Shown here: one piece after another, positions 1 through 64,000 of the stretch
Position numbering within the stretch: position 1 is the first letter of the stretch
Layout: the number at the start of each line of letters is the position of its first letter
Origin: a bacterium
GTDB taxonomy: Bacteria; Krumholzibacteriota; Krumholzibacteriia; LZORAL124-64-63
Direction of reading: 5' to 3'
DNA length: 64,000 bases
Assembly (NCBI GenBank): GCA_016719645.1
Contig: JADJYS010000014.1
Span: forward strand, 69,467 to 133,466
The notes under the pieces: generated by a model
Seen by the model: only the letters and a program-made list of their open reading frames with translations
The model's database searches: none
Told to the model about the DNA's origin: nothing
Translations under genes and position numbers: made by a program

Positions 1-123
1 GATATTGACGGCCCTGTCAAGGCAGGAATCCGCGCGGGCGGGCGCGTCGCCGCCATCGCCCGACGCGGTCGACCTGACGCGGTCCGCAGGTGCGGGAGCC
101 GTCTTCAACGAGAGGTTGTCGAG

Positions 124-1095
124 ATGAACACCAAGGTCACCACGATCGTTGCGGCAGCGGCTCTGCTCTGCCTGCTCTCCGGGGTCAGCCAAGCGCTCAC
201 GCCCTACACCCAGACCTTCGAAGGCATGCCCCTGCCGGCGGCCGGGCGACTGATCGGCGACGGCTGGCTGGTCTACGGCAACGCCTTCAACCCGTCGATG
301 GTCTGGATGTACGGTTACGGCCCCTACCCCGCTCCCAACGACGGCGCCGCGTTCTGCGCGGTCGCGACCGGCGAGGGCGGCGTCGATCAGGGCAGCAGGC
401 AGCTGTCGGTCTACGGCGACTACCAGAACCAGGCCCAGGGCGGCGGCAACTGGATCCAGGCGAACATCTTCAAGGAGCAGACGATCGTCGCCGGCGACGT
501 CGGCGACACCTGGGTCTTCGCGTTCCAGGCCAAGATGGGCAACCTCGGCGGCGGCTCGACGGCCCTGGCGTTCATCAAGACCATCGACCCCGCCAGCGGC
601 TACGCGATGACCAACTTCGTGACCGCCGACATGACCGCGATCCCCGCGACCTGGGGCGGCTACCAGGTCTCGCTCACGATCGACGCCGGTCTGGTCGGCC
701 AGCTGTTCCAGTTCGGTTTCATGAACCTCGTCACGCTGTTCGAGCCCTCGGGCATCTTCTACGACAACGTGGACTTCCACCTGGACGACTCCACCGCCGC
801 GCCCGCCGCGGCGCTGCCCGGCGTCAGGCTCGCGCAGAACCATCCGAATCCGTTCAACCCGTCCACGCGGATCGAGTTCGCACTGGACGCCGCCGGCCCG
901 GTCGAGGTCGCGGTGTACGACCTCGGCGGCCGCCGCATCGCCGTGCTGGCGGACGGCACGTTCGCCGCCGGCGCGCACAGCGCGGTCTGGGACGGGCGCG
1001 ACGGCGACGGCCGGGCCGCCCCGGCCGGGCAGTACCGCTGCGTCCTGAAGACGGCGGCCGGCGACGTGTCCCGCAGCATGACCCTGGTGAAGTAG
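124..1095 (+). CDS. Secreted protein of unknown function with C-terminal T9SS/FlgD-Ig-like sorting domain
   Basis: ATG at 124 after GAGAGG. N-terminal signal peptide (AAAALLCLLSGVSQA). C-terminus has NPFNPSTRIEF...VYDLGGRRIAVL...WDGRDGDGRAAPAGQYRC, the type-A Por-secretion CTD signature. Confidence 0.8.
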   Translation: MNTKVTTIVAAAALLCLLSGVSQALTPYTQTFEGMPLPAAGRLIGDGWLVYGNAFNPSMVWMYGYGPYPAPNDGAAFCAVATGEGGVDQGSRQLSVYGDYQNQAQGGGNWIQANIFKEQTIVAGDVGDTWVFAFQAKMGNLGGGSTALAFIKTIDPASGYAMTNFVTADMTAIPATWGGYQVSLTIDAGLVGQLFQFGFMNLVTLFEPSGIFYDNVDFHLDDSTAAPAAALPGVRLAQNHPNPFNPSTRIEFALDAAGPVEVAVYDLGGRRIAVLADGTFAAGAHSAVWDGRDGDGRAAPAGQYRCVLKTAAGDVSRSMTLVK

Positions 1096-1120
1096 GATGT
1101 GAAGTAGCCTGCGCGATCGC

Positions 1121-1150
1121 GGAGGGGGACGGACGCCGCCGTCCCCCTCC
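1121..1150 (+). terminator. GC-rich hairpin (12-bp stem GGAGGGGGACGG / CCGTCCCCCTCC, 6-nt loop) downstream of the 124..1095 CDS
   Basis: Perfect inverted repeat read directly from the sequence. No U-tract, which is common in high-GC genomes. Confidence 0.4.
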
Positions 1151-1209
1151 CACCCTCCAGCGAAACGGGGCCTCCATGTTCACGCGACACACCGTCAGGC
1201 AGGCGAAAC

Positions 1210-4200
1210 ATGGAGGGTAAGCCGGCGCCCGCACGTCCCCTGACCCCGGCAGCGCTCCCGTTCTCGGCGCCCACGGGCGGCTTCGTCACGCTCGACGGGG
1301 AGCCGTTCTACCGCATCGCGGCCTACGACAGCCTCGAGCCCTTCCTGATGACCCTGGCCAACGACGCCGACCTGTGGCTGTTCATCTCCTCGCGCGGCGG
1401 CCTGACCGCGGGCCGGATCGACCCGGACGGGGCGCTGTTCCCCTACGTGACGGTCGACGAGCTGCACGACGCCCACCACCACACCGGCCCGCGCACGCTG
1501 ATCCGCCTGGCGTCCGCCGACGGGGCGACGACCCTGTGGGAACCGTTCGCCGACCGCGCCGGCGAGGCGCAGGTCGAGAGGAACCTCTACAAGAGCGCCG
1601 CCGGCACGCGCCTCGTCTTCGAGGAGATCGATCACGCGCTCGGCCTGGCGTTCCGGCACGAGTGGGCCGGCTGCGACGAGTTCGGGTGGGTGCGCACCGC
1701 CACGCTGGAGAACCGGTCCGGCGCGACCCGGCGCCTCGACCTGCTGGACGGCTTGCTCAACGTGCTGCCTCACGGGGCGCCGCTGAGCCTGTACCAGCAG
1801 ACGCCGAACCTGGTCGACGCCTACAAGAAGTCCGAAATCGATCCCGCCACGGGCCTGGGGGTGTTCTCGCTGACCGCCGGCATCACCGATCGGGCCGAGG
1901 CTCTGGAATCGCTGAAGGCCAACGTCGTCTGGTGCTGCGGGCTCGCGGGAAGCCGCCGCCACCTGTCGCGCCGGTCGCTCGACGACTTCCGCCGCGGCCG
2001 CGCCGCCGCCGCCGACACGACGCTCAACGGCGTCCGCGGCAACTACCTGGTCGGCGCGAGCCTGAAGCTGGGTCCGGGCGCCGCGGTGCGCTGGCGCCTG
2101 GTCTGCGACACCGGCCGCGACCACGTCGCGGTCGCGGCCCTGCGGCGACTGCTGCGCGAGGAACCGGACCTGGACGCCCGCGTCGCCGCGGCGCTGGACC
2201 GGGCCGGCGAGGGTCTGCGGCGCAACGTCGCCGCCGCCGACGGCCTGCAGGCCACCGGCCGCCCCGAGGCCTGGGCCCATCACTTCGCGAACGTCCTGTT
2301 CAACAACATGCGCGGCGGCGTCTTCTGGCGGAACGAGACGGCGCCCGCCGACGATTTCGCCGCCTTCGTGCACGCCCGCGACCGCGGGGTCGCCGCGCGC
2401 CGGCGCGGGCTGCTCGACGCCCTGCCCGAGTCGCCGTCGATCCGCGAGCTGCGCGAGGCGGCCGTCGCCTCCGGCGACTCCGACCTCGTGCGGTACGCCC
2501 TGGAGTACCTGCCCCTGCACTTCGGGCGCCGCCACGGCGACCCGAGCCGGCCCTGGAACACGTTTTCGATCCGCGCGCGGGGCCACGGCGGGGCCCGCTC
2601 GCTGGGCTACGAGGGCAACTGGCGGGACATCTTCCAGAACTGGGAGGCCCTCTGCGTCTCCTATCCCGGGTTCCTGCCGAACGTCGTCGCCAAGTTCGTC
2701 AACGCCTCGACGGTCGACGGCTTCAATCCCTACCGCGTCTCCCGCGACGGCGTGGACTGGGAGACCGTCAAGCCGTCGGATCCCTGGAGCAACATCGGCT
2801 ACTGGGGCGATCACCAGGTGGTCTACCTGCTGCGCCTGCTCGAGCTCTGGCACCGCCACGAGCCCGCCGCGTTCGGCGCGGCGCTCGGCGACCGGATCTA
2901 CACCTACGTCGAGGTGCCGTACCGCATCAAGCCCTACGCCGAGATCCTGAAGAACCCGAGCGACACGATCGAGTTCGACACGGAGCTCGCGGCGCGGATC
3001 GGGGCGCGCGTCGCCGCCATCGGCACCGACGGCAAGCTGCTGCACGGCGGGGACGGCGCGGTCCGCCGCGCGAACCTGTTCGAGAAGCTGCTGGTGCCCG
3101 CGTTGTCCAAGCTGTCGAACCTGGTTCCCGACGCCGGCATCTGGATGAACACGCAGCGCCCGGAGTGGAACGACGCCAACAACGCGCTGGCCGGCGGCGG
3201 CGTCTCGGTGGTCACGCTCTGCCATCTGAGACGCTACCTGGCATTCCTCGCCGAACGCTTCGCGTCGGCCGGCGAGGCCGAGCTGCCCGTCGCGGCCGAG
3301 ATCGCCGCCTGGTTCGACGGCGTCGCGCGGGTCCTGGAGGAGGAAGCGCTCCCGGCCGGCGCGGGCGCGCTCGACCCGCGCGAGCGCAAGCGGCTGCTGG
3401 ACCGTCTCGGCGGCGCCTTCGACGACTACCGCCGGGCGGCGTACGCGGGCGGGCTGAACGGCGACGTCGGCCTCGCGCCGGCGCGCGCCGCCCGCCTGTG
3501 CCGCACCGCCCTGGCCTGGACCGAACGCAGCCTCGCGGCCAACCGCCGCGACGACGGCCTGTACCACGGCTACAACCTGCTGCACTTCTCCCCCGACGCC
3601 TCCCGGGCCGAGGTGGACCGTCTGCCGGTGATGCTCGAGGGGCAGGTCGCCGCGCTCGATTCGGGCGCGCTGGACCCGGCCGCATCGCTCGCGGTGATCG
3701 AGCAGCTGTTCGCCAGCGACCTCTACCGCCCGGACCGCCGGAGCTTCCTGCTGTACCCGGAACGCGAGCTGCCGGGATTCCTGGCGCGCAACCTCGTGCC
3801 GGACGACCTCGCCGGGGCGGTGCCCCTGCTGCGGGAGTCGCTCGCCGCCGGCGACGACGCCCTGGTCGCCCGCGACGCCGACGGCGCCCTCCGCTTCGCC
3901 GCCGGCCTGCGCAACGAACGCGACCTCGAAGCGGCGCTCGACAAGCTGGCCGAGCGCCCCGGCCTGGCCGGGACCGTCGCCCGCGACCGCGAGGCCGTGC
4001 GCGAGCTTTACGAACGCGTGTTCCGCCACCGCTCCTACACCGGGCGCTCCGGCGTGATGTACGGTTACGAGGGGCTGGGCTGCATCTACTGGCACATGGT
4101 CGCGAAGCTGCTGCTGGCGACCCAGGCGGCCGCCCTGCGCGCCGAGAGCGAGGGCTCGCCGGCCGCGATCCGCGACGGCCTGGCCGCGGCCTACTTCCGC

Positions 4201-4692
4201 ATCCGCGCCGGCCTCGGCCCCGAGAAGAGCGTCGCGGAGTTCGGCGCCTTCCCGACCGATCCCTACTCGCACACCCCGGCCCACGGCGGCGCCAAGCAGC
4301 CGGGAATGACCGGCCAGGTGAAGGAGGAGATCCTGGCCAGGTTCGGCGAGCTGGGCGTGAGCGTGTCCGACGGCGCCGTGCGCTTCCGCCCGCACCTGCT
4401 GCGGGAAGACGAATTCCTCGCGCAGCCTTCCGCCTTCCGGTACTACGATGTGGAGGGTCGCGAACGGACCATCGCCCTGTCGGCCGGCCAGCTGGCGTTC
4501 ACCTACTGCCAGGTGCCGATCGTGTACACCCGGAGCGACGGACCGGCGCGTCTGCGCGTCACGTGCGCCGACGGCTCGTCGACCCGGGACGACGGCGACA
4601 GGTTGTCCCCGGCCACGAGCACCGAGCTGTTCGCCCGCAGCGGCCGGGTCGCACTGATCGAGGTCGGAGTCAGCCTGCCGCGCCCGGCCTGA
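1210..4692 (+). CDS. Large cytoplasmic glycoside-phosphorylase-like protein (GH94-like); possibly a beta-1,3-glucan phosphorylase (GH149/GH161-like)
   Basis: 1160-aa ORF with normal composition and no signal peptide. The motif PEWNDANNAL resembles the GH94 catalytic DWND region. Neighbouring genes are GH16 and GH17 glucanases. Confidence 0.5.
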   Translation: MEGKPAPARPLTPAALPFSAPTGGFVTLDGEPFYRIAAYDSLEPFLMTLANDADLWLFISSRGGLTAGRIDPDGALFPYVTVDELHDAHHHTGPRTLIRLASADGATTLWEPFADRAGEAQVERNLYKSAAGTRLVFEEIDHALGLAFRHEWAGCDEFGWVRTATLENRSGATRRLDLLDGLLNVLPHGAPLSLYQQTPNLVDAYKKSEIDPATGLGVFSLTAGITDRAEALESLKANVVWCCGLAGSRRHLSRRSLDDFRRGRAAAADTTLNGVRGNYLVGASLKLGPGAAVRWRLVCDTGRDHVAVAALRRLLREEPDLDARVAAALDRAGEGLRRNVAAADGLQATGRPEAWAHHFANVLFNNMRGGVFWRNETAPADDFAAFVHARDRGVAARRRGLLDALPESPSIRELREAAVASGDSDLVRYALEYLPLHFGRRHGDPSRPWNTFSIRARGHGGARSLGYEGNWRDIFQNWEALCVSYPGFLPNVVAKFVNASTVDGFNPYRVSRDGVDWETVKPSDPWSNIGYWGDHQVVYLLRLLELWHRHEPAAFGAALGDRIYTYVEVPYRIKPYAEILKNPSDTIEFDTELAARIGARVAAIGTDGKLLHGGDGAVRRANLFEKLLVPALSKLSNLVPDAGIWMNTQRPEWNDANNALAGGGVSVVTLCHLRRYLAFLAERFASAGEAELPVAAEIAAWFDGVARVLEEEALPAGAGALDPRERKRLLDRLGGAFDDYRRAAYAGGLNGDVGLAPARAARLCRTALAWTERSLAANRRDDGLYHGYNLLHFSPDASRAEVDRLPVMLEGQVAALDSGALDPAASLAVIEQLFASDLYRPDRRSFLLYPERELPGFLARNLVPDDLAGAVPLLRESLAAGDDALVARDADGALRFAAGLRNERDLEAALDKLAERPGLAGTVARDREAVRELYERVFRHRSYTGRSGVMYGYEGLGCIYWHMVAKLLLATQAAALRAESEGSPAAIRDGLAAAYFRIRAGLGPEKSVAEFGAFPTDPYSHTPAHGGAKQPGMTGQVKEEILARFGELGVSVSDGAVRFRPHLLREDEFLAQPSAFRYYDVEGRERTIALSAGQLAFTYCQVPIVYTRSDGPARLRVTCADGSSTRDDGDRLSPATSTELFARSGRVALIEVGVSLPRPA

Positions 4693-4748
4693 CACCCGCG
4701 GCGTCAACCAGCGGCCCGGCGCGGCCGGACCCGCACCAGGAGCCGACC

Positions 4749-6371
4749 ATGCAGCCCAAGCCGCCGCTGCCGGCGCCCGCCCGCGCAGCGCTCCTCGCCC
4801 TCGTCATGGTGGCGGCTCTCGCCGGCGCCGCGCCCGCCCAGTGCATCCTGGCCAATCCCAGCTTCGAGGTCGCCGGCTCCGGCGGCGTCGTCTTCGGCGG
4901 CTGGAACCAGTTCGGTTCGGTCGGGCTCTCGACGATCGCCAGCCACGGCCACAAGGCCGCGCGCGTCAGGGGGCCCAACGCGGGCGGCTGGGACGTGTCC
5001 GGCTTCTGGCAGGCGCACACCTGCACCGCGGGCGAGTCGTTCGAAGTGACCGGCAACGTGCTGGTCCCGTCGCTCAGGCCCCTGACCGGAGCGTGCCTCG
5101 CCCTGGTCAACGTGGAATGGCGCGACGGCGCCGGCAACCTGATCGACTACGACGCCAACACCGTCGCCACCGCGAGCAGCGCGACCGACACGTACCTCCC
5201 CTTCGCGCTGACGGCCGGGCCGGCGCCGGCGGGCTCCGCCACGGCCCGCCTGCTGCTCGGCGTGCTGCAGAGCCCGTCCGATCCCTCGCCCGACGTCTAC
5301 TACGACCAGGTCACGTTCTATGCCACCGCCGCGCCGACGATCGACGACGTGCAGTGGAACGACTTCCCCGGAGGCAGGACCCTGGATTTCGCCGGCCGCC
5401 TCTGGCGCGTCAAGGGCCCGGGCTACTACGGCCCCGGCGGCAACCTCTTCAGCGACTCCCAGGCGAGCGTCTGGGTCGATGAGGCCGGGGCCCTGCACCT
5501 GACGGCGCAGAGGGTCGGCAGCAACTGGTACTGCACCGAGGTCGCCGTCGAAGATGCGCTCGGCTACGGCGACTACGTGGTGACGACGGCCGGCCGGCTC
5601 GACCTGCTCGATCCCCAGGTCGTGCTCGGCCTGTACCTGTGGGAGTACGGCCCCTGCTGGGACGAGGGCTACCTCTGGTGGAACGCGTTCAACGAGATCG
5701 ACATCGAGTACAGCCGCTGGGGCGACCCCTCGCAGGGGATCGGGCAGTTCGTGGCCCAGCCCTGGGACTGGAGCGGCAACCTGACCCGCTTCGACGCCGC
5801 GTTCGCCGCCGGCGAGATCGTCAGCCACGCGATGCGCTGGCTGCCCGACCGCGTCGAATTCCGCGTCTGGCGCGGCGGTCCGCAGGACGAGTCGGCCGGG
5901 ACCCTGATCCGGGCCTGGACCTACACCGGCCCGCACATCCCGCGTCCCGAGCAGCCGCGGACACACCTGAACATCTGGAAGCTCTCGGGCACGCCGGCGA
6001 CGAACCAGGAGGTCGTGATCAGCGACTTCAGGTTCGTGCCGGAAGGCGCGACCGCCGTCCCCGACGACCGCCGCCCCGGCATGCCCATGGTCGCGGCAGG
6101 CCGCCTGCTGCCCGCCGCGCCGAACCCCTTCAACCCCTCCACGGCGCTGCGCTTCGAACTCGACCGCGCCGGTCGGGTCGAACTCGAGATCTTCGACCTG
6201 GCGGGCCGGCGCGTGCGGACGCTGGCCCGCGGCGATTTCCCGGCCGGGGCCCACGCCGTCGAGTGGGACGGATGCGACGGCGAGGGATCGGCGCTGCCGT
6301 CGGGCGCCTACCTGGTCCGGCTGCGGGGCGACGACTTCATCGAAACCGGCGGCCTGTCCCTCGTCAGGTGA
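4749..6371 (+). CDS. Secreted GH16-like beta-glucanase (laminarinase-like) with N-terminal CBM-like region and C-terminal T9SS-like domain
   Basis: ATG at 4749 in the frame of track ORF 1374..6371. Signal peptide (ALLALVMVAALAGAAPA). NEIDIEY matches the GH16 ExDxxE catalytic motif. C-terminus NPFNPSTALRFELDRAGRVELEIFDLAGRRVRTL...WDGCDGEG. Confidence 0.75.
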   Translation: MQPKPPLPAPARAALLALVMVAALAGAAPAQCILANPSFEVAGSGGVVFGGWNQFGSVGLSTIASHGHKAARVRGPNAGGWDVSGFWQAHTCTAGESFEVTGNVLVPSLRPLTGACLALVNVEWRDGAGNLIDYDANTVATASSATDTYLPFALTAGPAPAGSATARLLLGVLQSPSDPSPDVYYDQVTFYATAAPTIDDVQWNDFPGGRTLDFAGRLWRVKGPGYYGPGGNLFSDSQASVWVDEAGALHLTAQRVGSNWYCTEVAVEDALGYGDYVVTTAGRLDLLDPQVVLGLYLWEYGPCWDEGYLWWNAFNEIDIEYSRWGDPSQGIGQFVAQPWDWSGNLTRFDAAFAAGEIVSHAMRWLPDRVEFRVWRGGPQDESAGTLIRAWTYTGPHIPRPEQPRTHLNIWKLSGTPATNQEVVISDFRFVPEGATAVPDDRRPGMPMVAAGRLLPAAPNPFNPSTALRFELDRAGRVELEIFDLAGRRVRTLARGDFPAGAHAVEWDGCDGEGSALPSGAYLVRLRGDDFIETGGLSLVR

Positions 6372-6396
6372 ACGCGCCCCGGCGGGTACGCAGAAA

Positions 6397-6429
6397 GAAG
6401 GGGGTCCGGCGTCGCCGGACCCCCTCTTC
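6397..6429. terminator. Bidirectional hairpin between convergent genes (GAAGGGGGTCCGGCG-t-CGCCGGACCCCCTCTTC)
   Basis: Near-perfect inverted repeat with an A-run on the 5' side and TTCATC on the 3' side. Lies between the stop codons of 4749..6371(+) and 6463..7155(-). Confidence 0.5.
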
Positions 6430-6462
6430 ATCGCGCGCAGCGGCGCGACGCGGGCGAGATGT

Positions 6463-7155
6463 CTAGTAGAGAGCCTTGATCGTGCCCCAGCTCATGGTCT
6501 CCGAGGAGACCGTGCCTTCCGGACCGACGACCAGCGTGCCGAAGGGAGCCAGGTCGGTGACCCAGACGTTGACGCCGGTGGTCTGGAAGCCCCACTGCAC
6601 GTGGCGGGCCGGATCGTTGATGGCGACCTGCGACAGGCTGAACGGCCCGGGCGAGGACAGGACCACCGTGGTCTGCACGAACGACGAGAAGTCGGGGGCG
6701 AAGTCCTTGATGAAGGCCAGGACCGTGTGGGCGCTGGTCAGGGTGTTGGACAGGACCTCGCCGGAGAACGTCACGGTCTGGCCCGCGAGGGCGCCATCGA
6801 CCTGGGCGTAGAGGTTGGCTTCCATGATCTTGTTGCCCGGCGCGCCCGGACCGCCGCAGTTCGGCGGCGAGACCCCGCCGACGCACTGGTACCAGTACTC
6901 GTTCGGATCGCCGATCGTGTTCGGCCCCAGGGTCAGGATGGAGCCGCTGTAGACGGCCGTCAGATCGCCGATTCCCCAGCCGCTGCCCCACAGGAAGTTG
7001 CCGCCCAGATCGAACACGTTCATGTACCCGAAGGTGATCGCCGCCGGATCGACCGTGACGTCGGTCTGCGCCTGGGCGACGGCCGCGCCGAACGACACGA
7101 GCGCGAGCACGATCAACAGTGCGCGAAGAGCAACGTTACCATTTGTCCTCATCAT
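6463..7155 (-). CDS. Secreted protein of unknown function ending in the WGxIKALY tail
   Basis: Signal peptide (ALRALLIVLALVSFGAAVAQAQ). Extreme C-terminus is ETMSWGTIKALY*. Confidence 0.75.
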   Translation of the reverse strand: MMRTNGNVALRALLIVLALVSFGAAVAQAQTDVTVDPAAITFGYMNVFDLGGNFLWGSGWGIGDLTAVYSGSILTLGPNTIGDPNEYWYQCVGGVSPPNCGGPGAPGNKIMEANLYAQVDGALAGQTVTFSGEVLSNTLTSAHTVLAFIKDFAPDFSSFVQTTVVLSSPGPFSLSQVAINDPARHVQWGFQTTGVNVWVTDLAPFGTLVVGPEGTVSSETMSWGTIKALY

Positions 7156-7643
7156 GACGACTCCTTGATTTGAAGTGCGCGGTCCCTGGGGTTTTCGCGG
7201 AATACCCGGATACCTGGACGCCGCCCCGTGCGGTCGTCGACGATCTTGCCATCACAGGATCGAGGCATCTCCACTGGGAAGATCATAAACTATGTTCGGT
7301 GACCGAATCAAGTAGATTTTCAGGATATTAAAAAAGTGATGAATTGTTAAATTTTAGCAGGCATCATAAATAATGAGATGAATCGTGAAAGATTTTCCCG
7401 GGCTCCCAATCCACGAACTTGTTGGCCGGCATGTCGGTTTCTGGTACTTTGTTCGGGTCTCGTACAAAGCTTCCGCGATGTCTTCGGTCCCAGCCTGCAG
7501 AGGTCGGCCCGGGGGGTGAATCCGGCGATGATGGACCTGCTCGGCGCTTTGCCGACACCGGACCACAACGAAAGCTGGCGCCCGATGGACGCTCATCCCC
7601 TCGTCGGCCCCGTCGCGGTCGCGCTCCCCGCGGAGGTGTTATC

Positions 7644-8678
7644 ATGTGGTTCCAGGTGATCCCCGCGGCCACCGCGGCGCTCGTCCTCGCCGGACCGGCG
7701 GCCGGCGGCATGGCGGCGCCGCTCGACACCACCCAGCAACGGGAGGCTGCCGTGGACGTACGTCCTTTCCAGCTCAGCGACGAGGGCGCCTGGATCGGCG
7801 AGGCGATCTGTTACGGACCGCACCGCGACGGCCAGCGACCGGGCGGGCCCGGTCCCGCGGCCGACCAGATCCTCGAAGACCTGCGTCTGATGCGGCCGCG
7901 GTGGCGCCTGCTGCGGACCTACGGCGCGGCGGAGACCGCCGAGACGATCCTCGCGACGATCCGCGCCGATTCCCTGGGCATGAAGGTCTTGCTGGGCGCG
8001 TGGATCGAGCCCGAACGGGGAGACGGCGACCAGGGCGCTCCGGACACCGAGAAGACCGACGCCAACGAGCGGGAATGCGCGGCCGCGATCCGGCTGGCCA
8101 ACGCCTACCCCGACGTGGTCATCGCCGTGTGCGTGGGCAACGAGACCCAGGTGTCGTGGTCGGGGAACCGCTGCTCCCCGGCGACGCTGATCGCCAGGAT
8201 CCGCCAGGTGCGCGCGGCCGTGACGGTCCCGGTCAGCACCGCCGACGATTTCGCCTACTGGCGCGAGCCCGCCAGCCGCGAGGTGGCCCGCGAGCTCGAC
8301 TTCATCACCCTGCACGCGCATCCGCTGTGGAACGGCCGCTCCCTGGACGAGGGCCTGCCGTGGCTCGACGCCCGCCTGGCCGAGGTGCGCGACGCGCACC
8401 CGGGCGCGACGCTGGCGCTGGGCGAGGTCGGCTGGGCGACCGACCGCGGGACCGAGGGGAATCAGGGGCGGCTGATCGCGGGCCGCACCGACGAGGCGAG
8501 CCAGACCGAATTCTACCGGCGCTACCGCGCCTGGGTCGCGGACGCGCGCCTGGCTTCGTTCTGGTTCGAGGCCTTCGACGAGAACTGGAAGGGCAGCGAC
8601 GACCCGCACGAGGTCGAGAAGCACTGGGGGCTGTTCCGCGCCGACCGCTCCCCCAAGCCGGCGCTGGCCGTCGAGTGA
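7644..8678 (+). CDS. Glycoside hydrolase family 17 protein (glucan endo-1,3-beta-glucosidase-like)
   Basis: GGAGG 7 nt upstream of ATG 7644. Signal-like N-terminus. Motifs VCVGNETQ (acid/base), GEVGWATD (nucleophile), and FEAFDENWKG...HWGLF at the C-terminus. Confidence 0.85.
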   Translation: MWFQVIPAATAALVLAGPAAGGMAAPLDTTQQREAAVDVRPFQLSDEGAWIGEAICYGPHRDGQRPGGPGPAADQILEDLRLMRPRWRLLRTYGAAETAETILATIRADSLGMKVLLGAWIEPERGDGDQGAPDTEKTDANERECAAAIRLANAYPDVVIAVCVGNETQVSWSGNRCSPATLIARIRQVRAAVTVPVSTADDFAYWREPASREVARELDFITLHAHPLWNGRSLDEGLPWLDARLAEVRDAHPGATLALGEVGWATDRGTEGNQGRLIAGRTDEASQTEFYRRYRAWVADARLASFWFEAFDENWKGSDDPHEVEKHWGLFRADRSPKPALAVE

Positions 8679-8722
8679 CGGCCGTCGGCTGACGACCGGC
8701 GGCGAGACGCCGCGCCCGCGAG

Positions 8723-11038
8723 CTAGCCGGGGAGCGCGCCGAGCACCTTCTCCGGCGTGACCGGCAGCTCCCGCACCCGCGCCCCCACCGCCGCCGCCAC
8801 CGCGTTGGCGATCGCCGCCGGCGGCGTGTCGATGCCGATCTCCCCGACGCTCTTGGCCCCGTACGGCCCGCTCGGCTCGTGGCTCGCCACGAGCTCCGCC
8901 CTGATCGACGGGATGTCCTCGCGCCCCGGGATCTTGTAGCTCATCAGGTCGCGCGTCCGCAGGTGGCCCTGCGGCCCGTACACGACCTCCTCCCACAGCG
9001 CCATGCCGATGCCCTGCGCCAGCCCGCCCTCGACCTGCACCAGCGCCAGGTTCGGGTTGATGGCCTGGCCGCAGTCCACCACCGCCACGTAGTCCACGAG
9101 CGTGACCTCGCCGGTGGCCGCATCCACCTCGACCTCGGCGAAGGCGGCCATGTACGGCGGCGGCGACTTCTCGCAGAGGTGGCTGCCGGTGGTCATCAGC
9201 TGCTTCTGGTGCTCGTTGTAGAGCAGCTTCGCCGACAGGTCCCGCAGCGTGATCGCGCCGTCCGGCCCGCGCACCTCGCTCCCGTCGAACGCCGCCCGCG
9301 CCGGCTCGCACCCCAGCGACCGCGCCCCCTCGACCAGGATCTCGGCGCGCATCTTCAGCGCCGCCTCGCGCACCGCGTGTCCCGAGACGTAGGTCGTGCT
9401 CGAGGCGTAGGCGCCGGTGTCGAAGGGCGTGCGGTCGGTGTCCGAGGCGTAGACGATGATGTCGCCGGTCGGCACGCCGAGGGTCTCGGCCGCGATCTGC
9501 GCCAGGATCGTGTCGCTGCCGGTGCCGAGGTCCGTCGCCCCGATCAGCAGGTTGAACGAGCCGAAGTCGTTGAGCTTGAGCGTCGCGGCCGCCATGTCGA
9601 TGGTCGGGATGCCCGAGCCCTGCATCGCCAGGGCCATGCCCAGGCCGCGGAACACGCCGGGCGCCACCTCGCGCCGCGGGCCCTTGGCGTCCCAGCCGAT
9701 CAGCTCCCTGCCGCGGCGGATGCACTCGGGCAGCTTGCAGCTCTCGACGATCATCTCCACGCCCTCGGTGCCCTCGCCCATGATGGCGAAGATGGGCGAG
9801 GTCTCCCCCTCGGCGATCATGTTCTTCTCTCTCAGGACGATCGGGTCGAGCCCCAGCTCGCCCGCCAGCTCGTCCAGCGCCGACTCCAGGGCGAAGTTGC
9901 CCTGGATCGCCCCGTAGCCGCGGTAGGCGCCGCCCGGCACGCGGTTGGTGTAGACCGTGCGGCCGCCGAAGCGCACCGCCTCGACCTTGTTGTACAGGGG
10001 CAGCGTCTTGGCGCCGGCCACCATGAACACCGTCAGGGCGTGCTCGCCGTAGGCGCCGGTGTCGGACAGCACCTCCAGGTCGATGGCGCGCAGCGTGCCG
10101 TCGCGGTCGGCGCCCAGGGTCACGTCCAGGCGCATCGGGTGGCGCGTGTTGGTGGCCTCGAAGACCTCGCGCCGCGTGTAGACCATCTTGGCGGGCCGGC
10201 CCGTGCGCAGCGTCGCCAGCGCGCAGTACAGCTCGCCGTGGAGCATCTGCTTGCCGCCGAAGCCGCCGCCGATGCGCGGCTTCACGACGCGGATCTCCTT
10301 CACCTCGCGCTCCAGGGCGCGGGCCATGATGCGCCGCACGTGCCACGGCGTCTGCGTCGAGCTCATGACGTTCAGCCGCCCGTGCACGTCCAGCCAGGTG
10401 CAGGCGCAGTGGGGCTCCAGCGCCACGTGCTGCTGGGCCTGCGTGTAGTAGCGCCGGCGCAGCACGACCTCGGACCCCGCGACGACCGCGTCCACGTCCC
10501 CCACGTGCATGCTGTAGGCGCTGGCGACGTTGCGCCGCGGCTCGAAGCCGATCGGGAAGTTCTCGTGGATCTCCGGCTCGGGGTGCAGCACGACGGGGTT
10601 GTCCAGCGCGGCCTCGAAGTCCAGCACCGCCGGCAGCACCTCGTACTCCACGCGCACCGCGCGCGCCGCCTCGCGGGCCTGCTCCTCGGTCTCGGCCGCG
10701 ACGATGGCGGCCTCGTCGCCCACGTGGCGCACGTACTCGTCCAGGATGAAGCGGTCGCGGGGCGAGGGCTCGGGGTGCCCCTGGCCGGCGCGCGTCACCG
10801 CCACGCGCGGCACGTCCCTCCAGGTGAAGGCCGCCAGCACGCCGGGCATCGCCAGCGCCGCGGCCGTGTCGACCGACAGGATGCGGGCGTGGGCGTGCGG
10901 GCTGCGCACCGCCACCACGCACAGCGATTCGCGCGGCGCCAGGTCGTCGGTGTAGGCGGGCGTGCCGCGCACCAGGCCCAGGGCGTCGATCTTGGGCAGG
11001 GACCTGCCGACTTCCCGCAGTCCGTCGTCTCGCTTCAT
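8723..11038 (-). CDS. Xanthine dehydrogenase family molybdopterin-binding large subunit (CoxL-like aldehyde oxidoreductase/hydroxylase)
   Basis: Starts MKRDDGLREVGRSLPKIDALGLVRGTPAYTDD. 771 aa. VPGGAYRGYGAIQG rather than the CODH AYXCSFR motif. ATGA overlap with the upstream FeS subunit. Confidence 0.9.
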   Translation of the reverse strand: MKRDDGLREVGRSLPKIDALGLVRGTPAYTDDLAPRESLCVVAVRSPHAHARILSVDTAAALAMPGVLAAFTWRDVPRVAVTRAGQGHPEPSPRDRFILDEYVRHVGDEAAIVAAETEEQAREAARAVRVEYEVLPAVLDFEAALDNPVVLHPEPEIHENFPIGFEPRRNVASAYSMHVGDVDAVVAGSEVVLRRRYYTQAQQHVALEPHCACTWLDVHGRLNVMSSTQTPWHVRRIMARALEREVKEIRVVKPRIGGGFGGKQMLHGELYCALATLRTGRPAKMVYTRREVFEATNTRHPMRLDVTLGADRDGTLRAIDLEVLSDTGAYGEHALTVFMVAGAKTLPLYNKVEAVRFGGRTVYTNRVPGGAYRGYGAIQGNFALESALDELAGELGLDPIVLREKNMIAEGETSPIFAIMGEGTEGVEMIVESCKLPECIRRGRELIGWDAKGPRREVAPGVFRGLGMALAMQGSGIPTIDMAAATLKLNDFGSFNLLIGATDLGTGSDTILAQIAAETLGVPTGDIIVYASDTDRTPFDTGAYASSTTYVSGHAVREAALKMRAEILVEGARSLGCEPARAAFDGSEVRGPDGAITLRDLSAKLLYNEHQKQLMTTGSHLCEKSPPPYMAAFAEVEVDAATGEVTLVDYVAVVDCGQAINPNLALVQVEGGLAQGIGMALWEEVVYGPQGHLRTRDLMSYKIPGREDIPSIRAELVASHEPSGPYGAKSVGEIGIDTPPAAIANAVAAAVGARVRELPVTPEKVLGALPG

Positions 11039-11487
11039 CGCGCCTCCTGCAGGTAGCGGCGGATCGCGCGGGTCTGGCTGACGTAGCCGCCGCAGCGGCA
11101 GAGGTTGCCGGCCAGGTAGTGGTTGATCGCCTCGTCGTCCGGGTCGTCCAGCTCCCGGCTCATCGCCACGACCGCGACCACCAGCCCGGGCGCGCAGAAG
11201 CCGCACTGGTCGGCCCCCTCGGCCGCCAGGCAGGCGCCCAGATGCGCCGCCGCCTCGGGCAGCCCCTCGACCGTGGTCACCTCGCGGCCGTCGGCGCGCG
11301 GCGCGGGCACCGCGCACGAGGGCACCGGCGCGCCGTCCAGCAGCACCGTGCAGGTGCCGCACGAGGCGGTGTCGCAGCCGCGCTTCACGCTCAGCACGCC
11401 GTGGCGCCGCAGCGCGTCCAGCAGCGCCTCGCCGGGCTCGACGTCCCAGTCCGCGCGCCGTCCGTTCAGGACCAGGGAGATGTTCAT
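11035..11487 (-). CDS. (2Fe-2S)-binding small subunit of XDH-family hydroxylase (CoxS-like)
   Basis: 150 aa. CGTCTV and CGFC...CRCGGY cysteine motifs. Overlapping start/stop with both flanking genes. Confidence 0.9.
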   Translation of the reverse strand: MNISLVLNGRRADWDVEPGEALLDALRRHGVLSVKRGCDTASCGTCTVLLDGAPVPSCAVPAPRADGREVTTVEGLPEAAAHLGACLAAEGADQCGFCAPGLVVAVVAMSRELDDPDDEAINHYLAGNLCRCGGYVSQTRAIRRYLQEAR

Positions 11488-12260
11488 GCCAGGACCTCCT
11501 CGACCGCGCGCGTCACCAGCGCGGCGCACACCCGGCGGCGGTAGTCCGCCGAAGCCCGCAGGTCGTCGCCGAAGTCCAGCTCCGCGGCCGCCGCCGCGCC
11601 CGCGCCGCGCGCGTCCCCGGCCGCGGCCGCCTGCATGGCCCCGCGCGCCAGCCGCGCCGCGCCGGGCCGCGCCCCCACGGCGACCCTCACCGCGCCGCCG
11701 TCGCCGACCGCCGCCACGTTCAGCACCGCGAAGTCCGTCCGCACCCGCGTCAGGTCCCGCCAGGCGCAGCGCGCCGCCGTCGTCGGCACCACCACTTCGA
11801 CCAGCACGTCGCGCGCCGTCGCCTTGTCGGCCAGGAAATGCTCCAGGGGCTTGCGCCCGCCGCGCTCCAGCACGACGTCGGCGCCGAGCGCCAGCAGCGC
11901 CGTGGTCAGGTTGGCGAAGGCGTAGCGCCCGGCCACCGTGCCGCCCACGGTCACGATGTTGCGCACCTGCACCCCGACGATGTTCTGCACGCACCGCCCC
12001 AGCAGCCCGCCGCAGCAGTCCCGCACCACGACGTCGGTCTCCAGGCGCCGGTAGGTCACCATGGCCCCGAGCCGCAGCGCCCCGTCCTCGACGCGCACCT
12101 GGTCGAGCCCGGCGTCGCACAGGTCGACGGCCGTCTCGTACCCCCGCGAGGCGAGGCGCAGGTAGGCCCCGCCCCCGATCAGCGCCGCGCGCTCGTCCCC
12201 TTCGATCAAGGAGAGCGCCTCGGCGGCCGACTTCGGCCGCAAATATGCCTTCACCGCCAT
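11484..12260 (-). CDS. FAD-binding subunit of XDH-family hydroxylase (CoxM-like)
   Basis: 258 aa. MAVKAYLRPKSAAEALSL...GGGAYL. ATG at 12260..12258 in the frame of track ORF 11484..13769. Confidence 0.85.
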   Translation of the reverse strand: MAVKAYLRPKSAAEALSLIEGDERAALIGGGAYLRLASRGYETAVDLCDAGLDQVRVEDGALRLGAMVTYRRLETDVVVRDCCGGLLGRCVQNIVGVQVRNIVTVGGTVAGRYAFANLTTALLALGADVVLERGGRKPLEHFLADKATARDVLVEVVVPTTAARCAWRDLTRVRTDFAVLNVAAVGDGGAVRVAVGARPGAARLARGAMQAAAAGDARGAGAAAAAELDFGDDLRASADYRRRVCAALVTRAVEEVLA

Positions 12261-12346
12261 GGACCCATCCCTTCCGGTCGCCCTGGACTTGAGCTCGCAG
12301 ATTTGAAGTGTAGCATCCGCACGGTGACCGACCAAGTGCGGCCTAC

Positions 12347-12492
12347 GTCCCGGGTCCACACACGCGTCCTGTCGGGGGGCGCTTGCCGGGCACATCCTGT
12401 GCCCGGCATCGCTTGGCTGTCGGGCTCCGGCGCCCTCCTGGCGCCGGAACCCGGCAGACACCCCCGACAGGACGCGTGTGTGGACCCGGGAC
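12347..12492. repeat. MITE/REP-like structured repeat, copy 1 (32-bp perfect terminal inverted repeats, two internal hairpins)
   Basis: 12347..12378 is the exact reverse complement of 12461..12492. Internal hairpins GCCGGGCACAtccTGTGCCCGGC and CCGGCGCCctccTGGCGCCGG. About 88% identical to the reverse complement of the element at 22213..22400. Confidence 0.6.
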
Positions 12493-12523
12493 GAGATGGA
12501 TGTGGGCAGAAAACAGCGTTGAT

Positions 12524-13741
12524 TCAGCTCACGAGCAGCAGCAGTCCCTTGAGGTACTCGCCTTCGCGGTGGCCCAGCATCCAGGGGTGGTCGGGGCCGC
12601 CGGAGAGGCGGCGCAGCACGCGGGCGCGGCGGCCGGCGGCGAGCACGGCTTCCTGGGCCACCTGCTGGAAGCGCAGCAGGTTCATCGCCTGGCTGCAGGA
12701 GAAGGTCAGCAGCAGGCCGCCGGGCGCCAGCTTGTCGATGCCCAGGCGGTTGATCTCGCGGTAGCCGCGCTCGGCCCCGTCGAGCTCGCGCTGCGAGCGG
12801 GCGAACTTCGGCGGGTCGAGGATGACCAGGTCGTAGCGGTCGCGGCCCGGGCGCAGGAAGCGGAACACGTCCTCGCGCTGCACCAGGCCGGCCGCCTCGG
12901 GGAAGCCGTTGCGCCGCAGGTTGCGCTCCGCCGCCGCGCAGGCCGATTTCGAGGCGTCCACCGACACCACGTTCTCGGCGCCGCCCGCGGCCGCCGACAT
13001 CGAGAAGCCGCCGGTGTAGGCGAAGCAGTTCAGGACGCGGCGGTCGCGCGCCAGGGTGCCGACGAGCGCGCGGTTCTCGCGCTGGTCGAGGTAGAGGCCG
13101 GTCTTGTGGCCCGCTTCGGGCGAGGTCTCGTAGACCAGCCCGTTCTCGCGCACCAGCACCGGGTCGGTCAGCGCGCCCGCCAGCAGGCCGCGGACCGCCT
13201 CGAGCCCCTCGTCGGTCCGGGTGCGGGAATCGCTGCGCTCGAAGACGAAGGTCGGGGCGAGGTGCTCGGTCAAGGCGGCGAGCACTTCTTCGCGCCAGCG
13301 CTCGGCGCCCGCGGTCAGGAACTGCAGGACCAGGCCCGTCCCGTAGCGGTCGATGACCAGGCCCGGCAGGCCGTCGCCCTCGGAGTTCACCAGGCGGTAG
13401 CAGTCGGTCCGCTCCTCGCCCCCGGCGCCCAGCCGCCCGCCGTCGCCCAGGCCCAGGGCGGCGCGCGCGGCGACGGCCTCGCCCAGGCGGTCGCGCAGCA
13501 GGCGGCGCGTCACCGGACCCTCGAGGCTGACGATCCGCCCGGCCAGCAGCGACCGCGTGTTGACGTAGCCCCAGCCCAGCGCAGCGCCGTCCTGGGTCGT
13601 GAACGCGCACGGGTCGCCCGGCGCCTGGTAGCCCATCACGCGGGCGATCGAACCCTTGAAGATCCAGGGATGCCTGCCGGGCTCCGCGTCCTCGCGGCCG
13701 GGCTTGACGACGACGGTGCAGGTGGTGCGTGGGGCGGTCAT
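12524..13741 (-). CDS. rlmI: Class I SAM-dependent rRNA methyltransferase (RlmI/RlmK-like, PUA + MTase)
   Basis: MTAPRTTCTVVVKPGREDAEPGRHPWIFKGSI...NCFAYTGGFS...YDLVILDPPKFA. ATGA overlap with the upstream lipoprotein gene. Confidence 0.75.
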   Translation of the reverse strand: MTAPRTTCTVVVKPGREDAEPGRHPWIFKGSIARVMGYQAPGDPCAFTTQDGAALGWGYVNTRSLLAGRIVSLEGPVTRRLLRDRLGEAVAARAALGLGDGGRLGAGGEERTDCYRLVNSEGDGLPGLVIDRYGTGLVLQFLTAGAERWREEVLAALTEHLAPTFVFERSDSRTRTDEGLEAVRGLLAGALTDPVLVRENGLVYETSPEAGHKTGLYLDQRENRALVGTLARDRRVLNCFAYTGGFSMSAAAGGAENVVSVDASKSACAAAERNLRRNGFPEAAGLVQREDVFRFLRPGRDRYDLVILDPPKFARSQRELDGAERGYREINRLGIDKLAPGGLLLTFSCSQAMNLLRFQQVAQEAVLAAGRRARVLRRLSGGPDHPWMLGHREGEYLKGLLLLVS

Positions 13742-14199
13742 GGCGCCCCGGCGTCCGGCCGCTCGGCATCGCACGGCTGGCGGCGCAGGCGGCGCCACAC
13801 CTCGTCGATCACGTAGCGGCGCCCCTTGGCCACGAAGTCCGCGGCGTGGTGCCAGAGGTCCCCCTCGAGCCGGCAGCTGAAAGCGACCTTCTCGCCCATC
13901 AGCGCCTCGTTCGAGTGGATGCGGATGCACTCGGTGTAGACGCCGTCGCGGTAGCTCCAGGTTCCCGCGCCGCCGTCGAACTTGCCGGCGGCCCGCCCGG
14001 TGGTGGCGAACGCGTCGTCGGTCACGAGCTTGACGATGTCGCCCGGCCCCGGCGACTCGCCGGCCGGATAACGGTGTTCTCCGTCCCGGACCAGGATCCA
14101 GGAGCCGCGCAGGTCGGGGGACGTCCCGGCGCACCCGGACAGCAGGGAGAGGATCAGCAGGGTCGCGGCGCCGCACGCCGACAAACGTCGTTTCGACAT
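13738..14199 (-). CDS. Lipoprotein of unknown function
   Basis: MSKRRLSACGAATLLILSLLSGC lipobox. GGAGG 7 nt upstream. Translationally coupled to rlmI. Confidence 0.7.
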   Translation of the reverse strand: MSKRRLSACGAATLLILSLLSGCAGTSPDLRGSWILVRDGEHRYPAGESPGPGDIVKLVTDDAFATTGRAAGKFDGGAGTWSYRDGVYTECIRIHSNEALMGEKVAFSCRLEGDLWHHAADFVAKGRRYVIDEVWRRLRRQPCDAERPDAGAP

Positions 14200-14301
14200 G
14201 GTTCGACCTCCAGGCAACGGGGCGCCCGCATGGGAACAGGTCCCCGGATCGGGGTCAAGCGTATCCTCAGGGATCCCGGTCCGAACGGGCTCCTGCCGCG
14301 A

Positions 14302-14317
14302 TGTTGAATATTCAACA
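14302..14317. promoter_or_regulatory. 16-bp perfect palindrome TGTTGAATATTCAACA in the AT-rich divergent promoter region
   Basis: Read directly. Lies between divergently transcribed 13738..14199(-) and 14517..15347(+). Confidence 0.3.
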
Positions 14318-14443
14318 GGAATTTATCTTGACGTTTGGTTTGTTCGTGATATCGTGGTCCCGGTTCTCGGCTGGGGGGCCGGGAATGAGCTTACCATTTG
14401 TGAATTCGCATGCTTTCGACGTCGATTTTTAGCGATGTCGCTA

Positions 14444-14476
14444 TAGACTACCCGCGAAGTCTCCATTATAATGGAG
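14444..14476 (+). promoter_or_regulatory. Candidate sigma70-type promoter (TAGACT-17 bp-TATAAT); the -10 box is embedded in the 16-bp palindrome CTCCATTATAATGGAG
   Basis: -35 at 14444..14449, -10 at 14467..14472, palindrome at 14461..14476, about 40 bp upstream of the 14517 CDS. Confidence 0.35.
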
Positions 14477-14516
14477 CACTCTCACGGATGATCAAGCAGC
14501 GATCAGCCTGACAATC

Positions 14517-15347
14517 ATGGTGCGAGTGCACCACGTGGAAGCGAACATCAGAGGGGTCCGGTCGAAGATCATGGTCAATTTCAGTGACAACGCGCAAGCC
14601 ACGCTTCCGCACCCGGCGGCTCTCCCGAGCATCGGCCATGAAACAGCACGACTGTTTCAGGACCTGGAGCGGACCGCGCCCCGCGGCGAGCCGCGCCATT
14701 CGCCGCTGTACCTCGGCCTGCGCCGCGCCAGCGACATCGCCGTGTCCGTCATCGCGCTGTCCCTGTTCGCGGCCCTGCTGCCGCTGATCGCCTTGGCGAT
14801 CGTCGTGGACTCGCGCGGCCCGGTCTTCTACTCCCAGACCCGCATCGGCCGCAACCAGCGCCGCCGCAACGCCGGCCACGCCAGCTGCGAGCGCCGCAAG
14901 GTGATCTACCCGGGCCGCCCCTTCCGCATCTGGAAGCTGCGCTCCATGCGGACCGACGCCGAGCGCAACGGCCCCCAGCTGGCCCAGGCCGGCGACGCCC
15001 GCATCACGCGGGTCGGCCGTTTCCTGCGCCAGACGCGCCTGGACGAGGTGCCCCAGTTCTGGAACGTCCTGAGGGGCGAGATGACCCTGATCGGGCCCCG
15101 CCCCGAGCGGCTGTGCTTCGTCCGCCAGTACGAGGCCACGGTGCCCGGCTACCTCGCGCGGCTGGACGCCCTGCCCGGCATCACCGGCCTGGCCCAGGTG
15201 AACAACGGCTACGACGAGGACCTGCGCTCGGTCCAGCGCAAGCTGCGCCTGGACACCTTCTACATCACCCGGGCGAGCTGGACGCTGGATCTGCGCATCC
15301 TGCTGTCCACGGTCCGCGTGGTCCTGACGGGCGAGGGCGCGCGCTGA
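14517..15347 (+). CDS. Polyprenyl-phosphate sugar phosphotransferase (bacterial sugar transferase, PglC/WbaP C-terminal-domain family)
   Basis: One TM segment followed by ...PGRPFRIWKLRSMRTDAE...DEVPQFWNVLRGEMTLIGPRPE..LPGITGLAQV. An alternative start at 14571 is possible. Confidence 0.8.
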   Translation: MVRVHHVEANIRGVRSKIMVNFSDNAQATLPHPAALPSIGHETARLFQDLERTAPRGEPRHSPLYLGLRRASDIAVSVIALSLFAALLPLIALAIVVDSRGPVFYSQTRIGRNQRRRNAGHASCERRKVIYPGRPFRIWKLRSMRTDAERNGPQLAQAGDARITRVGRFLRQTRLDEVPQFWNVLRGEMTLIGPRPERLCFVRQYEATVPGYLARLDALPGITGLAQVNNGYDEDLRSVQRKLRLDTFYITRASWTLDLRILLSTVRVVLTGEGAR

Positions 15348-15512
15348 CGCGCCCCCGCCTCGAACCTCGACACCCCTCCTCTTCTTTTTGCACGGATCCC
15401 TCTTTTTGATGTATCATTGTAGGATGTCGGCTCGGGAACCCAGCCGCCCCGTGTCCGGACGACCACCCGTGGGATCGAATCCCATGCATCCCCACACACC
15501 CGATCCGCGAGG

Positions 15513-18053
15513 ATGACAACGATGTCCAAAGTCGGAACCGAGGTCTTGTCCGCCCGCCACGCCGCCGCGCGTTGGGCCGTCCCGGCGCTGCTGCTGACGG
15601 CCGCCCTGCTGGCGATCCTGAGCCTGAACGCCGCGGCCGCCGACCGCGCCGCCAGCCCCGCCGCGTCCGCCGGCCTGCGCCCGTTGGCGGAGGTCGCGGT
15701 CTTCGCCGCCGACGTCGTCGACCGCGACCAGGCCCTCGCCGAGGACGACGTCCGCGCCCGCGACGGCGAGCCGCCCCGCTTCGCGATCCCCCAGCCGGCC
15801 TTCATCGCGCCGGACACCCACGGCTCGTGGGAGGTCCTGAACGAGAGCACCCGGCTGTGGCGCCTGCGCATCTCCAGCCCCGGCGCGCTGTCGCTGAACC
15901 TCGGGTTCACGCGCTTCGTCATGCCCGAGACCGGCCGCCTGCTGATCTACCCGGCCGACCTGTCGCAGCCGGCGATCGCCTTCACCGCCGCGGACAACCG
16001 CGACCACGGCCAGCTCTGGACGCCGATCATCCCCGGCGACGAGATGGTCGTCGAGGTGCAGATCGCGGCCAAGGCCGCGGCCGACCTGGAGCTGGAGCTG
16101 ACCTCGGTGAACGTGGGCTACAAGACCTTCGGCGAGACCCTGGTCGACAAGTCCGGCGCCTGCAACATCGACGTCGTCTGCCCCGAGGGCGACGGCTGGC
16201 GGGACGACATCCAGTCGGTGGCCGTGATCTCCACCGGCGGCAGCACCTTCTGCTCCGGCTTCATGGTCAACAACACCGCCCAGGACGAGCGCTCCTTCTT
16301 CATGACGGCCTACCACTGCGGCATCCACACCTCGCAGGCGCCGACGCTGGTCACCTACTGGAACTTCAACAGCCCGACCTGCGGCCAGCACGGCGGCGGC
16401 TCGCTCTCGCAGTTCCTGACCGGCAGCACCTTCCGCGCCGAGTCCAGCGCGTCGGACTTCACGCTGGTCGAGCTGAACTCCGTGCCCGACGCTTCCTGGA
16501 ACGTCGCCTACGCGGGCTGGGACCGCGGCGCCCAGAATCCGACCTCGGCCACCGCGATCCACCATCCCAACACCGACGAGAAGAGCATCAGCTTCGAGAA
16601 CGATCCCCTGACCACGACCACCTACCTGCAGGAGGCCGTGCCCGGCAACGGCACACACCTGCGCGTCGCGGACTGGGACGCGGGCACCACCGAGGGCGGC
16701 TCCTCCGGCTCGCCGCTGTTCAACCAGAACCACCACGTCGTGGGCCAGCTGCACGGCGGCTACGCGGCCTGCGGCAACAACCTCTCGGACTGGTACGGGC
16801 GCTTCTCCCGGTCCTGGACCGGCGGCGGCACTTCGGCCACGCGCCTGAGCAACTGGCTCGACCCGCTGAACACCGGCGCGCAGACGCTCGACCTGCTGGC
16901 GCCCTACGCCAGCGGCCTGCGCGTCGCCCCGGCCTCCGGCCTGTCCACGCAGGGCGACGTCGGCGGCCCGTTCGCGCCCGCGAGCAAGGACTACACGCTG
17001 ACCAACGCCGGCGACGCCGCCGTCGGCTACCTGGTCGCGGCCGACGTGGCCTGGGTCACCGTCGCCAACGGCAGCGGCACGATCCCCGCGGGCGGCGACG
17101 TCGTCGTCACCGTCACGGTCAACGCCGCGGCGAACACGCTGCCGACCGGCGTCCACACCGGCACGCTGTCGTTCACCAACACCACCGACCACGACGGCGA
17201 CCTCACGGCGCCCCTGTCGCTGCAGGCCGGCCTGCCCGAGCTGGTCTACGGGTTCGACATGAGCACCAACCCGGGCTGGACCGTCGAGGGCCAGTGGGCC
17301 TGGGGCGTGCCGACCGGCGCCGGCGGGGCCTACGGCGAGGCCGATCCCACGGGCGGCTGGAACGGCGGCGCGGTCTACGGCTACAACCTGGCCGGCGACT
17401 ACGCCAACAGCCTGCCCGAGCGCCACCTCACCACGACCGCCCTGGACTGCAGCGGCCTGTCGGCGGTCACCCTGAAGTTCCGGCGCTGGCTCAACGTCGA
17501 GCAGCCCGCCTACGACCACGCCTACGTGCGCGTCAGCAACGACGGCGTGAACTGGGTCACGGTCTGGCAGAACACCGCCGAGATCGCCGACGCCGCCTGG
17601 TCCCTCGCCGAGTTCGACATCTCGGCGGTGGCCGACGGGCAGAGCACGGTCTACGTGCGCTGGACCATGGGCAGCACCGATTCCAGCTGGCAGTACTCCG
17701 GCTGGAACCTCGACGAGGTCGAGATCTGGGGCCTCCAGCGCTCGCAGGGCACCGGCGCCGGCGACCTGCCGCAGGCCGGCGCCCGGCTGCGCCCGCTGTC
17801 CCCCAACCCGTTCAACCCGCGCACCGAGGTCCGCTTCGACCTGCCGACGGCCGGCCCGGCCCGCCTCGCGGTCTACGACGTGCGCGGCCACCTGGTGAAG
17901 GTCCTGAGCGACGGCGAGCTGCCCGCGGGCGAGCACGCCGCCGTCTGGGACGGCACCGACGCGCGCGGCCGCGCCATGAGCAGCGGCAGCTACGTCTTCC
18001 GGCTGACGGCCGGCGACGTCGTCCACACCCGCAAGGGGGTGCTGGTCCGCTGA
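15513..18053 (+). CDS. Secreted trypsin-fold serine endopeptidase (lysyl-endopeptidase-like S1 family) with C-terminal T9SS-like domain
   Basis: Signal peptide. Motifs CNIDVVCPEG, TAYHCG and GGSSGSPLF (catalytic Ser). C-terminus NPFNPRTEVRFDLPTAGPARLAVYDVRGHLVKVL...WDGTDARG. Confidence 0.85.
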   Translation: MTTMSKVGTEVLSARHAAARWAVPALLLTAALLAILSLNAAAADRAASPAASAGLRPLAEVAVFAADVVDRDQALAEDDVRARDGEPPRFAIPQPAFIAPDTHGSWEVLNESTRLWRLRISSPGALSLNLGFTRFVMPETGRLLIYPADLSQPAIAFTAADNRDHGQLWTPIIPGDEMVVEVQIAAKAAADLELELTSVNVGYKTFGETLVDKSGACNIDVVCPEGDGWRDDIQSVAVISTGGSTFCSGFMVNNTAQDERSFFMTAYHCGIHTSQAPTLVTYWNFNSPTCGQHGGGSLSQFLTGSTFRAESSASDFTLVELNSVPDASWNVAYAGWDRGAQNPTSATAIHHPNTDEKSISFENDPLTTTTYLQEAVPGNGTHLRVADWDAGTTEGGSSGSPLFNQNHHVVGQLHGGYAACGNNLSDWYGRFSRSWTGGGTSATRLSNWLDPLNTGAQTLDLLAPYASGLRVAPASGLSTQGDVGGPFAPASKDYTLTNAGDAAVGYLVAADVAWVTVANGSGTIPAGGDVVVTVTVNAAANTLPTGVHTGTLSFTNTTDHDGDLTAPLSLQAGLPELVYGFDMSTNPGWTVEGQWAWGVPTGAGGAYGEADPTGGWNGGAVYGYNLAGDYANSLPERHLTTTALDCSGLSAVTLKFRRWLNVEQPAYDHAYVRVSNDGVNWVTVWQNTAEIADAAWSLAEFDISAVADGQSTVYVRWTMGSTDSSWQYSGWNLDEVEIWGLQRSQGTGAGDLPQAGARLRPLSPNPFNPRTEVRFDLPTAGPARLAVYDVRGHLVKVLSDGELPAGEHAAVWDGTDARGRAMSSGSYVFRLTAGDVVHTRKGVLVR

Positions 18054-18081
18054 CGGACCCGCCGGATCCCGGCGTTGCAGG

Positions 18082-18109
18082 GGAGGCGGGACCCTCGGGT
18101 CCCGCCTCC
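18082..18109 (+). terminator. Hairpin GGAGGCGGGACC-ctcg-GGTCCCGCCTCC followed by TTCCGTTCC
   Basis: Perfect 12-bp stem about 30 bp after the protease stop. Confidence 0.5.
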
Positions 18110-18130
18110 TTCCGTTCCGGGAGATGCCGG

Positions 18131-18159
18131 TTGGCCGCCCCCGGCGCCCGTGGTATACT
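18131..18159 (+). promoter_or_regulatory. Candidate promoter TTGGCC-17 bp-TATACT with extended -10 (TGgTATACT)
   Basis: Read directly. About 75 bp upstream of ATG 18233. Confidence 0.4.
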
Positions 18160-18232
18160 GGGCTCGAGCCCTCGGGAGACCGAAGGATCATCTCGCCGGA
18201 CATCCCGAGGGTACCAGCCTGGGAGGGATGCG

Positions 18233-18712
18233 ATGGCCGTCAAGATCTACAGCGCGCCGTACTACACCACCACGGTGCCGGACATCCCCGGCGAAGCCTG
18301 CCGCCTGCTGTCACGCCTCGCCAGGGACGATGTGAACCTGCTCGCCTTCACGGCCCTGCCGATCGGCACGGGCGAGACCCAGCTCGTCATCTACCCGCTG
18401 AACACGACCTGGCTCGCCGACGTCGCGCGGCGCACCGGCCTGGTGCTCAACGGCCCCCACCACGCGTTCCTGGTGCAGGGGGACGACGAGCTCGGCGCCC
18501 TGGTGAAGATCCACCACCGCCTGTGCGACGCCGACATCAACGTCGCGACCTCGACGGGCCTGGCCGACGGCAAGGGGGGCTACCGCTACCTGCTGCACGT
18601 GCACCCGCAGGACTTCGCCCGGGCGTCGGACGTCCTGGGGGCCACGCACATCCCGTCGCGGTGGGACAATTTCGAGCTGAAGATCCCGCGCCATTTCGAG
18701 GCGTCGATGTAG
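18233..18712 (+). CDS. Hypothetical protein (two ACT-like repeats)
   Basis: GGGAGGG SD. 159 aa of normal composition, with an internal duplication of an ~40-aa unit. Confidence 0.55.
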   Translation: MAVKIYSAPYYTTTVPDIPGEACRLLSRLARDDVNLLAFTALPIGTGETQLVIYPLNTTWLADVARRTGLVLNGPHHAFLVQGDDELGALVKIHHRLCDADINVATSTGLADGKGGYRYLLHVHPQDFARASDVLGATHIPSRWDNFELKIPRHFEASM

Positions 18713-18737
18713 GCGGGTGTCGGCGGGGAGAGGGCGC

Positions 18738-19736
18738 TCAGGCGGCGCGGGCGGCGTGCGCCCGCATGAGGTAGGTCCGCAGTTCCGAATCGGCGAGCCG
18801 GCGGTCCAGCCGGTGCTCGTGACCCATCACGACTTTCAGGATCGGCACCGACGCCCGCTTCAGCAGCGCGCGCAGCGATTCGCGCGCCGCGGGGGTCTGC
18901 TGCACCCAGCGCGACCGCACCAGCAGCAGCGCCATGTGCTCGAGCCAGGCCTGGGCCGGGCTGGCGGTCTCGCGGCCGGCCGGTCCGTGGACGCGGCCGC
19001 GGTCCAGGAACTCGTCGATGAGGCCGTGCGCCTCGTCCACCAGCGCCTCGTGCGAGAGGTGGTCGAGGTGGGTCGATCCCTCGCCGCGCCAGACGGCGGC
19101 CAGGAACTCGGCGGCGGTGCGGCCGGGCGCCGCGGTCCAACCGCGCCCGACGGCGCCGGTGTGGGTGTCCGACGAAGCGGTCAGCGGCAGGCCGCGCTCG
19201 GCGGCCAGGCCGGCGGTGATCAGGTTCTGGGCCGGCGTGCGCGCGGCGTTCAGCTCGAGCACCGGGAAGCGCGCGGCGATCTCCGGCACGCGCGCGAAAT
19301 CGACCTGCCCGCGCCTCAGTTCGGCGCGCTCCCACCACGTCGGATGGTTGTACTGGTAGAGGATGCCGTGCTCGTCGCAGAACAGGCACAGCTCGTCCAG
19401 CGTGCGCACCGCGGCGCGCAGCCGCGCGTAGGTGTCCGGGTCCAGGCCGTAGAGGTTGGTGTGGATCGTGAAGCCGAGGCCCGGGTCCAGCAGGGTGTGC
19501 TCGACGGCGGGGATCACCAGGGCGCGGTCGGCCTCGGGCAGCTCGCGCACCAGCGCCTCCCAGCCGGCCATCGTGTCGTGGTCGGTGAGCGCGAACCAGT
19601 CCAGGCGCCGCTCGGCGTCGGGGTGTCCCAGCGCCGCCTCGAACAGGGCGCGCGGGTGCAGCGCCGCGAGGTCGGGCACGTCGAAGGAGAAGGACGAATG
19701 GACGTGAAGGTCCGCTTTGCCGAAGGTGTCGCGCAT
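18738..19736 (-). CDS. PHP-domain metal-dependent phosphoesterase
   Basis: DLHVHSSFSFD...LTDHD PHP motifs. Downstream of, and co-directional with, the TagD/TagF-like gene. Confidence 0.8.
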   Translation of the reverse strand: MRDTFGKADLHVHSSFSFDVPDLAALHPRALFEAALGHPDAERRLDWFALTDHDTMAGWEALVRELPEADRALVIPAVEHTLLDPGLGFTIHTNLYGLDPDTYARLRAAVRTLDELCLFCDEHGILYQYNHPTWWERAELRRGQVDFARVPEIAARFPVLELNAARTPAQNLITAGLAAERGLPLTASSDTHTGAVGRGWTAAPGRTAAEFLAAVWRGEGSTHLDHLSHEALVDEAHGLIDEFLDRGRVHGPAGRETASPAQAWLEHMALLLVRSRWVQQTPAARESLRALLKRASVPILKVVMGHEHRLDRRLADSELRTYLMRAHAARAA

Positions 19737-19826
19737 GGGGCCTCAAGGTAGGCGGGTTCGGGGGCGGCGCCAGGGATTTTCCCCGTGATCGACGAACTGG
19801 CTCGATCGCAACGCGTTGATTCCTCT

Positions 19827-21350
19827 CTACGCCGGATCCGGCGCCGGGTTCCCCTCCCCGGAGGGCTGATCCTGCAACTCCCTGATCCTGATCGCGATGC
19901 GCCGGGTGGCGAGGCCGTCGACGGCGCCCAGCCGGGCTTCCGCCAGCGCCCGCTGCCGCGGCCGGCGCTCCCCGAGCAGGGCCAGGACCGTGTCGGCCAG
20001 TTCCCGCGGACCGGGCGCGGGCACCACCGCGAGCGTCTCGGCGAGCGATGGCCGCAGCTCCGGCGGCCAGGCCGCGTCCGCGACGCCGCGCACCAGCACC
20101 GCGGGCGTGTCGAAGAGCAGGGCCTCCCAGAACACGCCCGACAGGTCGCCGATGACCGCGCTCGCCTGCGCCACGTGGACGAAGGACCGGCCGTCGGCCG
20201 GCAACACCCGGGCGCCGGCCGCCCGCGCCCAGCGCAGCACGTCCCGCGACGGGGACAGCGGGTGGGGCGCGAGCACGAGGTCCGCGTCGCGCGACAGCCG
20301 CCGCAGGGCCTCGCGCCAGCGGCGCGACATCAGCAGCCCGCGCGGCTCGGCGCGGGGGCCCCAGGTCGGCAGCAGCAGGATCCGCGGCCGGCCGGCCGGC
20401 GGCGGGTTGGTGAACGAGCCGCCGTCGCGCAGGAACCCGTCGCAGTGCAGGTAGGCGTCGGGCGCGAACGACCAGTCGTGGACGGTCAGGTTGCCGGCCG
20501 CGAGCGGCGCGCGGCGGCGGGCCGCGTCGGCGCTCGTGCCCGGCTTGCCGCTGCGCCCGTGCGAGAGCGCGACCAGCGCGATCGGCCGCGGCGAATCGCG
20601 CAGCACCGGCGCCATGGCGTCGAAATTGAAGTGGGCGGTGACGATCACGTCCAAGCCGTAGTGCGCGATCGAAGCCGCGGCGGCGGCCGCTTCCTGGTCC
20701 TCGCGCAGCAGGGCGCAGGGCGCGTCCGGGAAGTGCCGGCGCACCAGCTCGCGCCCGCCCTCGCCCACGAACCAGACGCCGCCGATCTGCGCGTAGAGGT
20801 CCCGCAGGTGGTCGAAGATGTGGGTCCGGCTCCAGTCCGGGCGGCTGCTGTACAGCCACCAGCCCACGTCGGGCACCGCGGCCCGCAGCCGCGTGCTGTC
20901 GATCCCGGGAGTGTGCGGCAGCAGCACGAGCTGCAGGCCGAGCCGCGCGATGAGTTCCTCGCCCCAGCGCCGCCGGTAGGCGGCGGGATCCCAGTCGTCG
21001 CCGTGGAAGACGAGCTTCACCCCGTGATCGCGGCACAGCCGGGCCCGGTCGCTGCTGACGACCACCGCGTGCGCGATCCCCAGGGCGCGGATCGCGGCCG
21101 CGCGCTCGAGCTCGGAATTGGCGGGCTGGACGCCCTTGTAGCGGCGCACTTCCTCGTCGGTGTGCACGCCGACCACCAGGCGGTCGCACATCCCGGCCGC
21201 GCGCCGCAGCAGGTTGAGATGCCCCTCGTGGCAGAAGTCGAACACGCCGAGCGTGAGGCCCACCACGGGCCGGCTCCGCACCCGCCGGGCGAAGCCGAAC
21301 CACCCGCGGCGGCTCTCCGGCGGGACTGCGATGTGACCGTGGTTCGTCAT
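19827..21350 (-). CDS. Fusion protein: N-terminal cytidylyltransferase (TagD-like, HxGH) + C-terminal CDP-glycerol glycerophosphotransferase (TagB/TagF-like)
   Basis: GVFDFCHEGHLNLL and ...GIDSTRL in the N-domain. C-domain ~300 aa with the TagF-like LLLPTWGPR...LAPHP pattern. Confidence 0.75.
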   Translation of the reverse strand: MTNHGHIAVPPESRRGWFGFARRVRSRPVVGLTLGVFDFCHEGHLNLLRRAAGMCDRLVVGVHTDEEVRRYKGVQPANSELERAAAIRALGIAHAVVVSSDRARLCRDHGVKLVFHGDDWDPAAYRRRWGEELIARLGLQLVLLPHTPGIDSTRLRAAVPDVGWWLYSSRPDWSRTHIFDHLRDLYAQIGGVWFVGEGGRELVRRHFPDAPCALLREDQEAAAAAASIAHYGLDVIVTAHFNFDAMAPVLRDSPRPIALVALSHGRSGKPGTSADAARRRAPLAAGNLTVHDWSFAPDAYLHCDGFLRDGGSFTNPPPAGRPRILLLPTWGPRAEPRGLLMSRRWREALRRLSRDADLVLAPHPLSPSRDVLRWARAAGARVLPADGRSFVHVAQASAVIGDLSGVFWEALLFDTPAVLVRGVADAAWPPELRPSLAETLAVVPAPGPRELADTVLALLGERRPRQRALAEARLGAVDGLATRRIAIRIRELQDQPSGEGNPAPDPA

Positions 21351-21457
21351 GTCCTCTTGGTTATCGGCCGCCGCGGGCCGCGATCAAGTCCCCTCTTGCG
21401 CCTGCCGGGACCCGGCGGCATCCTCTTGCCGGACCACCGGTTCCAGGAGTCGACGAC

Positions 21458-22177
21458 ATGTGCGGACGCTTCACGCTGACCCTGACGCCCGAGGAGACCG
21501 CCCGGCTGCTGGCCCTGGACGCCGCGCTGGACGCCGCGCTCGGCCTGCGCCCCCGCTGGAACATCGCCCCCGGCCAGGACCTCCCGGCCGCCGTCCAGGA
21601 ATCCCCGGACGCGCCGCGCACCCTGCGCAACCTGAACTGGGGCCTGGTGCCGCGCTGGTCGCGCGGCCCCGCCGACGGCATCCGCCCGATCAACGCCCGC
21701 GCCGAGACGGCGGCCGACAAGCCGGCGTTCCGGGATGCCTTCCAGCGCCGCCGCTGCCTGATCCCCGCCGACGGCTTCTACGAGTGGCAGCGCATGGGCG
21801 GCCGGAAGCAGCCCTGGCTCTTCCGCCTCAAGGACGAACCCGGCTTCGCGATGGCCGGCCTCTGGGAAACCTGGACGCCGCCGGCAGGCTCCCCCCTGCA
21901 CACCTGCGCCCTGCTGACCACCGACGCCAACGACCTCATGCGCCCCATCCACGACCGCATGCCCGTCATCCTGCACCGCGCCGATTTCGAAGCCTGGCTC
22001 ACCGCCGCACCCGAAGCCGCCCCCGCCCTGCACGACCTCCTGCGCCCCTACCCCGCCGACCAGATGACCGCCTGGCCCGTCTCCCCCCTCGTCAACGCCC
22101 CAAGCAACGACGGCCCCCAACTCGCCGAACCCTGCGAGCCGACAGATCCCGGCGAGCAGTACCGCCTGCTCGACTGA
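21458..22177 (+). CDS. SOS response-associated peptidase (SRAP/YedK, abasic-site processing protein)
   Basis: N-terminal MCGRF (catalytic Cys2). WNIAPGQ, FYEWQ and LWETW motifs. Confidence 0.9.
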   Translation: MCGRFTLTLTPEETARLLALDAALDAALGLRPRWNIAPGQDLPAAVQESPDAPRTLRNLNWGLVPRWSRGPADGIRPINARAETAADKPAFRDAFQRRRCLIPADGFYEWQRMGGRKQPWLFRLKDEPGFAMAGLWETWTPPAGSPLHTCALLTTDANDLMRPIHDRMPVILHRADFEAWLTAAPEAAPALHDLLRPYPADQMTAWPVSPLVNAPSNDGPQLAEPCEPTDPGEQYRLLD

Positions 22178-22212
22178 CCACTGCCCGCTCCTGATCGGGC
22201 AATCCTTCCCGT

Positions 22213-22400
22213 CCCTTCTGCATGGATCACCTCGCTCTGTTCATCCACACCCGTTCCGTCGGGGGTGTCGAGAGGGTTCCGGCGCCAGGAGGGCGCCGGA
22301 GCCCGAACGCCAAGCGCGCCGGGCACAGGACGTGCCCGGCGCGCGCCCCCCGACGGGACGGGTATGGACGAACAGAGCGCAGGAAATCCATGCAGAAGGA
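22213..22400. repeat. MITE/REP-like structured repeat, copy 2 (opposite orientation, ~50-bp imperfect terminal inverted repeats)
   Basis: Contains CCGGCGCCaggaGGGCGCCGG and GCCGGGCACaggacGTGCCCGGC hairpins. Its reverse complement aligns at ~88% to the core of 12347..12492. Lies between the convergent stops of SRAP and pyk. Confidence 0.6.
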
Positions 22401-22418
22401 CCCGGGACGATCTCCCGA

Positions 22419-23843
22419 TCAGGAGCGAGCAGGCACCGTGACGATCTTGATGAGGTTGGTGCGCCCCGCCTCGTGCAGCGGCAGCCCGGCGGTAACAACG
22501 ACGGAGTCGCCCGGCGCGACGTGCCCGGCATCGAGGGCCAGGCGCAGGGCGTCGCGCTCCATCTCCTCGAGCGTGTCGCCCTCGGGGGAGAAGAAGGGCA
22601 GCGCGCCCCAGACCAGGGCCAGGCGGCGGCAGATGGCGGCGTTGTCGGTCATCGCCAGCAGCGGCTGCGGCGGGCGCGACTTGGCGACCAGGCGGGTGGT
22701 GCTGCCGCTGGTGGTCATGGTGATGATGGCGGCGGCGCCGATCTCGGCGGCCATGCGGCAGGCGGCGCGGGCCACGGCCTCGTCGCTGTTCAGGCCCGCG
22801 TGCGGGGGGAAGCGCGAGTTCCAGCCGGCGTAGGGGAAGGACTCCTCCGCGCTCGCGGCGATGCGCGCCATGGTGCGCACGGCCTCCACCGGGTAGAGGC
22901 CGACGGCGGTCTCCTCCGAGAGCATCACCGCGTCGCTGCCGTCGAGGATGGCGTTGGCCACGTCCGAGACCTCGGCGCGCGTGGGGCGCGGGCTCTCGAC
23001 CATCGAGCGCAGCATCTGCGTGGCCGTGATGACGGGCACGCCCGCGTCGTTGGCCTTGTAGATCAGGGATTTCTGCACGCCGGGCACGCGCTCCAGCGGG
23101 ATCTCGACGCCCAGGTCGCCGCGGGCCACCATCAGCCCGTCGACCACCTGCAGGATCTCGTCGATGTTCGCGATGGCTTCGCGCTGCTCGATCTTGGCGA
23201 CGATGGGCCGCCGGGTCCCGATGTCGTCCATCGCGGCGCGGCAGGCCAGGACGTCCGACGCGTTGCGCACGAACGACAGGGCCACGTAGTCGACGTTCTC
23301 GGCCAGCCCGAAGCGCAGGTCCTCCAGGTCCTTGTCGTCGAGGATCGGGGCGCTGATCGTGCCGCTCGGCAGGTTGATCCCCTTGTTCGCGCTCAGCTCG
23401 CCGCCGGCCTCGACGCGGCAGACGACGTCCGGCCCGTCGACCTTCTCCACCTTCAGGCAGAGGGCGCCGTCGGCCAGCAGCAGCGTGTCGCCGACGACGA
23501 CGTCGCCGGGCAGGCCCTTGTAGCCGACCGACACCTCGCGATCGTCGCCGGGCACGTCGCGCGCGGTCAGGGTGAACAGGTCGCCCCGGCGCAGCGTCAC
23601 CGGTCCGTCCGCGAAGCCGCCGATGCGGATCTTCGGGCCGGCGAGGTCCTGCAGGATGGCCACCGGGCGCCCGGCCTCGTCGGCCGCGGCCCGCACGTCG
23701 CGGATGGCCCGGCGCTTCACGTCCAGCGTGCCGTGGCTGAAGTTCAGGCGCACGACGTCCAGGCCGGCGCGGACCAGCTCGAGCAGGACGGCCGGATCGC
23801 GGGTGGCCGGGCCCAGCGTGGCGACGATCTTGGTGCGGCGCAT
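22419..23843 (-). CDS. pyk: Pyruvate kinase
   Basis: MRRTKIVATLGPAT...NFSHG...MVARGDLGVEIP...; 474 aa. Confidence 0.95.
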   Translation of the reverse strand: MRRTKIVATLGPATRDPAVLLELVRAGLDVVRLNFSHGTLDVKRRAIRDVRAAADEAGRPVAILQDLAGPKIRIGGFADGPVTLRRGDLFTLTARDVPGDDREVSVGYKGLPGDVVVGDTLLLADGALCLKVEKVDGPDVVCRVEAGGELSANKGINLPSGTISAPILDDKDLEDLRFGLAENVDYVALSFVRNASDVLACRAAMDDIGTRRPIVAKIEQREAIANIDEILQVVDGLMVARGDLGVEIPLERVPGVQKSLIYKANDAGVPVITATQMLRSMVESPRPTRAEVSDVANAILDGSDAVMLSEETAVGLYPVEAVRTMARIAASAEESFPYAGWNSRFPPHAGLNSDEAVARAACRMAAEIGAAAIITMTTSGSTTRLVAKSRPPQPLLAMTDNAAICRRLALVWGALPFFSPEGDTLEEMERDALRLALDAGHVAPGDSVVVTAGLPLHEAGRTNLIKIVTVPARS

Positions 23844-23852
23844 CGGTGCTCC

Positions 23853-24803
23853 TCAGTCGGTGGCGGAAGGGGGCGCGCCGGCGTCGGACGGCCACAGCCG
23901 CCACTCCTCGCCGTACTGGGCCAGGAACTCCGGGCCCAGGGCGCGGGCCGTGACGTAGACCGGCAGCAGGATGACGGTCCCCAGGTAGGGGATCGCCAGC
24001 ACGAGCCAGCCCACGCAGCAGGTCGCCAGCCCCAGCGCGCCGATCGCGACGCCGACGCCCACGGCCAGCAGCAGCCAGAACAGCGCGAACACGACGGCCT
24101 GGTCGACGTGCGCGCGCACCAGCGGCAGCACGCGGCGCCAGGCCGCCAGCACGCCGGTGCCGTCGCGGTACATCACCGGCACGACGAACTGGTCGGTCCA
24201 GAAGGAGACCAGCGCGGCCGCGATCGCCAGCAGGATCCCGAACATCGCCAGCACGATCGCGCCCGCGATGCCCAGGCCGCGCAGGCTCTCGCTGGCGATC
24301 GCGCCGATCACCACCAGCAGGCCCGGCAGGATCAGGGCCAGCGCGCAGAAGCCGGCCGCGACCTGGAAGGCCAGGCGCCACAGGAAGAGCGAGTCGCCCT
24401 GGCGCGCGTACCGCCGCCACGGCTCGCCGACCCGGGCGCGCCGGTGCACGACGTTGTCCAGGAAGCAGAACTCGCCGCGGGAGCTCACCCAGGTCAGCAG
24501 CACCGCCAGCAGCAGCGCCAGCACGCCCAGCCCGGCCAGGATCCCCAGGCCGAGCCCGCCGAGCTCGTGGCCGAAGAAGTCGAGGTGGCGCAGCTCGTCC
24601 AGGTTCGTCACCCGCCAGTCCCGGTTCTTGATGTTGACGAGGTCGCGGTCCCAGGAGCCGCCCAGGCCGGCGTTGTCCCAGAGGCGGGCCAGCCAGGCCG
24701 TGAATCCCAGCACGAACCAGGTCTCGAGGCTCGCGCCCGACAGGAGCATGGCGCGGGAGCGCGCCCAGGCCCGCTGCAGCGGCGCCGCGTAGCCGATGTT
24801 CAT
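23853..24803 (-). CDS. Integral membrane protein of unknown function
   Basis: Several hydrophobic helices. Lies 10 bp upstream of pyk on the same strand. Start chosen at MNIGY (24803). Confidence 0.6.
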   Translation of the reverse strand: MNIGYAAPLQRAWARSRAMLLSGASLETWFVLGFTAWLARLWDNAGLGGSWDRDLVNIKNRDWRVTNLDELRHLDFFGHELGGLGLGILAGLGVLALLLAVLLTWVSSRGEFCFLDNVVHRRARVGEPWRRYARQGDSLFLWRLAFQVAAGFCALALILPGLLVVIGAIASESLRGLGIAGAIVLAMFGILLAIAAALVSFWTDQFVVPVMYRDGTGVLAAWRRVLPLVRAHVDQAVVFALFWLLLAVGVGVAIGALGLATCCVGWLVLAIPYLGTVILLPVYVTARALGPEFLAQYGEEWRLWPSDAGAPPSATD

Positions 24804-24907
24804 GGTCCAACCCCCTGCTTGCGGAAGGGACGGCAACGGTGCGATGATTCCACGTCCGGCCCCTCGGATCAATCACCATTCGCCGCGCCGCAACCCGGGA
24901 GACCGCC

Positions 24908-25783
24908 TTGGGAGAGTTCTACGCCCTGCTGTGCGCCGTGATCTGGGCGGTCGCGGTCATCCTGCTGAAGCGCTCGGGCGAGACCGTCTCCCCCTTCGCC
25001 CTGAACCTGTTCCGGGTCGGGATCAGCAGCGCGCTGCTGGTCGCCACGACGCTGGCGTCGGGCCAGGGGCTGGTGCGCGACGCGCCGCTGCGCGACGTGC
25101 TGGTCCTGATGGCCAGCGGCATCATCGCCATCGCGGTGGCCGACACCCTCTTCCACCGCTGCCTGAACATCGTCGGGGCGGGCGTCACCGCCATCGTCGA
25201 CTGCCTGTACTCGCCGCTGGTGGTGCTGTTCGCGTTCCTGCTGATCGGCGAGCACCTGAACGCCTGGCAGCTGGCGGGCATGGTGACGGTCATCGCCGCG
25301 GTGCTGATCGCCTCCGGGCACCCCGCCCCGCCCGGCCTGCCGCGGCGGGCGCTGCTGAAGGGGGCGCTGATGGGCATGGCCGCCATGGCCGCCGTCGCCC
25401 TGGGCGTGGTCATCGCCAAGCCGGTCCTGGAGCGCCAGCCCGTGCTGTGGTCCACGACCGTGCGGCAGCTCGGCGCCCTGGCGGTGATGGTGCCGATGGC
25501 CCTGGCCTCGCCGCAGCGCCGGCGCTACCTGGGCGTGTTCCGGCCCGACCCCTCCTGGCGCTTCAGCCTGCCGGCCACGATCCTGGGCTCGTACCTGGCG
25601 CTGATGTTCTGGCTGGCCGGCATGAAGTACACCCAGGCCGGCGCCGCCGCGATCCTGAACCAGACCAGCACGATCTACGTGCTGATCCTGGCCTCGTTCT
25701 TCCTGCACGAGCCGTTCACGCGGCGCAAGCTGGCGGCCTCGGCGCTGGCGGTCGCCGGGATCCTGATGGTCACCCTGAGCTGA
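24908..25783 (+). CDS. DMT-superfamily transporter (EamA-like)
   Basis: Ten predicted TM helices. TTG start in the track ORF. Confidence 0.75.
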   Translation: MGEFYALLCAVIWAVAVILLKRSGETVSPFALNLFRVGISSALLVATTLASGQGLVRDAPLRDVLVLMASGIIAIAVADTLFHRCLNIVGAGVTAIVDCLYSPLVVLFAFLLIGEHLNAWQLAGMVTVIAAVLIASGHPAPPGLPRRALLKGALMGMAAMAAVALGVVIAKPVLERQPVLWSTTVRQLGALAVMVPMALASPQRRRYLGVFRPDPSWRFSLPATILGSYLALMFWLAGMKYTQAGAAAILNQTSTIYVLILASFFLHEPFTRRKLAASALAVAGILMVTLS

Positions 25784-25929
25784 CGGGCGGGCGCACCGCC
25801 CCGGAGGACCGATGACGCACCCGCACTCCGCACCGGCCCGCGCCGCCGCGTTCCTGATCGCGCTGGGAGGTCTCATGACGAACGACGCCGTGCCCGCCCG
25901 CGCCGCCGCGGCTCCCGCCCCGGCCCCCG

Positions 25930-27186
25930 GTGGAGCGCATCGTCGCCGCCGCGCTGGCCGACAGCTCCGCCTTCGCCCTGCTGGCCGACCTCTGCGACAC
26001 CGCGGGCTCGCGCCTGAACGGGTCGGAGGGCCAGCGCCGCGCCGTCGCCTGGGCCCTGGACCGCCTGCGCGCGGGCGGCCTGGACGGCGTGCGCGCCGAG
26101 CCCGTCATGGTGCCGCACTGGGTGCGCGGCCGCGAGTCCTGCACGCTGCTGGAACCCTACGAGCAGCCGCTGACGCTGCTGGGGCTGGGCGGCAGCGTGG
26201 GCACGCCGCCGGGCGGGATCGCGGCCGAGGTCCTGGCCGTGCGCGACTTCGACGAGCTGGAGGCGCGCGCCGCCGAGGCCGCCGGGCGCCTCGTGCTGTT
26301 CGATCCGCCGTGGGAGGGCTACGGCAAGACCGTGCAGTACCGGGGCCGCGGCGCCGTCGCCGCCGCCCGCCACGGCGCCGTCGGCTGCCTGATCCGCTCG
26401 GTCACCGACCGCAGCCTGGCCACGCCGCACACCGGCATCATGCGCTACGACAAAGGCGACACCATCCCGCGGATCCCCGCCGCCGCCCTGAGCGTGGAGG
26501 ACGCCGCGCTGCTGACGCGGCTCGCGCGCCGCGGGCCCGTGCGCGTGCGCCTGGAGATGGGCGCCGCGCAGCTGCCCGACGCGCCGAGCGCCAACGTGGT
26601 CGCCGACCTGACCGGCCGCGAGCTGCCGGACGAGATCGTCCTGGCCGGCGCCCACCTCGACTCGTGGGACGCCGGCAGCGGCGCCCACGACGACGGCGCC
26701 GGCTGCGCCATCGTCATGGAGGCCGCCTTCCTGCTGAAGCGGCTGGGCCTCGCGCCCCGCCGCACGCTGCGCGTGGTGCTCTTCGCCGACGAGGAGATGA
26801 CCCAGCAGGGCGGCCGCGGCTACGCCCGCGACCACGCCGGGGAGCTGCCGCGGCACCGCGCGGCCCTGGAGTGCGATTCGGGGGGCTTCGCTCCGGCCGG
26901 CTTCACGGTCCAGGCCGACTCCGCGACGGTCGCCCGCTTCGCCGCGCTGGCCGCACCCCTGGCGCCGCTGGGCGCGGACGCGGTGACCCCGGGCGGCGGC
27001 GGCGTGGACATCTCGTTCCTGGCCGACGCCGGCGTGCCGCTGATCGGCCACCGCGTCCACGGCGAGCGCTACTTCGACGTCCACCACAGCCCGGCCGACA
27101 CGCTGGACAAGGTCGATCCCGCGGACCTGCAGCGGAACGTGGCCGCGGTCGCGGCGCTGCTGTGGCTGATCGCCGAGGCGCCCTAG
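25930..27186 (+). CDS. M28-family metallopeptidase (aminopeptidase)
   Basis: HLDSWDAGSGAHDDGAGCA and FADEEM motifs. GTG start. A signal-peptide-like ORF (25812..) lies in the adjacent frame upstream (see findings). Confidence 0.8.
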   Translation: MERIVAAALADSSAFALLADLCDTAGSRLNGSEGQRRAVAWALDRLRAGGLDGVRAEPVMVPHWVRGRESCTLLEPYEQPLTLLGLGGSVGTPPGGIAAEVLAVRDFDELEARAAEAAGRLVLFDPPWEGYGKTVQYRGRGAVAAARHGAVGCLIRSVTDRSLATPHTGIMRYDKGDTIPRIPAAALSVEDAALLTRLARRGPVRVRLEMGAAQLPDAPSANVVADLTGRELPDEIVLAGAHLDSWDAGSGAHDDGAGCAIVMEAAFLLKRLGLAPRRTLRVVLFADEEMTQQGGRGYARDHAGELPRHRAALECDSGGFAPAGFTVQADSATVARFAALAAPLAPLGADAVTPGGGGVDISFLADAGVPLIGHRVHGERYFDVHHSPADTLDKVDPADLQRNVAAVAALLWLIAEAP

Positions 27187-27257
27187 GCCCCGGGCGGGTT
27201 GACCGGCGCGCCGCCGTGGTCCATGCTCGCCGGGCACCCCCACCCGGAGGATCCGCC

Positions 27258-28340
27258 ATGCGCCGCCTGCTTTTGGCCTGCCTCTTCGTCCTCGCGGTCC
27301 CGCTGGCCGCCGTCGCCCAGGAAACCCCCGCCGACGACGACGCCAAGCTCGACGAGGTGCTCGGCGCCCTCGAGAACCTCGGCCACCGCCTCGACGAGCT
27401 GCAGAAGCAGGTCGACGACGGCCTCTGGTTCGACCGCGTCGGCGACGTCGCCCACATCGACAAGGTGCGCCTCTGCGGCCCGCCGAAGTGGAAGGAGACC
27501 AACCCCACGGGCATCGGCGCCGGCAACCCGCTGAAGTTCTGGGCCTACGTCTTCATCCCCCGCGACCTCGATCCCGGCCGCCAGGCGCCGCTGCTGGTGC
27601 TGTCGCACGGCGGCGTCCACGCCGACTTCACGACCTACCACGCGCACATCGTGCGCGAGCTGCTCGCCCAGGGCTACGTGGTGGTGGCGCCGGAGTACCG
27701 CGGCAGCACGGGCTACGGCCGCGGCCTGTACGAGAGCATCGACTACGGCGGGCTGGAGGTCGAGGACGCCCACGCCTGCCGCGCCTACGTCCTGGAGAAC
27801 TACGACTTCGTCGATCCGGGCCGCGTGGGCACGATCGGCTGGAGCCACGGCGGGCTGATCAGCCTGATGAGCGTCTTCGAGCACCCCGACGACTACGCCT
27901 GCGCCTACGCGGGCGTGCCGGTCAGCGACCTCGTCGCGCGCCTCGGCTACCTGGACGACGAGTACCGCGACCTGTACTCGGCCGACTACCACATCGGCCA
28001 GACGGTCGGCGAGAACATCCCCGAGTACAAGCGGCGGTCGCCCGTGTGGAACGTCCGGAAGCTGAAGACGCCGCTGCTGGTGCTGTCCAACACCACCGAC
28101 GAGGACGTCAACGTGCTGGAGGTCGAGCACCTGGTCCAGGCGCTGAAGGCCGAGGGCAAGCAGTTCGAGCACGAGATCTACGAGGCCGCGCCCGGCGGCC
28201 ACAGCTTCGACCGGCTCGACACCCGGGGCGCCCAGGAGATCCGGCTGCGGGTCTACCGCTTCCTGGCGAAGCACCTGAAGCCGCCGCGCACCTTCGCCGA
28301 CGTGGATCAGCTCCACGCTGCGGGGTACGTGCAGCCATGA
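27258..28340 (+). CDS. S9-family serine peptidase / alpha-beta hydrolase (prolyl oligopeptidase family)
   Basis: GGAGG SD. Signal peptide. GWSHGG nucleophile elbow. Confidence 0.85.
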   Translation: MRRLLLACLFVLAVPLAAVAQETPADDDAKLDEVLGALENLGHRLDELQKQVDDGLWFDRVGDVAHIDKVRLCGPPKWKETNPTGIGAGNPLKFWAYVFIPRDLDPGRQAPLLVLSHGGVHADFTTYHAHIVRELLAQGYVVVAPEYRGSTGYGRGLYESIDYGGLEVEDAHACRAYVLENYDFVDPGRVGTIGWSHGGLISLMSVFEHPDDYACAYAGVPVSDLVARLGYLDDEYRDLYSADYHIGQTVGENIPEYKRRSPVWNVRKLKTPLLVLSNTTDEDVNVLEVEHLVQALKAEGKQFEHEIYEAAPGGHSFDRLDTRGAQEIRLRVYRFLAKHLKPPRTFADVDQLHAAGYVQP

Positions 28341-28450
28341 CCATCCGCCCGGGACTCCAAAAAACGGCGCGCCGCCTCTGGGGCCCGGCCCTCGGCGGCG
28401 CGCTCGGCTATCTCTGGCACTACTGGCAGCACTGCAGCGGCGCGACCTGA
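28337..28450 (+). CDS. Small ORF (37 aa) coupled by ATGA overlap to the S9 peptidase gene; in-frame continuation after TGA
   Basis: MTIRPGLQKTARRLWGPALGGALGYLWHYWQHCSGAT*. An open frame continues for 28 more codons after the TGA. Confidence 0.2.
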   Translation: MTIRPGLQKTARRLWGPALGGALGYLWHYWQHCSGAT

Positions 28451-28543
28451 CGGATCAGCGCCAACCCGGTCGTCGCGGTCCTCTGGGGCGCGGCGATCGG
28501 GTGGCTGCTGACCTCCGGGCGAGGCCGCCGCGACTGACGACCG

Positions 28544-29044
28544 TTATGACCGAGCCGGCAATTCGAGCAGCTTCTTGCGGGTGTAGGGGATCAGCCCCCC
28601 CGCATCGACGATCGCCTGCCGCGCCGGCGGCAGCGGCACGGCGTCGAACTCCCTGCCGCTGGTCCGGTTCCGCACCTTCCCGGAGGCGAGCTCGAGCTCG
28701 TCCCCCACCTCCGCCTCGATGGTCGGGCAGATGACCAGGCTCAGGCCGAGGTTGATGGCGTTCTGCAGGAAGATGCGCGCGATGCTCCGCGCGACGATGA
28801 CGAGCTCGTGGCCCCGGATGGTGCTCACCGCCTGTTCGCGGCTCGAGCCGCAGCCGAAGTTCTCGTCGGCGACGACGACGCTGCCGGCCGGGATCGCCCC
28901 GGCCTTGAGCTGCGCGTTGAACTCCGTGCGGTCGTGGAAACAGAACTGCGGCGTCTCGGTCGGCAGGACCGTGGCCATGAACCGGCCGGGGTAGATGTCG
29001 TCGGTGCTGATGTCCTTCCCGAGCTTCAGTACGACCTTGCCCAT
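28544..29044 (-). CDS. Aconitase-family dehydratase small subunit (LeuD-like, ~166 aa type)
   Basis: MGKVVLKLGKDISTDDIYPGRF...ADENFGCGSSREQA. Confidence 0.85.
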   Translation of the reverse strand: MGKVVLKLGKDISTDDIYPGRFMATVLPTETPQFCFHDRTEFNAQLKAGAIPAGSVVVADENFGCGSSREQAVSTIRGHELVIVARSIARIFLQNAINLGLSLVICPTIEAEVGDELELASGKVRNRTSGREFDAVPLPPARQAIVDAGGLIPYTRKKLLELPARS

Positions 29045-29045
29045 G

Positions 29046-30338
29046 TCAGCGACCTCCTGCGCGCGGATCGGTGATGACGCCGGTGATGGCGCTGGCCGCG
29101 GCGACGGCCGAGCTGCACAGGTAGACCTCGGATTTCGGGTTGCCCATGCGGCCCTTGAAGTTGCGGTTGGTGGTGGCGAGCGCCACTTCCTCGTCGCCGA
29201 GCGCCCCCTGGTGGATGCCCAGGCACGGGCCGCAGCCCGAGTTCATCACCACGGCGCCGGCCCTCATGAACTCCTGCAGGTAGCCGGCCTCGAGCGCCTG
29301 GGAGTAGATCCGCCCGGAGGCGGGGAAGACCAGCATGCGCGTGCCGGGAGCGACCTGCTTGCCCCTGAGGATCCCGGCGGCGATCTCGAGGTCGTCCAGG
29401 CGGCCGTTCGTGCAGCTGCCGATCACGATCTGCTGGACGGCCTTGCCGGCGACCTCGCCGATCGGCTTCACGTTGTCGACCGTGTGCGGGCAGGCGATCT
29501 GCGGTTCGAGCCGGGACACGTCGACCTCGACGACCCTCTCGTAGACGGCGTCGGCGTCCGGCCGGACCGGCGCGAGGGGCCCCGTGACGCCGGCCTCCTG
29601 GCGCAGGTAGCGCTCGGTCTCGGCGTCGGCGGGCACGAGGCCGCCGGTGGCGCCGGCCTCGACGCTCATGTTGCAGATGGTCAGGCGGCCGCTCGTCGAC
29701 ATCGCCGCGATCGTGTCGCCGTGGAACTCGAGCACGCGGAAGTTGGCGCCCTGGGCCGTGAGCCGGCCGATCAGGTGCAGGATCAGGTCCTTCGGCCCGA
29801 CGTGCTCCTGGAACCTGCCGCTGACGACGACCTTGATGGTCGGCGGCACCTCGATGTTGAGCGCGACGCCGAGCGTCCAGACCGAGGCCATCTCGGTGGC
29901 GCCGATGCCGAAGGCGAAGCAGCCCAGGGCCCCGTGGCTGGTCGTGTGGCTGTCGGTGCCGACGACCACGAAACCGGGCCGCACGTAGCCGCGCTCCGGC
30001 AGGATCTGGTGGCAGATGCCGCCGAGGTCGCCGCGGATGTCGTGGAACTTGGCGATGCCGTGGCGCGCCACGAAGCCGCGGATGAGCTTCTGGTTGGTGG
30101 CGGTCTTGGGCCCCTCGGCCGGCACCCGGTGGTCGAAGATGACGGCGATGCGGTCGGGGTCCCAGGGCTTGGGCTCGCGGCCCGTGCCCTGGTGGATCTC
30201 GTTGAACTGGTTGATGACCAGGGCCGCGTTCTCGTGCGACATGGCGAGATCGACGCGCGGCTCCACGATGTCCAGGGCCCTGACGGCCGGCACGCCCGCC
30301 GCCCTGGCCAGGATCTTCTCGACGACTGTCATTCCCAT
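29046..30338 (-). CDS. Aconitase-family dehydratase large subunit (LeuC-like, ~430 aa type)
   Basis: MGMTVVEKILARA... Fe-S cluster Cys motifs GSCTNGR and NSGCGPC. GAGGAG SD. Confidence 0.85.
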   Translation of the reverse strand: MGMTVVEKILARAAGVPAVRALDIVEPRVDLAMSHENAALVINQFNEIHQGTGREPKPWDPDRIAVIFDHRVPAEGPKTATNQKLIRGFVARHGIAKFHDIRGDLGGICHQILPERGYVRPGFVVVGTDSHTTSHGALGCFAFGIGATEMASVWTLGVALNIEVPPTIKVVVSGRFQEHVGPKDLILHLIGRLTAQGANFRVLEFHGDTIAAMSTSGRLTICNMSVEAGATGGLVPADAETERYLRQEAGVTGPLAPVRPDADAVYERVVEVDVSRLEPQIACPHTVDNVKPIGEVAGKAVQQIVIGSCTNGRLDDLEIAAGILRGKQVAPGTRMLVFPASGRIYSQALEAGYLQEFMRAGAVVMNSGCGPCLGIHQGALGDEEVALATTNRNFKGRMGNPKSEVYLCSSAVAAASAITGVITDPRAGGR

Positions 30339-30364
30339 CGCGACTCCTCGTGAGGTCCGGGGTT

Positions 30365-31570
30365 TCAGATGACGGCCTTCTGCTTGAGTTCGGCGAGCTG
30401 GTCCGCGGTGAAGCCCAGGCGGCCGAGGACCTCGGCGTTGTGCTGCCCGAGCGTCGGCGGCGGCGTGGCGACCGGGCCCGACTCGCCGTCGAACAGGGCG
30501 GTGAGGCCGAAGACCTCGATGTCGCCCAGGCCCGGCACGTTCACCTTCTGCAGGACCCCGCGGTGCGCGATCTGCGGCTGGCGCAGGGCCTGGCCCAGGC
30601 TCAGGATGTCGCCGCTCGGCACGTCGCGGGCGTTCAGGGCCTCGACCCAGTGCCGCGTCGTCTGCTCGGCGAGGCGCGCCTCGAGGAGCGGCGTCAGGGC
30701 CCGGCGGTTCTTCTTGCGCGTGTCGCGCTCCTGGAAGCGCGGGTCGGTCTTGAGCTCCGGCAGTCCGAGGACGTCGCAGACCGCCTCCCACTGCTCCTGC
30801 TTGTTGGCGGCGATGTTGATGTGGCCGTCGCTTGTGCGGAAGGTGCCGCTGGGCGCGGCCGTGAAGTTGTCGTTGCCCATGACCTGCGGCTCCTGGCCGC
30901 CGATCAGGAGGTTCGCGGCCACCCAGCCCATGAGCGGCATGATCGAGTCCAGGAGCGCGACGTCGATGAACCGGCCCTCGCCGGTCCGCTGGCGGTGGAA
31001 GAGGGCGGCCATCACCGCGAACGCCGCGTTCAGCCCGCCCACGGTGTCGCAGACGGGGAAGCCGGCGCGCAGCGGCGTCAGCCGCTCGTCGCCGTTGATC
31101 GCCATCTCGCCGGAGAGGCCCTGGATGATCTGGTCGTAGGCCGGCTTGTCGGCGTCCGGCCCGGTCTGGCCGAAGCCGGAGATCGCGCAGTAGACCAGCG
31201 ACGGGTTGATCCCGCGCAGGACGTCGTAGCCGAGCCCGAGGCGGTCCATGACGCCGGGGCGGAAGTTCTCGATCACCACGTCGGCGTCCTCGGCGAGCCG
31301 CTTGAAGATGGCCTTGCCTTCCGGCGACTTGGTGTTGAGGGTCACCGACTTCTTGTTGCAGTTCTGCGCCAGGAAGCTGGTGCCCATCAGCTGCCTGTTG
31401 TACTCGGGGACGATCCCGAGCTTGCGGGCCAGGTCGCCGTCCCTGGGGTTCTCGATCTTGACGACCTCGGCCCCCAGCAGCGCCAGGTGGAGCGAGGCGA
31501 ACGGGCCGGAGAGCACGTTCGTGAGGTCGAGCACCTTGATGCCGTCGAGCATGCGTACCTGATCGGTCAT
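30365..31570 (-). CDS. Family III CoA-transferase (CaiB/BaiF/Frc-like)
   Basis: MLDGIKVLDLTNVLSGPFAS...VVIENFRPG; 401 aa. Confidence 0.9.
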   Translation of the reverse strand: MTDQVRMLDGIKVLDLTNVLSGPFASLHLALLGAEVVKIENPRDGDLARKLGIVPEYNRQLMGTSFLAQNCNKKSVTLNTKSPEGKAIFKRLAEDADVVIENFRPGVMDRLGLGYDVLRGINPSLVYCAISGFGQTGPDADKPAYDQIIQGLSGEMAINGDERLTPLRAGFPVCDTVGGLNAAFAVMAALFHRQRTGEGRFIDVALLDSIMPLMGWVAANLLIGGQEPQVMGNDNFTAAPSGTFRTSDGHINIAANKQEQWEAVCDVLGLPELKTDPRFQERDTRKKNRRALTPLLEARLAEQTTRHWVEALNARDVPSGDILSLGQALRQPQIAHRGVLQKVNVPGLGDIEVFGLTALFDGESGPVATPPPTLGQHNAEVLGRLGFTADQLAELKQKAVI

Positions 31571-31582
31571 CGCAACACCTGC

Positions 31583-32482
31583 CTAGTAGGAGAGCGGGCC
31601 GGTCCTGTGGACCCGGCCCGGCATCTCGCGTCCGAAATGCGCCGCGACCTCGCGGGCCACGGCGACGATCCCCTCGAGTCCGATCTCCGTGCGCAGGCCG
31701 CCGCGCCGCAGGGCGTGGACCAGATCCTCGGTGGCCACGTTGCCGGCCGCGACCTTGGTGAACGGGCAGCCGCCCAGGCCGGCGAACGAGGTCTCGAAGC
31801 TGGTGACCCCCGACTCCATCGCGGCGTGGATGTTGGCCATGCCGAGGCCGTAGGTGTCGTGGAAGTGGCACGTGCAGCGGATCTCCGGCGCGAGCTGCAG
31901 GATCTCGCCGAACAGCCGGCGCACCTGCGCCGGGTGCGCGTGGCCGGCGGTGTCGGCGAGGCTGATGTTCGTGAGCCCGGCCTCGAGGTAGGCGCGCACG
32001 ATGTCGAGGACCCGCTCCTGCGGGATCGGGCCCTCGAAGCCGCAGCCGAAGGCGCTCTGCACCGAGACCTGGACCCTCTTGCCGGCCGCGACCGCCTCGG
32101 CGGCCGCGGCGATGATGCGGCGCTGCGCCTCCGCGGAACCCATGCCGGTGTTCTTCAGGCTGTGGGTCTCGGAGGCCGAGACGCCGAGGCAGAACAGGTC
32201 GACGCCGCACGCGAGCCCGCGCTCGAGGCCCTTCTCGTTGAGCACGAGGCCCGAGAGGATCGTCCCGCCCCTGGACGCTGCGTCGAGGGCGCGGAAGAGC
32301 TCGTCCGTGTCGGCCATCTGCGGCACCTTTTCCGGGTGCACGAACGAGCCCACCTGGACGATGTCCAGGCCCGCGGCGACGAGCGACCGGATCCACGCGA
32401 GCTTCTGCCCGGTCGGGACGACCTGCTTCTCGGCCTGCAGCCCGTCCCGGAGGCCGACCTCGTGGATGATGATCTCGGCCAT
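31583..32482 (-). CDS. HMG-CoA lyase-like DRE-TIM metallolyase (hydroxyacyl-/citramalyl-CoA lyase family)
   Basis: MAEIIIHEVGLRDGLQ...CHFHDTYG. Confidence 0.85.
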   Translation of the reverse strand: MAEIIIHEVGLRDGLQAEKQVVPTGQKLAWIRSLVAAGLDIVQVGSFVHPEKVPQMADTDELFRALDAASRGGTILSGLVLNEKGLERGLACGVDLFCLGVSASETHSLKNTGMGSAEAQRRIIAAAAEAVAAGKRVQVSVQSAFGCGFEGPIPQERVLDIVRAYLEAGLTNISLADTAGHAHPAQVRRLFGEILQLAPEIRCTCHFHDTYGLGMANIHAAMESGVTSFETSFAGLGGCPFTKVAAGNVATEDLVHALRRGGLRTEIGLEGIVAVAREVAAHFGREMPGRVHRTGPLSY

Positions 32483-32486
32483 CGCG

Positions 32487-33605
32487 CTACACCTTCCGGG
32501 CGATCGCCTCGCCCATCTCCAGGGTCGTGGCGCTGCCGCCCATGTCGTAGGTGCGCACGTCGCCTTCGGCGATGACCCGGGCGACCGCCTGCCCGAGCCG
32601 GGCGCCCTTGTCGGTCTCGCCCAGCCAGTCCAGCATCATCTTGCCGGCGAGGATGGTGGCGATGGGGTTCACCTTGTTCTGGCCGGCGTACTTGGGCGCG
32701 CTGCCGTGGCTCGGCTCGAACACGGCGAGCTTCTCGCCGATGTTGCCGGAGCAGCCGAAGCCGAGGCCGCCCACCATCTGCGCGGAGAGGTCGCTGACGA
32801 TGTCGCCGAACATGTTGGTGGCGACGAGCACGCCGTAGCTCTTGGGGTTCTTGAGCAGCCACATGCAGATGGCGTCGATGTTCGCGTCGTCCATCTGGAT
32901 CCCCGGGTAGTCCTTGGCGACGCGCTTGCCGATCTCCAGGAACATGCCCTCGGTCGCCCGCACCACGTTCGCCTTGTGGATCACGGTGACCTTGGGGTAG
33001 CCGAACTTCTTGGCGTACTCGAAGGCGGCGCGGATGATCCGCTCGCAGCCCTTCTTCGAGTTGATCTTGCAGGTGATGGCGTAGTCGCTGCCCGGCAGCG
33101 CGGCGAAATGGGAGAAGGGCTTGCTGAGCCGGCCCAGGACCTCGACGAGCTCGTCGGGGACCGGGCTGAACTCGACGCCGGCGTAGAGGTCTTCCGTGTT
33201 CTCCCGGAAGATCACCAGGTCGATGCCTTCCGCGTAGTTGAGGGGGTTGCCCGGGTAGGCCTTGCAGGGCCGCAGGCAGGTGTAGAGGTCGAAGGACTGC
33301 CGCATGCGGACGATGGGGCTGCGGTAGACCAGGCCCTTGCCCTGCAGCTCGGGCACGAGCTCGCGCTCCGCGTCCTTCACGGGCTTGGAGGTGATGGCGC
33401 CGAACAGGGCCGCGTCGCAGTTCCCCAGCAGGTCGATGGTGCGCCGGGGAAAGGCGTCGCCCTCCTTGCACCAGAACTCCCAGCCGATGTCGCCGTGCAC
33501 GTAGTCGGCGTCGAGCTTCAGGGCGTCGAGGCAGATCCTGGTCGCCTCCATGACCTCGACGCCGACACCGTCACCGGGCAACCAGGCGATCTTGTACTTG
33601 CTCAT
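32487..33605 (-). CDS. Isopropylmalate/isocitrate/tartrate dehydrogenase family protein (decarboxylating beta-hydroxyacid dehydrogenase)
   Basis: AAGGAGG SD. MSKYKIAWLPGDGVGVEV...NMFGDIVSDLSAQMVGGLG. Confidence 0.85.
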   Translation of the reverse strand: MSKYKIAWLPGDGVGVEVMEATRICLDALKLDADYVHGDIGWEFWCKEGDAFPRRTIDLLGNCDAALFGAITSKPVKDAERELVPELQGKGLVYRSPIVRMRQSFDLYTCLRPCKAYPGNPLNYAEGIDLVIFRENTEDLYAGVEFSPVPDELVEVLGRLSKPFSHFAALPGSDYAITCKINSKKGCERIIRAAFEYAKKFGYPKVTVIHKANVVRATEGMFLEIGKRVAKDYPGIQMDDANIDAICMWLLKNPKSYGVLVATNMFGDIVSDLSAQMVGGLGFGCSGNIGEKLAVFEPSHGSAPKYAGQNKVNPIATILAGKMMLDWLGETDKGARLGQAVARVIAEGDVRTYDMGGSATTLEMGEAIARKV

Positions 33606-33797
33606 GGAACCTCCTTGGGACCCGGGACCGGCCGACCGGCTCGGCCGATCCATGCGGTATTGGAATGATCGGGGGAGCCCCCGCAAACGAATCCACCTGT
33701 CGAAGATGCATCTTTCTCGTTGCAGTAATGATAATTATGATCCATCTTCGCCCGAAACGACAAACGATGATTTAACAGGAGCCTATTCGAAAAAGTC

Positions 33798-34706
33798 ATG
33801 ACCACGAAGCGGATCCTGCCCTCGCTCACCGCGCTGCAGTACTTCGAGGCCTCCGTGCGCCACATGAGCTTCACCCGGGCGGCGCGCGAGCTGAACGTGA
33901 CGCAGAGCGCGGTGAGCCGCCAGATCCGGCAGCTCGAGGAGTACGTGGGCAGGCCGCTGTTCCGCCGCCTCAAGCAGCGGCTGGTCCTGACCGAACCCGG
34001 CGAAGCCTACGCCGCCGCGGTGCGCGACCTGCTCGACCGCGCCGAGGCGGCGACGCTGCAGCTGATGGCCTACGGCAGCGGCGGCGGCGTGCTGACCATC
34101 GCCCTGCTGCCGACCTTCGGCTCGCGGTGGCTCGTCCCCCGCCTCGGCGACTTCACCGCGCGGCACCCCGACATCCAGCTCAACCTGGTGACGCAGGTGC
34201 GGCCGTTCGACTTCGCGGGCAGCGAGATCGACGTGGCCATCCACTTCGGCCGCGAGATCTGGCCGGGCGCGATCTGCCGCCAGCTGATGGGCGAGGTCGT
34301 CGTGCCGGTGGGGGCGCCGTCGCTGCTCGGGGGCGCCAGGCTGGCCCGCCCCCAGGACGTGGGCCGCTACACGCTCCTGCAGCACATGACCCGGCCGCAG
34401 GCCTGGCAGGAGTGGCTCCGCGCCTGCGGCGTGGAGGACAGCGACGGCCGCATGGGGCCGCGATTCGAGCAGTTCCACATGGTCATCCAGGCCGCCATCG
34501 CCGGGCTCGGGCTCGCGGTCCTGCCGCGGTTCCTGATCCAGGACGAGATCGCGAGCGGCCGGCTCGTCGTCGCGATCGACCGGCCGGTGAGGAGCGAGCA
34601 CGCCTACTACCTCGTCCATCCCGAACGCAAGGCGGACCTCCACCGCGTCACGGCGTTCCGCGACTGGCTGCTGGAGCTGTGCGCGACGCAGCGGGACGAC
34701 CTCTAG
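33798..34706 (+). CDS. LysR-family transcriptional regulator
   Basis: Helix-turn-helix FTRAARELNVTQSAVSRQIRQLE. Transcribed divergently from the 33605..28544 cluster. Confidence 0.9.
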   Translation: MTTKRILPSLTALQYFEASVRHMSFTRAARELNVTQSAVSRQIRQLEEYVGRPLFRRLKQRLVLTEPGEAYAAAVRDLLDRAEAATLQLMAYGSGGGVLTIALLPTFGSRWLVPRLGDFTARHPDIQLNLVTQVRPFDFAGSEIDVAIHFGREIWPGAICRQLMGEVVVPVGAPSLLGGARLARPQDVGRYTLLQHMTRPQAWQEWLRACGVEDSDGRMGPRFEQFHMVIQAAIAGLGLAVLPRFLIQDEIASGRLVVAIDRPVRSEHAYYLVHPERKADLHRVTAFRDWLLELCATQRDDL

Positions 34707-34757
34707 GGCGCGGCGATCGGCCGCCGGCCGCCCCCCGGGCGGGGCCGCCGCGGCTGA

Positions 34758-36278
34758 TTACCTCGCCAGGACCATCTTGCAGGCGGACCGCTCCGTGCCC
34801 GTCTTCACCTCGCAGAAGTAGACGCCGCTCGGCAGGGCGCGGCCTGCATCGTCACGGCCATCCCACCGCAACCTGATCACGCCGGCGGGACGGGACGCGT
34901 CGCTCAGCAGCACGCGCCGCAGCTTGCCGCCGGCATCGAAGACCCGCGCCGAAACCGGGGTGTCGGACGCCAGCGCGAATTCGATCTCGGTGGCGGGATT
35001 GAACGGGTTGGGGTTGGTCTTCACCGTGAGGCGCGCCGGGGGAACCGCCGCCGGCGCGCTGCCCGTGGGGTCGACGACGGGATCGAAGGCGTAGACCGCG
35101 CCCGCGTTGAGCGCGGTGTCGCTGTCCTTGCCGGCGCCGACCAGGACGCATCCGCCGTCGATGCCGACCGCGATGCCGAAATCGTCGTTCTGATTGCCGC
35201 CCGTGGCGGCCAGCCTCAGCAGCTCGGCGCCCGTCGCGACGTTGAAGACGTAGGACAACCCCGTCCGCGGCGTGCCGTAGCCCTGCTGGGTGGCGCCGAT
35301 CACGGCCAGATCGCCCGCGAGCGCGACGGAGCTGCCGAACCAGTCGGCGTAGTCCGCGTCCGCGGGGGTCAGCCTGTGCAGTTCCGCGCCGGTGGCGACG
35401 TCGAAGACGTAGGCCGCGCCGGCGTCTTCGTCCCCGCCGCCCCAGTAGGCGCCGACCAGCAGGGTGCGGCCGCAGATCGCCACCGCATTGCCGAAACGGT
35501 CGTAGGCGCCCCGGTCGCTGGCGGTCAGCCGCCAGAGCTCGACGCCGGTCCGCGGATCGAAGACGTAGACCGCGCCGCAGTCCGTCCTGCCGGGGGCGTC
35601 CCACATGGGAGCGCCGATCACCGCGAACGAGTCCGATACCGCCACCGCGTACCCGAACTGGTTCTGGCGGCCGAAGTCCGCGGCGACCAGCTTCCGCACC
35701 TGCACGCCGGTGTCCGGATCGAACAGGTACGCCGCGCCGCTGTCGTAGATCGAGACGCTGGCGTCGCAGTAGCGGGCGCCCACCAGGACGAACGAGTCCG
35801 AGACGGCCACGGCGCAGCCGAACTGGTCGTTCGCGGCGGCGTCGGCGGCCGTGAGCTTCCAGCGCTGGATCCCGTCGTCGGCCCCGAAGAGGTAGGCCGC
35901 GCCCGCATCGACGGCGGAGTGGTCGTCCCGCAGCGCGCCGATCACGGCACGCAGCCCGCGGAGCCCCACCGCGCAGCCGAAGTAATCGCCGCCGGCCGCG
36001 TCCGCGGCCCTCAGCTTGCGAGCCTGGACGTAACCGTCCAGGTCGAAGACGTAGGCGCAGCCGGAGTCGCCGCCGTCGTCGTCGTTCGCCTGGGCGCCGA
36101 TCAGGGCGAGTTCGCCCGACACGGCAAGGCTGATGCCGAAGCGGTCTCCGAGCGCCGCGTCGGCGGCCTGGATCCTGGTTTCGGTCGGCGTCGCCGACGC
36201 CGTGACGGCGCAGGCCAGACAGGCGAGGATGGTCGACGTCAAAAATCCGATGGGTGACTTCGCATCATCGTTCGACAT
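34758..36278 (-). CDS. Secreted FG-GAP-like repeat protein with C-terminal T9SS-like domain
   Basis: Repeated DxFGxAVAxxGxxxLIGA...YVFD units. C-terminus NPFNPATEIEFALASDTPVSARVFDAGGKLRRVL. Confidence 0.75.
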   Translation of the reverse strand: MSNDDAKSPIGFLTSTILACLACAVTASATPTETRIQAADAALGDRFGISLAVSGELALIGAQANDDDGGDSGCAYVFDLDGYVQARKLRAADAAGGDYFGCAVGLRGLRAVIGALRDDHSAVDAGAAYLFGADDGIQRWKLTAADAAANDQFGCAVAVSDSFVLVGARYCDASVSIYDSGAAYLFDPDTGVQVRKLVAADFGRQNQFGYAVAVSDSFAVIGAPMWDAPGRTDCGAVYVFDPRTGVELWRLTASDRGAYDRFGNAVAICGRTLLVGAYWGGGDEDAGAAYVFDVATGAELHRLTPADADYADWFGSSVALAGDLAVIGATQQGYGTPRTGLSYVFNVATGAELLRLAATGGNQNDDFGIAVGIDGGCVLVGAGKDSDTALNAGAVYAFDPVVDPTGSAPAAVPPARLTVKTNPNPFNPATEIEFALASDTPVSARVFDAGGKLRRVLLSDASRPAGVIRLRWDGRDDAGRALPSGVYFCEVKTGTERSACKMVLAR

Positions 36279-36378
36279 GGTTCCCCCCTATGAAAAATCC
36301 GATCGCATGCTGCCGCCCCGCGGATGTCCGGACGGGATGCGCCACGCTCATTCTACGCCCGCCGCACCGCAAACGGAA

Positions 36379-36410
36379 GACGGGGCCGCGTGCGATCACG
36401 CGGCCCCGTC
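36379..36410 (-). terminator. Hairpin GACGGGGCCGCGTG-cgat-CACGCGGCCCCGTC downstream of the BNR-repeat gene
   Basis: Perfect 14-bp stem, about 55 bp past the stop at 36465. Confidence 0.5.
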
Positions 36411-36464
36411 CCCTGGCGATTCCGGATGCCGAGAGGCGCCGGCGGCGGTGCGCCGGCAGCCGTC

Positions 36465-39400
36465 TCACCTGACGAGCATCATGTTGCGCTGCTGCGACTT
36501 CCCGTCCGCCTGCAGCCGGTACACGTACGCCCCGCTGGCGGCGTTCCCGCCCCGGTCGTCGCGCCCGTCCCAGACCACGGAGTGCGCGCCGGCCTCCCGG
36601 CTCCCCTCCACCAGGCTCCGCACCTGCCGCCCGCGCACGTCGTAGATGCGCAGGCTCACCGGACCGGCCTGCGGCAGCGAGAAGCGGATGACGGTGGACG
36701 GGTTGAACGGGTTGGGCGCGTTCTGCGCCAGCGTCGCGCCGCGGTCCGGCGTGCCGTCGTCCGCGCCGGTCGGGCTGCCGACCTGGATCGACAGGTTGTC
36801 CACGACCCAGCCCCAGCCGTTGACGGCGCCGTCGGCGTAGAACCGCCAGCGCAGCAGGATCGTGTCGCGCACGGCGAAGGCGTCGTGCAGGTCGAAGACG
36901 TGCGGCCGCAGCAGCGAGGAGCTGCCGGGCGTGCCGCTGTTCCAGGCGGTGACCCAGGCGGCGTCGCGCCGGCTGTCGTAGCCGTCGGCGATCGGCACCC
37001 AGGTGACGCCGTCCTTGCTGCCCTCCAGGATCACGTAGTCCCAGAAATCGCTGTCGCCGTAGACGCTGCCCGCCTCGCCCGGCTCGACCAGCACGACCTC
37101 GTCGAAGGAGACGTAGGCGTTCGACTGGGCGACGACGATCGGCACCGCGAGCATGGCCGTGTAGGCGGCGTTGTCGGGGTAGTCGTGCGGGAAGTGCAGG
37201 GCGCCGCCGCTGAAGCCGGCGTAGGCGCCGATGGTGAACCCGTCGCCGACGAAGTCGCCGGACGTGCTGAAGCTGTTCGTGTAGGCGGAGAGCGGCGCGG
37301 CGTACACGAACACCTCGAGCTCGCGCGTCACCGAGTCGTAGGCGACGCCGCCGCGGAAGGCGCGGGCGAACACGAGGCGCTGGCCGGCGCTCAGCACGGG
37401 CAGCTGCACCAGGGCGTCCTGCTGGAAGCCGCTGGCCGGCAGGGTGGCGCGCCGGACGCCGTCGACGAAGACCTGGGTGGAGTCGTAGGCGGACCGCAGG
37501 TTCAAATCGACGCTCAGCAGGCCGTCGGGGCCCTGGTAGAGGGCGTCGATGAGCGGCTTGAAGGTCTTGCCCGCGACCAGCGAGGGGAACTTCGCGCTCC
37601 AGATGCCGCGGCCGTGGCTGCCGATCACGACCTCGTCCTCGACCTCGGTCATCGACCAGATCGCCACGCTGGGCAGGCCGTTGTCGGCGAGCTCCCAGCT
37701 GGCGCCGCCGTCCAGCGACTCGACCAGGCCGATCTCGGTGCCGGCCCACAGGTGGTCGGGGTCGTCGGAGAACACCTGCAGGTCGTACACCGCCACGTCG
37801 GGGAAGCCGTTGGTGCTGGGGCTGCCGCCCGCGAAGCCCGTGATGTCGTTCCAGGTCTGTCCCAGGTCGTCCGTCCGGAGGATCTTGGGCCGGCCCGCGA
37901 AGCTGAACAGGACGTAGGCGACCGCGGGGTCGGCCGGGTGGGTGGCCAGGCCCGAGATGCCGCCCATGGTCGCGCCCGTGTAGTTCGGCACCACGCCGAA
38001 GGTGAGGCCGCCGTCGGTGGAGACGTGGATGCGCCCGCTGCCGTCCATGCGGGCGCCCGCCCAGACGATGTCGGGATCGGCGCGCGAGATCTTCACGGCG
38101 TGGAAGCTGCTGATCGAGCTCCAGGTCGCCGACGACACCGGGGTGAGCGACCAGCTGCCGCCGAAGTCCGTCGAGCGCCAGACGCCGCTGGCGCCGACGG
38201 CGAGCAGCAGGTCGGGCGCCTGGTTGGTCTTGGCGATCTTGGTGATGAAGGGGGCCAGGCCGGCGCCCGTGTCGCCCAGGCCGCCGGTGGCGCCGTTCCA
38301 GCTCTGGCCGCCGTCCAGCGAGCGCAGGAATCCGTTGTACTGGTAGCCGCCGATCATCTTCAGCGGGTCGTCGAAGTGCCACGAGGTCTCGTAGCCGTCG
38401 CCGCCGATGGCGAAGGTCCAGGGGGCGAGCCGGTCCGGGTCGGGTCCCGAGAACCAGGTGCCGTTGTCCTGCATGCCGCCGAAGTAGGCGCTGGCGCCGG
38501 GGCGCTTGTCGACGCCGTAGAACTGGGTGGTGGTCATGCCGTCGATGGGGGCGCTCCAGTTGGCGGCCTGGCTCGCGGCGACGCCGACGCCGCCGTCGTT
38601 GGTGTTCAGCAGGCGCCAGGCGCCGCCGCCGGTCGGCACCACCGCCAGGCCGTGGTGGTCCACGTGGACCGGCCCGACGCTCAGCTGGCTCGTGGTGCGG
38701 CTGGTGCCCGAGAGCGTGATCTGCCACAGGCGCACGCCGCCGACGTAGACGATGTTCACGTCGGTGGGGTGGCAGACGATGGTGTTGTCGTACCAGCCCT
38801 GCGCGCCCAGCCAGTTGGGCTCCGAGCCGCTCTCGAAGGTCTCGGACCAGGTCGCGCCGGCGTTGGTCGAGATCCACAGCTCGGAGTGGCTGGCGCCCTC
38901 GGCGGCGGCGTAGAGGCGGCTCGTGTTGACCGGCGAGACGGCCAGCTCGAAGCGGCCGCTCAGGTCGGCGATGCCGGTGTTGACGTAGGCCCAGCTGTTG
39001 CCGGCGTTGGTCGACTTCAGGATGCCGCCCTCGTCGACGGTCGCGTACAGCACGTTGAAGTTGCCGGGCGTGGCCACGATCTGCTGGATCTTCTTGACGC
39101 GGCCGAAGGTGCCGATGTCGGTGATCGCGTGCACCTCGGCCCAGTTCGCCCCGCCGTCGGTCGACTTGAAGATGCTCGAGCGCTGCAGCACCGAATCCTT
39201 GTAGCGCCCGACGGTCGTCACGGCCAGCACGACGTTGGCGTTCGCGGGGTCGACCACGATCCGGGCCACGTTGTTGAAGGCCGGGTCGTCGACGGTCGCC
39301 GGCAGGTGCGCCCAGGTCTGGCCGCGGTCGGTCGACTTCAGGATGCCGTTGCCGTTGATGGTGTCGACGTTGAAGAAGCTCTCGCCGGTGCCGGCGTACA

Positions 39401-39989
39401 GGACGTCGTGGTTGCTCGCGGCCATGGCCAGCGCCTGGACCGACAGCACCGGGAAGTCCGACGTCAGGTCGCTCCAGGTGGCGCCGCCGTCGGCGGTCTT
39501 CCAGACGCCGCCGCCCGCCGTCCCGATGTACCAGGTCAGGGCGGCCGGGTCGTCGGGATCGACCACGATCGCGCGGGCGCGGCCGGCGACGTTGCCGGGG
39601 CCGCGGTTCTCCCAGGCCAGCGTCGCGGCGGGCGAGCGCTTCGCCGCGCGCGCCGTGGCCAGCTCGCGCACCAGGTAGCCGGCCTCGTACTCGGGCTCCT
39701 TGCGGTCGGCGGGGATGCGCATCTCGTTCATCAGCCGCGCGAACTCCTCGGGCGCCTCGAAGGCCGGCAGGCCCGCGAGCCGGCGCGCGATGCGCTCGAT
39801 CTTGTGCCCGGCCTTGAAGCGGTCGGACGAGCCGGGCGCGGCGTGGTCGCGACGCAGTTCCAGCTTCGCGAGCTCGCGCGCGAAGGGATCGTCCTGCTCG
39901 CGGATGCCCGAGCCGGCCAGGAAGGACGCGGTGCCGATCGCGAGCACGCCCGCGACGGTCAACAGGGCAGGGATCCGGGAGAAACGCAT
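36465..39989 (-). CDS. Secreted BNR/Asp-box repeat (sortilin/VPS10-like) protein with C-terminal T9SS-like domain
   Basis: Signal peptide MRFSRIPALLTVAGVLAIG. Multiple S-x-D-G-G-x-T-W repeats. C-terminus NPFNPSTVIRFSLPQAGPVSLRIYDVRGRQVRSL. Start set by the ORF-track frame (may be off by 1). Confidence 0.8.
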   Translation of the reverse strand: MRFSRIPALLTVAGVLAIGTASFLAGSGIREQDDPFARELAKLELRRDHAAPGSSDRFKAGHKIERIARRLAGLPAFEAPEEFARLMNEMRIPADRKEPEYEAGYLVRELATARAAKRSPAATLAWENRGPGNVAGRARAIVVDPDDPAALTWYIGTAGGGVWKTADGGATWSDLTSDFPVLSVQALAMAASNHDVLYAGTGESFFNVDTINGNGILKSTDRGQTWAHLPATVDDPAFNNVARIVVDPANANVVLAVTTVGRYKDSVLQRSSIFKSTDGGANWAEVHAITDIGTFGRVKKIQQIVATPGNFNVLYATVDEGGILKSTNAGNSWAYVNTGIADLSGRFELAVSPVNTSRLYAAAEGASHSELWISTNAGATWSETFESGSEPNWLGAQGWYDNTIVCHPTDVNIVYVGGVRLWQITLSGTSRTTSQLSVGPVHVDHHGLAVVPTGGGAWRLLNTNDGGVGVAASQAANWSAPIDGMTTTQFYGVDKRPGASAYFGGMQDNGTWFSGPDPDRLAPWTFAIGGDGYETSWHFDDPLKMIGGYQYNGFLRSLDGGQSWNGATGGLGDTGAGLAPFITKIAKTNQAPDLLLAVGASGVWRSTDFGGSWSLTPVSSATWSSISSFHAVKISRADPDIVWAGARMDGSGRIHVSTDGGLTFGVVPNYTGATMGGISGLATHPADPAVAYVLFSFAGRPKILRTDDLGQTWNDITGFAGGSPSTNGFPDVAVYDLQVFSDDPDHLWAGTEIGLVESLDGGASWELADNGLPSVAIWSMTEVEDEVVIGSHGRGIWSAKFPSLVAGKTFKPLIDALYQGPDGLLSVDLNLRSAYDSTQVFVDGVRRATLPASGFQQDALVQLPVLSAGQRLVFARAFRGGVAYDSVTRELEVFVYAAPLSAYTNSFSTSGDFVGDGFTIGAYAGFSGGALHFPHDYPDNAAYTAMLAVPIVVAQSNAYVSFDEVVLVEPGEAGSVYGDSDFWDYVILEGSKDGVTWVPIADGYDSRRDAAWVTAWNSGTPGSSSLLRPHVFDLHDAFAVRDTILLRWRFYADGAVNGWGWVVDNLSIQVGSPTGADDGTPDRGATLAQNAPNPFNPSTVIRFSLPQAGPVSLRIYDVRGRQVRSLVEGSREAGAHSVVWDGRDDRGGNAASGAYVYRLQADGKSQQRNMMLVR

Positions 39990-40068
39990 GGTACGACCTC
40001 GAAGGGGTAGGGCGTTGGGGAAAGGTCCGGCCGGCGGGTGCCGACAGGATATCAAAAATACGTCTCCG

Positions 40069-40695
40069 CTACAAGGTCGGGGCGCCGTCGAAGAAGTCCA
40101 CGACGCCGGTCTCGAGCGAGTAGTCCGCCCCGACGACGAGCAGCCCGTCCTCGCGGATCAGCTTCTCGAGGATGGCCGACCCGTGCCGCAGGTGGTCCGC
40201 GGAGACGCGGATGTTGGCCCGCACGGCCTGCTGCACCAGCTCCTGCGGCCGGTGCCGCAGCTCCGACGCGAGCAGCGGCGCCACCGAGGGTCGGATGCGG
40301 TCGACGATCGCGCGCAGGTTGTGCGAGTGGGCGTCGGGCGGGCGCCCCAGGGTCTCGAGCGTGGCCAGGATCGCCCCGCACTCCGAATGCCCGAGCACGA
40401 CCACCAGGCGCGTGCCGTACTGCTCCGCCGCGAACTCGACGCTGCCGACCTGCGACGGGGCGACGATGTTGCCCGCGACCCGGATGACGAACAGGTCGCC
40501 GAGCCCCTGGTCGAAGACGAGCTCCGCCGGCACCCGCGAATCGGAGCAGCCCAGGATGATGGCGTGCGGTTCCTGGCCGGCCGTCAGCTCGAGGCGGCGG
40601 GCCTGCCGCACGCGCGGGTCGCAGTTGCGGACCTCGTTCACGAAGCGCCGGTTGCCCTCGCGCAGACGCTCCAGGGCCGCGTGCGCCGTGATCAT
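40069..40695 (-). CDS. Beta-class carbonic anhydrase
   Basis: AAGGAGG SD. ILGCSDSRV...VLGHSECGA zinc ligands. Confidence 0.9.
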   Translation of the reverse strand: MITAHAALERLREGNRRFVNEVRNCDPRVRQARRLELTAGQEPHAIILGCSDSRVPAELVFDQGLGDLFVIRVAGNIVAPSQVGSVEFAAEQYGTRLVVVLGHSECGAILATLETLGRPPDAHSHNLRAIVDRIRPSVAPLLASELRHRPQELVQQAVRANIRVSADHLRHGSAILEKLIREDGLLVVGADYSLETGVVDFFDGAPTL

Positions 40696-42146
40696 CGTCC
40701 CGCCTCCTTCTCCCGGAGCGCCGCCTTCGCGATGCCCTTCAGCATGCCGCCGAACACCAGCTGGTGGACCGGGTAGAGCGTGTACCAGTAGATCCGGCCG
40801 GGCAAGCCCACCGGATCGAAGATCGCGGTCTGGCGGATCGTCGCGGCCCGGCCGTCGCCCGTGACCTCGAACTCCAGCCACGCCCGCCCGGGCAGCTTCA
40901 TCTCGGCGGCGAGCCGCAGCCGGCGGCCGGGCTCCAGCGCCTCGACGCGCCACCAGTCGACGGCGTCGCCCACGCGCAACGTCGTCGGCGAGGCCCTCCC
41001 CCGCCTGACGCCCACGCCCCCGGCGAGCAGGTCGAGGAACCCCCGCAGCCGCCACAGGGGGTTCCACGCGTACCACCCCGCGGCGCCGCCGATCCTCTCG
41101 ATGGGCGCGAAGGCGGCCGCGGGCGCGGCCGGCACGTCCCTCGTGCGCGAATCGACCAGCCGGGAGCCGAACTGCACGCCGCCCCACGCCGGCGGCGCGC
41201 CCGACGAGGACAGGGCGTCGGACCAGCGCGTCGCCGCGTAGTGGCGCTCCTCGCTGGCGAAGGCCCGGCGCACCGCCTCCTCGACGCCCACCGGCCTCAC
41301 GGCGAAGGCCGTGAGCGCGGCGGCGTCCCGGACCACCGTGGGGTGGACGATGCTCTCGATGAGCTTGCGCCCGATCCGCGCGTACAGCGGCGTGACCAGG
41401 CCCAGCCACAGGCTGGACAGGTACGGGGTCAGGACCGGCACCGGGATCATGCGCAGCCGCAGCCCGCGGTGCCGCGCGTAGACGCGCATGATGTCCGCGT
41501 AGGACACCCGGTCGGCGCCGCCGATCTCGTACACGCGGCACGCGGCGACGGGCAGCGCCAGCCCGGCGGCCAGGTAATCCAGCAGGTCGTCGATCGCGAT
41601 GGGCTGGGCCGGCACCTTGACCCACTTCGGCGTGATCATGACCGGCAGGCGCTCCACCAGCGAACGGATCATCTCGAACGACAGGCTCCCGGAGCCGATG
41701 ACGATCGACGCGCGGAACTCCAGCACCGGCACGCCCGATTCCCGCAGGATCCGCCCGACCTCCTGGCGGCTGCGCAGATGGGGCGACAGCTCCTCCTCCT
41801 CGCAGCCCAGGCCGCCCAGGTAGATGATGCGCTCGACCCCCGCCGCCCTCGCCGCCGCGCCGAAGTTCCGCGCCGCCAGCCGGTCCGCCTCGACGAAGGA
41901 CCCGCTCGCGCCCATCGAGTGGACCAGGTAGAAGGCCGCGCGGATCCCGCGCAGGGCGGCGTCGAGGCTCGGCCGGTCCAGGACGTCCCCGGCGACGACC
42001 TCCGTCGACGGGCCGACCCGCGGCCGCAGCGCCTCCGGCCGCCTGGCCAGGCAGCGCAGCCGCAGGCCGCGTTCCTCCAGCAGCTTCAGCAGGCGGCCGC
42101 CGACGTAGCCGCTGGCGCCGGTCAGCAGGACGAGCCCGTCGTTCAC
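40692..42146 (-). CDS. NAD(P)H-binding NmrA/SDR-like protein fused to a DUF2867-like domain
   Basis: GTG start. LLTGASGYVGGRLL Rossmann motif. 4-bp overlaps with both neighbours. Confidence 0.7.
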   Translation of the reverse strand: MNDGLVLLTGASGYVGGRLLKLLEERGLRLRCLARRPEALRPRVGPSTEVVAGDVLDRPSLDAALRGIRAAFYLVHSMGASGSFVEADRLAARNFGAAARAAGVERIIYLGGLGCEEEELSPHLRSRQEVGRILRESGVPVLEFRASIVIGSGSLSFEMIRSLVERLPVMITPKWVKVPAQPIAIDDLLDYLAAGLALPVAACRVYEIGGADRVSYADIMRVYARHRGLRLRMIPVPVLTPYLSSLWLGLVTPLYARIGRKLIESIVHPTVVRDAAALTAFAVRPVGVEEAVRRAFASEERHYAATRWSDALSSSGAPPAWGGVQFGSRLVDSRTRDVPAAPAAAFAPIERIGGAAGWYAWNPLWRLRGFLDLLAGGVGVRRGRASPTTLRVGDAVDWWRVEALEPGRRLRLAAEMKLPGRAWLEFEVTGDGRAATIRQTAIFDPVGLPGRIYWYTLYPVHQLVFGGMLKGIAKAALREKEAGR

Positions 42147-42841
42147 GCGGGCACCTCGATCAGCACGAAGTCCGCACGCGCGCGCGCCTCGATGGCCAGG
42201 GGCCCCGCGGCCTCGATGCGGGCCTGGTCGTTCGCGTCCAGTTCCCGGCCGTCGACCAGCAGGCGCCCCTCCTTCACGTACACGAATCTCCGCCTGCCGG
42301 CGGCGGCCTCGTGCGTGACGACGCGGCCGGCCTCCAGGTCGCAGCGGTGGATGACGGCATCGGCGTTCAGGGTGACGGCGCCGGCGTCGCCCCGCCCGGA
42401 GGCGACGGCGTGCAGCCGGTTGCGCCGGTCGTCGGGGTCGAAGGTCCGCTGGTCGTAGGAGGGCGTCTGGCCCCGGCGCTCCGGGAAGATCCAGATCTGA
42501 TAGAGGTGGCAGGGCTCCGCGCCCAGGTTGTGCTCGGAGTGGGTCAGCCCCGAGCCGGCCGACATGCGCTGCACGTCGCCAGCGCCGATCACGGCCTGGT
42601 TCCCCATACTGTCCCGGTGGGTCACCTCGCCCCGCAGGACCAGCGTCACGATCTCCATGTCCCGGTGGGGATGCATCGGGAACCCCGTCCCGGGCGCGAC
42701 GATGTCGTCGTTGAACACGCGCAGGGAGCCCCAGCTCACGTTCGCGGGGTCGTGGTAGTCGGCGAAGGAAAAGAGCCAGTAGGACTGCAGCCAGCCGACG
42801 TCCGAGAAGTGGCGCCGGTCCGCCTTGACGATCTCGATCAT
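42143..42841 (-). CDS. Pirin-family protein
   Basis: HPHRDMEIVTLVLRGEVTHRDSMGN...HSEHN; 232 aa. Confidence 0.9.
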   Translation of the reverse strand: MIEIVKADRRHFSDVGWLQSYWLFSFADYHDPANVSWGSLRVFNDDIVAPGTGFPMHPHRDMEIVTLVLRGEVTHRDSMGNQAVIGAGDVQRMSAGSGLTHSEHNLGAEPCHLYQIWIFPERRGQTPSYDQRTFDPDDRRNRLHAVASGRGDAGAVTLNADAVIHRCDLEAGRVVTHEAAAGRRRFVYVKEGRLLVDGRELDANDQARIEAAGPLAIEARARADFVLIEVPA

Positions 42842-43365
42842 GCCTCACCCCCGCCGCGGGCGGCGAGGAGGTCGACGTACGCCCCTTCGACAAGCTGGTC
42901 CGCCCGGATGCCCAGCCCGTCCATCAACGCGTGCGCCTCGGCGATCCCCGCCGCAGCGTCCTCGTCGTCCCGCAGGACGACCTCCAGCTCCAGGAACTCG
43001 CCCAGCCCCTCGACGCGGTCCAGGTGCACGCGCGTGCGGCCGACGAGGTACACGGTGCGGTGCTTCACGACCCGGCCGGCCTCCCCGTGCGAGTGCGCCA
43101 GCAGTTCCCGCAGGGCGCCGGGCTCGGCGGTCGGCGCGATCAGGTAGGACGACTCCTTGGGGCCCCGCCGGTCGGCGCGGCGGTAGAAGATGAGTTCGCC
43201 GCGGTCGTCGGCGAAGGTGCGCAGCTTCAGCCGGCCGCCCGCGCACCGGAAGAACGTGTCGTCCTGGTCGATCTCCTCGGGACCGCCGGTCGCCAGGGCG
43301 GCGACCTTCGGCAGCAGTTCCGGGATGCCCGCGAGGCGGGCCTTGATCTCGATGTTCCGCGCCAA
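42838..43365 (-). CDS. CYTH-domain protein (class IV adenylate cyclase / triphosphatase-like)
   Basis: TTG start after GGAGGT. NIEIKARL...ELEVV pattern typical of CyaB/ThTPase. Confidence 0.65.
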   Translation of the reverse strand: MARNIEIKARLAGIPELLPKVAALATGGPEEIDQDDTFFRCAGGRLKLRTFADDRGELIFYRRADRRGPKESSYLIAPTAEPGALRELLAHSHGEAGRVVKHRTVYLVGRTRVHLDRVEGLGEFLELEVVLRDDEDAAAGIAEAHALMDGLGIRADQLVEGAYVDLLAARGGGEA

Positions 43366-43388
43366 CGCCCACCTCCGGCTGTTGCTCG

Positions 43389-43769
43389 CTACACGTCTTC
43401 CGGGATCAGGAACCAGCGCATGGCGGTCTCGAAGTTCGTGAACGCGTCCACGGAGAAGCCGCGGTTGTGCGAGCACGTCTCGAGGAAGGCCGCGGCGTCG
43501 AACGAGGCCCCCTCGTGCACGAGCAGCGCCACCTTGCGGCGGAAGGTGTCGCCGTGCGCGAACAGCTCCGACGCGAGCTGGTAGAGGTCGAACGTCGACA
43601 TGCGCCACTGCGTGTCCCGGAAGTCGATCAGCAGGTCGTAGTCCACGGGATGGCGGTCGGCCTTGGCGATGTCCACGAGGAGCTGCCGGCTCGTGGCCAT
43701 GTCGATGACCCCCTCGGGGGTGATCTCCAGGAAATCCCCGGTCGTGACGATCTTGATCTTGGTTGCCAT
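43389..43769 (-). CDS. Hypothetical protein (possibly a STAS-like fold)
   Basis: 126 aa of normal composition, between the GGDEF and CYTH genes. Confidence 0.5.
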   Translation of the reverse strand: MATKIKIVTTGDFLEITPEGVIDMATSRQLLVDIAKADRHPVDYDLLIDFRDTQWRMSTFDLYQLASELFAHGDTFRRKVALLVHEGASFDAAAFLETCSHNRGFSVDAFTNFETAMRWFLIPEDV

Positions 43770-43785
43770 GGGATAATCCTTCCCT

Positions 43786-44718
43786 TCAGGTAATGATGCG
43801 ATCCTGCCCGCCGGCCTCCGGCCCCGCCTCCGTGTCCGCGGCCACCAGGACGCGGTTCTTCCCGCTGCGCTTGACCCGGTAGAGCGCCGCGTCCGCCCTT
43901 TCCACGAGGTCCCGCGACGTCCCGGTCTGCTTCCCGCACGACGCCACGCCGATGCTGACGGTCACGGTCCGGCCGTCGGGCAGGCGTTCCGCCAGTTCCC
44001 GGTTCAGCCGGACGGCGATCGCGCCGGCCTCCGTCGCGCCGGTCATCGGCAGGATGACCGCGAACTCCTCGCCGCCGTAGCGGCAGCAGACGTCCGCCTC
44101 CCTGGAGACGCGCACCAGGGTCCTGCCCATCGCGGCCAGGATCCTGTCGCCCTGCCGGTGCCCGAAGGTGTCGTTGACCGCCTTGAAGTCGTCGATGTCG
44201 ACCAGGATCAGAGAAACCGGCGCGCCGTAGCGCACGTAGCGCCGCACCTCGAAGTCGATCTGCTGGTAGAAATAGGTGTGGTTGAAGAGGCCCGTCAGGC
44301 CGTCGCGCAGCGAGAGCTCGACGATCCCGTCGATGTGCTCTTCGTCCACCAGCGTGGCGGAATCCATGTAGGCCGTGATGTTCGACAGGTAGTCCAGGGC
44401 GGCGACGACGATCCTGACGTTCCGGCCCAGGATCCCGGACAGCTCGAATTTGTGGTGCAGGATCTTCCGCCAGTAGTCTTCGGCTTCGTCCGGCGAGAAG
44501 TACTGGTGCGTGATCGCGTAGAGGAGGTCGGAATAGAAACTCCGGCCGCGGCTCCGTTCCAGGTCGTCGAGCAGGACCTTTTCGGCAGCCGAGAGCGGCC
44601 GGTCCCCGGCCAGGGCGGACACCAGGTCCAACGAGAGCGCGCCGAGGCCCAGGATCCACCAGCGGCGATCGGCGTCGGCCTCGTCGGCGGGCGGCGGCAG
44701 GTCGTGCGGGTCCGTCAT
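43786..44718 (-). CDS. Diguanylate cyclase (GGDEF domain; GGEEF variant) with N-terminal sensory region
   Basis: RYGGEEF active-site motif and DIDDFKAVND. Confidence 0.85.
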   Translation of the reverse strand: MTDPHDLPPPADEADADRRWWILGLGALSLDLVSALAGDRPLSAAEKVLLDDLERSRGRSFYSDLLYAITHQYFSPDEAEDYWRKILHHKFELSGILGRNVRIVVAALDYLSNITAYMDSATLVDEEHIDGIVELSLRDGLTGLFNHTYFYQQIDFEVRRYVRYGAPVSLILVDIDDFKAVNDTFGHRQGDRILAAMGRTLVRVSREADVCCRYGGEEFAVILPMTGATEAGAIAVRLNRELAERLPDGRTVTVSIGVASCGKQTGTSRDLVERADAALYRVKRSGKNRVLVAADTEAGPEAGGQDRIIT

Positions 44719-44785
44719 GAGGGGTCCCTCCCTTTCCGCGCCGTAGGCGCCGCCGCCCATCGCGGGCCCGCGACGGCGGTGGCGG

Positions 44786-45472
44786 TCAGACGACCGCGCC
44801 GAACAGCTTCCCGACCGCCGCCGTGCACGCCATGGCCACCGCGCCCCAGAAGGCGACCCGCGCAGCCCCGCGCGCGATCGTGGCGCCGCCGAGACGCGCC
44901 GCCGTTCCCCCCAGGACGAGCAGCAGGACCAGGGTCGAGGCCGCGACCACCGGGGTGAGCCGGGCGGAGGGGATGAACGCGGCGAGGAGCGCCGGCGGCG
45001 CCGCCCCCGCGGCGAAGGAAGCCGCCGAGGCCAACGCGGCCTGGAGCGGACGGGCCCGCGTCGCCTCGTGGATGCCGAGCTCGTCCCGGGCGTGGGCGCC
45101 CAGGGCGTCGTGGGCCATCAACTGGTCCGCCACCGCGAGCGCCAGTTCCGGGTCGAGCCCGCGGCCGGCGTAGATCCCCGCCAGTTCGGCCCGTTCGGCT
45201 TCCGGGGAGTCGGCGAGCTCATGCCGCTCCCGGACGAGGTCGGCCTGCTCGGTGTCCGCCTGGGAGCTGACCGAGACGTACTCTCCGGCGGCCATCGAGA
45301 GGGTGCCGGCCACGAGACCCGCGACGGCCGCCACCAGCACGGCCGCGCGCTCCGGCTCGGCCGCGGCCACGCCCACCACCAGGCTGCTCGTGGAGATCAG
45401 GCCGTCGTTGGCGCCCAGGACGGAGGCTCGTAGCCAGCCGATCCGGTCGCTGCGGTGCTTTTCGCCGTGCAT
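44786..45472 (-). CDS. VIT1/CCC1-family iron/manganese transporter
   Basis: GANDGLISTSSLVVGV and EYVSVSSQ motifs. Transcribed divergently from the Fur-family gene. Confidence 0.8.
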   Translation of the reverse strand: MHGEKHRSDRIGWLRASVLGANDGLISTSSLVVGVAAAEPERAAVLVAAVAGLVAGTLSMAAGEYVSVSSQADTEQADLVRERHELADSPEAERAELAGIYAGRGLDPELALAVADQLMAHDALGAHARDELGIHEATRARPLQAALASAASFAAGAAPPALLAAFIPSARLTPVVAASTLVLLLVLGGTAARLGGATIARGAARVAFWGAVAMACTAAVGKLFGAVV

Positions 45473-45567
45473 GGCTGTCTCCGTTCTTGGCCTGCCGCCG
45501 CTGGGGCGTGCTCACCAATATACTCACAACCGGAGCTGGGCGATCCTGCAGCGGTCCACCGCGCACC

Positions 45568-45596
45568 TTGACAGGCTCTCAAGTTATGGGTATATT
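45568..45596 (+). promoter_or_regulatory. Sigma70-type promoter TTGACA-17 bp-TATATT for the Fur-family gene
   Basis: Exact -35 consensus with a 17-bp spacer. About 40 bp upstream of ATG 45635. Confidence 0.55.
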
Positions 45597-45626
45597 CCTA
45601 TTTGCGGTTCACTATTAAATAGGAAT
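45594..45626. promoter_or_regulatory. Operator-like inverted repeat ATTCCTATTT-N13-AAATAGGAAT overlapping the -10 box and transcription start
   Basis: Perfect 10-bp arms read directly. Its position suggests autoregulation, and the VIT1 gene may also be controlled from here. Confidence 0.4.
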
Positions 45627-45634
45627 GAACATAC

Positions 45635-46138
45635 ATGATCGATCATTCTGAAATCCAGGGTCGTCTCGAGAAGTTCCAGGCGGCCGCCAAGGCGGCCGGC
45701 GTCAAACTGACGCACCAGCGCCTGGAGATCTTCCGCGAAGTCGCCGCGAGCCAGGAGCACCCGGACGCCGAGGCCGTCTTCCGCACCGTGAAGACCCGCC
45801 TGCCGACGGTGTCGCTGGACACCGTGTACCGGACGCTCTGGCTGCTCCACGACCTCGGCCTGGTCGCCACGCTCGGGCCGCGCCGCGGGAGCGTGCGCTT
45901 CGACGCCAACCTCGACCCGCACCACCACTACGTCTGCGTGCGCTGCGGCCTGGCGCGCGACTTCACCAGCGCCGAGCTCGACGCGCTGGACATCCCCGCC
46001 GCCGTGAACTCGTTCGGAAGCATCGTCGCCGCGCACGTCGAGGTGCGGGGCGTCTGCCGGGACTGCGCCGCGAGATCCGCCGCGGCGGAGCCCGCCGCCG
46101 CCTCCCCGCCGGAACAGGAAGCGAGGAGAGAGACATGA
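45635..46138 (+). CDS. Fur-family transcriptional regulator (peroxide-responsive PerR/CatR-like, inferred from catalase linkage)
   Basis: HQRLEI...[12 protein letters not shown] metal-site motifs. The stop overlaps the ATG at 46135. Confidence 0.85.
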
Positions 46139-46196
46139 CAAGAAGAAGAAGCTGACCACCAACGCCGGCGCCCCCGTCGCCGACAACCAGAACCTC

Positions 46197-47594
46197 ATGA
46201 CCGCGGGCCCGCGCGGTCCGGCGCTGCTGCAGGACGTGTGGTACCTGGAGAAGCTCGCCCACTTCGACCGCGAGGTGATCCCCGAGCGCCGCATGCACGC
46301 CAAGGGCTCGGGCGCCTTCGGCGCCTTCACGGTCACCCACGACATCAGCCGGCACACCCGGGCGAAGCTCTTCGCGGCCGTCGGCAAGAAGACCGACCTG
46401 TTCGTCCGCTTCTCGACCGTGGCCGGGGAACGCGGCGCGGCCGACGCCGAGCGCGACATCCGCGGCTTCGCGATCAAGTTCTACACCGAGGAGGGCAACT
46501 GGGACCTCGTCGGCAACAACACGCCGGTCTTCTTCCTGCGCGACCCCCTGAAGTTCCCCGACCTCAACCACGCGGTGAAGCGCGACCCGCGCACCAACCT
46601 GCGCAGCGCCCGCAACAACTGGGACTTCTGGACCTCGCTGCCCGAGGCGCTGCACCAGGTCACCATCACCATGAGCGACCGCGGCATCCCCGCCTCCTAC
46701 CGCCACATGCACGGCTTCGGCAGCCACACCTTCAGCTTCCTCAACGCGGCGAACGAGCGCACCTGGGTCAAGTTCCACCTCGTCAGCCAGCAGGGCATCC
46801 GCAACCTGACCGACGCCGAGGCCGAGGCGGTCGTCGGCAAGTGCCGCGAGAGCCACCAGCGCGACCTGTTCGACAGCATCGAGAAGGGCGACTTCCCGCG
46901 CTGGAAGCTGTTCGTCCAGCTGATGCCCGAGCGGGACGCCGCGGCCTGCCCCTACAACCCCTTCGACCTGACCAAGGTCTGGTTCAAGAAGGACTACCCG
47001 CTGCACGAGGTGGGCGTCCTGGAGCTGAACCGCAACCCCGAGAACTACTTCGCCGAGGTGGAGCAGGCGGCCTTCAACCCCGCCAACGTCGTGCCCGGCA
47101 TCGGCTTCTCGCCGGACAAGATGCTGCAGGGGCGGCTGTTCTCCTACGGCGACGCCCAGCGCTACCGGCTCGGCGTCAACCACCACCTGATCCCGGTGAA
47201 CGCCGCGCGCTGCCCCTTCCACAGCTACCACCGCGACGGGGCCATGCGCGTCGACGGCAACCACGGCGGCACGCTCGGCTACGAGCCCAACAGCTATGGC
47301 GAGTGGCAGCAGCAGCCCGATTTCTCGGAGCCGCCGCTGGCCCTCGACGGGGCCGCCGCCCACTGGAACCACCGCGAGGACGACGACTACTATTCTCAGC
47401 CGGGCCTCCTGTTCCGGCTGATGGGCGCGGCGCAGCGGCAGGCGCTCTTCGAAAACACCGCCCGCGCGATGGGCGACGCGCCCCGCGAGATCAAGCTGCG
47501 CCACATCGCCAACTGCGCGAAGGCCGACCCGGCCTACGGGGCCGGCGTGGCCGCAGCGCTCGGCATCCCCCCGGGCGAGGCGCCCCGGGACTGA
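46197..47594 (+). CDS. katA: Monofunctional haem catalase (N-terminus unresolved, see findings)
   Basis: [13 protein letters not shown]-like region, [20 protein letters not shown] and [12 protein letters not shown] motifs. The conserved N-terminal [18 protein letters not shown] is encoded upstream in this frame, but without an in-frame start codon. Confidence 0.9.
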
Positions 47595-47639
47595 CCGCGG
47601 ACGACGACCGCCGACCCTACCACCGAAAGGAAGAAGAAC

Positions 47640-48143
47640 ATGGGAACCAGAGGACGCGAGATCATCGGCATGGACGTCGATCATCTCCTGGACCTGCTCA
47701 ACCGGGCCTACGCGAGCGAGTGGCTGGCCTACTACCAGTACTGGCTCGGCGCGAAGCTCATCAAGGGCCCGATGAAGGACGCCGTGGCGGCGGAGCTGAA
47801 CCTGCACGCCACCGAGGAGCTGAACCACGCCGTCATGCTGTCGGGCCGCATCATCCAGCTCGGCGGCACGCCGGTGCTCACGCCCGAAGGCTGGGCGAAG
47901 CTGAGCCCCTGCAAGTACGACGCGCCCGAGGACCCGTACGTGGCCGTCCTGCTCGACCAGAACATCGAGGGCGAGCAGTGCGCGATCACCACGTACAAGG
48001 CCCTGATGGACGCCACCAAGGACAAGGACATGGTGACCTACAACCTGGCGCTCGCGATCCTCGAGCAGGAGATCGAGCACGAGGAGGACCTGCAGAGCCT
48101 GCGGGAGGATCTGGACCTGATGGTGGTGCGGGGGAGCAAGTAA
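47640..48143 (+). CDS. Ferritin-like protein (bacterioferritin/Dps superfamily)
   Basis: AAAGGAAG SD. Four-helix ferritin-like pattern LNRAYASEW...ELNHAVML...EGEQ...LEQEIEHEEDL. Confidence 0.7.
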   Translation: MGTRGREIIGMDVDHLLDLLNRAYASEWLAYYQYWLGAKLIKGPMKDAVAAELNLHATEELNHAVMLSGRIIQLGGTPVLTPEGWAKLSPCKYDAPEDPYVAVLLDQNIEGEQCAITTYKALMDATKDKDMVTYNLALAILEQEIEHEEDLQSLREDLDLMVVRGSK

Positions 48144-48172
48144 CCGGCCCCCGCGCCGGTTCCGGGGGACGG

Positions 48173-48195
48173 CCGGGTCGGTGGCGCCGACCCGG
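48173..48195. terminator. Hairpin CCGGGTCGG-tggcg-CCGACCCGG between the ferritin-like gene and the convergent membrane-protein gene
   Basis: Perfect 9-bp stem, followed by CCGTTCTC. Confidence 0.4.
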
Positions 48196-48231
48196 CCGTT
48201 CTCATGGCGGATACGCGCGAGGTCGGAATTC

Positions 48232-48585
48232 CTAGCGCATGAACCCGACGAGCAGCGTGTGCGCCAGGGCCCACAAGACGCCCGCAACGACAGGCACCGC
48301 CACCGCATACCGCCGCCAATCCCGCATCCCGGCCGGCTCGCAATTCGCGGTCTGCCCGCCGAGCCGCGCGATGTCGAGGTAGCGCACGACCACCATGCCC
48401 GCGGCGACGACCCAGAACAGGATGTCGAGCCCGGAAAACCGGGCCGTGTCGCCGATCTTGAAGGTCAGGGCGAACAGCAGGGCCGGGCCGATCGCCAGCC
48501 AGGACAGGCGGACGATCACGCCGAGGCAGCCGGTGGGCTCGGGGGTGGGAACGGGGGAAGAGGACGGAATCCGGGAATCTGCCAT
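48232..48585 (-). CDS. Small membrane protein of unknown function
   Basis: 117 aa with three hydrophobic segments. Confidence 0.45.
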   Translation of the reverse strand: MADSRIPSSSPVPTPEPTGCLGVIVRLSWLAIGPALLFALTFKIGDTARFSGLDILFWVVAAGMVVVRYLDIARLGGQTANCEPAGMRDWRRYAVAVPVVAGVLWALAHTLLVGFMR

Positions 48586-48773
48586 GTTCGCCTCCAGAGT
48601 CGCCCGCATCGCGGACGGCGACGGGTTTCCCGTCGCTTGCTCTGGATGGCGGCCCGACCATCCCCGATCCTGCTGCGGCCTGGAAAAGGCTGCAGCACCC
48701 TTCGCTCCGCCGGGATCCGCTCCCCGCGGGCGACGCCATCGTCGATGGCCAGCGTCAGACTACGCAGCGGGAC

Positions 48774-50498
48774 TCAATCGTGCAAGCCGGTTCCGGTGGC
48801 CCGCTCCGACAGCGCGGCGACGGCGGAGCCGGCGTCGGCTTGCGCCAGCACCCCGTCCAGGGCCGCCGACTGGTCCCAGCCCCAGAGATCGAAGTACCGC
48901 GAATGCCCCTCCAGCCGGTAGTGGGAGGAGAAGCGCGCGCGGACCTCGTCCGAGAAGACGTCGTCGTGGGGCGGGTACCAGTTGGCGAGGCGGAAGGGCT
49001 GGCGGCCCCGCGGCACGAGCCACAGGTCGATGACGCCGGCGTCGAGGGCGGCGAGCGTGGCTTCGGGGATCTCGCGGTGGGCGCGCCGCGAATCCATGAG
49101 CGAGACGGCGTCGATCAACAGCGGGTTGCCGGAGAACGTGAGCAGGGGTCGGAGGTTGGCCAGGTGGAAGTAGTTGCCGTCTCCGCTGTACCCCATGCCG
49201 ATGGCCCGGTCGGGGTGCGCGGCCAGGATCCCTCGGATGTCGGCGGAGATCGCCGTGGAGTTCTCCATCCGCGAGCTCGCCAGCCGTGCGCTGCGGTAGC
49301 CCGACACGGATCCCGCGACGAGCGCGGCGGCCAGGAAGGCCGAGACCGCGCCCAGCCGCCAGGAGGCGGCGCGTTCCGGGAAGAGCAGGCCGCGCATGCC
49401 GGCGGCCGGCCACAGCCGGGCCGCGAAGACCAGGTTGATGGGGATCATCGGCAGCAGGTGCACCTGGCCGGCGCCGGGCTTCATCGCCAGCACGATCACG
49501 GCCGCGTTGCCCGCGGCCCAGGCCAGGACGAGCTGGCGCCGCATCCAGGGGCGGTGGGCCGGCCGGCCCGGCGCCGACAGGAGCACCAGCACGGGGATCG
49601 CGAAGAACAGCGCGCGGGTGAACAGGTGCGGCAGGTAGTCCAGCTCCAGGCCGTGATGGGCCCCGATGAGGATCCAGCTCAGGTAGTTGACGAGCGAGAT
49701 GCCGTCGTGCAGGGCAAACGGGGCCACGACGGCCACGGCGCCCAGGGCCAGGGCCGCCCGCGTGGCGCGGGAACCGTGGCGCTCGTCGAGCAGCGTCAGC
49801 ACCGGCAGCAGGTACAGCACCGCGTGGACCTTGAGGTTCACCGCCAGCCCCAGCGCGAGGGCCGCGCCGACGACGGCCGGGACGCGCCGGGACGCGCCCG
49901 CGGCGTGCAGGCCCAGGCAGACCGCGAAGAGGATGTAGGGATCGGGCCGCACGAGCATCGCCGAGGTGCCGCCGGTCCAGTACAGCAACAGCGCGATGGC
50001 GATCATGCCGAAGGCCAGCGCGCCGGAGACCAGGCGGCGGATCGTCAGGTACAGCAGGACCACGGAGGCGTAGAGGGCCAGCAGGGCGCCCAGTTTGGCG
50101 GCGAAGATCGAGGGGTGCAGCAGGTCGAGGCAGAGCCCCGTGGCCAGGTAGACCACCGGGCCGTAGAGCACGCTGTACTGCGGGTCGGCGTCCGGGGCGT
50201 GGTAGAGCGGGCCGCCGGTCTGCACCCACCAGGACACCGACGACACCATCGCCTCGACGTCGCTGGCGTAGCCGTCGTGGTTCAGGTACCAGAGGCTCGT
50301 CGTCAGGAACGCGAGGCACACGATCACGGCAAGACCCGCCAGGGCGGGCCGGATCCTCGACCAGGCAGCGGCGTGATCGGCGGCGTTGCCGTCCGACCGA
50401 CGCCGCAGGATCAGCCACAACGCCAGCAGCACCGCGCCGGTGCCGAGCGGGTGCCGCGAGCAGAGGATGACGAAGTCGAGGACGGCGCGAATAGCCAT
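48774..50498 (-). CDS. Polytopic membrane protein with C-terminal soluble domain (possibly ArnT/PMT-like glycosyltransferase fold)
   Basis: ATG 50498 (MAIRAVLDFVIL). About 12 TM helices, then a ~170-aa hydrophilic tail. Confidence 0.6.
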   Translation of the reverse strand: MAIRAVLDFVILCSRHPLGTGAVLLALWLILRRRSDGNAADHAAAWSRIRPALAGLAVIVCLAFLTTSLWYLNHDGYASDVEAMVSSVSWWVQTGGPLYHAPDADPQYSVLYGPVVYLATGLCLDLLHPSIFAAKLGALLALYASVVLLYLTIRRLVSGALAFGMIAIALLLYWTGGTSAMLVRPDPYILFAVCLGLHAAGASRRVPAVVGAALALGLAVNLKVHAVLYLLPVLTLLDERHGSRATRAALALGAVAVVAPFALHDGISLVNYLSWILIGAHHGLELDYLPHLFTRALFFAIPVLVLLSAPGRPAHRPWMRRQLVLAWAAGNAAVIVLAMKPGAGQVHLLPMIPINLVFAARLWPAAGMRGLLFPERAASWRLGAVSAFLAAALVAGSVSGYRSARLASSRMENSTAISADIRGILAAHPDRAIGMGYSGDGNYFHLANLRPLLTFSGNPLLIDAVSLMDSRRAHREIPEATLAALDAGVIDLWLVPRGRQPFRLANWYPPHDDVFSDEVRARFSSHYRLEGHSRYFDLWGWDQSAALDGVLAQADAGSAVAALSERATGTGLHD

Positions 50499-50618
50499 GG
50501 GGTGCTTGCTGCTATGGACCGTTGATGCGCGGCCCGTCCGCCCGGACGGTCGCCGACTCGGGGCGATCATAGCATAAGTCGCCCGGGCCCGGTTCGATCA
50601 TCTCGCCCCCCGCCTCAC

Positions 50619-50645
50619 AATGATCTCCGCACCATCATTATGATC
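50619..50645. promoter_or_regulatory. Fur-box-like hexamer array AATGAT-N9-ATCATT-ATGATC upstream of the OMP gene
   Basis: nAT(G/C)AT hexamers read directly; includes the 11-bp palindrome ATCATTATGAT. Confidence 0.25.
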
Positions 50646-50832
50646 GCGCTTGCGCGCGGACGGCGCCTGCATCTCGTTTCATATCAGCAAATTGCAGGAC
50701 ACGGGTCGTGGCCCGCTCGTTGCATGGCAGTTCTTCGGGACGGACAGGCGCGCGCGGGAACGAGCCCGGGCGTGCAGGAAGGCGTCGCACGGACGGTGCG
50801 CCGACCTTCGCGGGTGATGAAAGGAGATTTTC

Positions 50833-51528
50833 ATGCGACGAAAAATCGGGAACGGATCGCCGCGGGCCGGAGTGACGGCGGGCCTCGTGGCGATCCTGCT
50901 GATCGCGATGGGCACGGTCGGTTTCGCGCCCTCGAATTCCGAAGCGGCCGCGCTCGGCAACTACCTGACGCTCAAGGGCGGCATCTACTCGCCGAGCTCG
51001 ACCTTCAACCTCGACAACGTCGACATCGAGACCACGTTCGACAGCGACACCGAGACGGGCGTCGCCGGCGAGATCGGGATCGGGCACTACATCCTGCCCA
51101 CGCTCGCCCTCGAATTCGGCGTGGGGTACTTCAACGGCAAGGGCTCCATCGTGCCGCGGGCCGCGACCGCCGCCCGCCAGCAGGCCGACTTCGACGTCAT
51201 CCCGGTGCTGCTGACCGCCAAGGCCTTCATTCCGGCCGGGGCGATCTTCCCGTACGGCGAGGTCGGGATCGGCTCCTACTTCACCAAGTTCGAGGTGAGC
51301 GACAACGCCAACACCTTCGAGGGCGACATGACCTTCGGGATCCACGCCGGCGCCGGCATCAACGTCAACATCACCGAGAAGGCGTTCCTGGGCGTGGAGG
51401 GGCGTTACGTCTGGGCCAATCCCTCGTTCGGCGACCAGCAGATCCGCCTGAACGACACCGAGTACGCCTTGAACGGGTTCGAACTGAACGGATTCACCAC
51501 GATGCTGGCCCTCGGTTTCTGCTTCTGA
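50833..51528 (+). CDS. Outer-membrane beta-barrel protein (OmpW/OmpA-N-like small barrel)
   Basis: AAAGGAG SD. Signal peptide. Alternating amphipathic strands. C-terminal ...ALGFCF. Confidence 0.7.
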   Translation: MRRKIGNGSPRAGVTAGLVAILLIAMGTVGFAPSNSEAAALGNYLTLKGGIYSPSSTFNLDNVDIETTFDSDTETGVAGEIGIGHYILPTLALEFGVGYFNGKGSIVPRAATAARQQADFDVIPVLLTAKAFIPAGAIFPYGEVGIGSYFTKFEVSDNANTFEGDMTFGIHAGAGINVNITEKAFLGVEGRYVWANPSFGDQQIRLNDTEYALNGFELNGFTTMLALGFCF

Positions 51529-51631
51529 CGCCAGGGCGCGCGAGGCGCCCTTTGACCACCGCAGCGTGCGGGATGTCCGGCGGGAGGGATCCCCCCCCGC
51601 CCGGATGACCGGGGATCGGCCAGGAAGGCAG

Positions 51632-52306
51632 ATGATGTTCAAACCGCATTCGGAACGAGAGCCCATCGTCGTGTTCGACGGCGTCGCCGGGGCACGGCAC
51701 GGAAACGACGACCCGATCGTGGGCGAGGTGTCGCGCGGTGAAATGTCGCGCCGGGAAGGTGCCGGCGTCTTCCAGGGCAACGTGGCGCTCGATCATCACG
51801 GCGGCTTCGCTTCGGTCCATTTCGGATCCGGCGAACTCGACCTCTCCAGGTTTGCGGGTCTGGCGCTGCGCGTCCGGGGCGACGGCAAGCGCTATTCCCT
51901 GCGGCTACGCACGAACCGCGCCGGCAACAGCGTTGATTACCAGTGCGAGCTGGCGCCTGAGGCCGGGGCGTGGCGCAACCTGCGGCTGCCCTTCGCGGCG
52001 TTCCAGCCCGCCCATGGCGGACGCTCGACCGCACCTCCTCCCCGCCTCGACACGGCGGCGATCGGCACCATCGGACTGGCCATCTCCGACCGGCAGGAAG
52101 GCCCGTTCCGGCTGGAACTCGCATCGATCGAGGGCTACCGCCTGGCCATGTCCGCCGGCCACGGCGGACTGACCGTGGTGCACAACACGGAACGGAGCCG
52201 GACCGACTTCCGGCCCGTTCCCGCGATCACCTGCGGGGACGAGCACGACGTCGAACCGCCGTTGAGCCGGGTCTCCCTGTTCAGCAACTGGATGAAGAAC
52301 GACTGA
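51632..52306 (+). CDS. CIA30-domain protein (complex I intermediate-associated protein 30-like)
   Basis: AGGAAGG SD. 224 aa with ...GGFASVHF...LALRVRGDGKRY pattern. Confidence 0.65.
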   Translation: MMFKPHSEREPIVVFDGVAGARHGNDDPIVGEVSRGEMSRREGAGVFQGNVALDHHGGFASVHFGSGELDLSRFAGLALRVRGDGKRYSLRLRTNRAGNSVDYQCELAPEAGAWRNLRLPFAAFQPAHGGRSTAPPPRLDTAAIGTIGLAISDRQEGPFRLELASIEGYRLAMSAGHGGLTVVHNTERSRTDFRPVPAITCGDEHDVEPPLSRVSLFSNWMKND

Positions 52307-52487
52307 AACCCCTCGGCGGCGCCGAGGCCGCCGGGGGCCGCACCGGATCGGCAGACGTCCCGAGTTAGCATGTAATAAATTGTCACACAATCTGTTATGA
52401 TATCGGACTATTCTAGTAGCATATCGCCGACCACGATCCTAACCTGACAGAAGACTCCCTCGCCCCTTCCCTTGCCGGAGGTCGCTC

Positions 52488-53399
52488 ATGAAGATCCGCT
52501 CATCCAGGCCCATCCTGCTCCTGCTGCTCTTCCTCTCCGCGGGCTGCGGCGGCAGCGACGATCCGGCCGGCCCGGACGGCGGCGGCGGCGACGGCGACAA
52601 CACCTTCACGGCCACCATCGACGGCCTGGCGTGGGCCAGCGACACGAACCTGATCGGCGTGTCGGGCAGCGCCTCGCCCACGCGCCCCGGCACCCTCACG
52701 CTCTCGGGGTACCAGTCCTCATCCGGCCGGGCCATCACGCTCAGCCTCTCGTTTTTCATCGGTCCAGCCACGCAACCGCTGGGCGTCAACGTCGGCACCA
52801 CGCCGGGAGGCGTCGGCACCGTGTTGGTGGCGACGGACTCCTGGCTGACGCCGCTGAGCGGAGCGGCGGGCTTCGTCACCCTCTCCGCGCGCACCGACGA
52901 GCGGATCGCCGGCACGTTCCACTTCACGGCCGATGCTCTGGCCGGCGCCGTCCCGGCGACGCGGTCGGTGACCGCCGGCGCCTTCGACATCACGATCGAC
53001 GCGGGACTGCCGCCGCTGCCCGCCGGCGTCGGCAGCACCGCCGTGGCGAACGTCGGCGGCGCGCCCTGGTATGCGGCGACGATCATCGGCCTCAATCCCG
53101 GCGCCGGCGTCTTCAGCCTCGGGGCCGACAACACCGCCTACTCGATCTCGATCACGCCGAAGATCCCCGTCGCGGCCGGCAACACGTACGGGATCCCGTC
53201 GCAGATGAACCTGACCGTGATCCGCACCGGAACCGCGGATTCCTGGGCCGCGATCACCGGACCGGACATCGGCACGGTGTCGATCACGATGTTCACGGCC
53301 GACCGGCTGGTCGCCTCCTTCGAGGCGGAGTTGCCGCCGCTCAACGCGACCGCGCCGCTCCTGGTCACCGGCGGGGCGATCAACGCCTATCTGCAGTGA
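52488..53399 (+). CDS. Lipoprotein of unknown function
   Basis: GGAGG SD. LLLLLFLSAGCGG lipobox. Confidence 0.65.
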   Translation: MKIRSSRPILLLLLFLSAGCGGSDDPAGPDGGGGDGDNTFTATIDGLAWASDTNLIGVSGSASPTRPGTLTLSGYQSSSGRAITLSLSFFIGPATQPLGVNVGTTPGGVGTVLVATDSWLTPLSGAAGFVTLSARTDERIAGTFHFTADALAGAVPATRSVTAGAFDITIDAGLPPLPAGVGSTAVANVGGAPWYAATIIGLNPGAGVFSLGADNTAYSISITPKIPVAAGNTYGIPSQMNLTVIRTGTADSWAAITGPDIGTVSITMFTADRLVASFEAELPPLNATAPLLVTGGAINAYLQ

Positions 53400-53463
53400 C
53401 GACGGCCCGAAATCGACGACGGGGAGACCAACGAGGGAGGAGCGCTGACAGCGCGAGCAGGCG

Positions 53464-54180
53464 CTAGGGCGTCTGCGGCGGAGGTGACGCGGACGCGGCG
53501 ATCGCCGCCTCCACCCGCCGCCGCCAGAAGCGGGCGTTGACCGTCAGCACGGGCGCCATGAGCGCGTAGATCCACCCCGCCATCGCGATGCCCGGCCTCA
53601 CCGCGAGCAGGACCAGCGAGAGGATCGCGATCCCCGCCTGCAACAGGTGGGAGCAGAGCGACGAGCGCGTGGCGAGGACCTCGGCCGCGTCCAGCCCGAG
53701 GCTGTCGCGTCGGCGCAGGGCGAGGCCCGTCATCAGCGCCAGCAGCAGGAAGACCGCCCCGAACCCCGCCGAGTAGATCGTCATCAGCGCCTTGGCTTCC
53801 CCCATGTCCCGGATCACCAGGACCTGCTCGCTGCCGAAGCCGGTCATCGCCGCGATCACGAGGGCCGGCAGGGCCTTCAACGGGTAGGTGTAGACGAGCA
53901 CGACGAACAGCAGCACGCTGTTGAGCGCCACGATCCCCGGGGTCTGCAGCCCGTAGCGGCGGAAGAAGATGTGGTGGTTGTACCAGATGTAGACCAGGAC
54001 CGTGAAGCTCAGCCCGAAGGCGGGCAGGCTCCGCATGCGGGCCATGAGTTCGGCGACGGAGCCCGGGACCTCGGTGGACACCACCAGCAGCGCCAGCGAG
54101 AAGGCGAACACCGCATCGCTGAACGCCTCGACGCGCGAACTCTCGCGGCTGCGCCAGACGAATCCCGTATGGTCCCTCAT
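53464..54180 (-). CDS. TMEM175-family potassium channel (DUF1211)
   Basis: GGAGG SD. RVEAFSDAVFAFSLALLV signature helix 1. Confidence 0.8.
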   Translation of the reverse strand: MRDHTGFVWRSRESSRVEAFSDAVFAFSLALLVVSTEVPGSVAELMARMRSLPAFGLSFTVLVYIWYNHHIFFRRYGLQTPGIVALNSVLLFVVLVYTYPLKALPALVIAAMTGFGSEQVLVIRDMGEAKALMTIYSAGFGAVFLLLALMTGLALRRRDSLGLDAAEVLATRSSLCSHLLQAGIAILSLVLLAVRPGIAMAGWIYALMAPVLTVNARFWRRRVEAAIAASASPPPQTP

Positions 54181-54279
54181 CTTCCCCTCCCCCTCGGCCG
54201 GGCACGGAAACACGGCGCCCCGGTGTGCCGAACCGGGGCGCCGCACATGCTAGGCGAGGGGATCAGGCGCGACAACGCT

Positions 54280-55365
54280 TCATTTCGCGAGCGTCACCCG
54301 GACCACGCCGGCGCCCGAAGCCGTCGACAGCCGCGCCAGGTAGACCCCCGAGGCCGCGCTCCGGCCCGCGGCGTCGCGGCCGTCCCAGCTCGCCTCGTGC
54401 GCCCCGGCGGCCAGGTTGCCGTCGATCAGCGTCCGGACCAGGCGGCCGGTGACGTCGTAGACCGCGAGCCTGGCGGAGCCGGCGGCCGGCAGGGCGAAGC
54501 GGATCGTGGTCGTCGGATTGAAGGGGTTGGGATGGACGTCCGTGAAGAAGGCGGTTGCGGCCGCCGCGGGGGCGTCCACCGCGTCTTCCCCCGCCGCCGC
54601 GACCAGCGCGGCGACGAGCAGCGGGCCGGCGACCAGGTTGGCGGCGGCGTTGGGGTGCGAGTCGGGGCTGCTGCAGCTCGTGCTCTTGCAGTAGTTCGCA
54701 CGCAGGGTGTTGCGGTCCTCCGCGTCGCGCGGCGAGGCCAGGACGTCGAAGAGATCGAAGAAGCGCAGGTTCGGATGCCCGCCCAGGAAGGCGGTCGAGC
54801 CGAGCCAGTCGGCGAAGGCCCGCCCCCGGTCGGCCTCGGTCGACGTCGAGAGGCAGGGGTGCATCGGCGGCGAGGACATCAGCAGGAAGACGTGGTCCGG
54901 GTGCTGGTCGAGCACGTCACGGATCTCGAGGTACCAGGCCTTGTACTGCGCCAGCATCGCGTCGGTCTCGATGAGCGACGCCCCGTAGCAGGACTTGAAG
55001 GCGATGACCTGGTGATTGGCGAGGATGGAGTCGCGCGCCGAGTTGGCCGTGGTCCAGAGCTGGTGGAGGCCGACCACGTACGTGTCGTCGTCGGGGATGT
55101 CGTAGTAGCGGTCCGCCAAGTCGCCGTCGGGGTCCATCAGGCCGATGGCGTTGTAGTCGTGGTCCCACAGCACGAGCCGGGTCCCGCGCTGGACGTTGTG
55201 GTCGTCGAGGAGCTGCCGCACGTTCCCTTCCTCCAGGATGTTGCGGCCCACGGAATGGTGCAGCACGAACAGGTTGGTCAGCGACAGGGCCGGACTCGGC
55301 GCGGCGGCGGTCACCAGCCACACCGTCAGAAGCGCGAGGCACGCGCTGTAGGTTCGATTCGACAT
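54280..55365 (-). CDS. Secreted protein of unknown function with C-terminal T9SS-like domain
   Basis: Signal peptide MSNRTYSACLALLTVWLVTAAAPSPA. C-terminus HPNPFNPTTTIRFALPAAGSARLAVYDVTGRLVRTL...WDGRDAAG. Confidence 0.75.
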   Translation of the reverse strand: MSNRTYSACLALLTVWLVTAAAPSPALSLTNLFVLHHSVGRNILEEGNVRQLLDDHNVQRGTRLVLWDHDYNAIGLMDPDGDLADRYYDIPDDDTYVVGLHQLWTTANSARDSILANHQVIAFKSCYGASLIETDAMLAQYKAWYLEIRDVLDQHPDHVFLLMSSPPMHPCLSTSTEADRGRAFADWLGSTAFLGGHPNLRFFDLFDVLASPRDAEDRNTLRANYCKSTSCSSPDSHPNAAANLVAGPLLVAALVAAAGEDAVDAPAAAATAFFTDVHPNPFNPTTTIRFALPAAGSARLAVYDVTGRLVRTLIDGNLAAGAHEASWDGRDAAGRSAASGVYLARLSTASGAGVVRVTLAK

Positions 55366-55864
55366 GATCTCTCCCATCCACATTGAACGACGGACGGCGA
55401 ACCGGAAGCCCGGAACCATCCCGCCTCCGCCTGCGGCGCGGCCGCAACGACGGAGTTCGCCATCGGGATGGCCACCATCCGCCCCTGCCACTTCCGTGCC
55501 GCGGTCATGTCATTGAATAATATGACGATACGATTTCGGCGGCCGGTGCAGCTCCATCATAAAAGACGCGGCGCCGATTCCTGGATCGACGCGCGTCGCC
55601 TCGCCGCGCGCGATGCGCCCGCGATCCCGATCCTGCAGAGAGGCGTGAACGGCGGCGACCCGGCGCTCCCGGCGGCTTCACGCCCGCTCGCCTCGCGGCC
55701 TCGATCATGTCCGGCCGGTTCGGTCTTTGCACGATGGAACGAACGGGACGACAACCTCATCCTGATGCACACCCCACCTTTATGATGGGACCTCGAGACA
55801 CCGCACGGCGGCCGCGTTCACGGTGGTTCTCCAGAATCTCCTGAATCGGATCATGCAACACGCA

Positions 55865-55892
55865 GAGAGCCGGCGGTCACCCGCCGGCTCTC
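55865..55892. terminator. Perfect hairpin GAGAGCCGGCGG-tcac-CCGCCGGCTCTC followed by TTCTCGTCG in a ~550-bp non-coding, lower-GC region
   Basis: Read directly. Lies just past the stop (55920) of the minus-strand Gly-rich lipoprotein gene, but its U-like tail is on the plus strand. Confidence 0.35.
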
Positions 55893-55919
55893 TTCTCGTC
55901 GCGAGTTCGGCTTTCGCCG

Positions 55920-58205
55920 CTAGTTCGTGTTGCCGCTGGCGCCGGCGGGGCCGCTCGGACCATTGGGAGCGCCGCCCGCGCCGCCGCTGCCGCCCATCCC
56001 GATCATGAAGGTCGTGCCGCTCATCGCCGGTGCGCCGCCCTGGCTCCAGATGCCGTAGCTCGGGCCGCCGTGGCCGCCAGCGCCGCCGCCGCCCTGACCG
56101 CCCTGGCCGCCATGGCCGCCGGCGCCGCCCCGGCCGATCTCGCCGAGGCAGTTCGCGCCGCCGGTCCCGCCGCCGCCGCCCGCGCCGCCGCTGCCGCCCG
56201 GGGCGCCGGGTCCGCCGCTGCCGCCGGCGCCGGTGATGATCAGGCAGTCGTTCAGGACCGGCGAAGCATCGATCGCCAACAGCCCGAAGGAAGCGCCGCC
56301 GCTCAGGCCGCCGCTGCCGCCCATGCCGCCGTAGCCGCCGCCGCCACCGCCGCCGCCGCTGTTGCCCACCCCGTCGTCGCAGAAGGTGCACTCCTGGCCA
56401 CCGCCGCCGCCGCCACCGCCGCCGCCGTAGCCGCCGACGCCGTTGCCGCCGGCGCCGCCGACGTTCGGCAGCCAAGCGTCGCCGACGATCTGGCCGGCCG
56501 CGGGGGCGACCGTCCCGGCGGCGCCGATCGAGCCGTTGGCGCCGTTCTGTCCGTTGCCGCCCGAGCTGCCGGGATCGCCCGTGAAGCCGCCGCTGCCGCC
56601 GGAACCGCCGGGAGCGCCGGCACCGCTGGCGCCGGCCCCGGCGCTGGAGCCGTTGCCGAGCTGGTTGCCGGCGAAACCGCCGGTGCCGCCGACGAAGGCG
56701 CCGGCGCCGCCGGCGCCGCCCGGACAGGCGTAGACCCCGTCGCAGCTCCCCGGCAGGCCGGTCGAGCCGTTGCCGCCGGCGGCGCCGGTTGAGCCGGGCG
56801 TGCCGCCCAGGGCCGCCCCGCCGTTGCCGCCGCGCAGCTTGCAGTTCTCGAAGACGAGCGCGCTGCTGCAGTCGGTCGCCGTGACCGCGATCGAGACCCC
56901 GGACGTGGTCGCAGCGTTGGCGGCGACCACCTCGAAGCCCCGGATGGTCGTCGGGCTGGTGATGGCCTGGGCGCGCAGCGGGCGCGTGGAGCCGGTGACG
57001 ACCGAGTAGACGCCGGGCTGCTCGGCCCAGGTGACCGCGGCGAGGCCGCCGGTCAGGTTGATGCCGTCGATCAGGAACACGACCTCGTTGTAGGTGCCCT
57101 CGGTGACCAGGACCTGGTCGAGCATGAGGGACTGGGCGAGGGCGAGGCCGTGGCTGATGGTCTTGACCGGGGACGTCAGGCCGCCGCTGTCGCCGTCGTC
57201 GCCGGTCGGCGTGACGAAGATGGCCAGGGGAACCGGCGGCACGACCGTCACCTGCACCACCGCCAGCCCGATCCCGCCGTCGTCGTCGGTCACGCGCAGC
57301 TTGGCCAGGTACTGGCCCTGCGACGGGTAGACGTGCAGCGCGTTGGCGTTGGCGGCGCTGCTCCAGTCGAAGACGCCGTCGTCCTCGAAGTCCCACTCGT
57401 AGAGGACGACCGTGCCGTCGGCGTCGGTCGCGACCGCGCCGAACGACGTCGCGTCCCCCTCGGCCGACGTCGAGGCGGTCAGCGCGCTCGCGACGGGCGG
57501 GATATTGGCGTTCAGGCGCAGGAACATCGCCGGCAGGGCCACGACGTCGCCCGCGGCAACCAGGGATCCCGCGGCGGTGTCGTCGAGGTAGCCCGCGTGC
57601 ATGGCGCGGGCCGGCCACGCGCCCACCGGCACGCCGGTCAGGCTGTAGTCGCCGGCCGCGTCGGTGACCGCCACGTACGACGTCCCCTCCAGGAAGACGA
57701 CGGTGCCGGTGTGATCGACCGCGTTCTCGAGCGTGGCGTTGCCCAGGAAGGTGCCGGTCGGCACGAGCTGGATGTCGACGAAGGTCGTCTCGGCGTTGGC
57801 CGCGACGCCGGGCGGGATCTCCAGGCTGCGGCTGTCGCCGGCGTGGTCGCGCAGCGACGAGGTCAGCAGGTAGGTGCCGGCGTCCAGGCCGGCGAAGGCG
57901 AAGCGGCCCGCGCGGTCGCTGACCGCGCTGCGCACGTCGCCGGACTTGTCGGCCGTCGCGGACGCGCCCGACAGCGCGCGCCCGACCGTCGCCGACAGGC
58001 CGCCCTCGAGGCGCTCCAGCGCCAGCACCGCGTCGGGCGCGGGCCGGCCGCCGGTGTCCAGCACGGTGCCGCTCAGGACCGCGCCCTCGCGGACCTCGAT
58101 GCCGGACAGGGGTTCGGTCGGCGGCGGCTGGTCGGAGCAGCCCCACAGGACGCCGATCAGCACGGCGGCCAGCAACAGGGCGATGAACGGGCGACGGGAG
58201 GTCAT
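55920..58205 (-). CDS. Large lipoprotein with CarbopepD_reg-like domains, a PKD-like domain, a beta-helix region and a ~290-aa glycine-rich low-complexity C-terminus
   Basis: LIGVLWGCSD lipobox. YEWDFEDDGVFD matches the PKD motif. The C-terminal third is GGxGG repeats ending GASGNTN. Confidence 0.8.
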   Translation of the reverse strand: MTSRRPFIALLLAAVLIGVLWGCSDQPPPTEPLSGIEVREGAVLSGTVLDTGGRPAPDAVLALERLEGGLSATVGRALSGASATADKSGDVRSAVSDRAGRFAFAGLDAGTYLLTSSLRDHAGDSRSLEIPPGVAANAETTFVDIQLVPTGTFLGNATLENAVDHTGTVVFLEGTSYVAVTDAAGDYSLTGVPVGAWPARAMHAGYLDDTAAGSLVAAGDVVALPAMFLRLNANIPPVASALTASTSAEGDATSFGAVATDADGTVVLYEWDFEDDGVFDWSSAANANALHVYPSQGQYLAKLRVTDDDGGIGLAVVQVTVVPPVPLAIFVTPTGDDGDSGGLTSPVKTISHGLALAQSLMLDQVLVTEGTYNEVVFLIDGINLTGGLAAVTWAEQPGVYSVVTGSTRPLRAQAITSPTTIRGFEVVAANAATTSGVSIAVTATDCSSALVFENCKLRGGNGGAALGGTPGSTGAAGGNGSTGLPGSCDGVYACPGGAGGAGAFVGGTGGFAGNQLGNGSSAGAGASGAGAPGGSGGSGGFTGDPGSSGGNGQNGANGSIGAAGTVAPAAGQIVGDAWLPNVGGAGGNGVGGYGGGGGGGGGGQECTFCDDGVGNSGGGGGGGGYGGMGGSGGLSGGASFGLLAIDASPVLNDCLIITGAGGSGGPGAPGGSGGAGGGGGTGGANCLGEIGRGGAGGHGGQGGQGGGGAGGHGGPSYGIWSQGGAPAMSGTTFMIGMGGSGGAGGAPNGPSGPAGASGNTN

Positions 58206-58224
58206 GGCAGGTTCCTTTCGCAAG

Positions 58225-58836
58225 TCAGCGGGTCAGGACCAGGGCGCGGGTGGAGGTCCGACCCTCGCTGCGGGCCTGGACGAGGTAGAGACCGGAAGGG
58301 GCGGGACGGCCGTCGGGGCCGCTCGCGTCCCACTCGTATTCGTGATCGCCGGCCGCGAGCGTCGCGGCGCTCCAGGTGCGCAGCAGCCGGCCGCCGGCGT
58401 CGTAGACGCTCAGCTGCACCGGCGCTTCCCGCCTCACGACGAGCCGCAGCTTGGTCGCGCCCGCGCTCGGGTTGGGCCAGGGCAGGGCCAGGCGCATCGC
58501 CGGCAGGTCCGCGGCCAGGGGCACGTCGGTGACGTCGTCGGCGACCTCGACGCCGTTGCGGTAGGCGACGACGTAGTCGTCGACCCGCACCTCCAGCGTG
58601 TAGACGCCGGCGGCGAGGCCGTCGAGGCAGTAGCGGCCGGTAGCGTCGGTGGCCGCATGGTCGCCGGTGTAGGCTCCGGCCGCGGTGCGCAGGAAGATGC
58701 CCGCCTGCGCGACGGGACCGCCGGTCGTGACGTCGGTGACGAGGCCGCAGATCGACGCGGCCGACGAGGGACCGGCGGCCAGCAGGGCGAGCAGAAGCGG
58801 CGGGATCGACCGGCGCGAGAAGCGGGTCGGCGGCAT
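58225..58836 (-). CDS. Secreted CarbopepD_reg-like domain protein with a degenerate T9SS-like C-terminal domain
   Basis: Signal peptide IPPLLLALLAAGPSSAAS. ...GRYCLDGLAAGVYTLEV. C-terminus WPNPSAGATKLRLVVRREAPVQLSVYDAGGRLLRTW. Confidence 0.65.
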   Translation of the reverse strand: MPPTRFSRRSIPPLLLALLAAGPSSAASICGLVTDVTTGGPVAQAGIFLRTAAGAYTGDHAATDATGRYCLDGLAAGVYTLEVRVDDYVVAYRNGVEVADDVTDVPLAADLPAMRLALPWPNPSAGATKLRLVVRREAPVQLSVYDAGGRLLRTWSAATLAAGDHEYEWDASGPDGRPAPSGLYLVQARSEGRTSTRALVLTR

Positions 58837-59126
58837 GGCGATTTCCCCCGGTGGCAGGACCGACTCCATCCCCGGCGTTCCGTCGACAGGCGCGTTCGAG
58901 CCGCCGAGGCCGCCGGAGACATGCGGGCGAACGGGCAGTCTACCACCACTCGGGAACAATAGGACTAATTTAATCCTTATTACAGGATAAGGTGCTGATC
59001 GAATTCCGGATCTCGAAGACGCTCGTTCAGTTGCGCGAGCCGCCCTGTTCGGCGTTAGGCGTGATGATCATCGATCATTCGCTCATCTTTGATAGCATCG
59101 AGATATCCGCACATCCGGCCCTGTGC

Positions 59127-59885
59127 CTACCTGTAGAGCACCTTGAGTTGACCCCAGTTCGCCGCTTCCTCGTGGACGTCCGTGACGGGCACGGCCCGCG
59201 ACCGGCCGTCGATCAGGTTGAACTCGAACCGCAGCTTGGCCTGCGGCGCCGTCGTCTCGAAGATGAAGTTGTCGCCGATGAACATGTTGTAGTGGACGCC
59301 CAGATTGCAGTAGTCCCAGGTGCCGACGACACGGAACTTGTACTCGTAGACTCCCGGGGCGCCGATCGTCACGTCGGTGAACCAGCCCGCCTCCCCCGTC
59401 TCGACCGGAACGCCGGTCAGCCAGTCGCCCAGTTCGGGCGCGCCGCCGATCAGCTCGAACTCGAATCCCGGTGTGAGGCTGATGTGGTCGCAGGCGACGG
59501 CGTTGGTCGCCGGCTGCCAGCCGCCGCCCAGCGTGTTGGTGTCGAGCCGGAAGTGGATCACGTCGCCGGGGTATTCCAGGTAGAGGACGGCGTTGGCCAG
59601 CGGGTGCATCCCATTGAACGGGTAGCTCTCGGACCAGTCGGCCGTGGCGATCTTCCAGCCGTGGCTGCCGGGAGCCTGGTCCGCGGTCACGAAGGCGCCG
59701 TGCACGCCGTCGTCCGCCGCGCCGTCGCCGTGCTGGCCGTCGTCGAACAACTCGTTGCCGGCATCGCAGCTCCAGATCCCGCCCGTGCCGGCGTAGAAGG
59801 TGCCGCGGGCATAGAAGGGACCGGCGAGCGCCGGGGCCGCGGCCGCGAACAGCAACAGGATCCAGGGAAGTGCCCTTGTCTTCAC
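59127..59885 (-). CDS. Secreted protein with CBM-like beta-sandwich region ending in the WGxLKVLYR tail
   Basis: GTG start 9 nt after GGAGG. Signal peptide ...AAAPALA-GP. C-terminus EEAANWGQLKVLYR*. Confidence 0.7.
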   Translation of the reverse strand: MKTRALPWILLLFAAAAPALAGPFYARGTFYAGTGGIWSCDAGNELFDDGQHGDGAADDGVHGAFVTADQAPGSHGWKIATADWSESYPFNGMHPLANAVLYLEYPGDVIHFRLDTNTLGGGWQPATNAVACDHISLTPGFEFELIGGAPELGDWLTGVPVETGEAGWFTDVTIGAPGVYEYKFRVVGTWDYCNLGVHYNMFIGDNFIFETTAPQAKLRFEFNLIDGRSRAVPVTDVHEEAANWGQLKVLYR

Positions 59886-59905
59886 GGCGGTCAACCTCCC
59901 GGTGC

Positions 59906-60835
59906 TCAGATTCCCGGCGTCGTCGACAGATAGAGCGCCTTGATGGCGCCCCAGTCGATGCTCTCGTCCATCGGCGCGGACGACCGCGCCGCCGAGAGCC
60001 CGACGACCAGTTCCTGGTGGCCGATCAGGTAGAAGTGGCAGCGGGTGCCGCCGCCGGGCTGCGCTTCTGCCATCGCCTTCACGTAGAACCGCTGCAGCGA
60101 GAACACCGTGATGGTGCTCGGATCTTCGGTGTCCAGATCGAAGACGACCCGCACCTCGAAGAAGGCCTGCGTGGCGTAGGGAAAGTAGGGGTCGTTCCCG
60201 GGAGCGACATCCCAATCGGAGAAGCGCACGAGCCGCTCGAACTCGACGTCGCGCACGCCGACCATCGGCTCGCCGCCGGGGCCGTGCCCCGGCTCGCCGG
60301 CGAACATGTTGGCCGTGGACTGGAGGTCCTCGGCGCGCGTGTAAACGCCGCTCGGAGGCGCCGCGGAGCTCCCCTCGGCGAAGACGAAGCGGAAGTCCGG
60401 GTGCAGGGCGGCGCCGTACTCGCCGAGGTCCATCTCGTCGTAGGCGTTGCGGAAGTTGGTCATGAGCTGCTGCGGGGTGTCGGGGAACGGGAAGCGGTCG
60501 ACGTAGGTCCCGGCGAACTCGACCTCCTCGCCGGCGGCCAGCGCCTGGGTCGCCGTCGCGGGTTCGGGAGCCGACCAGCCGGCCACGTCCCCCCAGGCGA
60601 GCGTGTAGTCGCCCGGGGCGAGATCCGCGAACGTCGCGTCGCCGGATCCCGACTGCGCGTAACCGTCCGGTCCCGTCACCTGCCACGGCGCCGCGAGGTC
60701 GTCGGGCGTGGCGTCGATCGCCAGCGTGCCGGTCAGCGGCACGACGGGCTGATGTTCATCGCCACAGCCGACGGCGACGGCGACGGCGAACGCCACCACG
60801 AGCATGCCGCGCGCGCACCGGAAGGGCCTGTGCAT
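59906..60835 (-). CDS. Lipoprotein, paralogue of 63084..63740, ending in the WGAIKALY tail
   Basis: AVAVAVGCGDE lipobox. Shared FPDTPQQLM..FRNAY...LHPDFRFVFA...STITV..LQRFYV motifs. C-terminus ESIDWGAIKALYLSTTPGI*. Start from the ORF-track frame. Confidence 0.7.
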   Translation of the reverse strand: MHRPFRCARGMLVVAFAVAVAVGCGDEHQPVVPLTGTLAIDATPDDLAAPWQVTGPDGYAQSGSGDATFADLAPGDYTLAWGDVAGWSAPEPATATQALAAGEEVEFAGTYVDRFPFPDTPQQLMTNFRNAYDEMDLGEYGAALHPDFRFVFAEGSSAAPPSGVYTRAEDLQSTANMFAGEPGHGPGGEPMVGVRDVEFERLVRFSDWDVAPGNDPYFPYATQAFFEVRVVFDLDTEDPSTITVFSLQRFYVKAMAEAQPGGGTRCHFYLIGHQELVVGLSAARSSAPMDESIDWGAIKALYLSTTPGI

Positions 60836-61087
60836 GGTTCCCCCCTCACGTCGATCATGATGGGCGATGAGTCCATGTCTCAATGACGATCATACACGAA
60901 TGAGAAGCAACCTGCACGACCGGCCCCAGGGCTGTTAATAACCGCCGCACCGCGCGGACGGCGCTTCGTCCGTCGTGCGGCGACTGGCAACGCACCGCCC
61001 GATCGGGTAGAATCGCCGTCTCCCGCGCGGTTCCCCGACGCCGTCGGCGGCGGGACCGATCACGACGCGGGACGATCGGAGGGTCCC

Positions 61088-62338
61088 GTGACCGCTTCCC
61101 TGACGCGTCCGCTCCTCACCGTCGCCCCCTGCCTGCTGTGCCTGCTGCTCGCCTGCTCCGACGGCGCGCCCGTCGTCGAGGACGAGGACACGGACACGAC
61201 CCCGCCCGACGCGATCACCGACCTGATCGCCCTGAACCCGACCTCGCAGTCGGCCACGCTGTATTGGACGGCCCCCGCCGACCGCCGCGACGACGGCGCG
61301 GACGGTTCGGTCGTCGCCTACGACCTGCGGGTGGCGGACGCCACGATCACCGAAGACAACTTCGACCAGGCGCGGGCGGTGGCAGGCGTCCCGGCGCCGG
61401 CGACGCCGCAGCTGATCCAGAGCCTGATCGTGACCGGGCTGACCCCGGGCGCCGCCAGCCACTTCTCGCTGCGGTCGCGCGACGCCGAGGGGAACTGGAG
61501 CGCCGTCTCCGACTGCCCCCACGTCGACTGCACGGCGCCCGTGGCCGTGGAATTCCCCGACCCCGGCCTGGAGCAGGCGATCCGCGCGCACGTCCACCGG
61601 CCGGCCGGCGGGCTGACCTCGTCGGACGTGGACACCATCCTGCACTTCACGGCCGCGGGAGCCGGGATCGCCGACCTGTCGGGGATGCAGGCCTGCCTGT
61701 CGCTGCGGACCGCCCGCCTGAGCGACAACGACATCGCCGGGCTCGAACCGCTGCGGCACCTGATCGACCTGCGCGGACTCTACCTGGACACGAACGCGGT
61801 GAGCGACCTGGAACCGCTCGCCGGCCTGCTGGACCTCCAGCAGCTCCACCTCACCTGGAACCCAGTCACCGACCTCTCGCCGCTGGTCATGCTGCAGCAG
61901 ATCCGGCAGCTGACCCTCTCGGGCACCGTCATCGCCGACTACACGCCGCTGACCTTCCTGGGGTACCTCAACGACCTCTACCTCGGCGACATGGAGCTGC
62001 AGAACATCGACTTCCTGGTGAACCTGCGCCAGCTGCGCCTGCTCAACCTGGAGATCAACCACATCCAGTCGCTGGAGGCGCTCCGGTACCACGACATGAT
62101 CGAGTCGCTCAACCTGATGCAGAACGGCATCGTGGATCTCGCACCGCTGGCCGGATTGACGAACCTGCGGAACCTGAACCTGGCCGGCAACCTCGTGGCC
62201 GACCTGCAGCCGCTGCTCGACAACGCGGGCCTGGGAGCGGGCGACGCCGTGGACCTCAGGAACAACCCGCTCTCGGCGCAGGCGCTGGCGGTGCAGGTGC
62301 CCGCGCTGGAGGGGCGCGGGGTGGTCGTGCAGCATTGA
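61088..62338 (+). CDS. Lipoprotein with fibronectin-III-like domain and leucine-rich repeats (internalin-like LRR)
   Basis: GTG start after GGAGGG. LLLACSDG lipobox. Repeated LxxLxxLxLxxNxIxDLxPL units. Confidence 0.8.
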   Translation: MTASLTRPLLTVAPCLLCLLLACSDGAPVVEDEDTDTTPPDAITDLIALNPTSQSATLYWTAPADRRDDGADGSVVAYDLRVADATITEDNFDQARAVAGVPAPATPQLIQSLIVTGLTPGAASHFSLRSRDAEGNWSAVSDCPHVDCTAPVAVEFPDPGLEQAIRAHVHRPAGGLTSSDVDTILHFTAAGAGIADLSGMQACLSLRTARLSDNDIAGLEPLRHLIDLRGLYLDTNAVSDLEPLAGLLDLQQLHLTWNPVTDLSPLVMLQQIRQLTLSGTVIADYTPLTFLGYLNDLYLGDMELQNIDFLVNLRQLRLLNLEINHIQSLEALRYHDMIESLNLMQNGIVDLAPLAGLTNLRNLNLAGNLVADLQPLLDNAGLGAGDAVDLRNNPLSAQALAVQVPALEGRGVVVQH

Positions 62339-62399
62339 TCGCGGCTCGGGACGACCGACGGCGCGCGGCACCTCGTCCGTATGCGGATGACCAGAACAT

Positions 62400-62946
62400 T
62401 CACCGATAGAGCGCCTTGACCTCGCCCCAGCAGAGCTCCTCCACGGGTTCGGGATAGTACAGCCACCCCATCCCTCCGCTCGCGGAAATCCAGCCCGTCC
62501 CGTCCGCGGCGTCGACCAGGACGACGGCATCGTCGGGATGGGGCAGGACTTCGACGTCGTAGACGAGGCCCTGACCGAAGACGATGAAATCGCCCTCCCC
62601 CAGCAGGACGATCCCGGTGTTGTCCGCGACGAGCACCGGCTCGTAGTCGACCTGGACGCCGGTCTCCGGGGGAGCCGGAGACCGTGGACGGCGGGAGCGA
62701 GAGGCTGTCGGCGTGCACGAACACGTGCGGGTCCGTCTCCAGCCGGAACCGCGCGGCGCCCACCTGTTCGAGATTCCTGGCGACGAGATAGAAGCGGACG
62801 GCGCTGAATGAGCTGGAGTAGTGCCCCCAGACGATCGTGCCGGCCTCGTCGAAGTACACCCCGAGGCTCGGATGGCCGCGCGGCTGGGCGCTGCCGGACG
62901 CAGCCGCCAGCATGGTCAAGACGGCGACGACGAGACTCCTCCTCAC
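62400..62946 (-). pseudogene. Small secreted protein with WGEVKALYR tail, interrupted by a frameshift in a G5/C5 homopolymer
   Basis: N-terminal part (GTG 62946, signal peptide MRRSLVVAVLTMLAAASGSAQP) and C-terminal part (...CWGEVKALYR*) are in different frames. Removing one base of the GGGGG run at ~62668..62672 restores a single ~181-aa ORF. Confidence 0.6.
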
Positions 62947-63083
62947 GGGAACACCTCCGTTGTCCGGTGGATCCGTACGCGTCCGTCTATTCGGAACGCA
63001 GCGCCGCACGGGCGCAGGTCATTGTCGGCATGGTCGGCGCCTTTCGATGGAGTACCGCGATGGTGGTCCAGGAATGGATCGTA

Positions 63084-63740
63084 TCATCTGTCCGGCGGCG
63101 AGTAGATCGCCTTGACCGATCCCCAGCTCATCGCCTCGCTCGACAGGAGGAGCGCGGCCGGATCCTCGGGCCCGTAATCCCGTTGTCCGATCAGGCTGCA
63201 ACGCAGGCGGGCCGGGCCGTCCCGCCGGACGACGGGTTCCGAAACGACATAGAAGTCCTGCCGGGAATCGATCGTGATCGTGCTGTGCGCGGGCGTGTCC
63301 AGCAGCAGGACGATCTGCACGTCGTAGACGGCCCGGCGGGAACCCGGGAACCGGGGGTCGTCCAGCGGCACGTCCAGCCAGTCGGTCCGGCGTTCGAAGC
63401 GATAGATGTCGATGCCGAGAACCCCGGGTTTCGGCCAGCCCTCGAAATCCCATCCCTGCTCCCCGTCGAACATGCGCCCGGAGGTGGCGAGCTCCTGCTC
63501 GCGTGTGAAGGCGCCGCCGGGGGGCGCGACGGGGCTGTCCGCCGCGAACACGAAGGTGAAATCCGCGTGCAGCGCGTCGCGGTACCCGTCGATGTCCCTC
63601 TCGCCGTAGGCTTGGCGGAAATCCGCCATGAGCTGGTCCGGCGTCTCGGGGAACGGGATCGGATCCACTTCCGCTGGTCCGTCGCCGCCGCAGCCGGCCA
63701 GGACGGCGACGAGCAGGACGGCATGCTTCCAGGCGGGCAT
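63084..63740 (-). CDS. Lipoprotein, paralogue of 59906..60835, ending in the WGSVKAIY tail
   Basis: GGGAGGG SD. LLVAVLAGCGG lipobox. FPETPDQLMADFRQAY...LHADFTFVFA...STITI..RQDFYV. C-terminus EAMSWGSVKAIYSPPDR*. Confidence 0.75.
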   Translation of the reverse strand: MPAWKHAVLLVAVLAGCGGDGPAEVDPIPFPETPDQLMADFRQAYGERDIDGYRDALHADFTFVFAADSPVAPPGGAFTREQELATSGRMFDGEQGWDFEGWPKPGVLGIDIYRFERRTDWLDVPLDDPRFPGSRRAVYDVQIVLLLDTPAHSTITIDSRQDFYVVSEPVVRRDGPARLRCSLIGQRDYGPEDPAALLLSSEAMSWGSVKAIYSPPDR

Positions 63741-63757
63741 GGTCGACCCTCCCCCGG

Positions 63758-64000
63758 TCAGCGCTTCACGAGCTCCACGCGCCGGTTCCTGGCGCGCCCT
63801 TCTTCCGTGTCGTTGGCGGCGACGGGCGCCAGGGGCCCCACGCCGTGCCCCGCCAGCCGCGCCGCGGCGATGCCGTGCCGGGAGACGAGCGCCTGGACCA
63901 CGGCCTCCGCCCTGGCCCGCGACAGCGCCAGGTTGGCGTCCAGCTGGCCCACCATGTCCGTGTGGCCCACGACCAGGAGCGTCAGGCCCGAGTCCTGACC
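63758..64000 (-). CDS. OmpA-family protein, C-terminal peptidoglycan-binding domain (partial; 5' end beyond the window)
   Basis: ...GQLDANLALSRARAEAV...NRRVELVKR*. The ORF continues open to the window edge. Confidence 0.7.
   Translation of the reverse strand, partial: GQDSGLTLLVVGHTDMVGQLDANLALSRARAEAVVQALVSRHGIAAARLAGHGVGPLAPVAANDTEEGRARNRRVELVKR

Follow-up and report, generated by a model that had tools for sequence, protein, structure and literature searches.

We estimate a probability of about 0.82 that the genes at the left end of the 64,000-nt stretch of DNA analysed here (the window) are the right-hand portion of a locus by which an uncultured high-GC bacterium, probably one of the Krumholzibacteriota, uses beta-1,3-glucan, and that this locus works as follows. 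An exported GH17 endo-glucanase and a GH16-like protein, p540, would depolymerise beta-1,3-glucan outside the cytoplasm, joined in relatives by a classical GH16 and by a GH2-type protein with a TIM barrel, both encoded just beyond the left edge of the window. The beta-sandwich proteins p323 and p230, exported and non-catalytic, probably serve in binding glycan on the cell surface. The oligosaccharides would then be imported, in relatives by a locus-encoded MFS_2 or Opp-type ABC transporter and in this genome by a transporter encoded elsewhere. In the cytoplasm, a GH149 phosphorylase would use inorganic phosphate to remove glucose units from the non-reducing end as alpha-glucose-1-phosphate, which would enter glycolysis through phosphoglucomutase with one ATP saved per glucose, and a cytoplasmic GH1 beta-glucosidase, whose gene in relatives adjoins the left edge of the window, would handle the leftover short oligosaccharides. 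A preliminary description of this DNA had proposed a beta-1,3-glucan locus with exported glucanases beside a cytoplasmic phosphorylase of the GH94 clan, and family matches, export signals and gene order support it (table 1).

Table 1. Features of the locus at the left end of the window
Feature	Position (nt)	Strand	Description
p323	124..1095	+	Exported 323-aa protein; first gene of the conserved block
Inverted repeat	1121..1150		Perfect 12 bp, 6-nt loop, between p323 and GH149
GH149 beta-1,3-glucan (laminaridextrin) phosphorylase	1210..4692	+	1160 aa, predicted cytoplasmic
p540	4749..6371	+	Exported modular 540-aa protein with a divergent GH16-like domain
Hairpin	6399..6425		Perfect 13 bp, between convergent p540 and p230
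p230	6463..7155	-	Exported 230-aa beta-sandwich protein, CBM-like fold
Divergent p230/GH17 spacer	7156..7643		488 nt, lower GC
GH17 beta-1,3-glucanase	7644..8678	+	344 aa, exported, probably endo-acting

Genes and Intergenic Elements

The three open reading frames first noticed, those of GH149, p540 and GH17, are real coding frames, with GC3 values of 0.95, 0.95, and 0.93, respectively, in a genome of 72% GC, and p323 has a GC3 of 0.96. All of the motifs quoted from them were found as well, namely PEWNDANNAL, EIDIE, GNE (in VGNE) and EVGWAT (in GEVGWAT). The three-part layout was right about these genes but missed two more conserved ones, p323 and the minus-strand p230, and the extent given was too short, as the locus runs past the window's left edge, beyond which relatives show further genes. 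Two long open reading frames, of 1170 aa (1195..4707, minus strand) and 1665 aa (1374..6371), were rejected as genes because their GC-position patterns are those of shadow frames in a high-GC genome.

The inverted repeat upstream of GH149 has the arms GGAGGGGGACGG / CCGTCCCCCTCC with no T-run 3' of the repeat, and could form a hairpin that acts as terminator or attenuator, while the hairpin between p540 and p230 resembles a bidirectional terminator. A terminator scan gave nothing significant, and an Rfam scan gave no match in the locus. In the divergent spacer, p230 has sigma-70-like matches (7350-7322 and 7311-7282) and GH17 is preceded by a GGAGG ribosome-binding site.

The Phosphorylase Belongs to Family GH149

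Judged by its sequence, the 1160-aa protein is a member of family GH149 (clan GH-Q) and a predicted beta-1,3-glucan phosphorylase. The NCBIfam equivalog model NF058639 (GH149_beta_1_3) matched residues 22-1154 over profile positions 6-1133 of 1134 with 1404.3 bits, the curated cutoff being 1150 bits. The characterised enzyme Pro_7066 (PDB 6HQ6/6HQ8) matched with E=4.7e-298 and 994.8 bits in a single uninterrupted alignment of residues 22-1154 with 40-1169 of 6HQ6_A. Because this alignment spans the full length, it includes the two domains on either side of the catalytic domain that are specific to GH149 and were described for Pro_7066 (PMC6771811). Size had been taken to indicate GH149 or GH161; of the two, GH149 was borne out, whereas GH161 chains matched weakly (E about 1e-10).

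The catalytic WND, RD, Glu and His of Pro_7066 (PMC5827456, PMC6771811) are identical in the window protein, and neither protein has a signal peptide. PEWNDANNAL occupies residues 651-660, and RPEWNDANNAL is identical in 6HQ6; within it, W653-N654-D655 (nt 3166..3174) matches W651/N652/D653 of Pro_7066, D655 being the catalytic Asp. The RD motif, R472-D473 (nt 2623..2628, within EGNWRDIFQNWE), aligns to R470/D471, and E954 (nt 4069..4071) and H962 (nt 4093..4095), both within YGYEGLGCIYWHMV, align to E951 and H959. The residues were mapped from the active-site roles in Pro_7066, where RD acts in sugar-1-phosphate recognition and H959 belongs to the phosphate site (PMC6771811). With a match above the GH149 cutoff and D655 in place, the GH94-like phosphorylase of the preliminary description stands. 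So does its cytoplasmic character, as the N-terminus is not hydrophobic and neither a signal peptide nor a TM segment was found in the 1160-aa protein (maximum 19-mer hydropathy 1.25).

Pro_7066 is likewise encoded beside GH16/GH17-type glucanases. On the other hand, its surface oligosaccharide-binding residues E990/Y993/E994 are replaced by A993/F996/R997 in the window protein, and it is of metagenomic source, whereas the window protein comes from a high-GC, Krumholzibacteriota-like host.

The Predicted GH17 Glucanase

The 344-aa product of the last gene is probably an exported, endo-acting GH17 beta-1,3-glucanase. Its N-terminus is hydrophobic and its homologues carry export signals. Pfam PF00332 matched only the C-terminal part, with 29.3 bits, barely above the gathering cutoff of 28.2 bits. 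The best match among solved structures was the laminarinase FbGH17A of Formosa sp. Hel1_33_131 (PDB 6FCG, E=1.3e-27), and RmBgt17A (PDB 4WTP) matched with E=7e-19 over residues 70-344. The acid/base residue is E167 (nt 8142..8144), in the segment VGNE (residues 164-167), which aligns to VGSE of RmBgt17A. The nucleophile E261 (nt 8424..8426) lies in GEVGWAT (residues 260-266), which aligns to ISETGW of 4WTP; at this position 4WTP has Glu, and 4WTR, a chain with no other difference, has Ala. Together, these matches and the two catalytic Glu residues uphold the earlier assignment to GH17. FbGH17A and the window protein have the two catalytic motifs in common, as well as a long beta3-alpha3 loop of similar size, but FbGH17A is the longer protein (430 vs. 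344 aa).

The GH17 family also contains transglycosylases, so that hydrolase activity is predicted here from a single character, the length of this loop. The segment after LLGAWI is gapless against FbGH17A and 9+3 residues longer than in RmBgt17A, which is a correlate, though no proof, of hydrolase activity. A long beta3-alpha3 loop is the criterion by which bacterial laminarinases are separated from transglycosylases (PMC13188888).

p540 Carries a Divergent GH16-Like Domain

Behind a hydrophobic N-terminus with a signal peptide, p540 has a predicted beta-sandwich at about residues 60-192 (nt 4926..5324), which appears CBM4/9/22-like, then a divergent GH16-like beta-jelly-roll domain at about residues 196-435 (nt 5334..6053) and a C-terminal FlgD_ig domain at about residues 458-540 (nt 6120..6368). 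It had been described as a secreted GH16-type glucanase with the motif EIDIE. Export, motif, a GH16-like fold and profile-profile homology all agree with that description, but p540 was recognised by no GH16 sequence model. Pfam PF00722, PF26113 and PF03935 gave no match to it at E<=1, and NCBIfam gave no GH16 match. Neither phmmer nor the p540-family profile retrieved a GH16 from the PDB sequences, and a local HMM of 45 classical GH16s matched 0 of 149 representatives of the p540 family. Among 57 diverse members of the family, a weak PF00722 match anywhere in the protein turned up in just 2.

The evidence for GH16 kinship came from structure and from profiles. In fold searches the beta-jelly-roll was closest to GH16 structures such as 3I4I, 1GBG, 8XPH and 4BOW, lichenases and laminarinases of clan GH-B with which p540 shares just 12-20% identity. 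When a profile of 145 p540-family sequences (Neff 4.3) was compared with the 45 classical GH16s by hhalign, the probability was 90% (E=1.7e-6, 144 columns); narrow p540 profiles reached 10-19%. The motif E316-I-D318-I-E320 (nt 5694..5708) lies on the modelled beta-strand 316-321, and its three acidic residues align on DEIDIE and GEIDImE of the classical GH16 catalytic strand. All three are kept without exception in 48 close and 57 diverse members of the family (a span of about 30-40% identity), which comprises 3,593 clusters at 50% identity. Fold, invariant motif and profile-profile comparison thus support the prediction of a divergent GH16-like domain.

Such a domain could also be non-catalytic. 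The Rv0315-type structures 4WZF and 5DXD were among the structural matches of p540, and the model is poor in the loop just ahead of the motif (residues 302-314). With the failure of the GH16 sequence models, these points would fit a non-catalytic, lectin-like protein or "pseudo-glucanase" like mycobacterial Rv0315, in which case the GH17 and the classical GH16 outside the window would do all of the depolymerisation. However, we consider this improbable, as the acidic residues are invariant, the motif aligns with the catalytic strand of GH16, and conservation of this kind over so many clusters is what selection on catalysis is expected to produce. On the reading of p540 as an active glucanase, a more tentative suggestion, which we hold as a minority view, is that its catalytic domain represents a large uncharacterised secreted GH16-related glycoside hydrolase family, maybe outside CAZy GH16 and with a new or lichenase-like specificity, accompanied in this lineage by two unannotated CBM-like families with FlgD_ig or a possible sorting/anchoring tail.

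The Glucan Substrate

The motif of p540 also bears on the substrate. Its EIDIE has no bulge residue, whereas the laminarinase-type GH16s beside GH149 carry the bulged GEIDIME. The lack of a bulge is shared with the motif of Bacillus subtilis lichenase, a comparison that serves as a lead only. Moreover, the named relatives are genomes assembled from metagenomes (MAGs), and their phyla, Krumholzibacteriota and Eisenbacteria among them, are not confined to marine habitats; MAGs of Krumholzibacteriota are also listed in a secretome study of activated sludge. These observations would suit a locus, or at least a p540, directed at another beta-glucan, either a mixed-linkage beta-1,3-1,4-glucan (lichenan, cereal) or a fungal/yeast cell-wall beta-1,3/1,6-glucan in soil or sludge, with GH149 mopping up the beta-1,3 fragments only. 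We regard this as possible but doubtful, since GH149 action has been shown on beta-1,3 linkages only (PMC5827456) and the GH17 of the window is closest to a laminarinase. A fungal beta-1,3-glucan, for its part, would be a variant of the beta-1,3-glucan reading and not a contradiction of it. The "laminarin-type" substrate proposed earlier is kept as a proposal in its wider sense of beta-1,3-glucan, but laminarin is just one candidate, and the evidence fits algal laminarin, fungal and other beta-1,3-glucans alike.

p323, p230 and a Conserved C-Terminal Tail

The first gene of the block encodes a protein with a hydrophobic N-terminus, an N-terminal domain of ~210 aa and a C-terminal FlgD_ig-type domain (Pfam FlgD_ig, residues 254-312, 38.8 bits). 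This protein, p323, has at least 702 homologues, otherwise without annotation, and its gene adjoins GH149 directly upstream in the related loci L001-L007, L015 and L085-L087. It is a putative surface glycan-binding protein, and p230, a beta-sandwich with a CBM-like fold, is a putative non-catalytic one. Homology between the N-terminal domain of p323 and p230 is unproven (BLASTP E=0.023; hhalign probability 8%); one match bridging the two was obtained with E=1.7e-6 in a tiny database.

The C-terminal end of p230, SWGTIKALY, is a conserved tail with the consensus (S/T)WGx(I/V)KxLY(R), that is, WGxIKxLY(R), which replaces the PEP-CTERM anchor in homologues. The tail could serve as a sorting or anchoring signal of an undescribed kind. 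In the literature we found nothing relevant on the C-terminal tail or FlgD_ig as a sorting signal in these phyla.

Gene Order in Relatives and the Import Step

The five-gene block of the window was kept in order in L001-L004, L085 and L087. The synteny in relatives reads GH16 / GH2-like / GH1 / p323 / GH149 / p540 / p230 / (MFS) / GH17, and close relatives (92-96% identical) extend the locus to the left with GH1, the GH2-type protein and a classical GH16. In all close relatives, p323 has GH1 (TIGR03356, 575 bits) as its immediate neighbour on the left, and it is in the intergenic region between them that the window starts. Across many phyla, a GH17 gene occurred at most 10 kb from GH149 in 50 of 84 loci, a classical GH16 in 49, and a gene for a GH2-like protein in 48. 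The association of GH149 with GH17 and GH16 genes is not due to chance. An MFS sugar importer was found within the same distance in 49 of 87 loci.

The preliminary description had extracellular depolymerisation followed by intracellular phosphorolysis. The predicted compartments agree with this, but the import step that this route requires is not encoded in the window, where we found no gene for an oligosaccharide importer (MFS_2 or ABC), an outer-membrane transporter or a regulator. Neither the scanned window proteins nor the called genes of L001-L004 and L085-L087 contained SusC/SusD or TonB-dependent receptor Pfam families. The search for an importer to the left of the window was limited to what the contigs of the closest relatives cover, as these end too early on that side. 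Importers are encoded in loci of relatives, as MFS transporters in L087, L006 and L007 and as Opp-type ABC components in L008 and L009. L087 (82-88% identical) carries its gene, for a 492-aa MFS_2 sugar transporter, exactly at the site of the p230/GH17 spacer; tblastn gave no significant match to an MFS remnant in this spacer or to a second copy in the window. As the MFS copy of the locus is missing here, import would have to use a transporter encoded elsewhere.

The same genes could in principle serve synthesis or remodelling, with GH149 running in reverse to make beta-1,3-oligosaccharides from glucose-1-phosphate and GH17 acting as a glucanosyltransferase, in the manner of pathways for cyclic or storage beta-glucan. 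Some bacterial GH17s are reportedly transglycosylases (PMC11005184), and RmBgt17A, to which the GH17 of the window aligns as well, is a transferase. The reactions of GH149 can run both ways, and its founding member among eukaryotes is from Euglena gracilis, the organism in which activity of a beta-1,3-glucan phosphorylase was originally described (PMC5827456). Nevertheless, we judge synthesis very unlikely: GH149 is predicted to be cytoplasmic while GH17 and p540 are exported, the block holds no glycosyltransferase or exporter, relatives tie it to a GH1 beta-glucosidase and sugar importers, and the GH17 carries the long loop of hydrolytic laminarinases.

Comparison with Known Loci and Implications

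Read as a locus for beta-1,3-glucan utilisation, this is a fairly ordinary cluster, with a layout already published for other bacteria. Clusters of GH149 with GH16 and GH17 are known as the Type II clusters of proteobacteria/Alteromonadales (PMC5827456) and as Bacteroidota laminarin PULs, for example in Muricauda (PMC13188888). In both, GH149 adjoins GH16 and GH17, as in the window, and the likeness extends to the window's relatives, with their nearby GH2-type protein, beta-glucosidase and, in many cases, MFS_2 (PF13347) importer. In contrast to these systems, the window has no SusC/SusD, TonB-dependent receptor, regulator or MFS gene, the GH3/GH30 enzymes are replaced by GH1 in its relatives, and its GH17 is exported, whereas that of the Type II clusters was predicted to be cytoplasmic (PMC5827456). 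The window also adds the lineage-specific p540, p323 and p230, and a FlgD_ig domain or WGxIKxLY(R) tail on exported proteins. The novelty is modest and consists of the Pfam-invisible GH16-like family and the conserved C-terminal tail.

The current understanding of the pathway is unchanged by these findings, which carry the published GH149-centred catabolic module over to Krumholzibacteriota, a candidate phylum that is uncultured, and to its relatives. The GH16-like domain of p540, the N-terminal domain of p323 and the CBM-like domain of p230 are candidates for new CAZyme or CBM families, because they are missed by curated models and tightly linked to beta-glucan loci; the C-terminal tail, possibly a new sorting signal, adds a fourth lead. 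GH149 was originally reported from Proteobacteria and Bacteroidetes, and its spread proved to be far wider. As at least 596 species-level genomes, spread over many phyla, contain relatives of it, phosphorolysis of beta-1,3-glucan with its saving of energy may be common in the carbon turnover of soil, sludge and sediment.

Gene Block and Phosphorylase

The G+C content of the window (72%) gives rise to long ORFs in many of its frames, and very long shadow ORFs are a typical trap in DNA of this composition. By third-position GC, the real genes of the glucan block were those of the cytoplasmic phosphorylase, the GH17 glucanase, and the exported proteins p323, p540, and p230 (GC3 of 0.91–0.96 in each), and two further ORFs were rejected as non-coding shadow frames from their pattern of GC by codon position. 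The three ORFs and all motifs quoted in the preliminary description were confirmed in place.

Features of the window, with coordinates and strands
Feature	Coordinates	Strand	Remark
p323 gene	124..1095	+
GH149 phosphorylase gene	1210..4692	+
p540 gene	4749..6371	+
p230 gene	6463..7155	-
p230/GH17 spacer	7156..7643		488 nt
GH17 glucanase gene	7644..8678	+
Molybdopterin subunit gene	8723..11362	-	xanthine dehydrogenase/aldehyde oxidase type
Rejected ORF	1195..4707	-	1170 aa
Rejected ORF	1374..6371	+	1665 aa
WGx[IVL]KxxY(R) tail	6463..6489	-	p230
WGx[IVL]KxxY(R) tail	62400..62429	-
WGx[IVL]KxxY(R) tail	59127..59156	-
WGx[IVL]KxxY(R) tail	63084..63125	-
FlgD_ig domain starts	847, 6123, 17805	+
FlgD_ig domain starts	54514, 36699, 34995	-
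FlgD_ig-tagged exported protein	36465..39989	-	1174 aa; Sortilin-Vps10/BNR (Asp-box) repeats
FlgD_ig-tagged exported protein	34758..36278	-	506 aa; seven FG-GAP repeats
nhaA-I RNA	48644..48700	-	annotated cis-regulatory riboswitch; Rfam 54.2 bits, gathering score 37

The phosphorylase had been proposed to be of GH149 or GH161 type. It matched NF058639, the NCBIfam equivalog model for "GH149 family 1,3-beta-D-glucan phosphorylase", almost end to end (1404 bits, cutoff 1150), and aligned in one piece with Pro_7066, the crystallized bacterial GH149 (6HQ6; E = 4.7e-298). GH161 structures gave weak matches (~1e-10), and Pfam had no model for the protein. Judged by sequence, its membership in GH149 is secure and the GH161 option falls away; its phosphorylase activity is predicted. 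The active site of Pro_7066 consists of W651-N652-D653 (D653 being catalytic), R470-D471, E951, and H959 (PMC6771811). Once the PDB chain's 19-residue offset was taken into account, the equivalents were W653-N654-D655, R472-D473, E954, and H962, all in locally identical sequence. The surface oligosaccharide-binding site (E990/Y993/E994) differed (A993/F996/R997 in the window); conservation of this site is low among the more distant bacterial GH149s (PMC6771811). Neither a signal peptide nor a hydrophobic segment was found in the GH149 protein, so a cytoplasmic location is reasonable.

Extent of the Locus and the Import Step

The closest relatives were GCA_030654305.1 (L004; p540 92% identical, GH149 gene 96% identical in DNA), GCA_016706845.1 (L085; p323 99% identical), and a JGI contig (L087; 82–88% identical). 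Their gene order is classical GH16, an exported GH2_C TIM-barrel protein of ~1065 aa, a GH1 beta-glucosidase without signal peptide, p323, GH149, p540, p230 (reverse strand), GH17, and xanthine-dehydrogenase genes. Because the window begins in the GH1/p323 intergenic region, three genes of the locus lie just off its left edge. The exported protein (~1040–1065 aa), two genes to the left of the window, is encoded on the reverse strand at 561..3758 in L004, 715..3885 in L001 (a further GH149 locus), and 519..3713 in L087. Only a TIM barrel of GH2_C type can be recognized in it, at the N-terminus (PF02836, 27.1 bits, residues 92–311); matches to the usual N-terminal domains of GH2 are absent, and some 750 residues carry no annotation. 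Many Flavobacteriia loci encode it at full length, and it is probably the protein listed as "GH2" in Muricauda laminarin PULs. On the right, the locus ends with GH17, and the genes after it are unrelated. A molybdopterin subunit gene follows directly; in L004 this subunit is succeeded by 2Fe-2S and FAD subunit genes, and of this set L087 shows the Mo subunit and L085 the 2Fe-2S gene. These genes mark a conserved right boundary of the locus.

In 49 of 87 loci, drawn from various phyla, a 492-aa MFS_2 (PF13347) transporter is encoded no more than 10 kb from GH149; it is of the same family as in published GH149 clusters. In L087, its gene lies exactly between p230 and GH17 (region 12349..14234, compared with the spacer of the window), whereas the window, L004, and L085 have nothing there but 488 nt of spacer between collinear flanks. 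The window's spacer contained no significant MFS_2 remnant, the 64 kb held no second copy, and neither a transporter nor a regulator for the locus was found elsewhere in the window. This leaves the model, for this organism, without an explanation of the import step. The locus importer is a presence/absence polymorphism among close relatives, and in Eisenbacteria relatives, Opp-type ABC components take the place of MFS_2 in the locus.

The Probable Exported Glucanases

The GH17 assignment and its GNE and EVGWAT motifs were borne out. The Pfam GH17 match was barely above threshold (29.3 vs. 28.2 bits), and the protein aligned with the Formosa endo-laminarinase FbGH17A (6FCG, E = 1.3e-27; PMC13188888) and with the fungal transferase RmBgt17A (4WTP, 7e-19). 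E167 (VGNE) and E261 (GEVGW) aligned with the catalytic pair; at the position of E261, 4WTP has Glu, and the 4WTR chain, identical apart from this residue, has Ala. The stretch past beta-strand 3 had the length of that in FbGH17A, 12 residues more than in RmBgt17A. A long stretch here has been tied to hydrolytic laminarinases rather than transglycosylases (PMC13188888), and its length is only suggestive of a hydrolytic enzyme in the window. The N-terminus of this protein is hydrophobic; export signals are clear in the homologues from relatives, one of which has a lipobox-like LLGC.

The weakest earlier claim was that p540 is a GH16 glucanase, which had a five-residue motif as its basis. No sequence model recognized it as one. 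No GH16 domain was detected by the curated Pfam and NCBIfam models, the sole above-cutoff Pfam match and all NCBIfam matches being to the C-terminal FlgD_ig region, and neither phmmer nor a family profile retrieved a GH16 from all PDB sequences. p540 is nonetheless part of a well-conserved family with more than 800 homologues, for which FlgD_ig protein or hypothetical protein is the only annotation. Fold, motif, and profile–profile comparison supported a GH16-like domain. The AlphaFold model (mean pLDDT 79) was mostly at 80–98 per 10-residue block in the central domain, with one weak loop (residues 302–314), and Foldseek placed GH16 enzymes at the top (target-normalized TM of 0.60–0.70 among the best). 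E316, D318, and E320 were invariant among 48 aligned homologues. The domain profile, run in an exhaustive HMMER search, gave 3,593 clusters (50% identity) of many architectures; ExDxE was still invariant in 57 diverse members, and just 2 of these had so much as a weak Pfam GH16 match, on this or another of their domains. In comparison with 45 classical GH16s from GH149 loci, the narrow p540 profile reached 19% probability, and the 145-sequence family profile reached 90% (E = 1.7e-6). In every alignment, EIDIE fell on the catalytic GEIDImE strand of GH16. The central part of p540 is thus a divergent and probably catalytic GH16-type domain, which most likely works like a GH16; because the sequence-model test failed, we do not file p540 as a GH16 member. 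The motif is without the bulge residue, presumably as in the lichenase sequence used for comparison, and therefore does not fix substrate specificity. In the exported p540, this domain stands between a signal peptide with a beta-sandwich, putatively CBM4/9/22-like, and the FlgD_ig domain.

Putative Binding Proteins and C-Terminal Tags

From fold, export, and conserved position, p323 and p230 are putative surface glycan-binding proteins. In several relatives, the p230 position is filled instead by a paralogue of the N-domain of p323, and there is no more than a hint that the two families are directly related. Many p323 homologues (P0393–P0420) are about 535 aa long versus 323 aa and still align over 93–98% of the p323 query, pointing to extra or duplicated domains ahead of FlgD_ig; therefore, the copy number of the putative binding module may vary between genomes.

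Six exported window proteins share a C-terminal FlgD_ig domain opening with NPFNP(S/T)T. That of p540 scored 20.8 bits with the T9SS type A sorting-domain model TIGR04183, just under the cutoff of 23, and the domain looks like a general secretion or anchoring tag of the lineage. Four exported proteins of the window end in SWGTIKALY, WGEVKALYR, WGQLKVLYR, and WGSVKAIYSPPDR. The strict form (S/T)WGx(I/V)K(S/A)(L/M)YR was present in 84 of 120 p230 homologues, most others being variants, and in two (P0189 and the L030 protein) a PEP-CTERM anchor occupied its position. No Pfam or NCBIfam model covers the WGxIKxLY(R) tail, and a literature search on it found nothing; it could represent a signal for C-terminal sorting that has yet to be described. 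In L001, L006, and L009, paralogous domains are paired, one copy with FlgD_ig and the other with the tail. The only Rfam match of the window, the nhaA-I RNA, is unrelated to the glucan locus.

Comparison with Published GH149 Systems

Kuhaudomlarp et al. (PMC5827456) described GH149 genes both in Type II clusters, alongside extracellular GH16, GH17, an MFS (PF13347), and regulators, and in PULs of Bacteroidetes that also contain GH16/GH17 and beta-glucosidases. A Muricauda laminarin PUL contains GH2, GH16(s), GH149, two GH17s, GH30_1, and MFS (PMC13188888). GH149 relatives were present in at least 596 genomes of many phyla. The published linkages are confirmed by our survey of 84 loci from 80 species-level genomes, in which GH17 lay no more than 10 kb from GH149 in 50 loci, GH16 in 49, and a GH2-type protein in 48. 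In contrast to the published systems, p540, p323, and p230 are particular to this lineage, GH1 replaces GH3/GH30, neither SusCD nor a TonB-dependent component was seen, and the exported proteins carry FlgD_ig domains or the short tail. The interpretation in the preliminary description was essentially correct, and the locus belongs to an already known kind of system rather than to something new. Its residual novelty lies in a Pfam-invisible GH16-like family, two CBM-like families, and the C-terminal tail.

Follow-up and report, generated by a model that had tools for sequence, protein, structure and literature searches.

A REP/MITE-like family of non-coding palindromic repeats in an uncultured, high-GC bacterial lineage

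Two strongly structured inverted repeats lie at gene 3' ends in the stretch of bacterial DNA analysed here (64,000 nucleotides at full length, hereafter the window), raising the question of what these elements are, how they are maintained and what they might do. The preliminary description, made from the window sequence, read them as a REP- or MITE-like repeat, either a transcribed structure such as a terminator or a mobile element that targets hairpins. We delimited the two copies as follows.

Copy 1 (rlmI/XDH locus)
12346..12493, + strand: whole element, 148 bp, covariance-model score 113 bits
12346..12378, + strand: left arm (P1), 33 nt, 100% complementary to 12461-12493
12379..12460, + strand: conserved apical module, with the junction GGGG-G-CGC, hairpin 1, the linker CGCTTGGC, hairpin 2 and AGACACCCCC
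12385..12407, + strand: hairpin 1, GCCGGGCAC-ATCCT-GTGCCCGGC, 9-bp stem with family-wide covariation (helix 2)
12422..12452, + strand: hairpin 2 in full, 13-position stem with a conserved C.A mismatch, loop CTCCT, family-wide covariation (helix 4)
12427-12447, + strand: hairpin 2 motif, CCGGCGCC-CTCCT-GGCGCCGG
12461..12493, + strand: right arm (P1), 33 nt, pairing perfectly with 12346-12378

Copy 2 (SRAP/pyk locus)
22181..22432, - strand: whole palindrome, 252 bp, covariance-model score 108 bits, filling the gap between the SRAP and pyk stops
22181..22232, - strand: outer arm on the SRAP side, 81% complementary to 22381-22432
22233..22265, - strand: inner arm on the SRAP side, 33 nt, 91% complementary to 22347-22379
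22266..22346, - strand: conserved apical module, both hairpins on the - strand
22279-22299, - strand: hairpin 2, an exact match to hairpin 2 of copy 1
22318-22340, - strand: hairpin 1, as in copy 1 except for A to G in the loop
22347..22379, - strand: inner arm on the pyk side, 91% complementary to 22233-22265
22381..22432, - strand: outer arm on the pyk side, holding the last four pyk codons (P-A-R-S) and the TGA stop

Both copies are real and far beyond chance. Each hairpin motif occurred in the two copies only, against 0.0-0.1 matches expected from shuffled sequence, and the folding z-scores of the two copies were -13 and -16. No other strong local palindrome occurs in the 64 kb, where the remaining local inverted repeats reached at most 83% complementarity. 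The arms of copy 1 are perfect, as first described, although they measure 33 bp and span 12346-12493 rather than 32 bp at 12347-12492; copy 2, previously bounded at 22213..22400, is larger (22181-22432), with outer arms that are 81% complementary. The reported opposite orientation of copy 2, its identical hairpins with one A-to-G loop change and its core identity of about 88% were all recovered (measured at 87-88%); the top strand, with the loops ATCCT and CTCCT in copy 1, is the window + strand for copy 1 and the - strand for copy 2. The gene context was likewise as reported. The minus strand encodes both the rlmI-like gene (12524-14176) and the XDH-family genes, which places copy 1 30 nt beyond the 3' end of rlmI and upstream of the XDH operon; copy 2 lies between the convergent stops of SRAP (22175-22177) and pyk (22419-22421). 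The small open reading frames sharing the peptide SGSGALLAPEP, a sharing that the preliminary description put down to the repeat alone, were rejected as a conserved small ORF: no coding signal was found across the copies, variable columns being spread over the codon phases as 27/27/22, with stops in most frames.

A covariance model of the core returned 40 full-length matches (72-113 bits) at no fewer than 17 sites in approximately 15 related assemblies, the window contributing only two. The pattern search of metagenomes for the element gave 32 loci. The first pattern applied to the genome collection was loose, and 7 of its 54 matches were true copies, the others being chance GC-rich hairpins. 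The two copies are members of a previously undescribed low-copy family of non-coding, hairpin-forming repeats, 125-300 bp in length, in an uncultured high-GC bacterial lineage. NCBI names for the MAGs of this lineage are inconsistent (Gemmatimonas, Latescibacterota or just 'bacterium'). A segmental duplication, or a similarity arising by chance, within the window alone would account for finding just two copies in 64 kb, but it is refuted by the roughly 40 copies at 17 or more sites in other assemblies, by the absence of the motifs from shuffled sequence, and by orthologues of each window copy in four to eight other genomes (L041, L014, L040 and L084 for copy 1; L053, L010, L055, L056, L080, L087, L090 and L094 for copy 2); we regard its probability as negligible. 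The outcome that the preliminary description would have taken as refutation, with further copies and covariation both lacking, is decisively contradicted by these copies and by the covariation described below, and the multi-copy structured repeat that it proposed is upheld.

Family members share one plan, in which a long stem (P1) is capped by a conserved, asymmetric module of approximately 80 nt. The inner 33-35 bp of P1 are usually perfect, while their sequence differs from site to site. The module consists of GGGG-R-CGC, hairpin 1 (loop NTC[C/G]T, often CUCGU/ACGAG), a short helix of CGCTYG paired with GACRCCCC, and hairpin 2 (loop YTCCT in 33 of 37 copies, of which 29 have CTCCT). Arm lengths beyond approximately 35 nt are approximate, because delimitation by minimum free energy over-extends in GC-rich DNA. 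Arms of different copies are recognisably homologous, and in a 236-bp subfamily the 23-nt outer termini and a segment of the inner arm are conserved at four sites. It follows that the unit is the entire palindrome, contrary to the earlier suggestion that a core had been inserted into pre-existing hairpins.

Pairing in the core is strongly supported by covariation. Both sides change in 28 of the 40 pairs and 96.3% of cells are paired; none of 500 shuffles reached the observed values, and sliding the 3' partner lowered pairing to 37-45%. At the junction pair (columns 48/95), T-A occurs in 24 sequences and C-G in 12, with zero exceptions. The pairing fits correction of inverted repeats at the DNA level: it is strand-symmetric and almost purely Watson-Crick, G.U pairs filling only 6 of 1440 cells, and the core is flipped between orthologues (L058 versus L075, and L094 versus L090). 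Stem covariation is thus not by itself evidence of RNA. The conservation of structure rather than sequence noticed in the outer stem was seen again, but it loses its force as an argument for an RNA.

A specific regulatory RNA read from one strand appears quite improbable. Its appeal lies in conserved loop motifs on covarying stems, with two anti-Shine-Dalgarno-like loops (CUCCU) on the top strand and, on the bottom strand, two CAGGA(N)G loops similar to CsrA/Rsm-type GGA sites or Shine-Dalgarno mimics. Wobble-type mismatches, found on both strands, lean to the bottom one (19 versus 6 independent site-by-pair events), and hairpin 2 keeps its C.A (top strand) across the family. However, orientation relative to the only plausible direction of transcription varies between sites and even between orthologues, the frequent CUCGU/ACGAG form of the hairpin 1 loop is without GGA, G.U pairs are far below the usual level for functional RNAs, and no promoter-like sites were detected at the two window copies. 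The only Rsm-family match in Rfam was RsmW, at 11.9 bits against a gathering score of 52. The CsrA-like and anti-Shine-Dalgarno readings of the loops are kept only as resemblances. At gathering thresholds, Rfam 15 identified only an nhaA-I riboswitch elsewhere in the window; permissive scans gave generic long-hairpin matches of at most 35 bits (thresholds 45-128), and nothing was found at four loci with paired copies.

The copies are shown to be vertically inherited at fixed sites. Across 13 close orthologous pairs, core stems were 97.5% identical (710/728), compared with approximately 92% for flanks and outer arms, and unpaired core positions (93%) were no more conserved than flanks. Core stems are the slowest-evolving part, and the arms change at the background rate, both sides together. 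In the window, the apical module of copy 1 is identical to its orthologues at 81/82 and 79/82 positions where flanks are 87-94% identical, and the core region of copy 2 (22258-22354) matches L053 and L010 at 96/97 positions, against an identity of 88-91% in the coding flanks. The orthologues L066 and L068 are an exception, with lower conservation in the core than in the flanks. Even where pyk identity has dropped to 67-70%, the pyk-SRAP copy is still present in relatives and folds; the sequences of its arms are then unrelated, but near-perfect arms of 32-35 bp are retained. Cores of close relatives cluster by site and not by genome, and concerted evolution among paralogous cores was therefore rejected as the cause of their conservation in close relatives, with the exception of the L056-group site-1 copy, whose hairpin 2 stem is common to sites 7 and 9.

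How the arms stay complementary is suggested by the changes themselves. Orthologous arms differ by paired and multi-nucleotide changes; those of copy 1 show paired substitutions of the types T-A<->C-G and C-G -> C.T -> A-T, and the inner arms of copy 2 have perfect counterparts in L055 and L053. Arms overlie the terminal codons of pyk, and in L094 those of both pyk and SRAP; the pyk of the L056 group ends ...VP*, without the P-A-R-S tail. Arm expansion is possible for L094 and copy 2. Homogenisation of inverted repeats at the DNA level is known to yield symmetric Watson-Crick arms and flipped spacers (PMC8604942, PMC5941160). As its signatures (arm homogenisation, spacer inversion and arm extension) are seen here, we infer that complementarity would be kept by DNA-level inverted-repeat correction, through template switching at replication or conversion within the palindrome. 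Perfect inverted repeats kept by template switching share with the family homogenised arms, multi-nucleotide changes, an inverted spacer and arm expansion (PMC5941160, PMC8604942, PMC13100816), but that is a general process acting on short repeats, and it leaves the conserved apical module and its dispersal unexplained. In principle, template switching alone, with no selection involved, might also keep hairpins 1 and 2 intact, which counts against our reading.

New copies would arise occasionally by a route that leaves no target-site duplication. The subfamily termini, found only around known copies (approximately 0.6 Mb of loci), and near-identical cores at different sites (98% identical at two of them) indicate apparent occasional mobility. 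One copy, at the XDH 3' end, is present in L041 and absent from the window and L040, where the alternative state is a 1.25-kb replacement and no clean empty site is seen. The L041 element supplies a stop codon, since the same terminal sequence occurs at three other sites; the idea that its outer arms are inverted copies of the end of the neighbouring gene was rejected. Target-site duplications, which the preliminary description proposed to look for, were found at none of the junctions of at least 20 copies, not even where the arms are perfect and the termini sharp.

These observations bear on whether the family is a purely selfish, non-autonomous mobile element (MITE- or PATE-like) without host function, its tip and stem being read on single-stranded DNA by a trans-acting enzyme (e.g., a Y1/HUH transposase or a structure-specific recombinase) and its gene-end location reflecting where insertions are tolerated or targeted. 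The discrete subfamily with termini conserved at four sites, the 98% identical cores, the presence/absence difference at the XDH 3' end, the hairpin 2 stem of the L056-group site-1 copy in common with sites 7 and 9, and fusions to gene 3' ends, as in bacterial MITEs (PMC3184786), all favour it, as does the occurrence of one motif in both loops of the same strand, the expectation for a dimeric reader of one DNA strand. We nevertheless hold it to be unlikely in view of the fixed orthologous copies that do not decay (core stems 97.5% versus approximately 92% in flanks), the persistence of a folding pyk-SRAP copy at 67-70% pyk identity, the lack of target-site duplications at the junctions, the low copy number, and the absence of matches in plasmid and phage records. 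Furthermore, no transposase-like or recombinase family recurred among 65 neighbouring proteins at 13 loci.

Comparison with known systems places the family close to REP and MITE elements, the best classification and the one first proposed. Bacterial MITEs as defined to date, including Correia/CREE of Neisseria, ERIC of Enterobacteriaceae, Nezha and Chunjie (PMC3184786), are likewise small, non-coding, whole-length stem-loops with inverted termini flanking a core; they too occur as multiple dispersed copies, mostly at gene 3' ends and predicted to be co-transcribed, some of which give a neighbouring gene its last codons and stop, and well conserved termini are matched by one subset of the family. 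Inverted repeats around a short non-coding core are present here, with arms of at least 33 nt in nearly all copies. It differs from MITEs in that no target-site duplications were found and no related transposase or parent IS was seen in the loci around copies; in most copies the asymmetric centre is conserved, and the arms hold their length but vary freely in sequence; and copies are low in number and kept at orthologous sites over large divergence with constrained stems.

REP elements are imperfect palindromes of 20-40 nt with a conserved GTAG-type head and hundreds of copies; they have been associated with the protection of mRNA 3' ends and with binding of gyrase or IHF. As in REP/BIME/REPIN systems (with RAYT, Y1 transposases, whose genes typically have REPs on their flanks), family members are extragenic palindromes located at the ends of genes and in convergent gaps, in either orientation and without target-site duplications. 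In REPINs, however, the arms are conserved and the loop is free, the reverse of the family, where the ~80-nt centre is conserved and the arms vary; no GTAG-type head was found in the stacked element ends, and no RAYT-like gene was seen in the 8-14-kb loci around copies. Integron attC sites are 60-150 nt long, and large ones may have a branched tip. These and the forked hairpin of CTX phage resemble the family in conserved structure, free stem sequence and Watson-Crick pairing, but in attC the base of the stem is conserved and the tip variable, again the reverse. Neither R''/R' boxes (GTTRRRY) at the ends, nor a cassette array, nor an integrase among the neighbours was found; family copies are solitary or in inverted pairs. 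PATEs derived from IS200/IS605 carry a subterminal hairpin at either end of one strand, lack terminal inverted repeats and have a TnpA(Y1) partner. The two hairpins with like loops on one strand are reminiscent of them, but the family is a full-length palindrome with long inverted arms, and TnpA was not seen near copies.

A further reading takes the palindrome as a DNA-level site, extruded as a cruciform or folded in single strands and bound by a protein, which could be a topoisomerase or a nucleoid protein acting at gene ends, as with BIME/REP, or a recombinase that inverts or captures the segment between copies. Strand-symmetric pairing fits it, as does a conserved tip whose orientation relative to genes is free. 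All four inverted pairs are in the -> <- arrangement; at the D locus, L007 carries the stretch between two inverted cores in the reverse orientation to L043, with the crossover inside the shared core; and in L065 a pair flanks a gene of lower GC content. An ORF between the L065 pair, considered as a transposase, proved to encode a 215-aa secreted protein. On the other hand, no recombinase gene lies among the 65 neighbouring proteins at 13 loci, the 10-kb segment between the inverted copies 1 and 2 is collinear in all relatives, and core flips are rare (one within site 1 over nine genomes and one at site 9). No sigma-70-type site was found in either orientation of the D-locus spacer, which makes an invertible promoter of that type unlikely there. 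Inversions between inverted repeats also occur without a dedicated enzyme (PMC8604942). Such a DNA site seems to us rather improbable. Bolder still, the tip may be the substrate of a putative structure-specific DNA enzyme acting on a folded strand or cruciform, in the manner of attC or the forked hairpin, with -> <- copies bracketing inverted or captured segments (the D-locus spacer in L043/L007 and the lower-GC gene in L065 being candidate examples) and solitary gene-end copies serving as resting sites. We consider this very doubtful; if true, it would be a new folded-DNA recombination system in an uncultured phylum.

The position of the elements argues for a role at gene ends. Sites usually lie 0-40 nt past a stop codon, in tandem and convergent gene pairs, and at all eight tandem-gene sites it is the upstream stop that the element adjoins (-13 to 30 nt away), rather than the start of the gene downstream, in line with the 3'-end location first noted. 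One site, in L066/L068, lies between divergent genes and weighs against this role. In L095, which lacks the element, a canonical bidirectional terminator occupies the same pyk-SRAP position; the element is also absent from the relatives L092 and L096 and is thus dispensable. Intrinsic bidirectional terminators are similarly GC-rich hairpins right after stops, often between convergent genes, but the family has no T-/A-tract, a stem three to six times longer, and a branched, conserved tip common to unrelated loci. At the two window copies no T-tract or A-tract was found (flanks CGAGATG and CGAGGTG), so they are not canonical intrinsic terminators, and the terminator reading falls in that form. 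Hairpin-plus-T-tract sites in the window numbered 3, 5 and 4 against 5.1, 4.3 and 6.0 expected, and this lack of enrichment suggests that the organism may not rely on such terminators.

The least certain step of our model is that the element would act as an orientation-independent gene-end hairpin in a genome largely without hairpin-plus-T-tract terminators. Transcribed from either side, it would fold into a highly stable stem-loop by which the upstream transcript is terminated, or its 3' end protected or insulated, with the conserved tip as a putative binding platform for a factor. A tip conserved while its orientation to the abutting gene is free is awkward for a reader of a single RNA strand, and for a simple hairpin at a gene end there would be no need to conserve an asymmetric tip. 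A vertically kept palindromic family with DNA-level arm correction, occasional spread and gene-end hairpin function is the best explanation overall, and we give this whole account an even chance of being right. Judged from sequence, the family is a new REP/MITE-like one that probably serves as gene-end hairpins. It resembles known elements of this type, and its conserved two-hairpin tip is unusual.

With these results, a bacterial lineage seen only in metagenomes gains a well-defined repeat family backed by structural evidence; to our knowledge, no small repeats or terminators have been described for it so far. They also provide a natural example of a known pitfall that bears on covariation-based RNA discovery, namely that DNA-level palindrome correction can produce covariation in long stems: as paired Watson-Crick-only changes, spacer flips and arm growth over stops may all come from such correction, covariation is not proof of selection at the RNA level. 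Finally, the tip is kept at the same gene end over deep divergence, with a classical bidirectional terminator in its place in one relative, which leads to the testable hypothesis that high-GC bacteria without T-tract terminators may mark gene ends with such elements.

The preliminary description of a two-copy structured repeat was borne out in the window, with folding z-scores of -13 for copy 1 and -16 for copy 2. Both copies consist of a long stem (P1) capped by a module with two hairpins, and they are located as follows.

Copy 1, 12346-12493, top strand (the strand carrying the loops ATCCT and CTCCT) on the window plus strand: 33-nt arms, 100% complementary, enclosing 82 nt that hold two small hairpins.
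Copy 2, 22181-22432, on the opposite strand to copy 1: inner arms 22233-22265 and 22347-22379, 91% complementary.

For copy 2, the two shared hairpins and the opposite orientation stood as described, and its extent had to be enlarged, as additional imperfect arms beyond the inner arms carry the palindrome to 22181-22432. Hairpin 2 is the same in the two copies, and a single base in the loop sets their hairpin 1 sequences apart. All other local inverted repeats of the 64-kb window stay at or below 83% complementarity, and no coding signal was found in the element copies. Given that the rlmI-like gene and the genes of the XDH family both read from the minus strand, copy 1 is upstream of the XDH operon and 30 nt beyond the stop codon of rlmI. 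Copy 2 occupies the gap between the convergent SRAP and pyk genes, and its outer arm holds the final four pyk codons and the stop.

To count copies and model their structure, as the preliminary description had proposed, we built a covariance model from the element core and searched the window and related loci. Seven of the 54 loci picked up by a loose scan of the genome collection proved to be true copies, all in four MAGs that share synteny and 88-97% identity with the window. Orthologues of copies 1 and 2 were present at the same positions in the four MAGs, with additional copies at other loci. A pattern search of metagenomes gave a further list of 32 loci. The lineage occurs in metagenomes from activated sludge and soil. 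In total, the covariance model recovered 40 full-length copies (72-113 bits), which fell into at least 17 distinct sites according to their flanks and showed strong pair covariation; within the window it found only copies 1 and 2. No Rfam family matched the element, and nothing resembling it was found in plasmid and phage records. The element is a genuine family of structured palindromic repeats that has not been described before.

Four parts were present in every copy. P1 has an inner portion of 33-35 bp that is mostly perfect and varies in sequence from site to site; the two sides of the junction read GGGG-R-CGC and GAC-R-CCCC; hairpin 1 has a stem of 9-13 bp and an NTC[C/G]T loop; and hairpin 2 has a stem of approximately 13 bp and a YTCCT loop, and lies inside a short helix. 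Many copies have extra imperfect outer arms. Such a conserved asymmetric tip on arms of free sequence is unusual. In the model alignment, which was fitted to the covariance model and is thereby biased toward the structure, both-sided changes were seen in 28 of 40 pairs and 96.3% of cells were paired. None of 500 shuffles matched the observed pairing values, pairing fell to 37-45% when the 3' partner was slid, and MAFFT/RNAalifold, run independently, arrived at the same fold. Furthermore, the junction pair covaries between T-A and C-G without exception in 36 sequences.

We then compared orthologous copies of close relatives (nine sites, 13 pairs). Core stems were 97.5% identical (710/728), compared with 95% for inner P1, 93% for the unpaired core, approximately 92% for outer P1, and approximately 92% for the mostly coding flanks. 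The copy at the pyk-SRAP site (site 1) was retained in relatives whose pyk identity is only 67-70%; there the arms are near-perfect over 32-35 bp although their sequence is unrelated, and the loops persist. Concerted evolution as the source of core conservation is disfavoured, because the cores of close relatives group by site. The exception is the L056 group of related loci: its site-1 copy has a hairpin 2 stem in common with sites 7 and 9, and a core that matches the window site-1 core at only about 70% (57/81 core positions), which suggests ectopic conversion or re-insertion. Judging from these sequence comparisons, the slow core stems and conserved loops argue for selection acting on the folded tip. 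In the long-read Ejby MAG, the orthologue of copy 1 (L040 5613-5745) shows a number of small deletions, located in hairpin 1 and in the right arm, reflecting either real decay or homopolymer/hairpin assembly errors.

The arms change in a different manner. Their substitutions come in pairs, for example T-A to C-G, or C-G to A-T, for which one genome shows a mismatched intermediate, and copy 2 shows a block change from ACCCGTCCCG/CGGAACGGGT to ATCCGCTGCG/CGCAGCGGAT; more paired changes were found at L055 and L056. G.U pairs are nearly lacking (6 of 1440 cells), and wobble-type mismatches occur on both strands, leaning to the bottom strand (19 vs 6 independent events). Between L058 and L075, and likewise between L094 and L090, the asymmetric core has opposite orientations with respect to the same flanking genes. 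A larger inversion was found at a two-copy site, the D locus.

D locus, two copies facing each other between pntB and an sdh/frd-like operon: L043 4304-4766, L007 1-356, L072 320-784.

L007 carries the ~300-bp segment between the two cores in inverted orientation compared with L043 and L072, with the crossover within shared core sequence, and the resulting copies have mismatched arms. Arms also extend across terminal codons of neighbouring genes; at L094, two convergent genes both end within the two arms (...PEG* and ...IEG*). Published work shows that polymerase template switching, where it acts on imperfect inverted repeats, leaves just such marks: homogenised arms, an inverted spacer and expanded arms (PMC8604942, PMC5941160, PMC13100816). 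We therefore infer that long-arm complementarity arises mainly at the DNA level through template switching, and not from selection on an RNA helix.

Evidence on mobility came from a discrete 236-bp subfamily, whose 23-nt termini are conserved at four sites, from cores 98% identical at two different sites, and from a presence/absence difference at the XDH 3' end. The loci concerned, together with a bracketed gene, are listed here.

Window 7473-8728: ~1.25-kb segment with a plus-strand gene, shared by the window and L040; a 236-bp element copy replaces it in the related locus L041 (5541-5775).
L065 1058-2181: gene of lower GC (59-62%) encoding a secreted protein of 215 aa, bracketed by two inverted element copies.

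The L041 copy, absent from the window and L040, is fused to the gene for the XDH large subunit at its 3' end and provides that gene's last codons and stop. Taken together, the termini, the near-identical cores and this difference point to occasional spread. A mobility enzyme between the L065 pair was ruled out, the bracketed gene encoding the secreted protein; this gene adjoins one whose C-terminus, judged by eye only, resembles glutamate dehydrogenase. No recurrent transposase or recombinase family was found among 65 neighbouring proteins. No target-site duplications were found around element copies, and the element thus falls outside MITEs in the strict sense. The earlier interpretation, a transcribed structured element or a non-autonomous mobile element, is supported in part.

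The window has several other features.

48644-48700, minus strand: nhaA-I riboswitch (RF03057), scoring 54.2 bits (gathering score 37), the only Rfam family at threshold in the window.
28480-28542 and 34700-34762: 63-nt intergenic direct repeat, 81% identical, the former copy between convergent ORFs 27488-28450 (plus) and 28544-29044 (minus); it may be another gene-end repeat family.
55970-56720: dense GCC/GGC-rich repeats of 9-nt period, probably encoding, on the minus strand, a protein with Gly/Ala-rich repeats.
35071-36177: at least six repeats of ~159-bp period, probably a repeat-domain (propeller-type) protein.
17802-17971 and 54362-54531: 170-nt inverted similarity (75%), a C-terminal domain common to two proteins on opposite strands, opening with codons for ...PNPFNPRTEVRFDLP; FlgD_ig-type domains are frequent in neighbouring genes of the lineage.
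1-20 kb: sigma-70-type promoter matches enriched (5 found vs 0.5 expected).

Most element copies lie 0-40 nt past a stop codon. At all eight tandem-gene sites the element adjoins the stop of the upstream gene rather than the start of the downstream one; the genes converge at three or four sites and diverge at one. Relative to the abutting gene, the top strand is the sense strand at nine sites and the bottom strand at three, and at site 9 one and the same gene occurs with either core orientation. The related locus L095 has the same pyk-SRAP arrangement without the element, and a textbook bidirectional terminator (AAAACGGTCCCC-cgg-GGGGACCGTTTT) is found there; in some other relatives the element is missing altogether. 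A role at transcript 3' ends has been reported for REP and some MITEs (PMC3184786), and the role proposed here is comparable. Based on its position and conservation, the element would be a gene-end hairpin acting in either orientation to form, protect or insulate the 3' end of the transcript, working at gene ends like REP/ERIC/Correia-type elements. No T-tract was found at copy 1 or copy 2, and hairpin-plus-T-tract terminators were at or below chance throughout positions 1-60000 of the window, without enrichment, so the window organism may mark its gene ends by other means.

What the first reader, a model, noticed from the sequence alone, without database searches (positions are those of the whole stretch)
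28544..34706. LysR-controlled operon combining LeuB/LeuC/LeuD homologues with a CoA-transferase and an HMG-CoA-lyase-like enzyme: an uncharacterised CoA-dependent catabolic pathway, not leucine biosynthesis
Five co-directional genes have 1-26 bp gaps. In order they are an IPMDH-family dehydrogenase (perfect AAGGAGG SD), an HMG-CoA-lyase-like DRE-TIM lyase, a family-III CoA-transferase, and LeuC-like and LeuD-like subunits. They are transcribed divergently from a LysR regulator across an AT-rich 190-bp region. There is no LeuA/IPMS, but a CoA-transferase and a CoA-ester lyase are present. That fits a degradative route for a substituted malate or C5-C7 dicarboxylate, with four steps. The LeuCD-like hydratase/isomerase acts first, then the LeuB-like oxidative decarboxylase or dehydrogenase. 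Next comes activation to a CoA ester, and finally lyase cleavage to acetyl-CoA plus a 2-oxo or 3-oxo acid. The small (~430/166 aa) LeuCD type resembles the dimethylmaleate hydratase and homoaconitase class. This gene combination is not one of the textbook pathways I know (itaconate, citramalate, nicotinate fermentation), although it overlaps each of them partly.
Basis: inference. Interest (0 to 1): 0.75.

Follow-up and report, generated by a model that had tools for sequence, protein, structure and literature searches.

The report
Synthase-less 2-oxoacid operon, probably citrate-type
This is a very widespread but uncharacterised five-gene operon that links a 2-oxoacid to its one-carbon-longer homologue (most likely oxaloacetate plus acetyl-CoA to 2-oxoglutarate, via citrate and isocitrate), using a CoA-ester lyase and a CoA-transferase in place of the usual synthase; current annotation misfiles it as leucine, HMG-CoA or oxalate metabolism.

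Summary
Five co-directional minus-strand genes have gaps of 4, 12, 26 and 1 nt: Iso_dh-family dehydrogenase (DH), HMG-CoA-lyase family, family-III CoA-transferase, LeuC-like and LeuD-like. They face a LysR gene across a 192-bp AT-rich spacer. It is not a leu operon.

The same gene order occurs in about 55 of 82 related loci from more than 15 phyla, at 72-95% protein identity. No transporter is conserved, and LysR appears only in the closest relatives.

In two lineages the lyase plus CoA-transferase pair is replaced in situ by one isocitrate-lyase-superfamily lyase. In others the same DH sits beside citryl-CoA synthetase and lyase, sometimes with a fused aconitase-family gene. So the module is a C-C lyase on a 2-substituted malate, then an isomerase, then a decarboxylating DH.

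The DH is NADP-type and resembles E. coli isocitrate dehydrogenase, but it lacks the conserved Asn115.

I favour the citrate series (2-oxoglutarate <-> oxaloacetate + acetyl-CoA; about 0.45), probably run towards cleavage. (R)-citramalate and homocitrate series remain open. Novel and worth biochemistry.

The parts
33798..34706 (+). LysR-family regulator (GcvA-like subfamily), divergent from the operon
   Evidence: Pfam HTH_1 plus LysR_substrate. It passes the NCBIfam NF008352 subfamily cut-off, 325 against 288 bits. An adjacent orthologue is present in only 9 of 82 loci.
33606..33797 (.). 192-bp AT-rich divergent control region
   Evidence: GC is 0.53, with a core of 0.41. One sigma-70-like site lies on the minus strand, with -35 at 33763 and -10 ending at 33734. 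A near-palindrome ATGATAATTATGAT lies at 33728-33741. Two boxes are conserved among LysR-bearing relatives: CAAACGAT at 33761-33768 and TCCATGCGGTATTGGAATGA at 33649-33668. Regulator binding is inferred, not shown.
32487..33605 (-). NADP-type beta-decarboxylating dehydrogenase (Iso_dh family), a distinct clade with substrate loop YRSPIVRMRQ
   Evidence: Pfam Iso_dh, 1e-84. No NCBIfam equivalog cut-off is reached. BLASTP against E. coli ICDH gives 35% identity, with K305-Y306 matching K344-Y345, the ICDH-specific insert shared, and I98 at the Asn115 position. Against Thermus HICDH, V99 sits at the Arg85 position. The loop is invariant in 84 of 84 loci.
31583..32482 (-). HMG-CoA-lyase-family (DRE-TIM) CoA-ester aldol lyase
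   Evidence: Pfam HMGL-like. It passes the NF004283 subfamily cut-off, 281 against 246 bits. The signature motifs RDGLQ, HFHD, GGCP and GN.ATED are conserved against 1ydo and 2cw6. It is fused to the CoA-transferase in L028.
30365..31570 (-). Family-III (CaiB/BaiF/Frc) CoA-transferase
   Evidence: Pfam CoA_transf_3, 1e-124. The best solved relative is succinate-hydroxymethylglutarate CoA-transferase 9br6, 284 bits. No equivalog cut-off is met.
29046..30338 (-). Aconitase-superfamily hydro-lyase, large subunit (archaeal-type LeuC/HacA clade)
   Evidence: It passes the subfamily models PRK00402, TIGR02086 and TIGR01343 but no equivalog. The Fe-S Cys motifs GSCTN and CGPC are present. The best PDB hits are M. 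jannaschii IPM/citramalate isomerase (385 bits) and homoaconitase (363 bits).
28544..29044 (-). Aconitase-superfamily small subunit (LeuD-like)
   Evidence: Pfam Aconitase_C. GSSRE is present. The substrate-recognition region is RFMAT, against RYLVY (IPMI), PYLRT (HACN) and RYNLT (P. horikoshii). GR[FY]MATVLP holds in all but one of the loci that carry it (one has GRVMATVLP).

Best explanation
The operon encodes a self-contained, thermodynamically reversible module. It interconverts a 2-oxoacid plus an acetyl unit with the next-higher 2-oxoacid plus CO2 and NADPH. This is the chemistry of citrate synthase/aconitase/ICDH, or of LeuA/LeuCD/LeuB. Here the irreversible synthase is replaced by two enzymes: an HMG-CoA-lyase-family aldol lyase acting on the CoA ester of a 2-substituted malate, and a family-III CoA-transferase that moves the CoA to or from the free acid.

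The order of steps is as follows. The lyase interconverts R-CO-COOH plus acetyl-CoA with 2-R-malyl-CoA. The CoA-transferase interconverts that ester with 2-R-malate. LeuCD-like interconverts 2-R-malate with 3-R-malate. The DH interconverts 3-R-malate with R-CH2-CO-COOH plus CO2, using NADP(H). I put this architecture at about 0.8.

My preferred substrate series is R = carboxymethyl. That gives oxaloacetate + acetyl-CoA <-> citryl-CoA <-> citrate <-> isocitrate <-> 2-oxoglutarate. The lyase and transferase would then form an ATP-independent, CoA-recycling analogue of citrate lyase, and the DH would be an atypical NADP isocitrate dehydrogenase (about 0.45; the confidence value given refers to this full statement including the substrate series).

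The likely physiological direction is reductive carboxylation and cleavage: 2-oxoglutarate to oxaloacetate + acetyl-CoA or acetate. This could serve, for example, for glutamate-family amino acids in peptide degraders (about 0.55 given the series).

Shown here: gene families, catalytic motifs, conservation, and interchangeability of the lyase systems. Inferred: substrate identity, CoA donor, direction, and the LysR effector.
For: Architecture.
- The gene order is conserved in 45 complete loci and about 10 truncated ones, from more than 15 phyla.
- The lyase and transferase occur as a fusion in L028.
- In Anaerolineae (L060 against L059, syntenic on both flanks) and in Holophagae (L009 against L001), the lyase plus transferase pair is replaced in situ by one isocitrate-lyase/PEP-mutase-superfamily lyase.
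- That replacement lyase's best solved relative is the petal death protein, followed by methylisocitrate lyases. From memory, the petal death protein is a 2-alkylmalate lyase.
- All catalytic signatures are intact.

Citrate series.
- The same DH type has an identical substrate loop in 84 of 84 loci.
- It lies in a tight cluster after citryl-CoA-synthetase-like subunits and a citryl-CoA lyase. That lyase passes NF004869 and NF004866.
- In a further lineage the cluster adds a fused aconitase-family gene and a 60%-identical DH with the same SPIVR loop and K-Y motif.
- The citryl-CoA lyase keeps the citrate-synthase motifs GFGHRV..DPR, NVDG and ARTAGW.
- The DH shares the NADP 2'-phosphate pair Lys-Tyr, the R-S dipeptide and the ICDH-specific insert with E. 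coli ICDH.
- The DH also occurs alone among housekeeping genes.
- No transporter or pathway-specific neighbour is conserved.
- Citryl-CoA and citrate differ from HMG-CoA and HMG only by COOH in place of CH3 (established chemistry). The best solved relatives are HMG-CoA lyase and succinate-HMG CoA-transferase.

Direction. As far as I recall (not checked here), characterised members of the free-acid lyase family and CCS/CCL work towards cleavage in vivo. The DH is NADP(H)-type. Histidine-utilisation genes flank the CCS/CCL clusters. An S9 peptidase flanks the operon here and in Geothrix.
Against: - The DH has Ile at the position of Asn115, which from memory is conserved across characterised isocitrate dehydrogenases (only E. 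coli ICDH and the NAD-IDH 6ltf were aligned here), and no Arg at the Thermus HICDH Arg85 position.
- It belongs to a broader uncharacterised clade that shares the S-P-[IV]-[VI] loop.
- The LeuD recognition region has no basic residue.
- The hydro-lyase is always of the IPMI/homoaconitase clade, never AcnA or AcnB. The fused version passes the 'homoaconitase' equivalog model.
- The only biochemically characterised adjacent pair of an HMGL-family lyase and a family-III transferase, in Chloroflexus, acts on (R)-citramalate. The EC numbers appear in PMC8307300; the details are from memory.
- The replacing free-acid lyase resembles enzymes that, from memory, release pyruvate or 2-oxoalkanoates.
- The CCS/CCL association comes from only two lineages, the Thermoanaerobaculia/Acidobacteriota-labelled loci and one further unnamed lineage.
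- Nothing was tested biochemically.
Confidence: 0.45

Rival explanations
1. Same architecture with R = methyl. Pyruvate + acetyl-CoA <-> (R)-citramalyl-CoA <-> (R)-citramalate <-> citraconate <-> (2R,3S)-3-methylmalate <-> 2-oxobutyrate + CO2. Run forward, this is a CimA-independent citramalate route to isoleucine. Run in reverse, it disposes of 2-oxobutyrate without propionyl-CoA.
For: - The only characterised adjacent pair of this kind is the Chloroflexus (R)-citramalyl-CoA lyase (HMGL family, EC 4.1.3.46) with succinyl-CoA:(R)-citramalate CoA-transferase (family III, EC 2.8.3.20). A review proposes this pair as an indirect citramalate synthase (PMC8307300).
- The best solved relatives of both LeuC and LeuD are the M. 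jannaschii IPM/citramalate isomerase subunits.
- The LeuD recognition region is uncharged.
- The DH has Ile and Val where IPMDH has Leu-Leu, by my memory of the Thermus IPMDH numbering combined.
- The displacing lyase is closest to the petal death protein and to methylisocitrate lyase. From memory, these are pyruvate- or 2-oxoalkanoate-forming enzymes.
- The stereochemistry (R-series) is consistent throughout.
Against: - It does not explain why the same DH sits in operons with citryl-CoA synthetase and lyase.
- NADP specificity is unlike the IPMDH-type enzymes known to me (from memory; for the motif).
- There is no link to ilv or leu genes in about 1.3 Mb of flanks.
- The invariant Ser96 and Arg100 next to the pocket are odd for an alkyl group.
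- Orthology to the Chloroflexus genes could not be tested. The papers are not held, and Chloroflexus was not among the listed homologues.
Confidence: 0.22
2. Same architecture with R = carboxyethyl. 2-oxoglutarate + acetyl-CoA <-> homocitryl-CoA <-> homocitrate <-> homoisocitrate <-> 2-oxoadipate. This would be a synthase-less first half of the alpha-aminoadipate pathway, or its reverse for 2-oxoadipate catabolism.
For: - The DH's best NCBIfam scores are to methanogen homoisocitrate dehydrogenases.
- Its loop resembles Thermus HICDH (Ile conserved, with an Arg one position further on).
- LeuC passes the hacA_fam subfamily model, and its CGPCLGxHQG and NRNFKGRMG motifs match M. jannaschii homoaconitase.
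- The fused hydro-lyase in the CCS/CCL clusters passes the homoaconitase equivalog model.
Against: - The LeuD region lacks the Arg of the homoaconitase YLRT motif.
- No lysW/X/Y/Z or other aminoadipate-pathway genes lie nearby.
- By general knowledge, the host phyla use the diaminopimelate route.
- Known HICDHs are NAD-dependent (from memory).
- Citrate-synthase-fold lyases are not known to use 2-oxoglutarate.
Confidence: 0.1
3. This is an inducible catabolic route for an exogenous substituted malate or C5-C7 dicarboxylate. LeuCD acts first, then the DH, then CoA activation, then lyase cleavage.
For: A divergent LysR regulator is present here and in the closest relatives. The proteins are not biosynthetic equivalogs.
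Against: - The step order is chemically inconsistent, because a 2-oxoacid cannot feed the transferase and lyase.
- No transporter is conserved.
- Most loci lack a regulator.
- The DH occurs alone in housekeeping contexts.
- A CoA-independent lyase can replace the CoA steps.
Confidence: 0.05
4. A variant leucine operon (R = isopropyl). LeuA is replaced by the lyase plus the transferase, or the operon is a split leu operon with inserted genes.
For: The family-level resemblance to LeuB, LeuC and LeuD. The hydrophobic residues in the DH loop.
Against: - All LeuB, LeuC and LeuD equivalog cut-offs are missed by wide margins.
- The DH is NADP-type.
- The LeuD region differs from the IPMI motif.
- The operon is never linked to ilv or leuA genes.
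- The lyase and transferase are integral conserved members of the operon, not insertions.
Confidence: 0.04

Closest known systems
Citryl-CoA synthetase / citryl-CoA lyase + aconitase + NADP-ICDH segment of the reductive TCA cycle (Hydrogenobacter type), and bacterial citrate lyase CitDEF
   Same: Under the preferred reading the net chemistry is the same. Citrate is activated to a thioester and then split by retro-Claisen cleavage to oxaloacetate plus an acetyl thioester, coupled to an aconitase-type isomerase and an NADP-dependent decarboxylating dehydrogenase. CitF and CitE likewise combine an acyl transferase with a lyase. The same DH clade is found next to genuine CCS/CCL genes.
   Different: The proteins are non-homologous: an HMGL/DRE-TIM lyase instead of a citrate-synthase-fold or CitE lyase, and a family-III CoA-transferase instead of an ATP-dependent ligase or the ACP system. 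The hydro-lyase is a two-subunit IPMI/HACN-clade enzyme instead of AcnA or AcnB. The DH lacks Asn115.
Chloroflexus aurantiacus (R)-citramalyl-CoA lyase (Ccl, EC 4.1.3.46) + succinyl-CoA:(R)-citramalate CoA-transferase (Sct, EC 2.8.3.20)
   Same: An adjacent, co-transcribed HMGL-family lyase and family-III CoA-transferase act on a 2-substituted malate. The adjacency and co-transcription are from my memory of Friedmann et al. 2006 and 2007. The EC entries and the proposed reverse use are in PMC8307300.
   Different: Orthology is untested. I know of no characterised association of that pair with a LeuCD-like isomerase and an NADP dehydrogenase. The substrate here is unknown.
LeuA/CimA/homocitrate synthase - LeuCD/HACN - LeuB/HICDH 2-oxoacid elongation modules
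   Same: The isomerase and the oxidative decarboxylation step come from the same superfamilies. The overall logic is one-carbon elongation.
   Different: There is no synthase and no thioester hydrolysis, so the sequence is reversible. The DH is NADP-type. No equivalog threshold is met.
Dimethylmaleate hydratase DmdAB + 2,3-dimethylmalate lyase (nicotinate fermentation); petal death protein
   Same: Variant (b) pairs a LeuCD-like hydro-lyase with an isocitrate-lyase-superfamily 2-alkylmalate lyase. The petal death protein is the best solved relative of that lyase.
   Different: A decarboxylating dehydrogenase is an obligatory partner here. No nicotinate-pathway genes are present. In the window itself the free-acid lyase is replaced by the CoA-dependent pair.

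Membership tests
Prokaryotic NADP-isocitrate dehydrogenase (E. coli type) | Catalytic and metal residues Tyr160, Lys230', Asp283', Asp307, Asp311, and Arg119/129/153 | tested here: met
   BLASTP to the verified E. coli ICDH sequence: Y141, K211, D244, D268, D272, R102, R112, R134.
Prokaryotic NADP-isocitrate dehydrogenase (E. coli type) | NADP 2'-phosphate determinants Lys344-Tyr345 (and Val351, Tyr391) | tested here: met
   APKYAGQNKVNP aligns to APKYAGQDKVNP. The role of these residues is from established literature, recalled from memory.
Prokaryotic NADP-isocitrate dehydrogenase (E. coli type) | Ser113-x-Asn115 pair that binds the gamma-carboxylate of isocitrate | tested here: not met
   Ser96 is kept but Asn115 is Ile98, and Ala117 is Arg100. 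This holds in 84 of 84 loci. The TIGR00183 score is 212 against a cut-off of 567.
3-isopropylmalate dehydrogenase (LeuB) | Equivalog HMM score and an NAD-specific Asp-Ile at the cofactor site | tested here: not met
   TIGR00169 scores 193 against a cut-off of 353. Lys-Tyr stands in place of Asp-Ile.
Homoisocitrate dehydrogenase | Arg85 (Thermus numbering) recognising the distal carboxylate, and the equivalog HMM score | tested here: not met
   Val99 aligns to Arg85. AksF2 scores 329 against a cut-off of 540. An Arg follows one position later, and its role is unknown.
HMG-CoA lyase family (DRE-TIM metallolyase) | Signature motifs RDGLQ, HxH metal ligands, the GGCP Cys loop and GN.ATED; subfamily HMM | tested here: met
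   Aligned to 1ydo, 6nds, 2ftp and 2cw6. NF004283 scores 281 against a cut-off of 246.
HMG-CoA lyase family (DRE-TIM metallolyase) | Substrate is HMG-CoA, as in leucine or ketone-body metabolism | not testable with these tools
   The context argues against it. No liu or mvaS genes are present, and the obligatory partners are an aconitase-type isomerase and a decarboxylating DH.
Family-III CoA-transferase | Full-length CoA_transf_3 domain | tested here: met
   Pfam 1.4e-124 over 366 of 366 profile positions. No equivalog is met (Frc, YfdE, CaiB, succinate-glutarate, mesaconate).
Aconitase superfamily, heterodimeric LeuCD/HACN type | Three Fe-S cysteines (GSCTN, CGPC), the DSHT and NRNF.GR motifs in the large subunit, and GSSRE in the small subunit | tested here: met
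   Alignments to 4nqy, 4kp2 and 1c96 and to 3vba, 2pkp and 1v7l.
Aconitase superfamily, heterodimeric LeuCD/HACN type | Small-subunit recognition region matching IPMI (YLVY) or HACN (YLRT) | tested here: not met
   The region is FMAT, matching neither. It is conserved across the family. The concept of the recognition region is from PMC7308503.
(R)-citramalyl-CoA lyase / succinyl-CoA:(R)-citramalate CoA-transferase system | Orthology to Chloroflexus Ccl and Sct, and activity on (R)-citramalate | not testable with these tools
   The reference sequences and papers are not available. Only the family-level pairing is met.
LysR-regulated divergent operon | Divergent LysR gene with a conserved operator in the spacer | tested here: inconclusive
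   The gene is present. Conserved boxes and a near-palindrome lie in the spacer. Binding and the effector are untested, and the regulator is absent from most loci.

The most novel reading that the evidence does not exclude
The operon is the commonest of three interchangeable solutions for a heterotrophic 'reverse oxidative branch' of the TCA cycle: 2-oxoglutarate -> isocitrate -> citrate -> oxaloacetate + acetyl-CoA or acetate. The three solutions are an HMGL-family lyase with a family-III CoA-transferase, an isocitrate-lyase-superfamily free-acid lyase, and CCS/CCL. This reading would define four new activities: a citryl-CoA lyase in the HMG-CoA-lyase family; a citrate CoA-transferase in family III; a small two-subunit aconitase of the IPMI/HACN clade; and a new class of NADP isocitrate dehydrogenase that lacks the Asn conserved in characterised ICDHs. 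The route would be present in many hundreds of mostly uncultured species.
Probability: 0.35. Interest if true: 0.85.

Novelty: new variant of a known kind. Interest (0 to 1): 0.7.

Why it matters
The genes are abundant. They span Acidobacteriota, Chloroflexota, Ignavibacteriota, Latescibacterota, Gemmatimonadota, Bacteroidota, Verrucomicrobiota and others.

Sources name the proteins 3-isopropylmalate dehydrogenase, CoA:oxalate or formyl-CoA transferase, or only by family. The lyase and LeuCD-like proteins reach only HMG-CoA-lyase and IPM-dehydratase family-level models. Metabolic reconstructions of these uncultured lineages could therefore wrongly credit leucine biosynthesis, leucine or ketone-body degradation, and oxalate metabolism.

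If the citrate reading is right, it reveals an ATP-independent way to make or split citrate and an unrecognised ICDH class. That bears on how anaerobes run partial or reverse TCA branches. If the citramalate reading is right, it gives a synthase-free, reversible link between pyruvate and 2-oxobutyrate. Either way, a handful of enzyme assays would settle a directly testable question.

Tried and rejected
- Literature. Ten full-text searches found no description of this synteny, nor of a citrate CoA-transferase paired with an HMGL-type citryl-CoA lyase. The Friedmann 2006 and 2007 Chloroflexus papers and Jeyakanthan 2010 are not held.
- I tried to reach the Chloroflexus ccl/sct cluster by searching with a Chloroflexota CoA-transferase. 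All 120 listed hits were Anaerolineae-type orthologues of 83% identity or more.
- Neighbourhood enrichment for transporters, regulators, or ilv, lys or TCA genes found nothing beyond the CCS/CCL loci.
- Insertions inside the operon in L028, L035 and L038 are unrelated genes (DNA methylase, histidine kinase, radical SAM, CAAX protease).
- Genes next to 'DH alone' loci are housekeeping genes and uninformative.
- The 50%-representative search gave no named sister family. It showed only a wider uncharacterised clade and Iso_dh fusions whose C-terminal half looks CinA-like by eye.
- A T-N11-A scan for LysR boxes was too unspecific to use.
- Intrinsic-terminator scans found nothing meaningful after LeuD.
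- Rejected: HMG as the substrate, because an aconitase-type enzyme needs a 2-hydroxy acid.
- Rejected: R = H (malate), because an isomerase would then be pointless.
- Rejected: the methylcitrate cycle, because 2-methylisocitrate is a tertiary alcohol that the DH cannot oxidise.

Full report
**1. What is in the sequence**

The window is about 71% G+C, so raw ORF lists are full of shadows. Codon-position G+C and translations resolve five minus-strand genes:
- an Iso_dh-family dehydrogenase (DH), 32487-33605, 372 aa, with AAGGAGG 5 nt before the ATG;
- an HMGL-like protein, 31583-32482, 299 aa;
- a family-III CoA-transferase, 30365-31570, 401 aa;
- a LeuC-like large subunit, 29046-30338, 430 aa;
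- a LeuD-like small subunit, 28544-29044, 166 aa.

The gaps are 4, 12, 26 and 1 nt. A LysR gene (33798-34706, plus strand) diverges across 192 bp. That spacer has G+C 0.53, with a core of 0.41, against 0.713 for the window.

Pfam confirms every family. The flanks are unrelated: an S9 peptidase converges on LeuD, and an FG-GAP/FlgD_ig protein converges on LysR. A profile search finds no other HMGL/LeuA-, Iso_dh-, aconitase- or CoA_transf_3-type ORF in the 64 kb.

**2. It is not a leu operon**

Against NCBIfam, none of the DH, LeuC-like or LeuD-like proteins reaches an equivalog cut-off:
- leuB 193 against 353;
- LEU2 428 against 611;
- leud 111 against 246.

Only broad subfamily models are passed: HMG-CoA lyase NF004283, and the LeuC/HacA family models. 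The best solved relatives are:
- NAD-IDH and Thermus homoisocitrate dehydrogenase for the DH;
- HMG-CoA lyases for the lyase;
- succinate-hydroxymethylglutarate CoA-transferase for the transferase;
- the M. jannaschii IPM/citramalate isomerase and homoaconitase for LeuCD.

Catalytic signatures are intact in all:
- HMGL has RDGLQ, HFHD, GGCP and GN.ATED.
- LeuC has GSCTN and CGPC, and LeuD has GSSRE.
- The DH has Tyr, Lys, three Asp and three Arg.

**3. Distribution**

The DH has homologues of 81-100% identity labelled Gemmatimonas, Geothrix, Holophaga, Aminicenantes, GN15 and Acidobacteria.

I scanned one genome per species with two DH-specific peptides. The best 80 loci are 72-95% identical and come from more than 15 phyla.

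tblastn of the window proteins shows the order DH-HMGL-CoAT-LeuC-LeuD in 45 complete loci plus about 10 cut by contig ends, out of 82. LysR is adjacent in only 9.

The window is 92% identical in DNA over 21 kb to a MAG labelled Candidatus Latescibacterota (L005). Another MAG (L025) shares 89% DNA identity only across LysR plus the operon. That indicates transfer as a cassette.

Among the 139 nearest neighbour genes there are 160 Pfam families. No transporter or pathway gene recurs.

**4. Natural experiments that define the architecture**

(a) In L028 the lyase and the transferase are one 701-aa fusion protein.

(b) In five loci from five phyla, the lyase plus transferase pair is replaced by one gene of about 310 aa. 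These are Holophaga L009, Ignavibacteriae L057, Anaerolineae L060, Gaiellales L081 and Aminicenantes L084. The gene belongs to the isocitrate-lyase/PEP-mutase superfamily, carries the KRCGH motif, and the five copies are about 80% identical to each other.
- Its best solved relative is the petal death protein (from memory, a 2-alkylmalate lyase/oxaloacetase), ahead of methylisocitrate lyases.
- The replacement is in situ. L060 and L059 are syntenic on both flanks, and L009 and L001 are syntenic upstream.
- A CoA-independent lyase for a hydroxy-acid can therefore substitute for 'CoA-transferase plus CoA-ester lyase'.
- This fixes the role of the pair as cleavage or formation of a 2-substituted malate, via its CoA ester, into a 2-oxoacid plus an acetyl unit.
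- The LeuCD-type isomerase then connects this tertiary alcohol to the secondary alcohol that an Iso_dh-family enzyme can oxidise and decarboxylate.

The module has the chemistry of citrate synthase-aconitase-ICDH or LeuA-LeuCD-LeuB. No thioester is hydrolysed, so it is reversible.

**5. Which substrate series?**

Evidence for citrate/isocitrate:

(c) In Thermoanaerobaculia/Acidobacteriota-labelled loci (L023, L029, L030, L032, L047, L052, L087, L089), the same DH is the last gene of a tight cluster.
- The DH is 59-77% identical to the window protein.
- The cluster is CcsA-like (ATP-grasp_2 plus Citrate_bind), then CcsB-like, then citryl-CoA lyase, then the DH.
- The lyase passes two NCBIfam citryl-CoA-lyase subfamily cut-offs.
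- It keeps the citrate-synthase motifs GFGHRV..DPR, NVDG and ARTAGW.

(d) In another lineage (L085, L086, L088), the CCS/CCL genes are followed within about 8 kb by two further genes.
- One is a fused aconitase-family gene.
- The other is a 372-aa DH, 60% identical to ours, with the same loop and cofactor motif.

The DH substrate loop YRSPIVRMRQ is invariant in all 84 loci. The LeuD region GR[FY]MATVLP holds in all but one of the loci that carry it (one has GRVMATVLP). Whatever the substrate is, it is therefore the same in variants a, b and c.

I verified my recalled E. coli ICDH sequence as identical to PDB 1ai2. Aligned to it, the DH shares three features:
- the NADP-specific Lys344-Tyr345 (APKYAGQ.KVNP);
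- Arg112-Ser113;
- an ungapped match to the ICDH-specific insert.

The DH also occurs alone among housekeeping genes in about ten loci. Chemically, citryl-CoA and citrate are HMG-CoA and HMG with COOH in place of CH3, which fits the closest solved relatives of the lyase and the transferase.

Evidence against citrate/isocitrate:
- Asn115, conserved in the isocitrate dehydrogenases known to me (checked here only against E. coli ICDH and 6ltf), is Ile98. Arg85 of the isocitrate-active Thermus HICDH aligns with Val99. An invariant Arg100 follows, and its orientation cannot be judged without coordinates.
- The DH belongs to a wider uncharacterised clade with an S-P-[IV]-[VI] loop. That clade includes NAD-type members and fusions of about 730 aa whose C-terminal half looks CinA-like by eye.
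- The LeuD substrate-recognition region (a concept from PMC7308503) is RFMAT. It has no basic residue, whereas homoaconitase has PYLRT.
- The hydro-lyases are always of the IPMI/HACN clade. The fused one even passes the 'homoaconitase' equivalog.
- The only characterised adjacent HMGL-family plus family-III pair I know, from Chloroflexus, acts on (R)-citramalate. The EC numbers 4.1.3.46 and 2.8.3.20, and a published suggestion that the pair could make citramalate, are in PMC8307300. The adjacency is from memory.

I weigh the repeated physical linkage of this DH type to citryl-CoA enzymes and an aconitase-family gene, its NADP/ICDH-like build, and the lack of any ilv, leu or lys linkage more heavily than single-residue arguments. 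My estimates are:
- citrate series about 0.45;
- citramalate about 0.22;
- homocitrate about 0.10;
- isopropylmalate or another R for the remainder.

**6. Direction and role (inference)**

As far as I recall (not checked here), characterised members of the free-acid lyase family and CCS/CCL work physiologically towards cleavage. The DH is NADP(H)-type.

With CoA recycling, citrate cleavage needs no ATP, whereas condensation without thioester hydrolysis is thermodynamically uphill at physiological concentrations.

Histidine-utilisation genes, which yield glutamate, flank the CCS/CCL clusters. Peptidases flank the operon here and in Geothrix.

I therefore lean towards 2-oxoglutarate -> isocitrate -> citrate -> oxaloacetate + acetyl-CoA or acetate. 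This would be a redox-consuming outlet for glutamate-family carbon. An energy-saving synthetic direction cannot be excluded.

In this window the cassette carries its own LysR regulator. Two conserved boxes and a near-palindrome overlap a sigma-70-like promoter in the spacer. The effector is unknown.

**7. Novelty and verdict**

No paper in the searchable library describes this synteny. The parts belong to known families and the overall chemistry is a known kind. The combination is new in two respects: a synthase is replaced by a lyase plus a CoA-transferase, and that pair is interchangeable with two other lyase systems. The DH clade also appears uncharacterised. I class it as a new variant of a known kind with high practical relevance for annotation, and I score interest at 0.7. 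The key uncertainty is the identity of R, and a few enzyme assays would resolve it.

Noticed in passing
window 34758-36278, 36465-40055, 15423-18053, 54280-55509: At least four large predicted secreted proteins end in a FlgD_ig domain (FG-GAP repeats, Sortilin/BNR, a trypsin-like protease, and one unknown). This looks like a lineage-specific C-terminal sorting or anchoring tag.
   Followed up: no
L028 11275-13380: The HMGL-like lyase and the family-III CoA-transferase are fused into one 701-aa protein in an uncultured bacterium. In the same locus, a DNA methylase, a histidine kinase, a response regulator and a radical-SAM gene are inserted before LeuC.
   Followed up: partly
L025 8922-15056 vs window 28551-34685: 89% nucleotide identity is confined exactly to LysR plus the five genes, and the flanks are unrelated. 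This indicates recent horizontal transfer of the 6.1-kb cassette. AAA_14/DUF4143 ATPase genes sit next to the operon in Geothrix and Aminicenantes loci.
   Followed up: partly
proteins P0370, P0372, P0374, P0376, P0379: These proteins of about 730 aa fuse an Iso_dh domain (42-46% identical to the window DH, loop Y.SPVIQLRQ) to a C-terminal domain that looks CinA/MoCF-like by eye. P0387 carries a different C-terminal extension. Function is unknown and the domain was not checked with Pfam.
   Followed up: no
L085 12635-14731, L086 12175-14211, L088 14632-16776: Bacterial fused LeuC-LeuD-type proteins lie near citryl-CoA synthetase and lyase genes; the L085 and L086 ones (the two tested) pass the fungal-type 'homoaconitase' equivalog model (700-712 bits against a cut-off of 530). 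Either the model over-reaches, or these clusters handle homocitrate.
   Followed up: partly
window 33649-33668 and 33761-33768: Two sequence boxes in the divergent spacer are conserved among LysR-bearing relatives from different lineages: TCCATGCGGTATTGGAATGA and CAAACGAT. They are candidate operator elements.
   Followed up: partly
window 46008-47594, 8723-11512, 22419-23852: A catalase, a xanthine-dehydrogenase-family molybdoenzyme and a pyruvate kinase are encoded nearby. The host is probably not a strict anaerobe, which bears on the proposed physiological direction.
   Followed up: no
window 29046-32396 (minus) and many others: Very long spurious ORFs, such as a 1116-aa read-through covering LeuC, CoAT and HMGL in another frame, arise from the 71% G+C content. 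ORF length alone is misleading here.
   Followed up: yes
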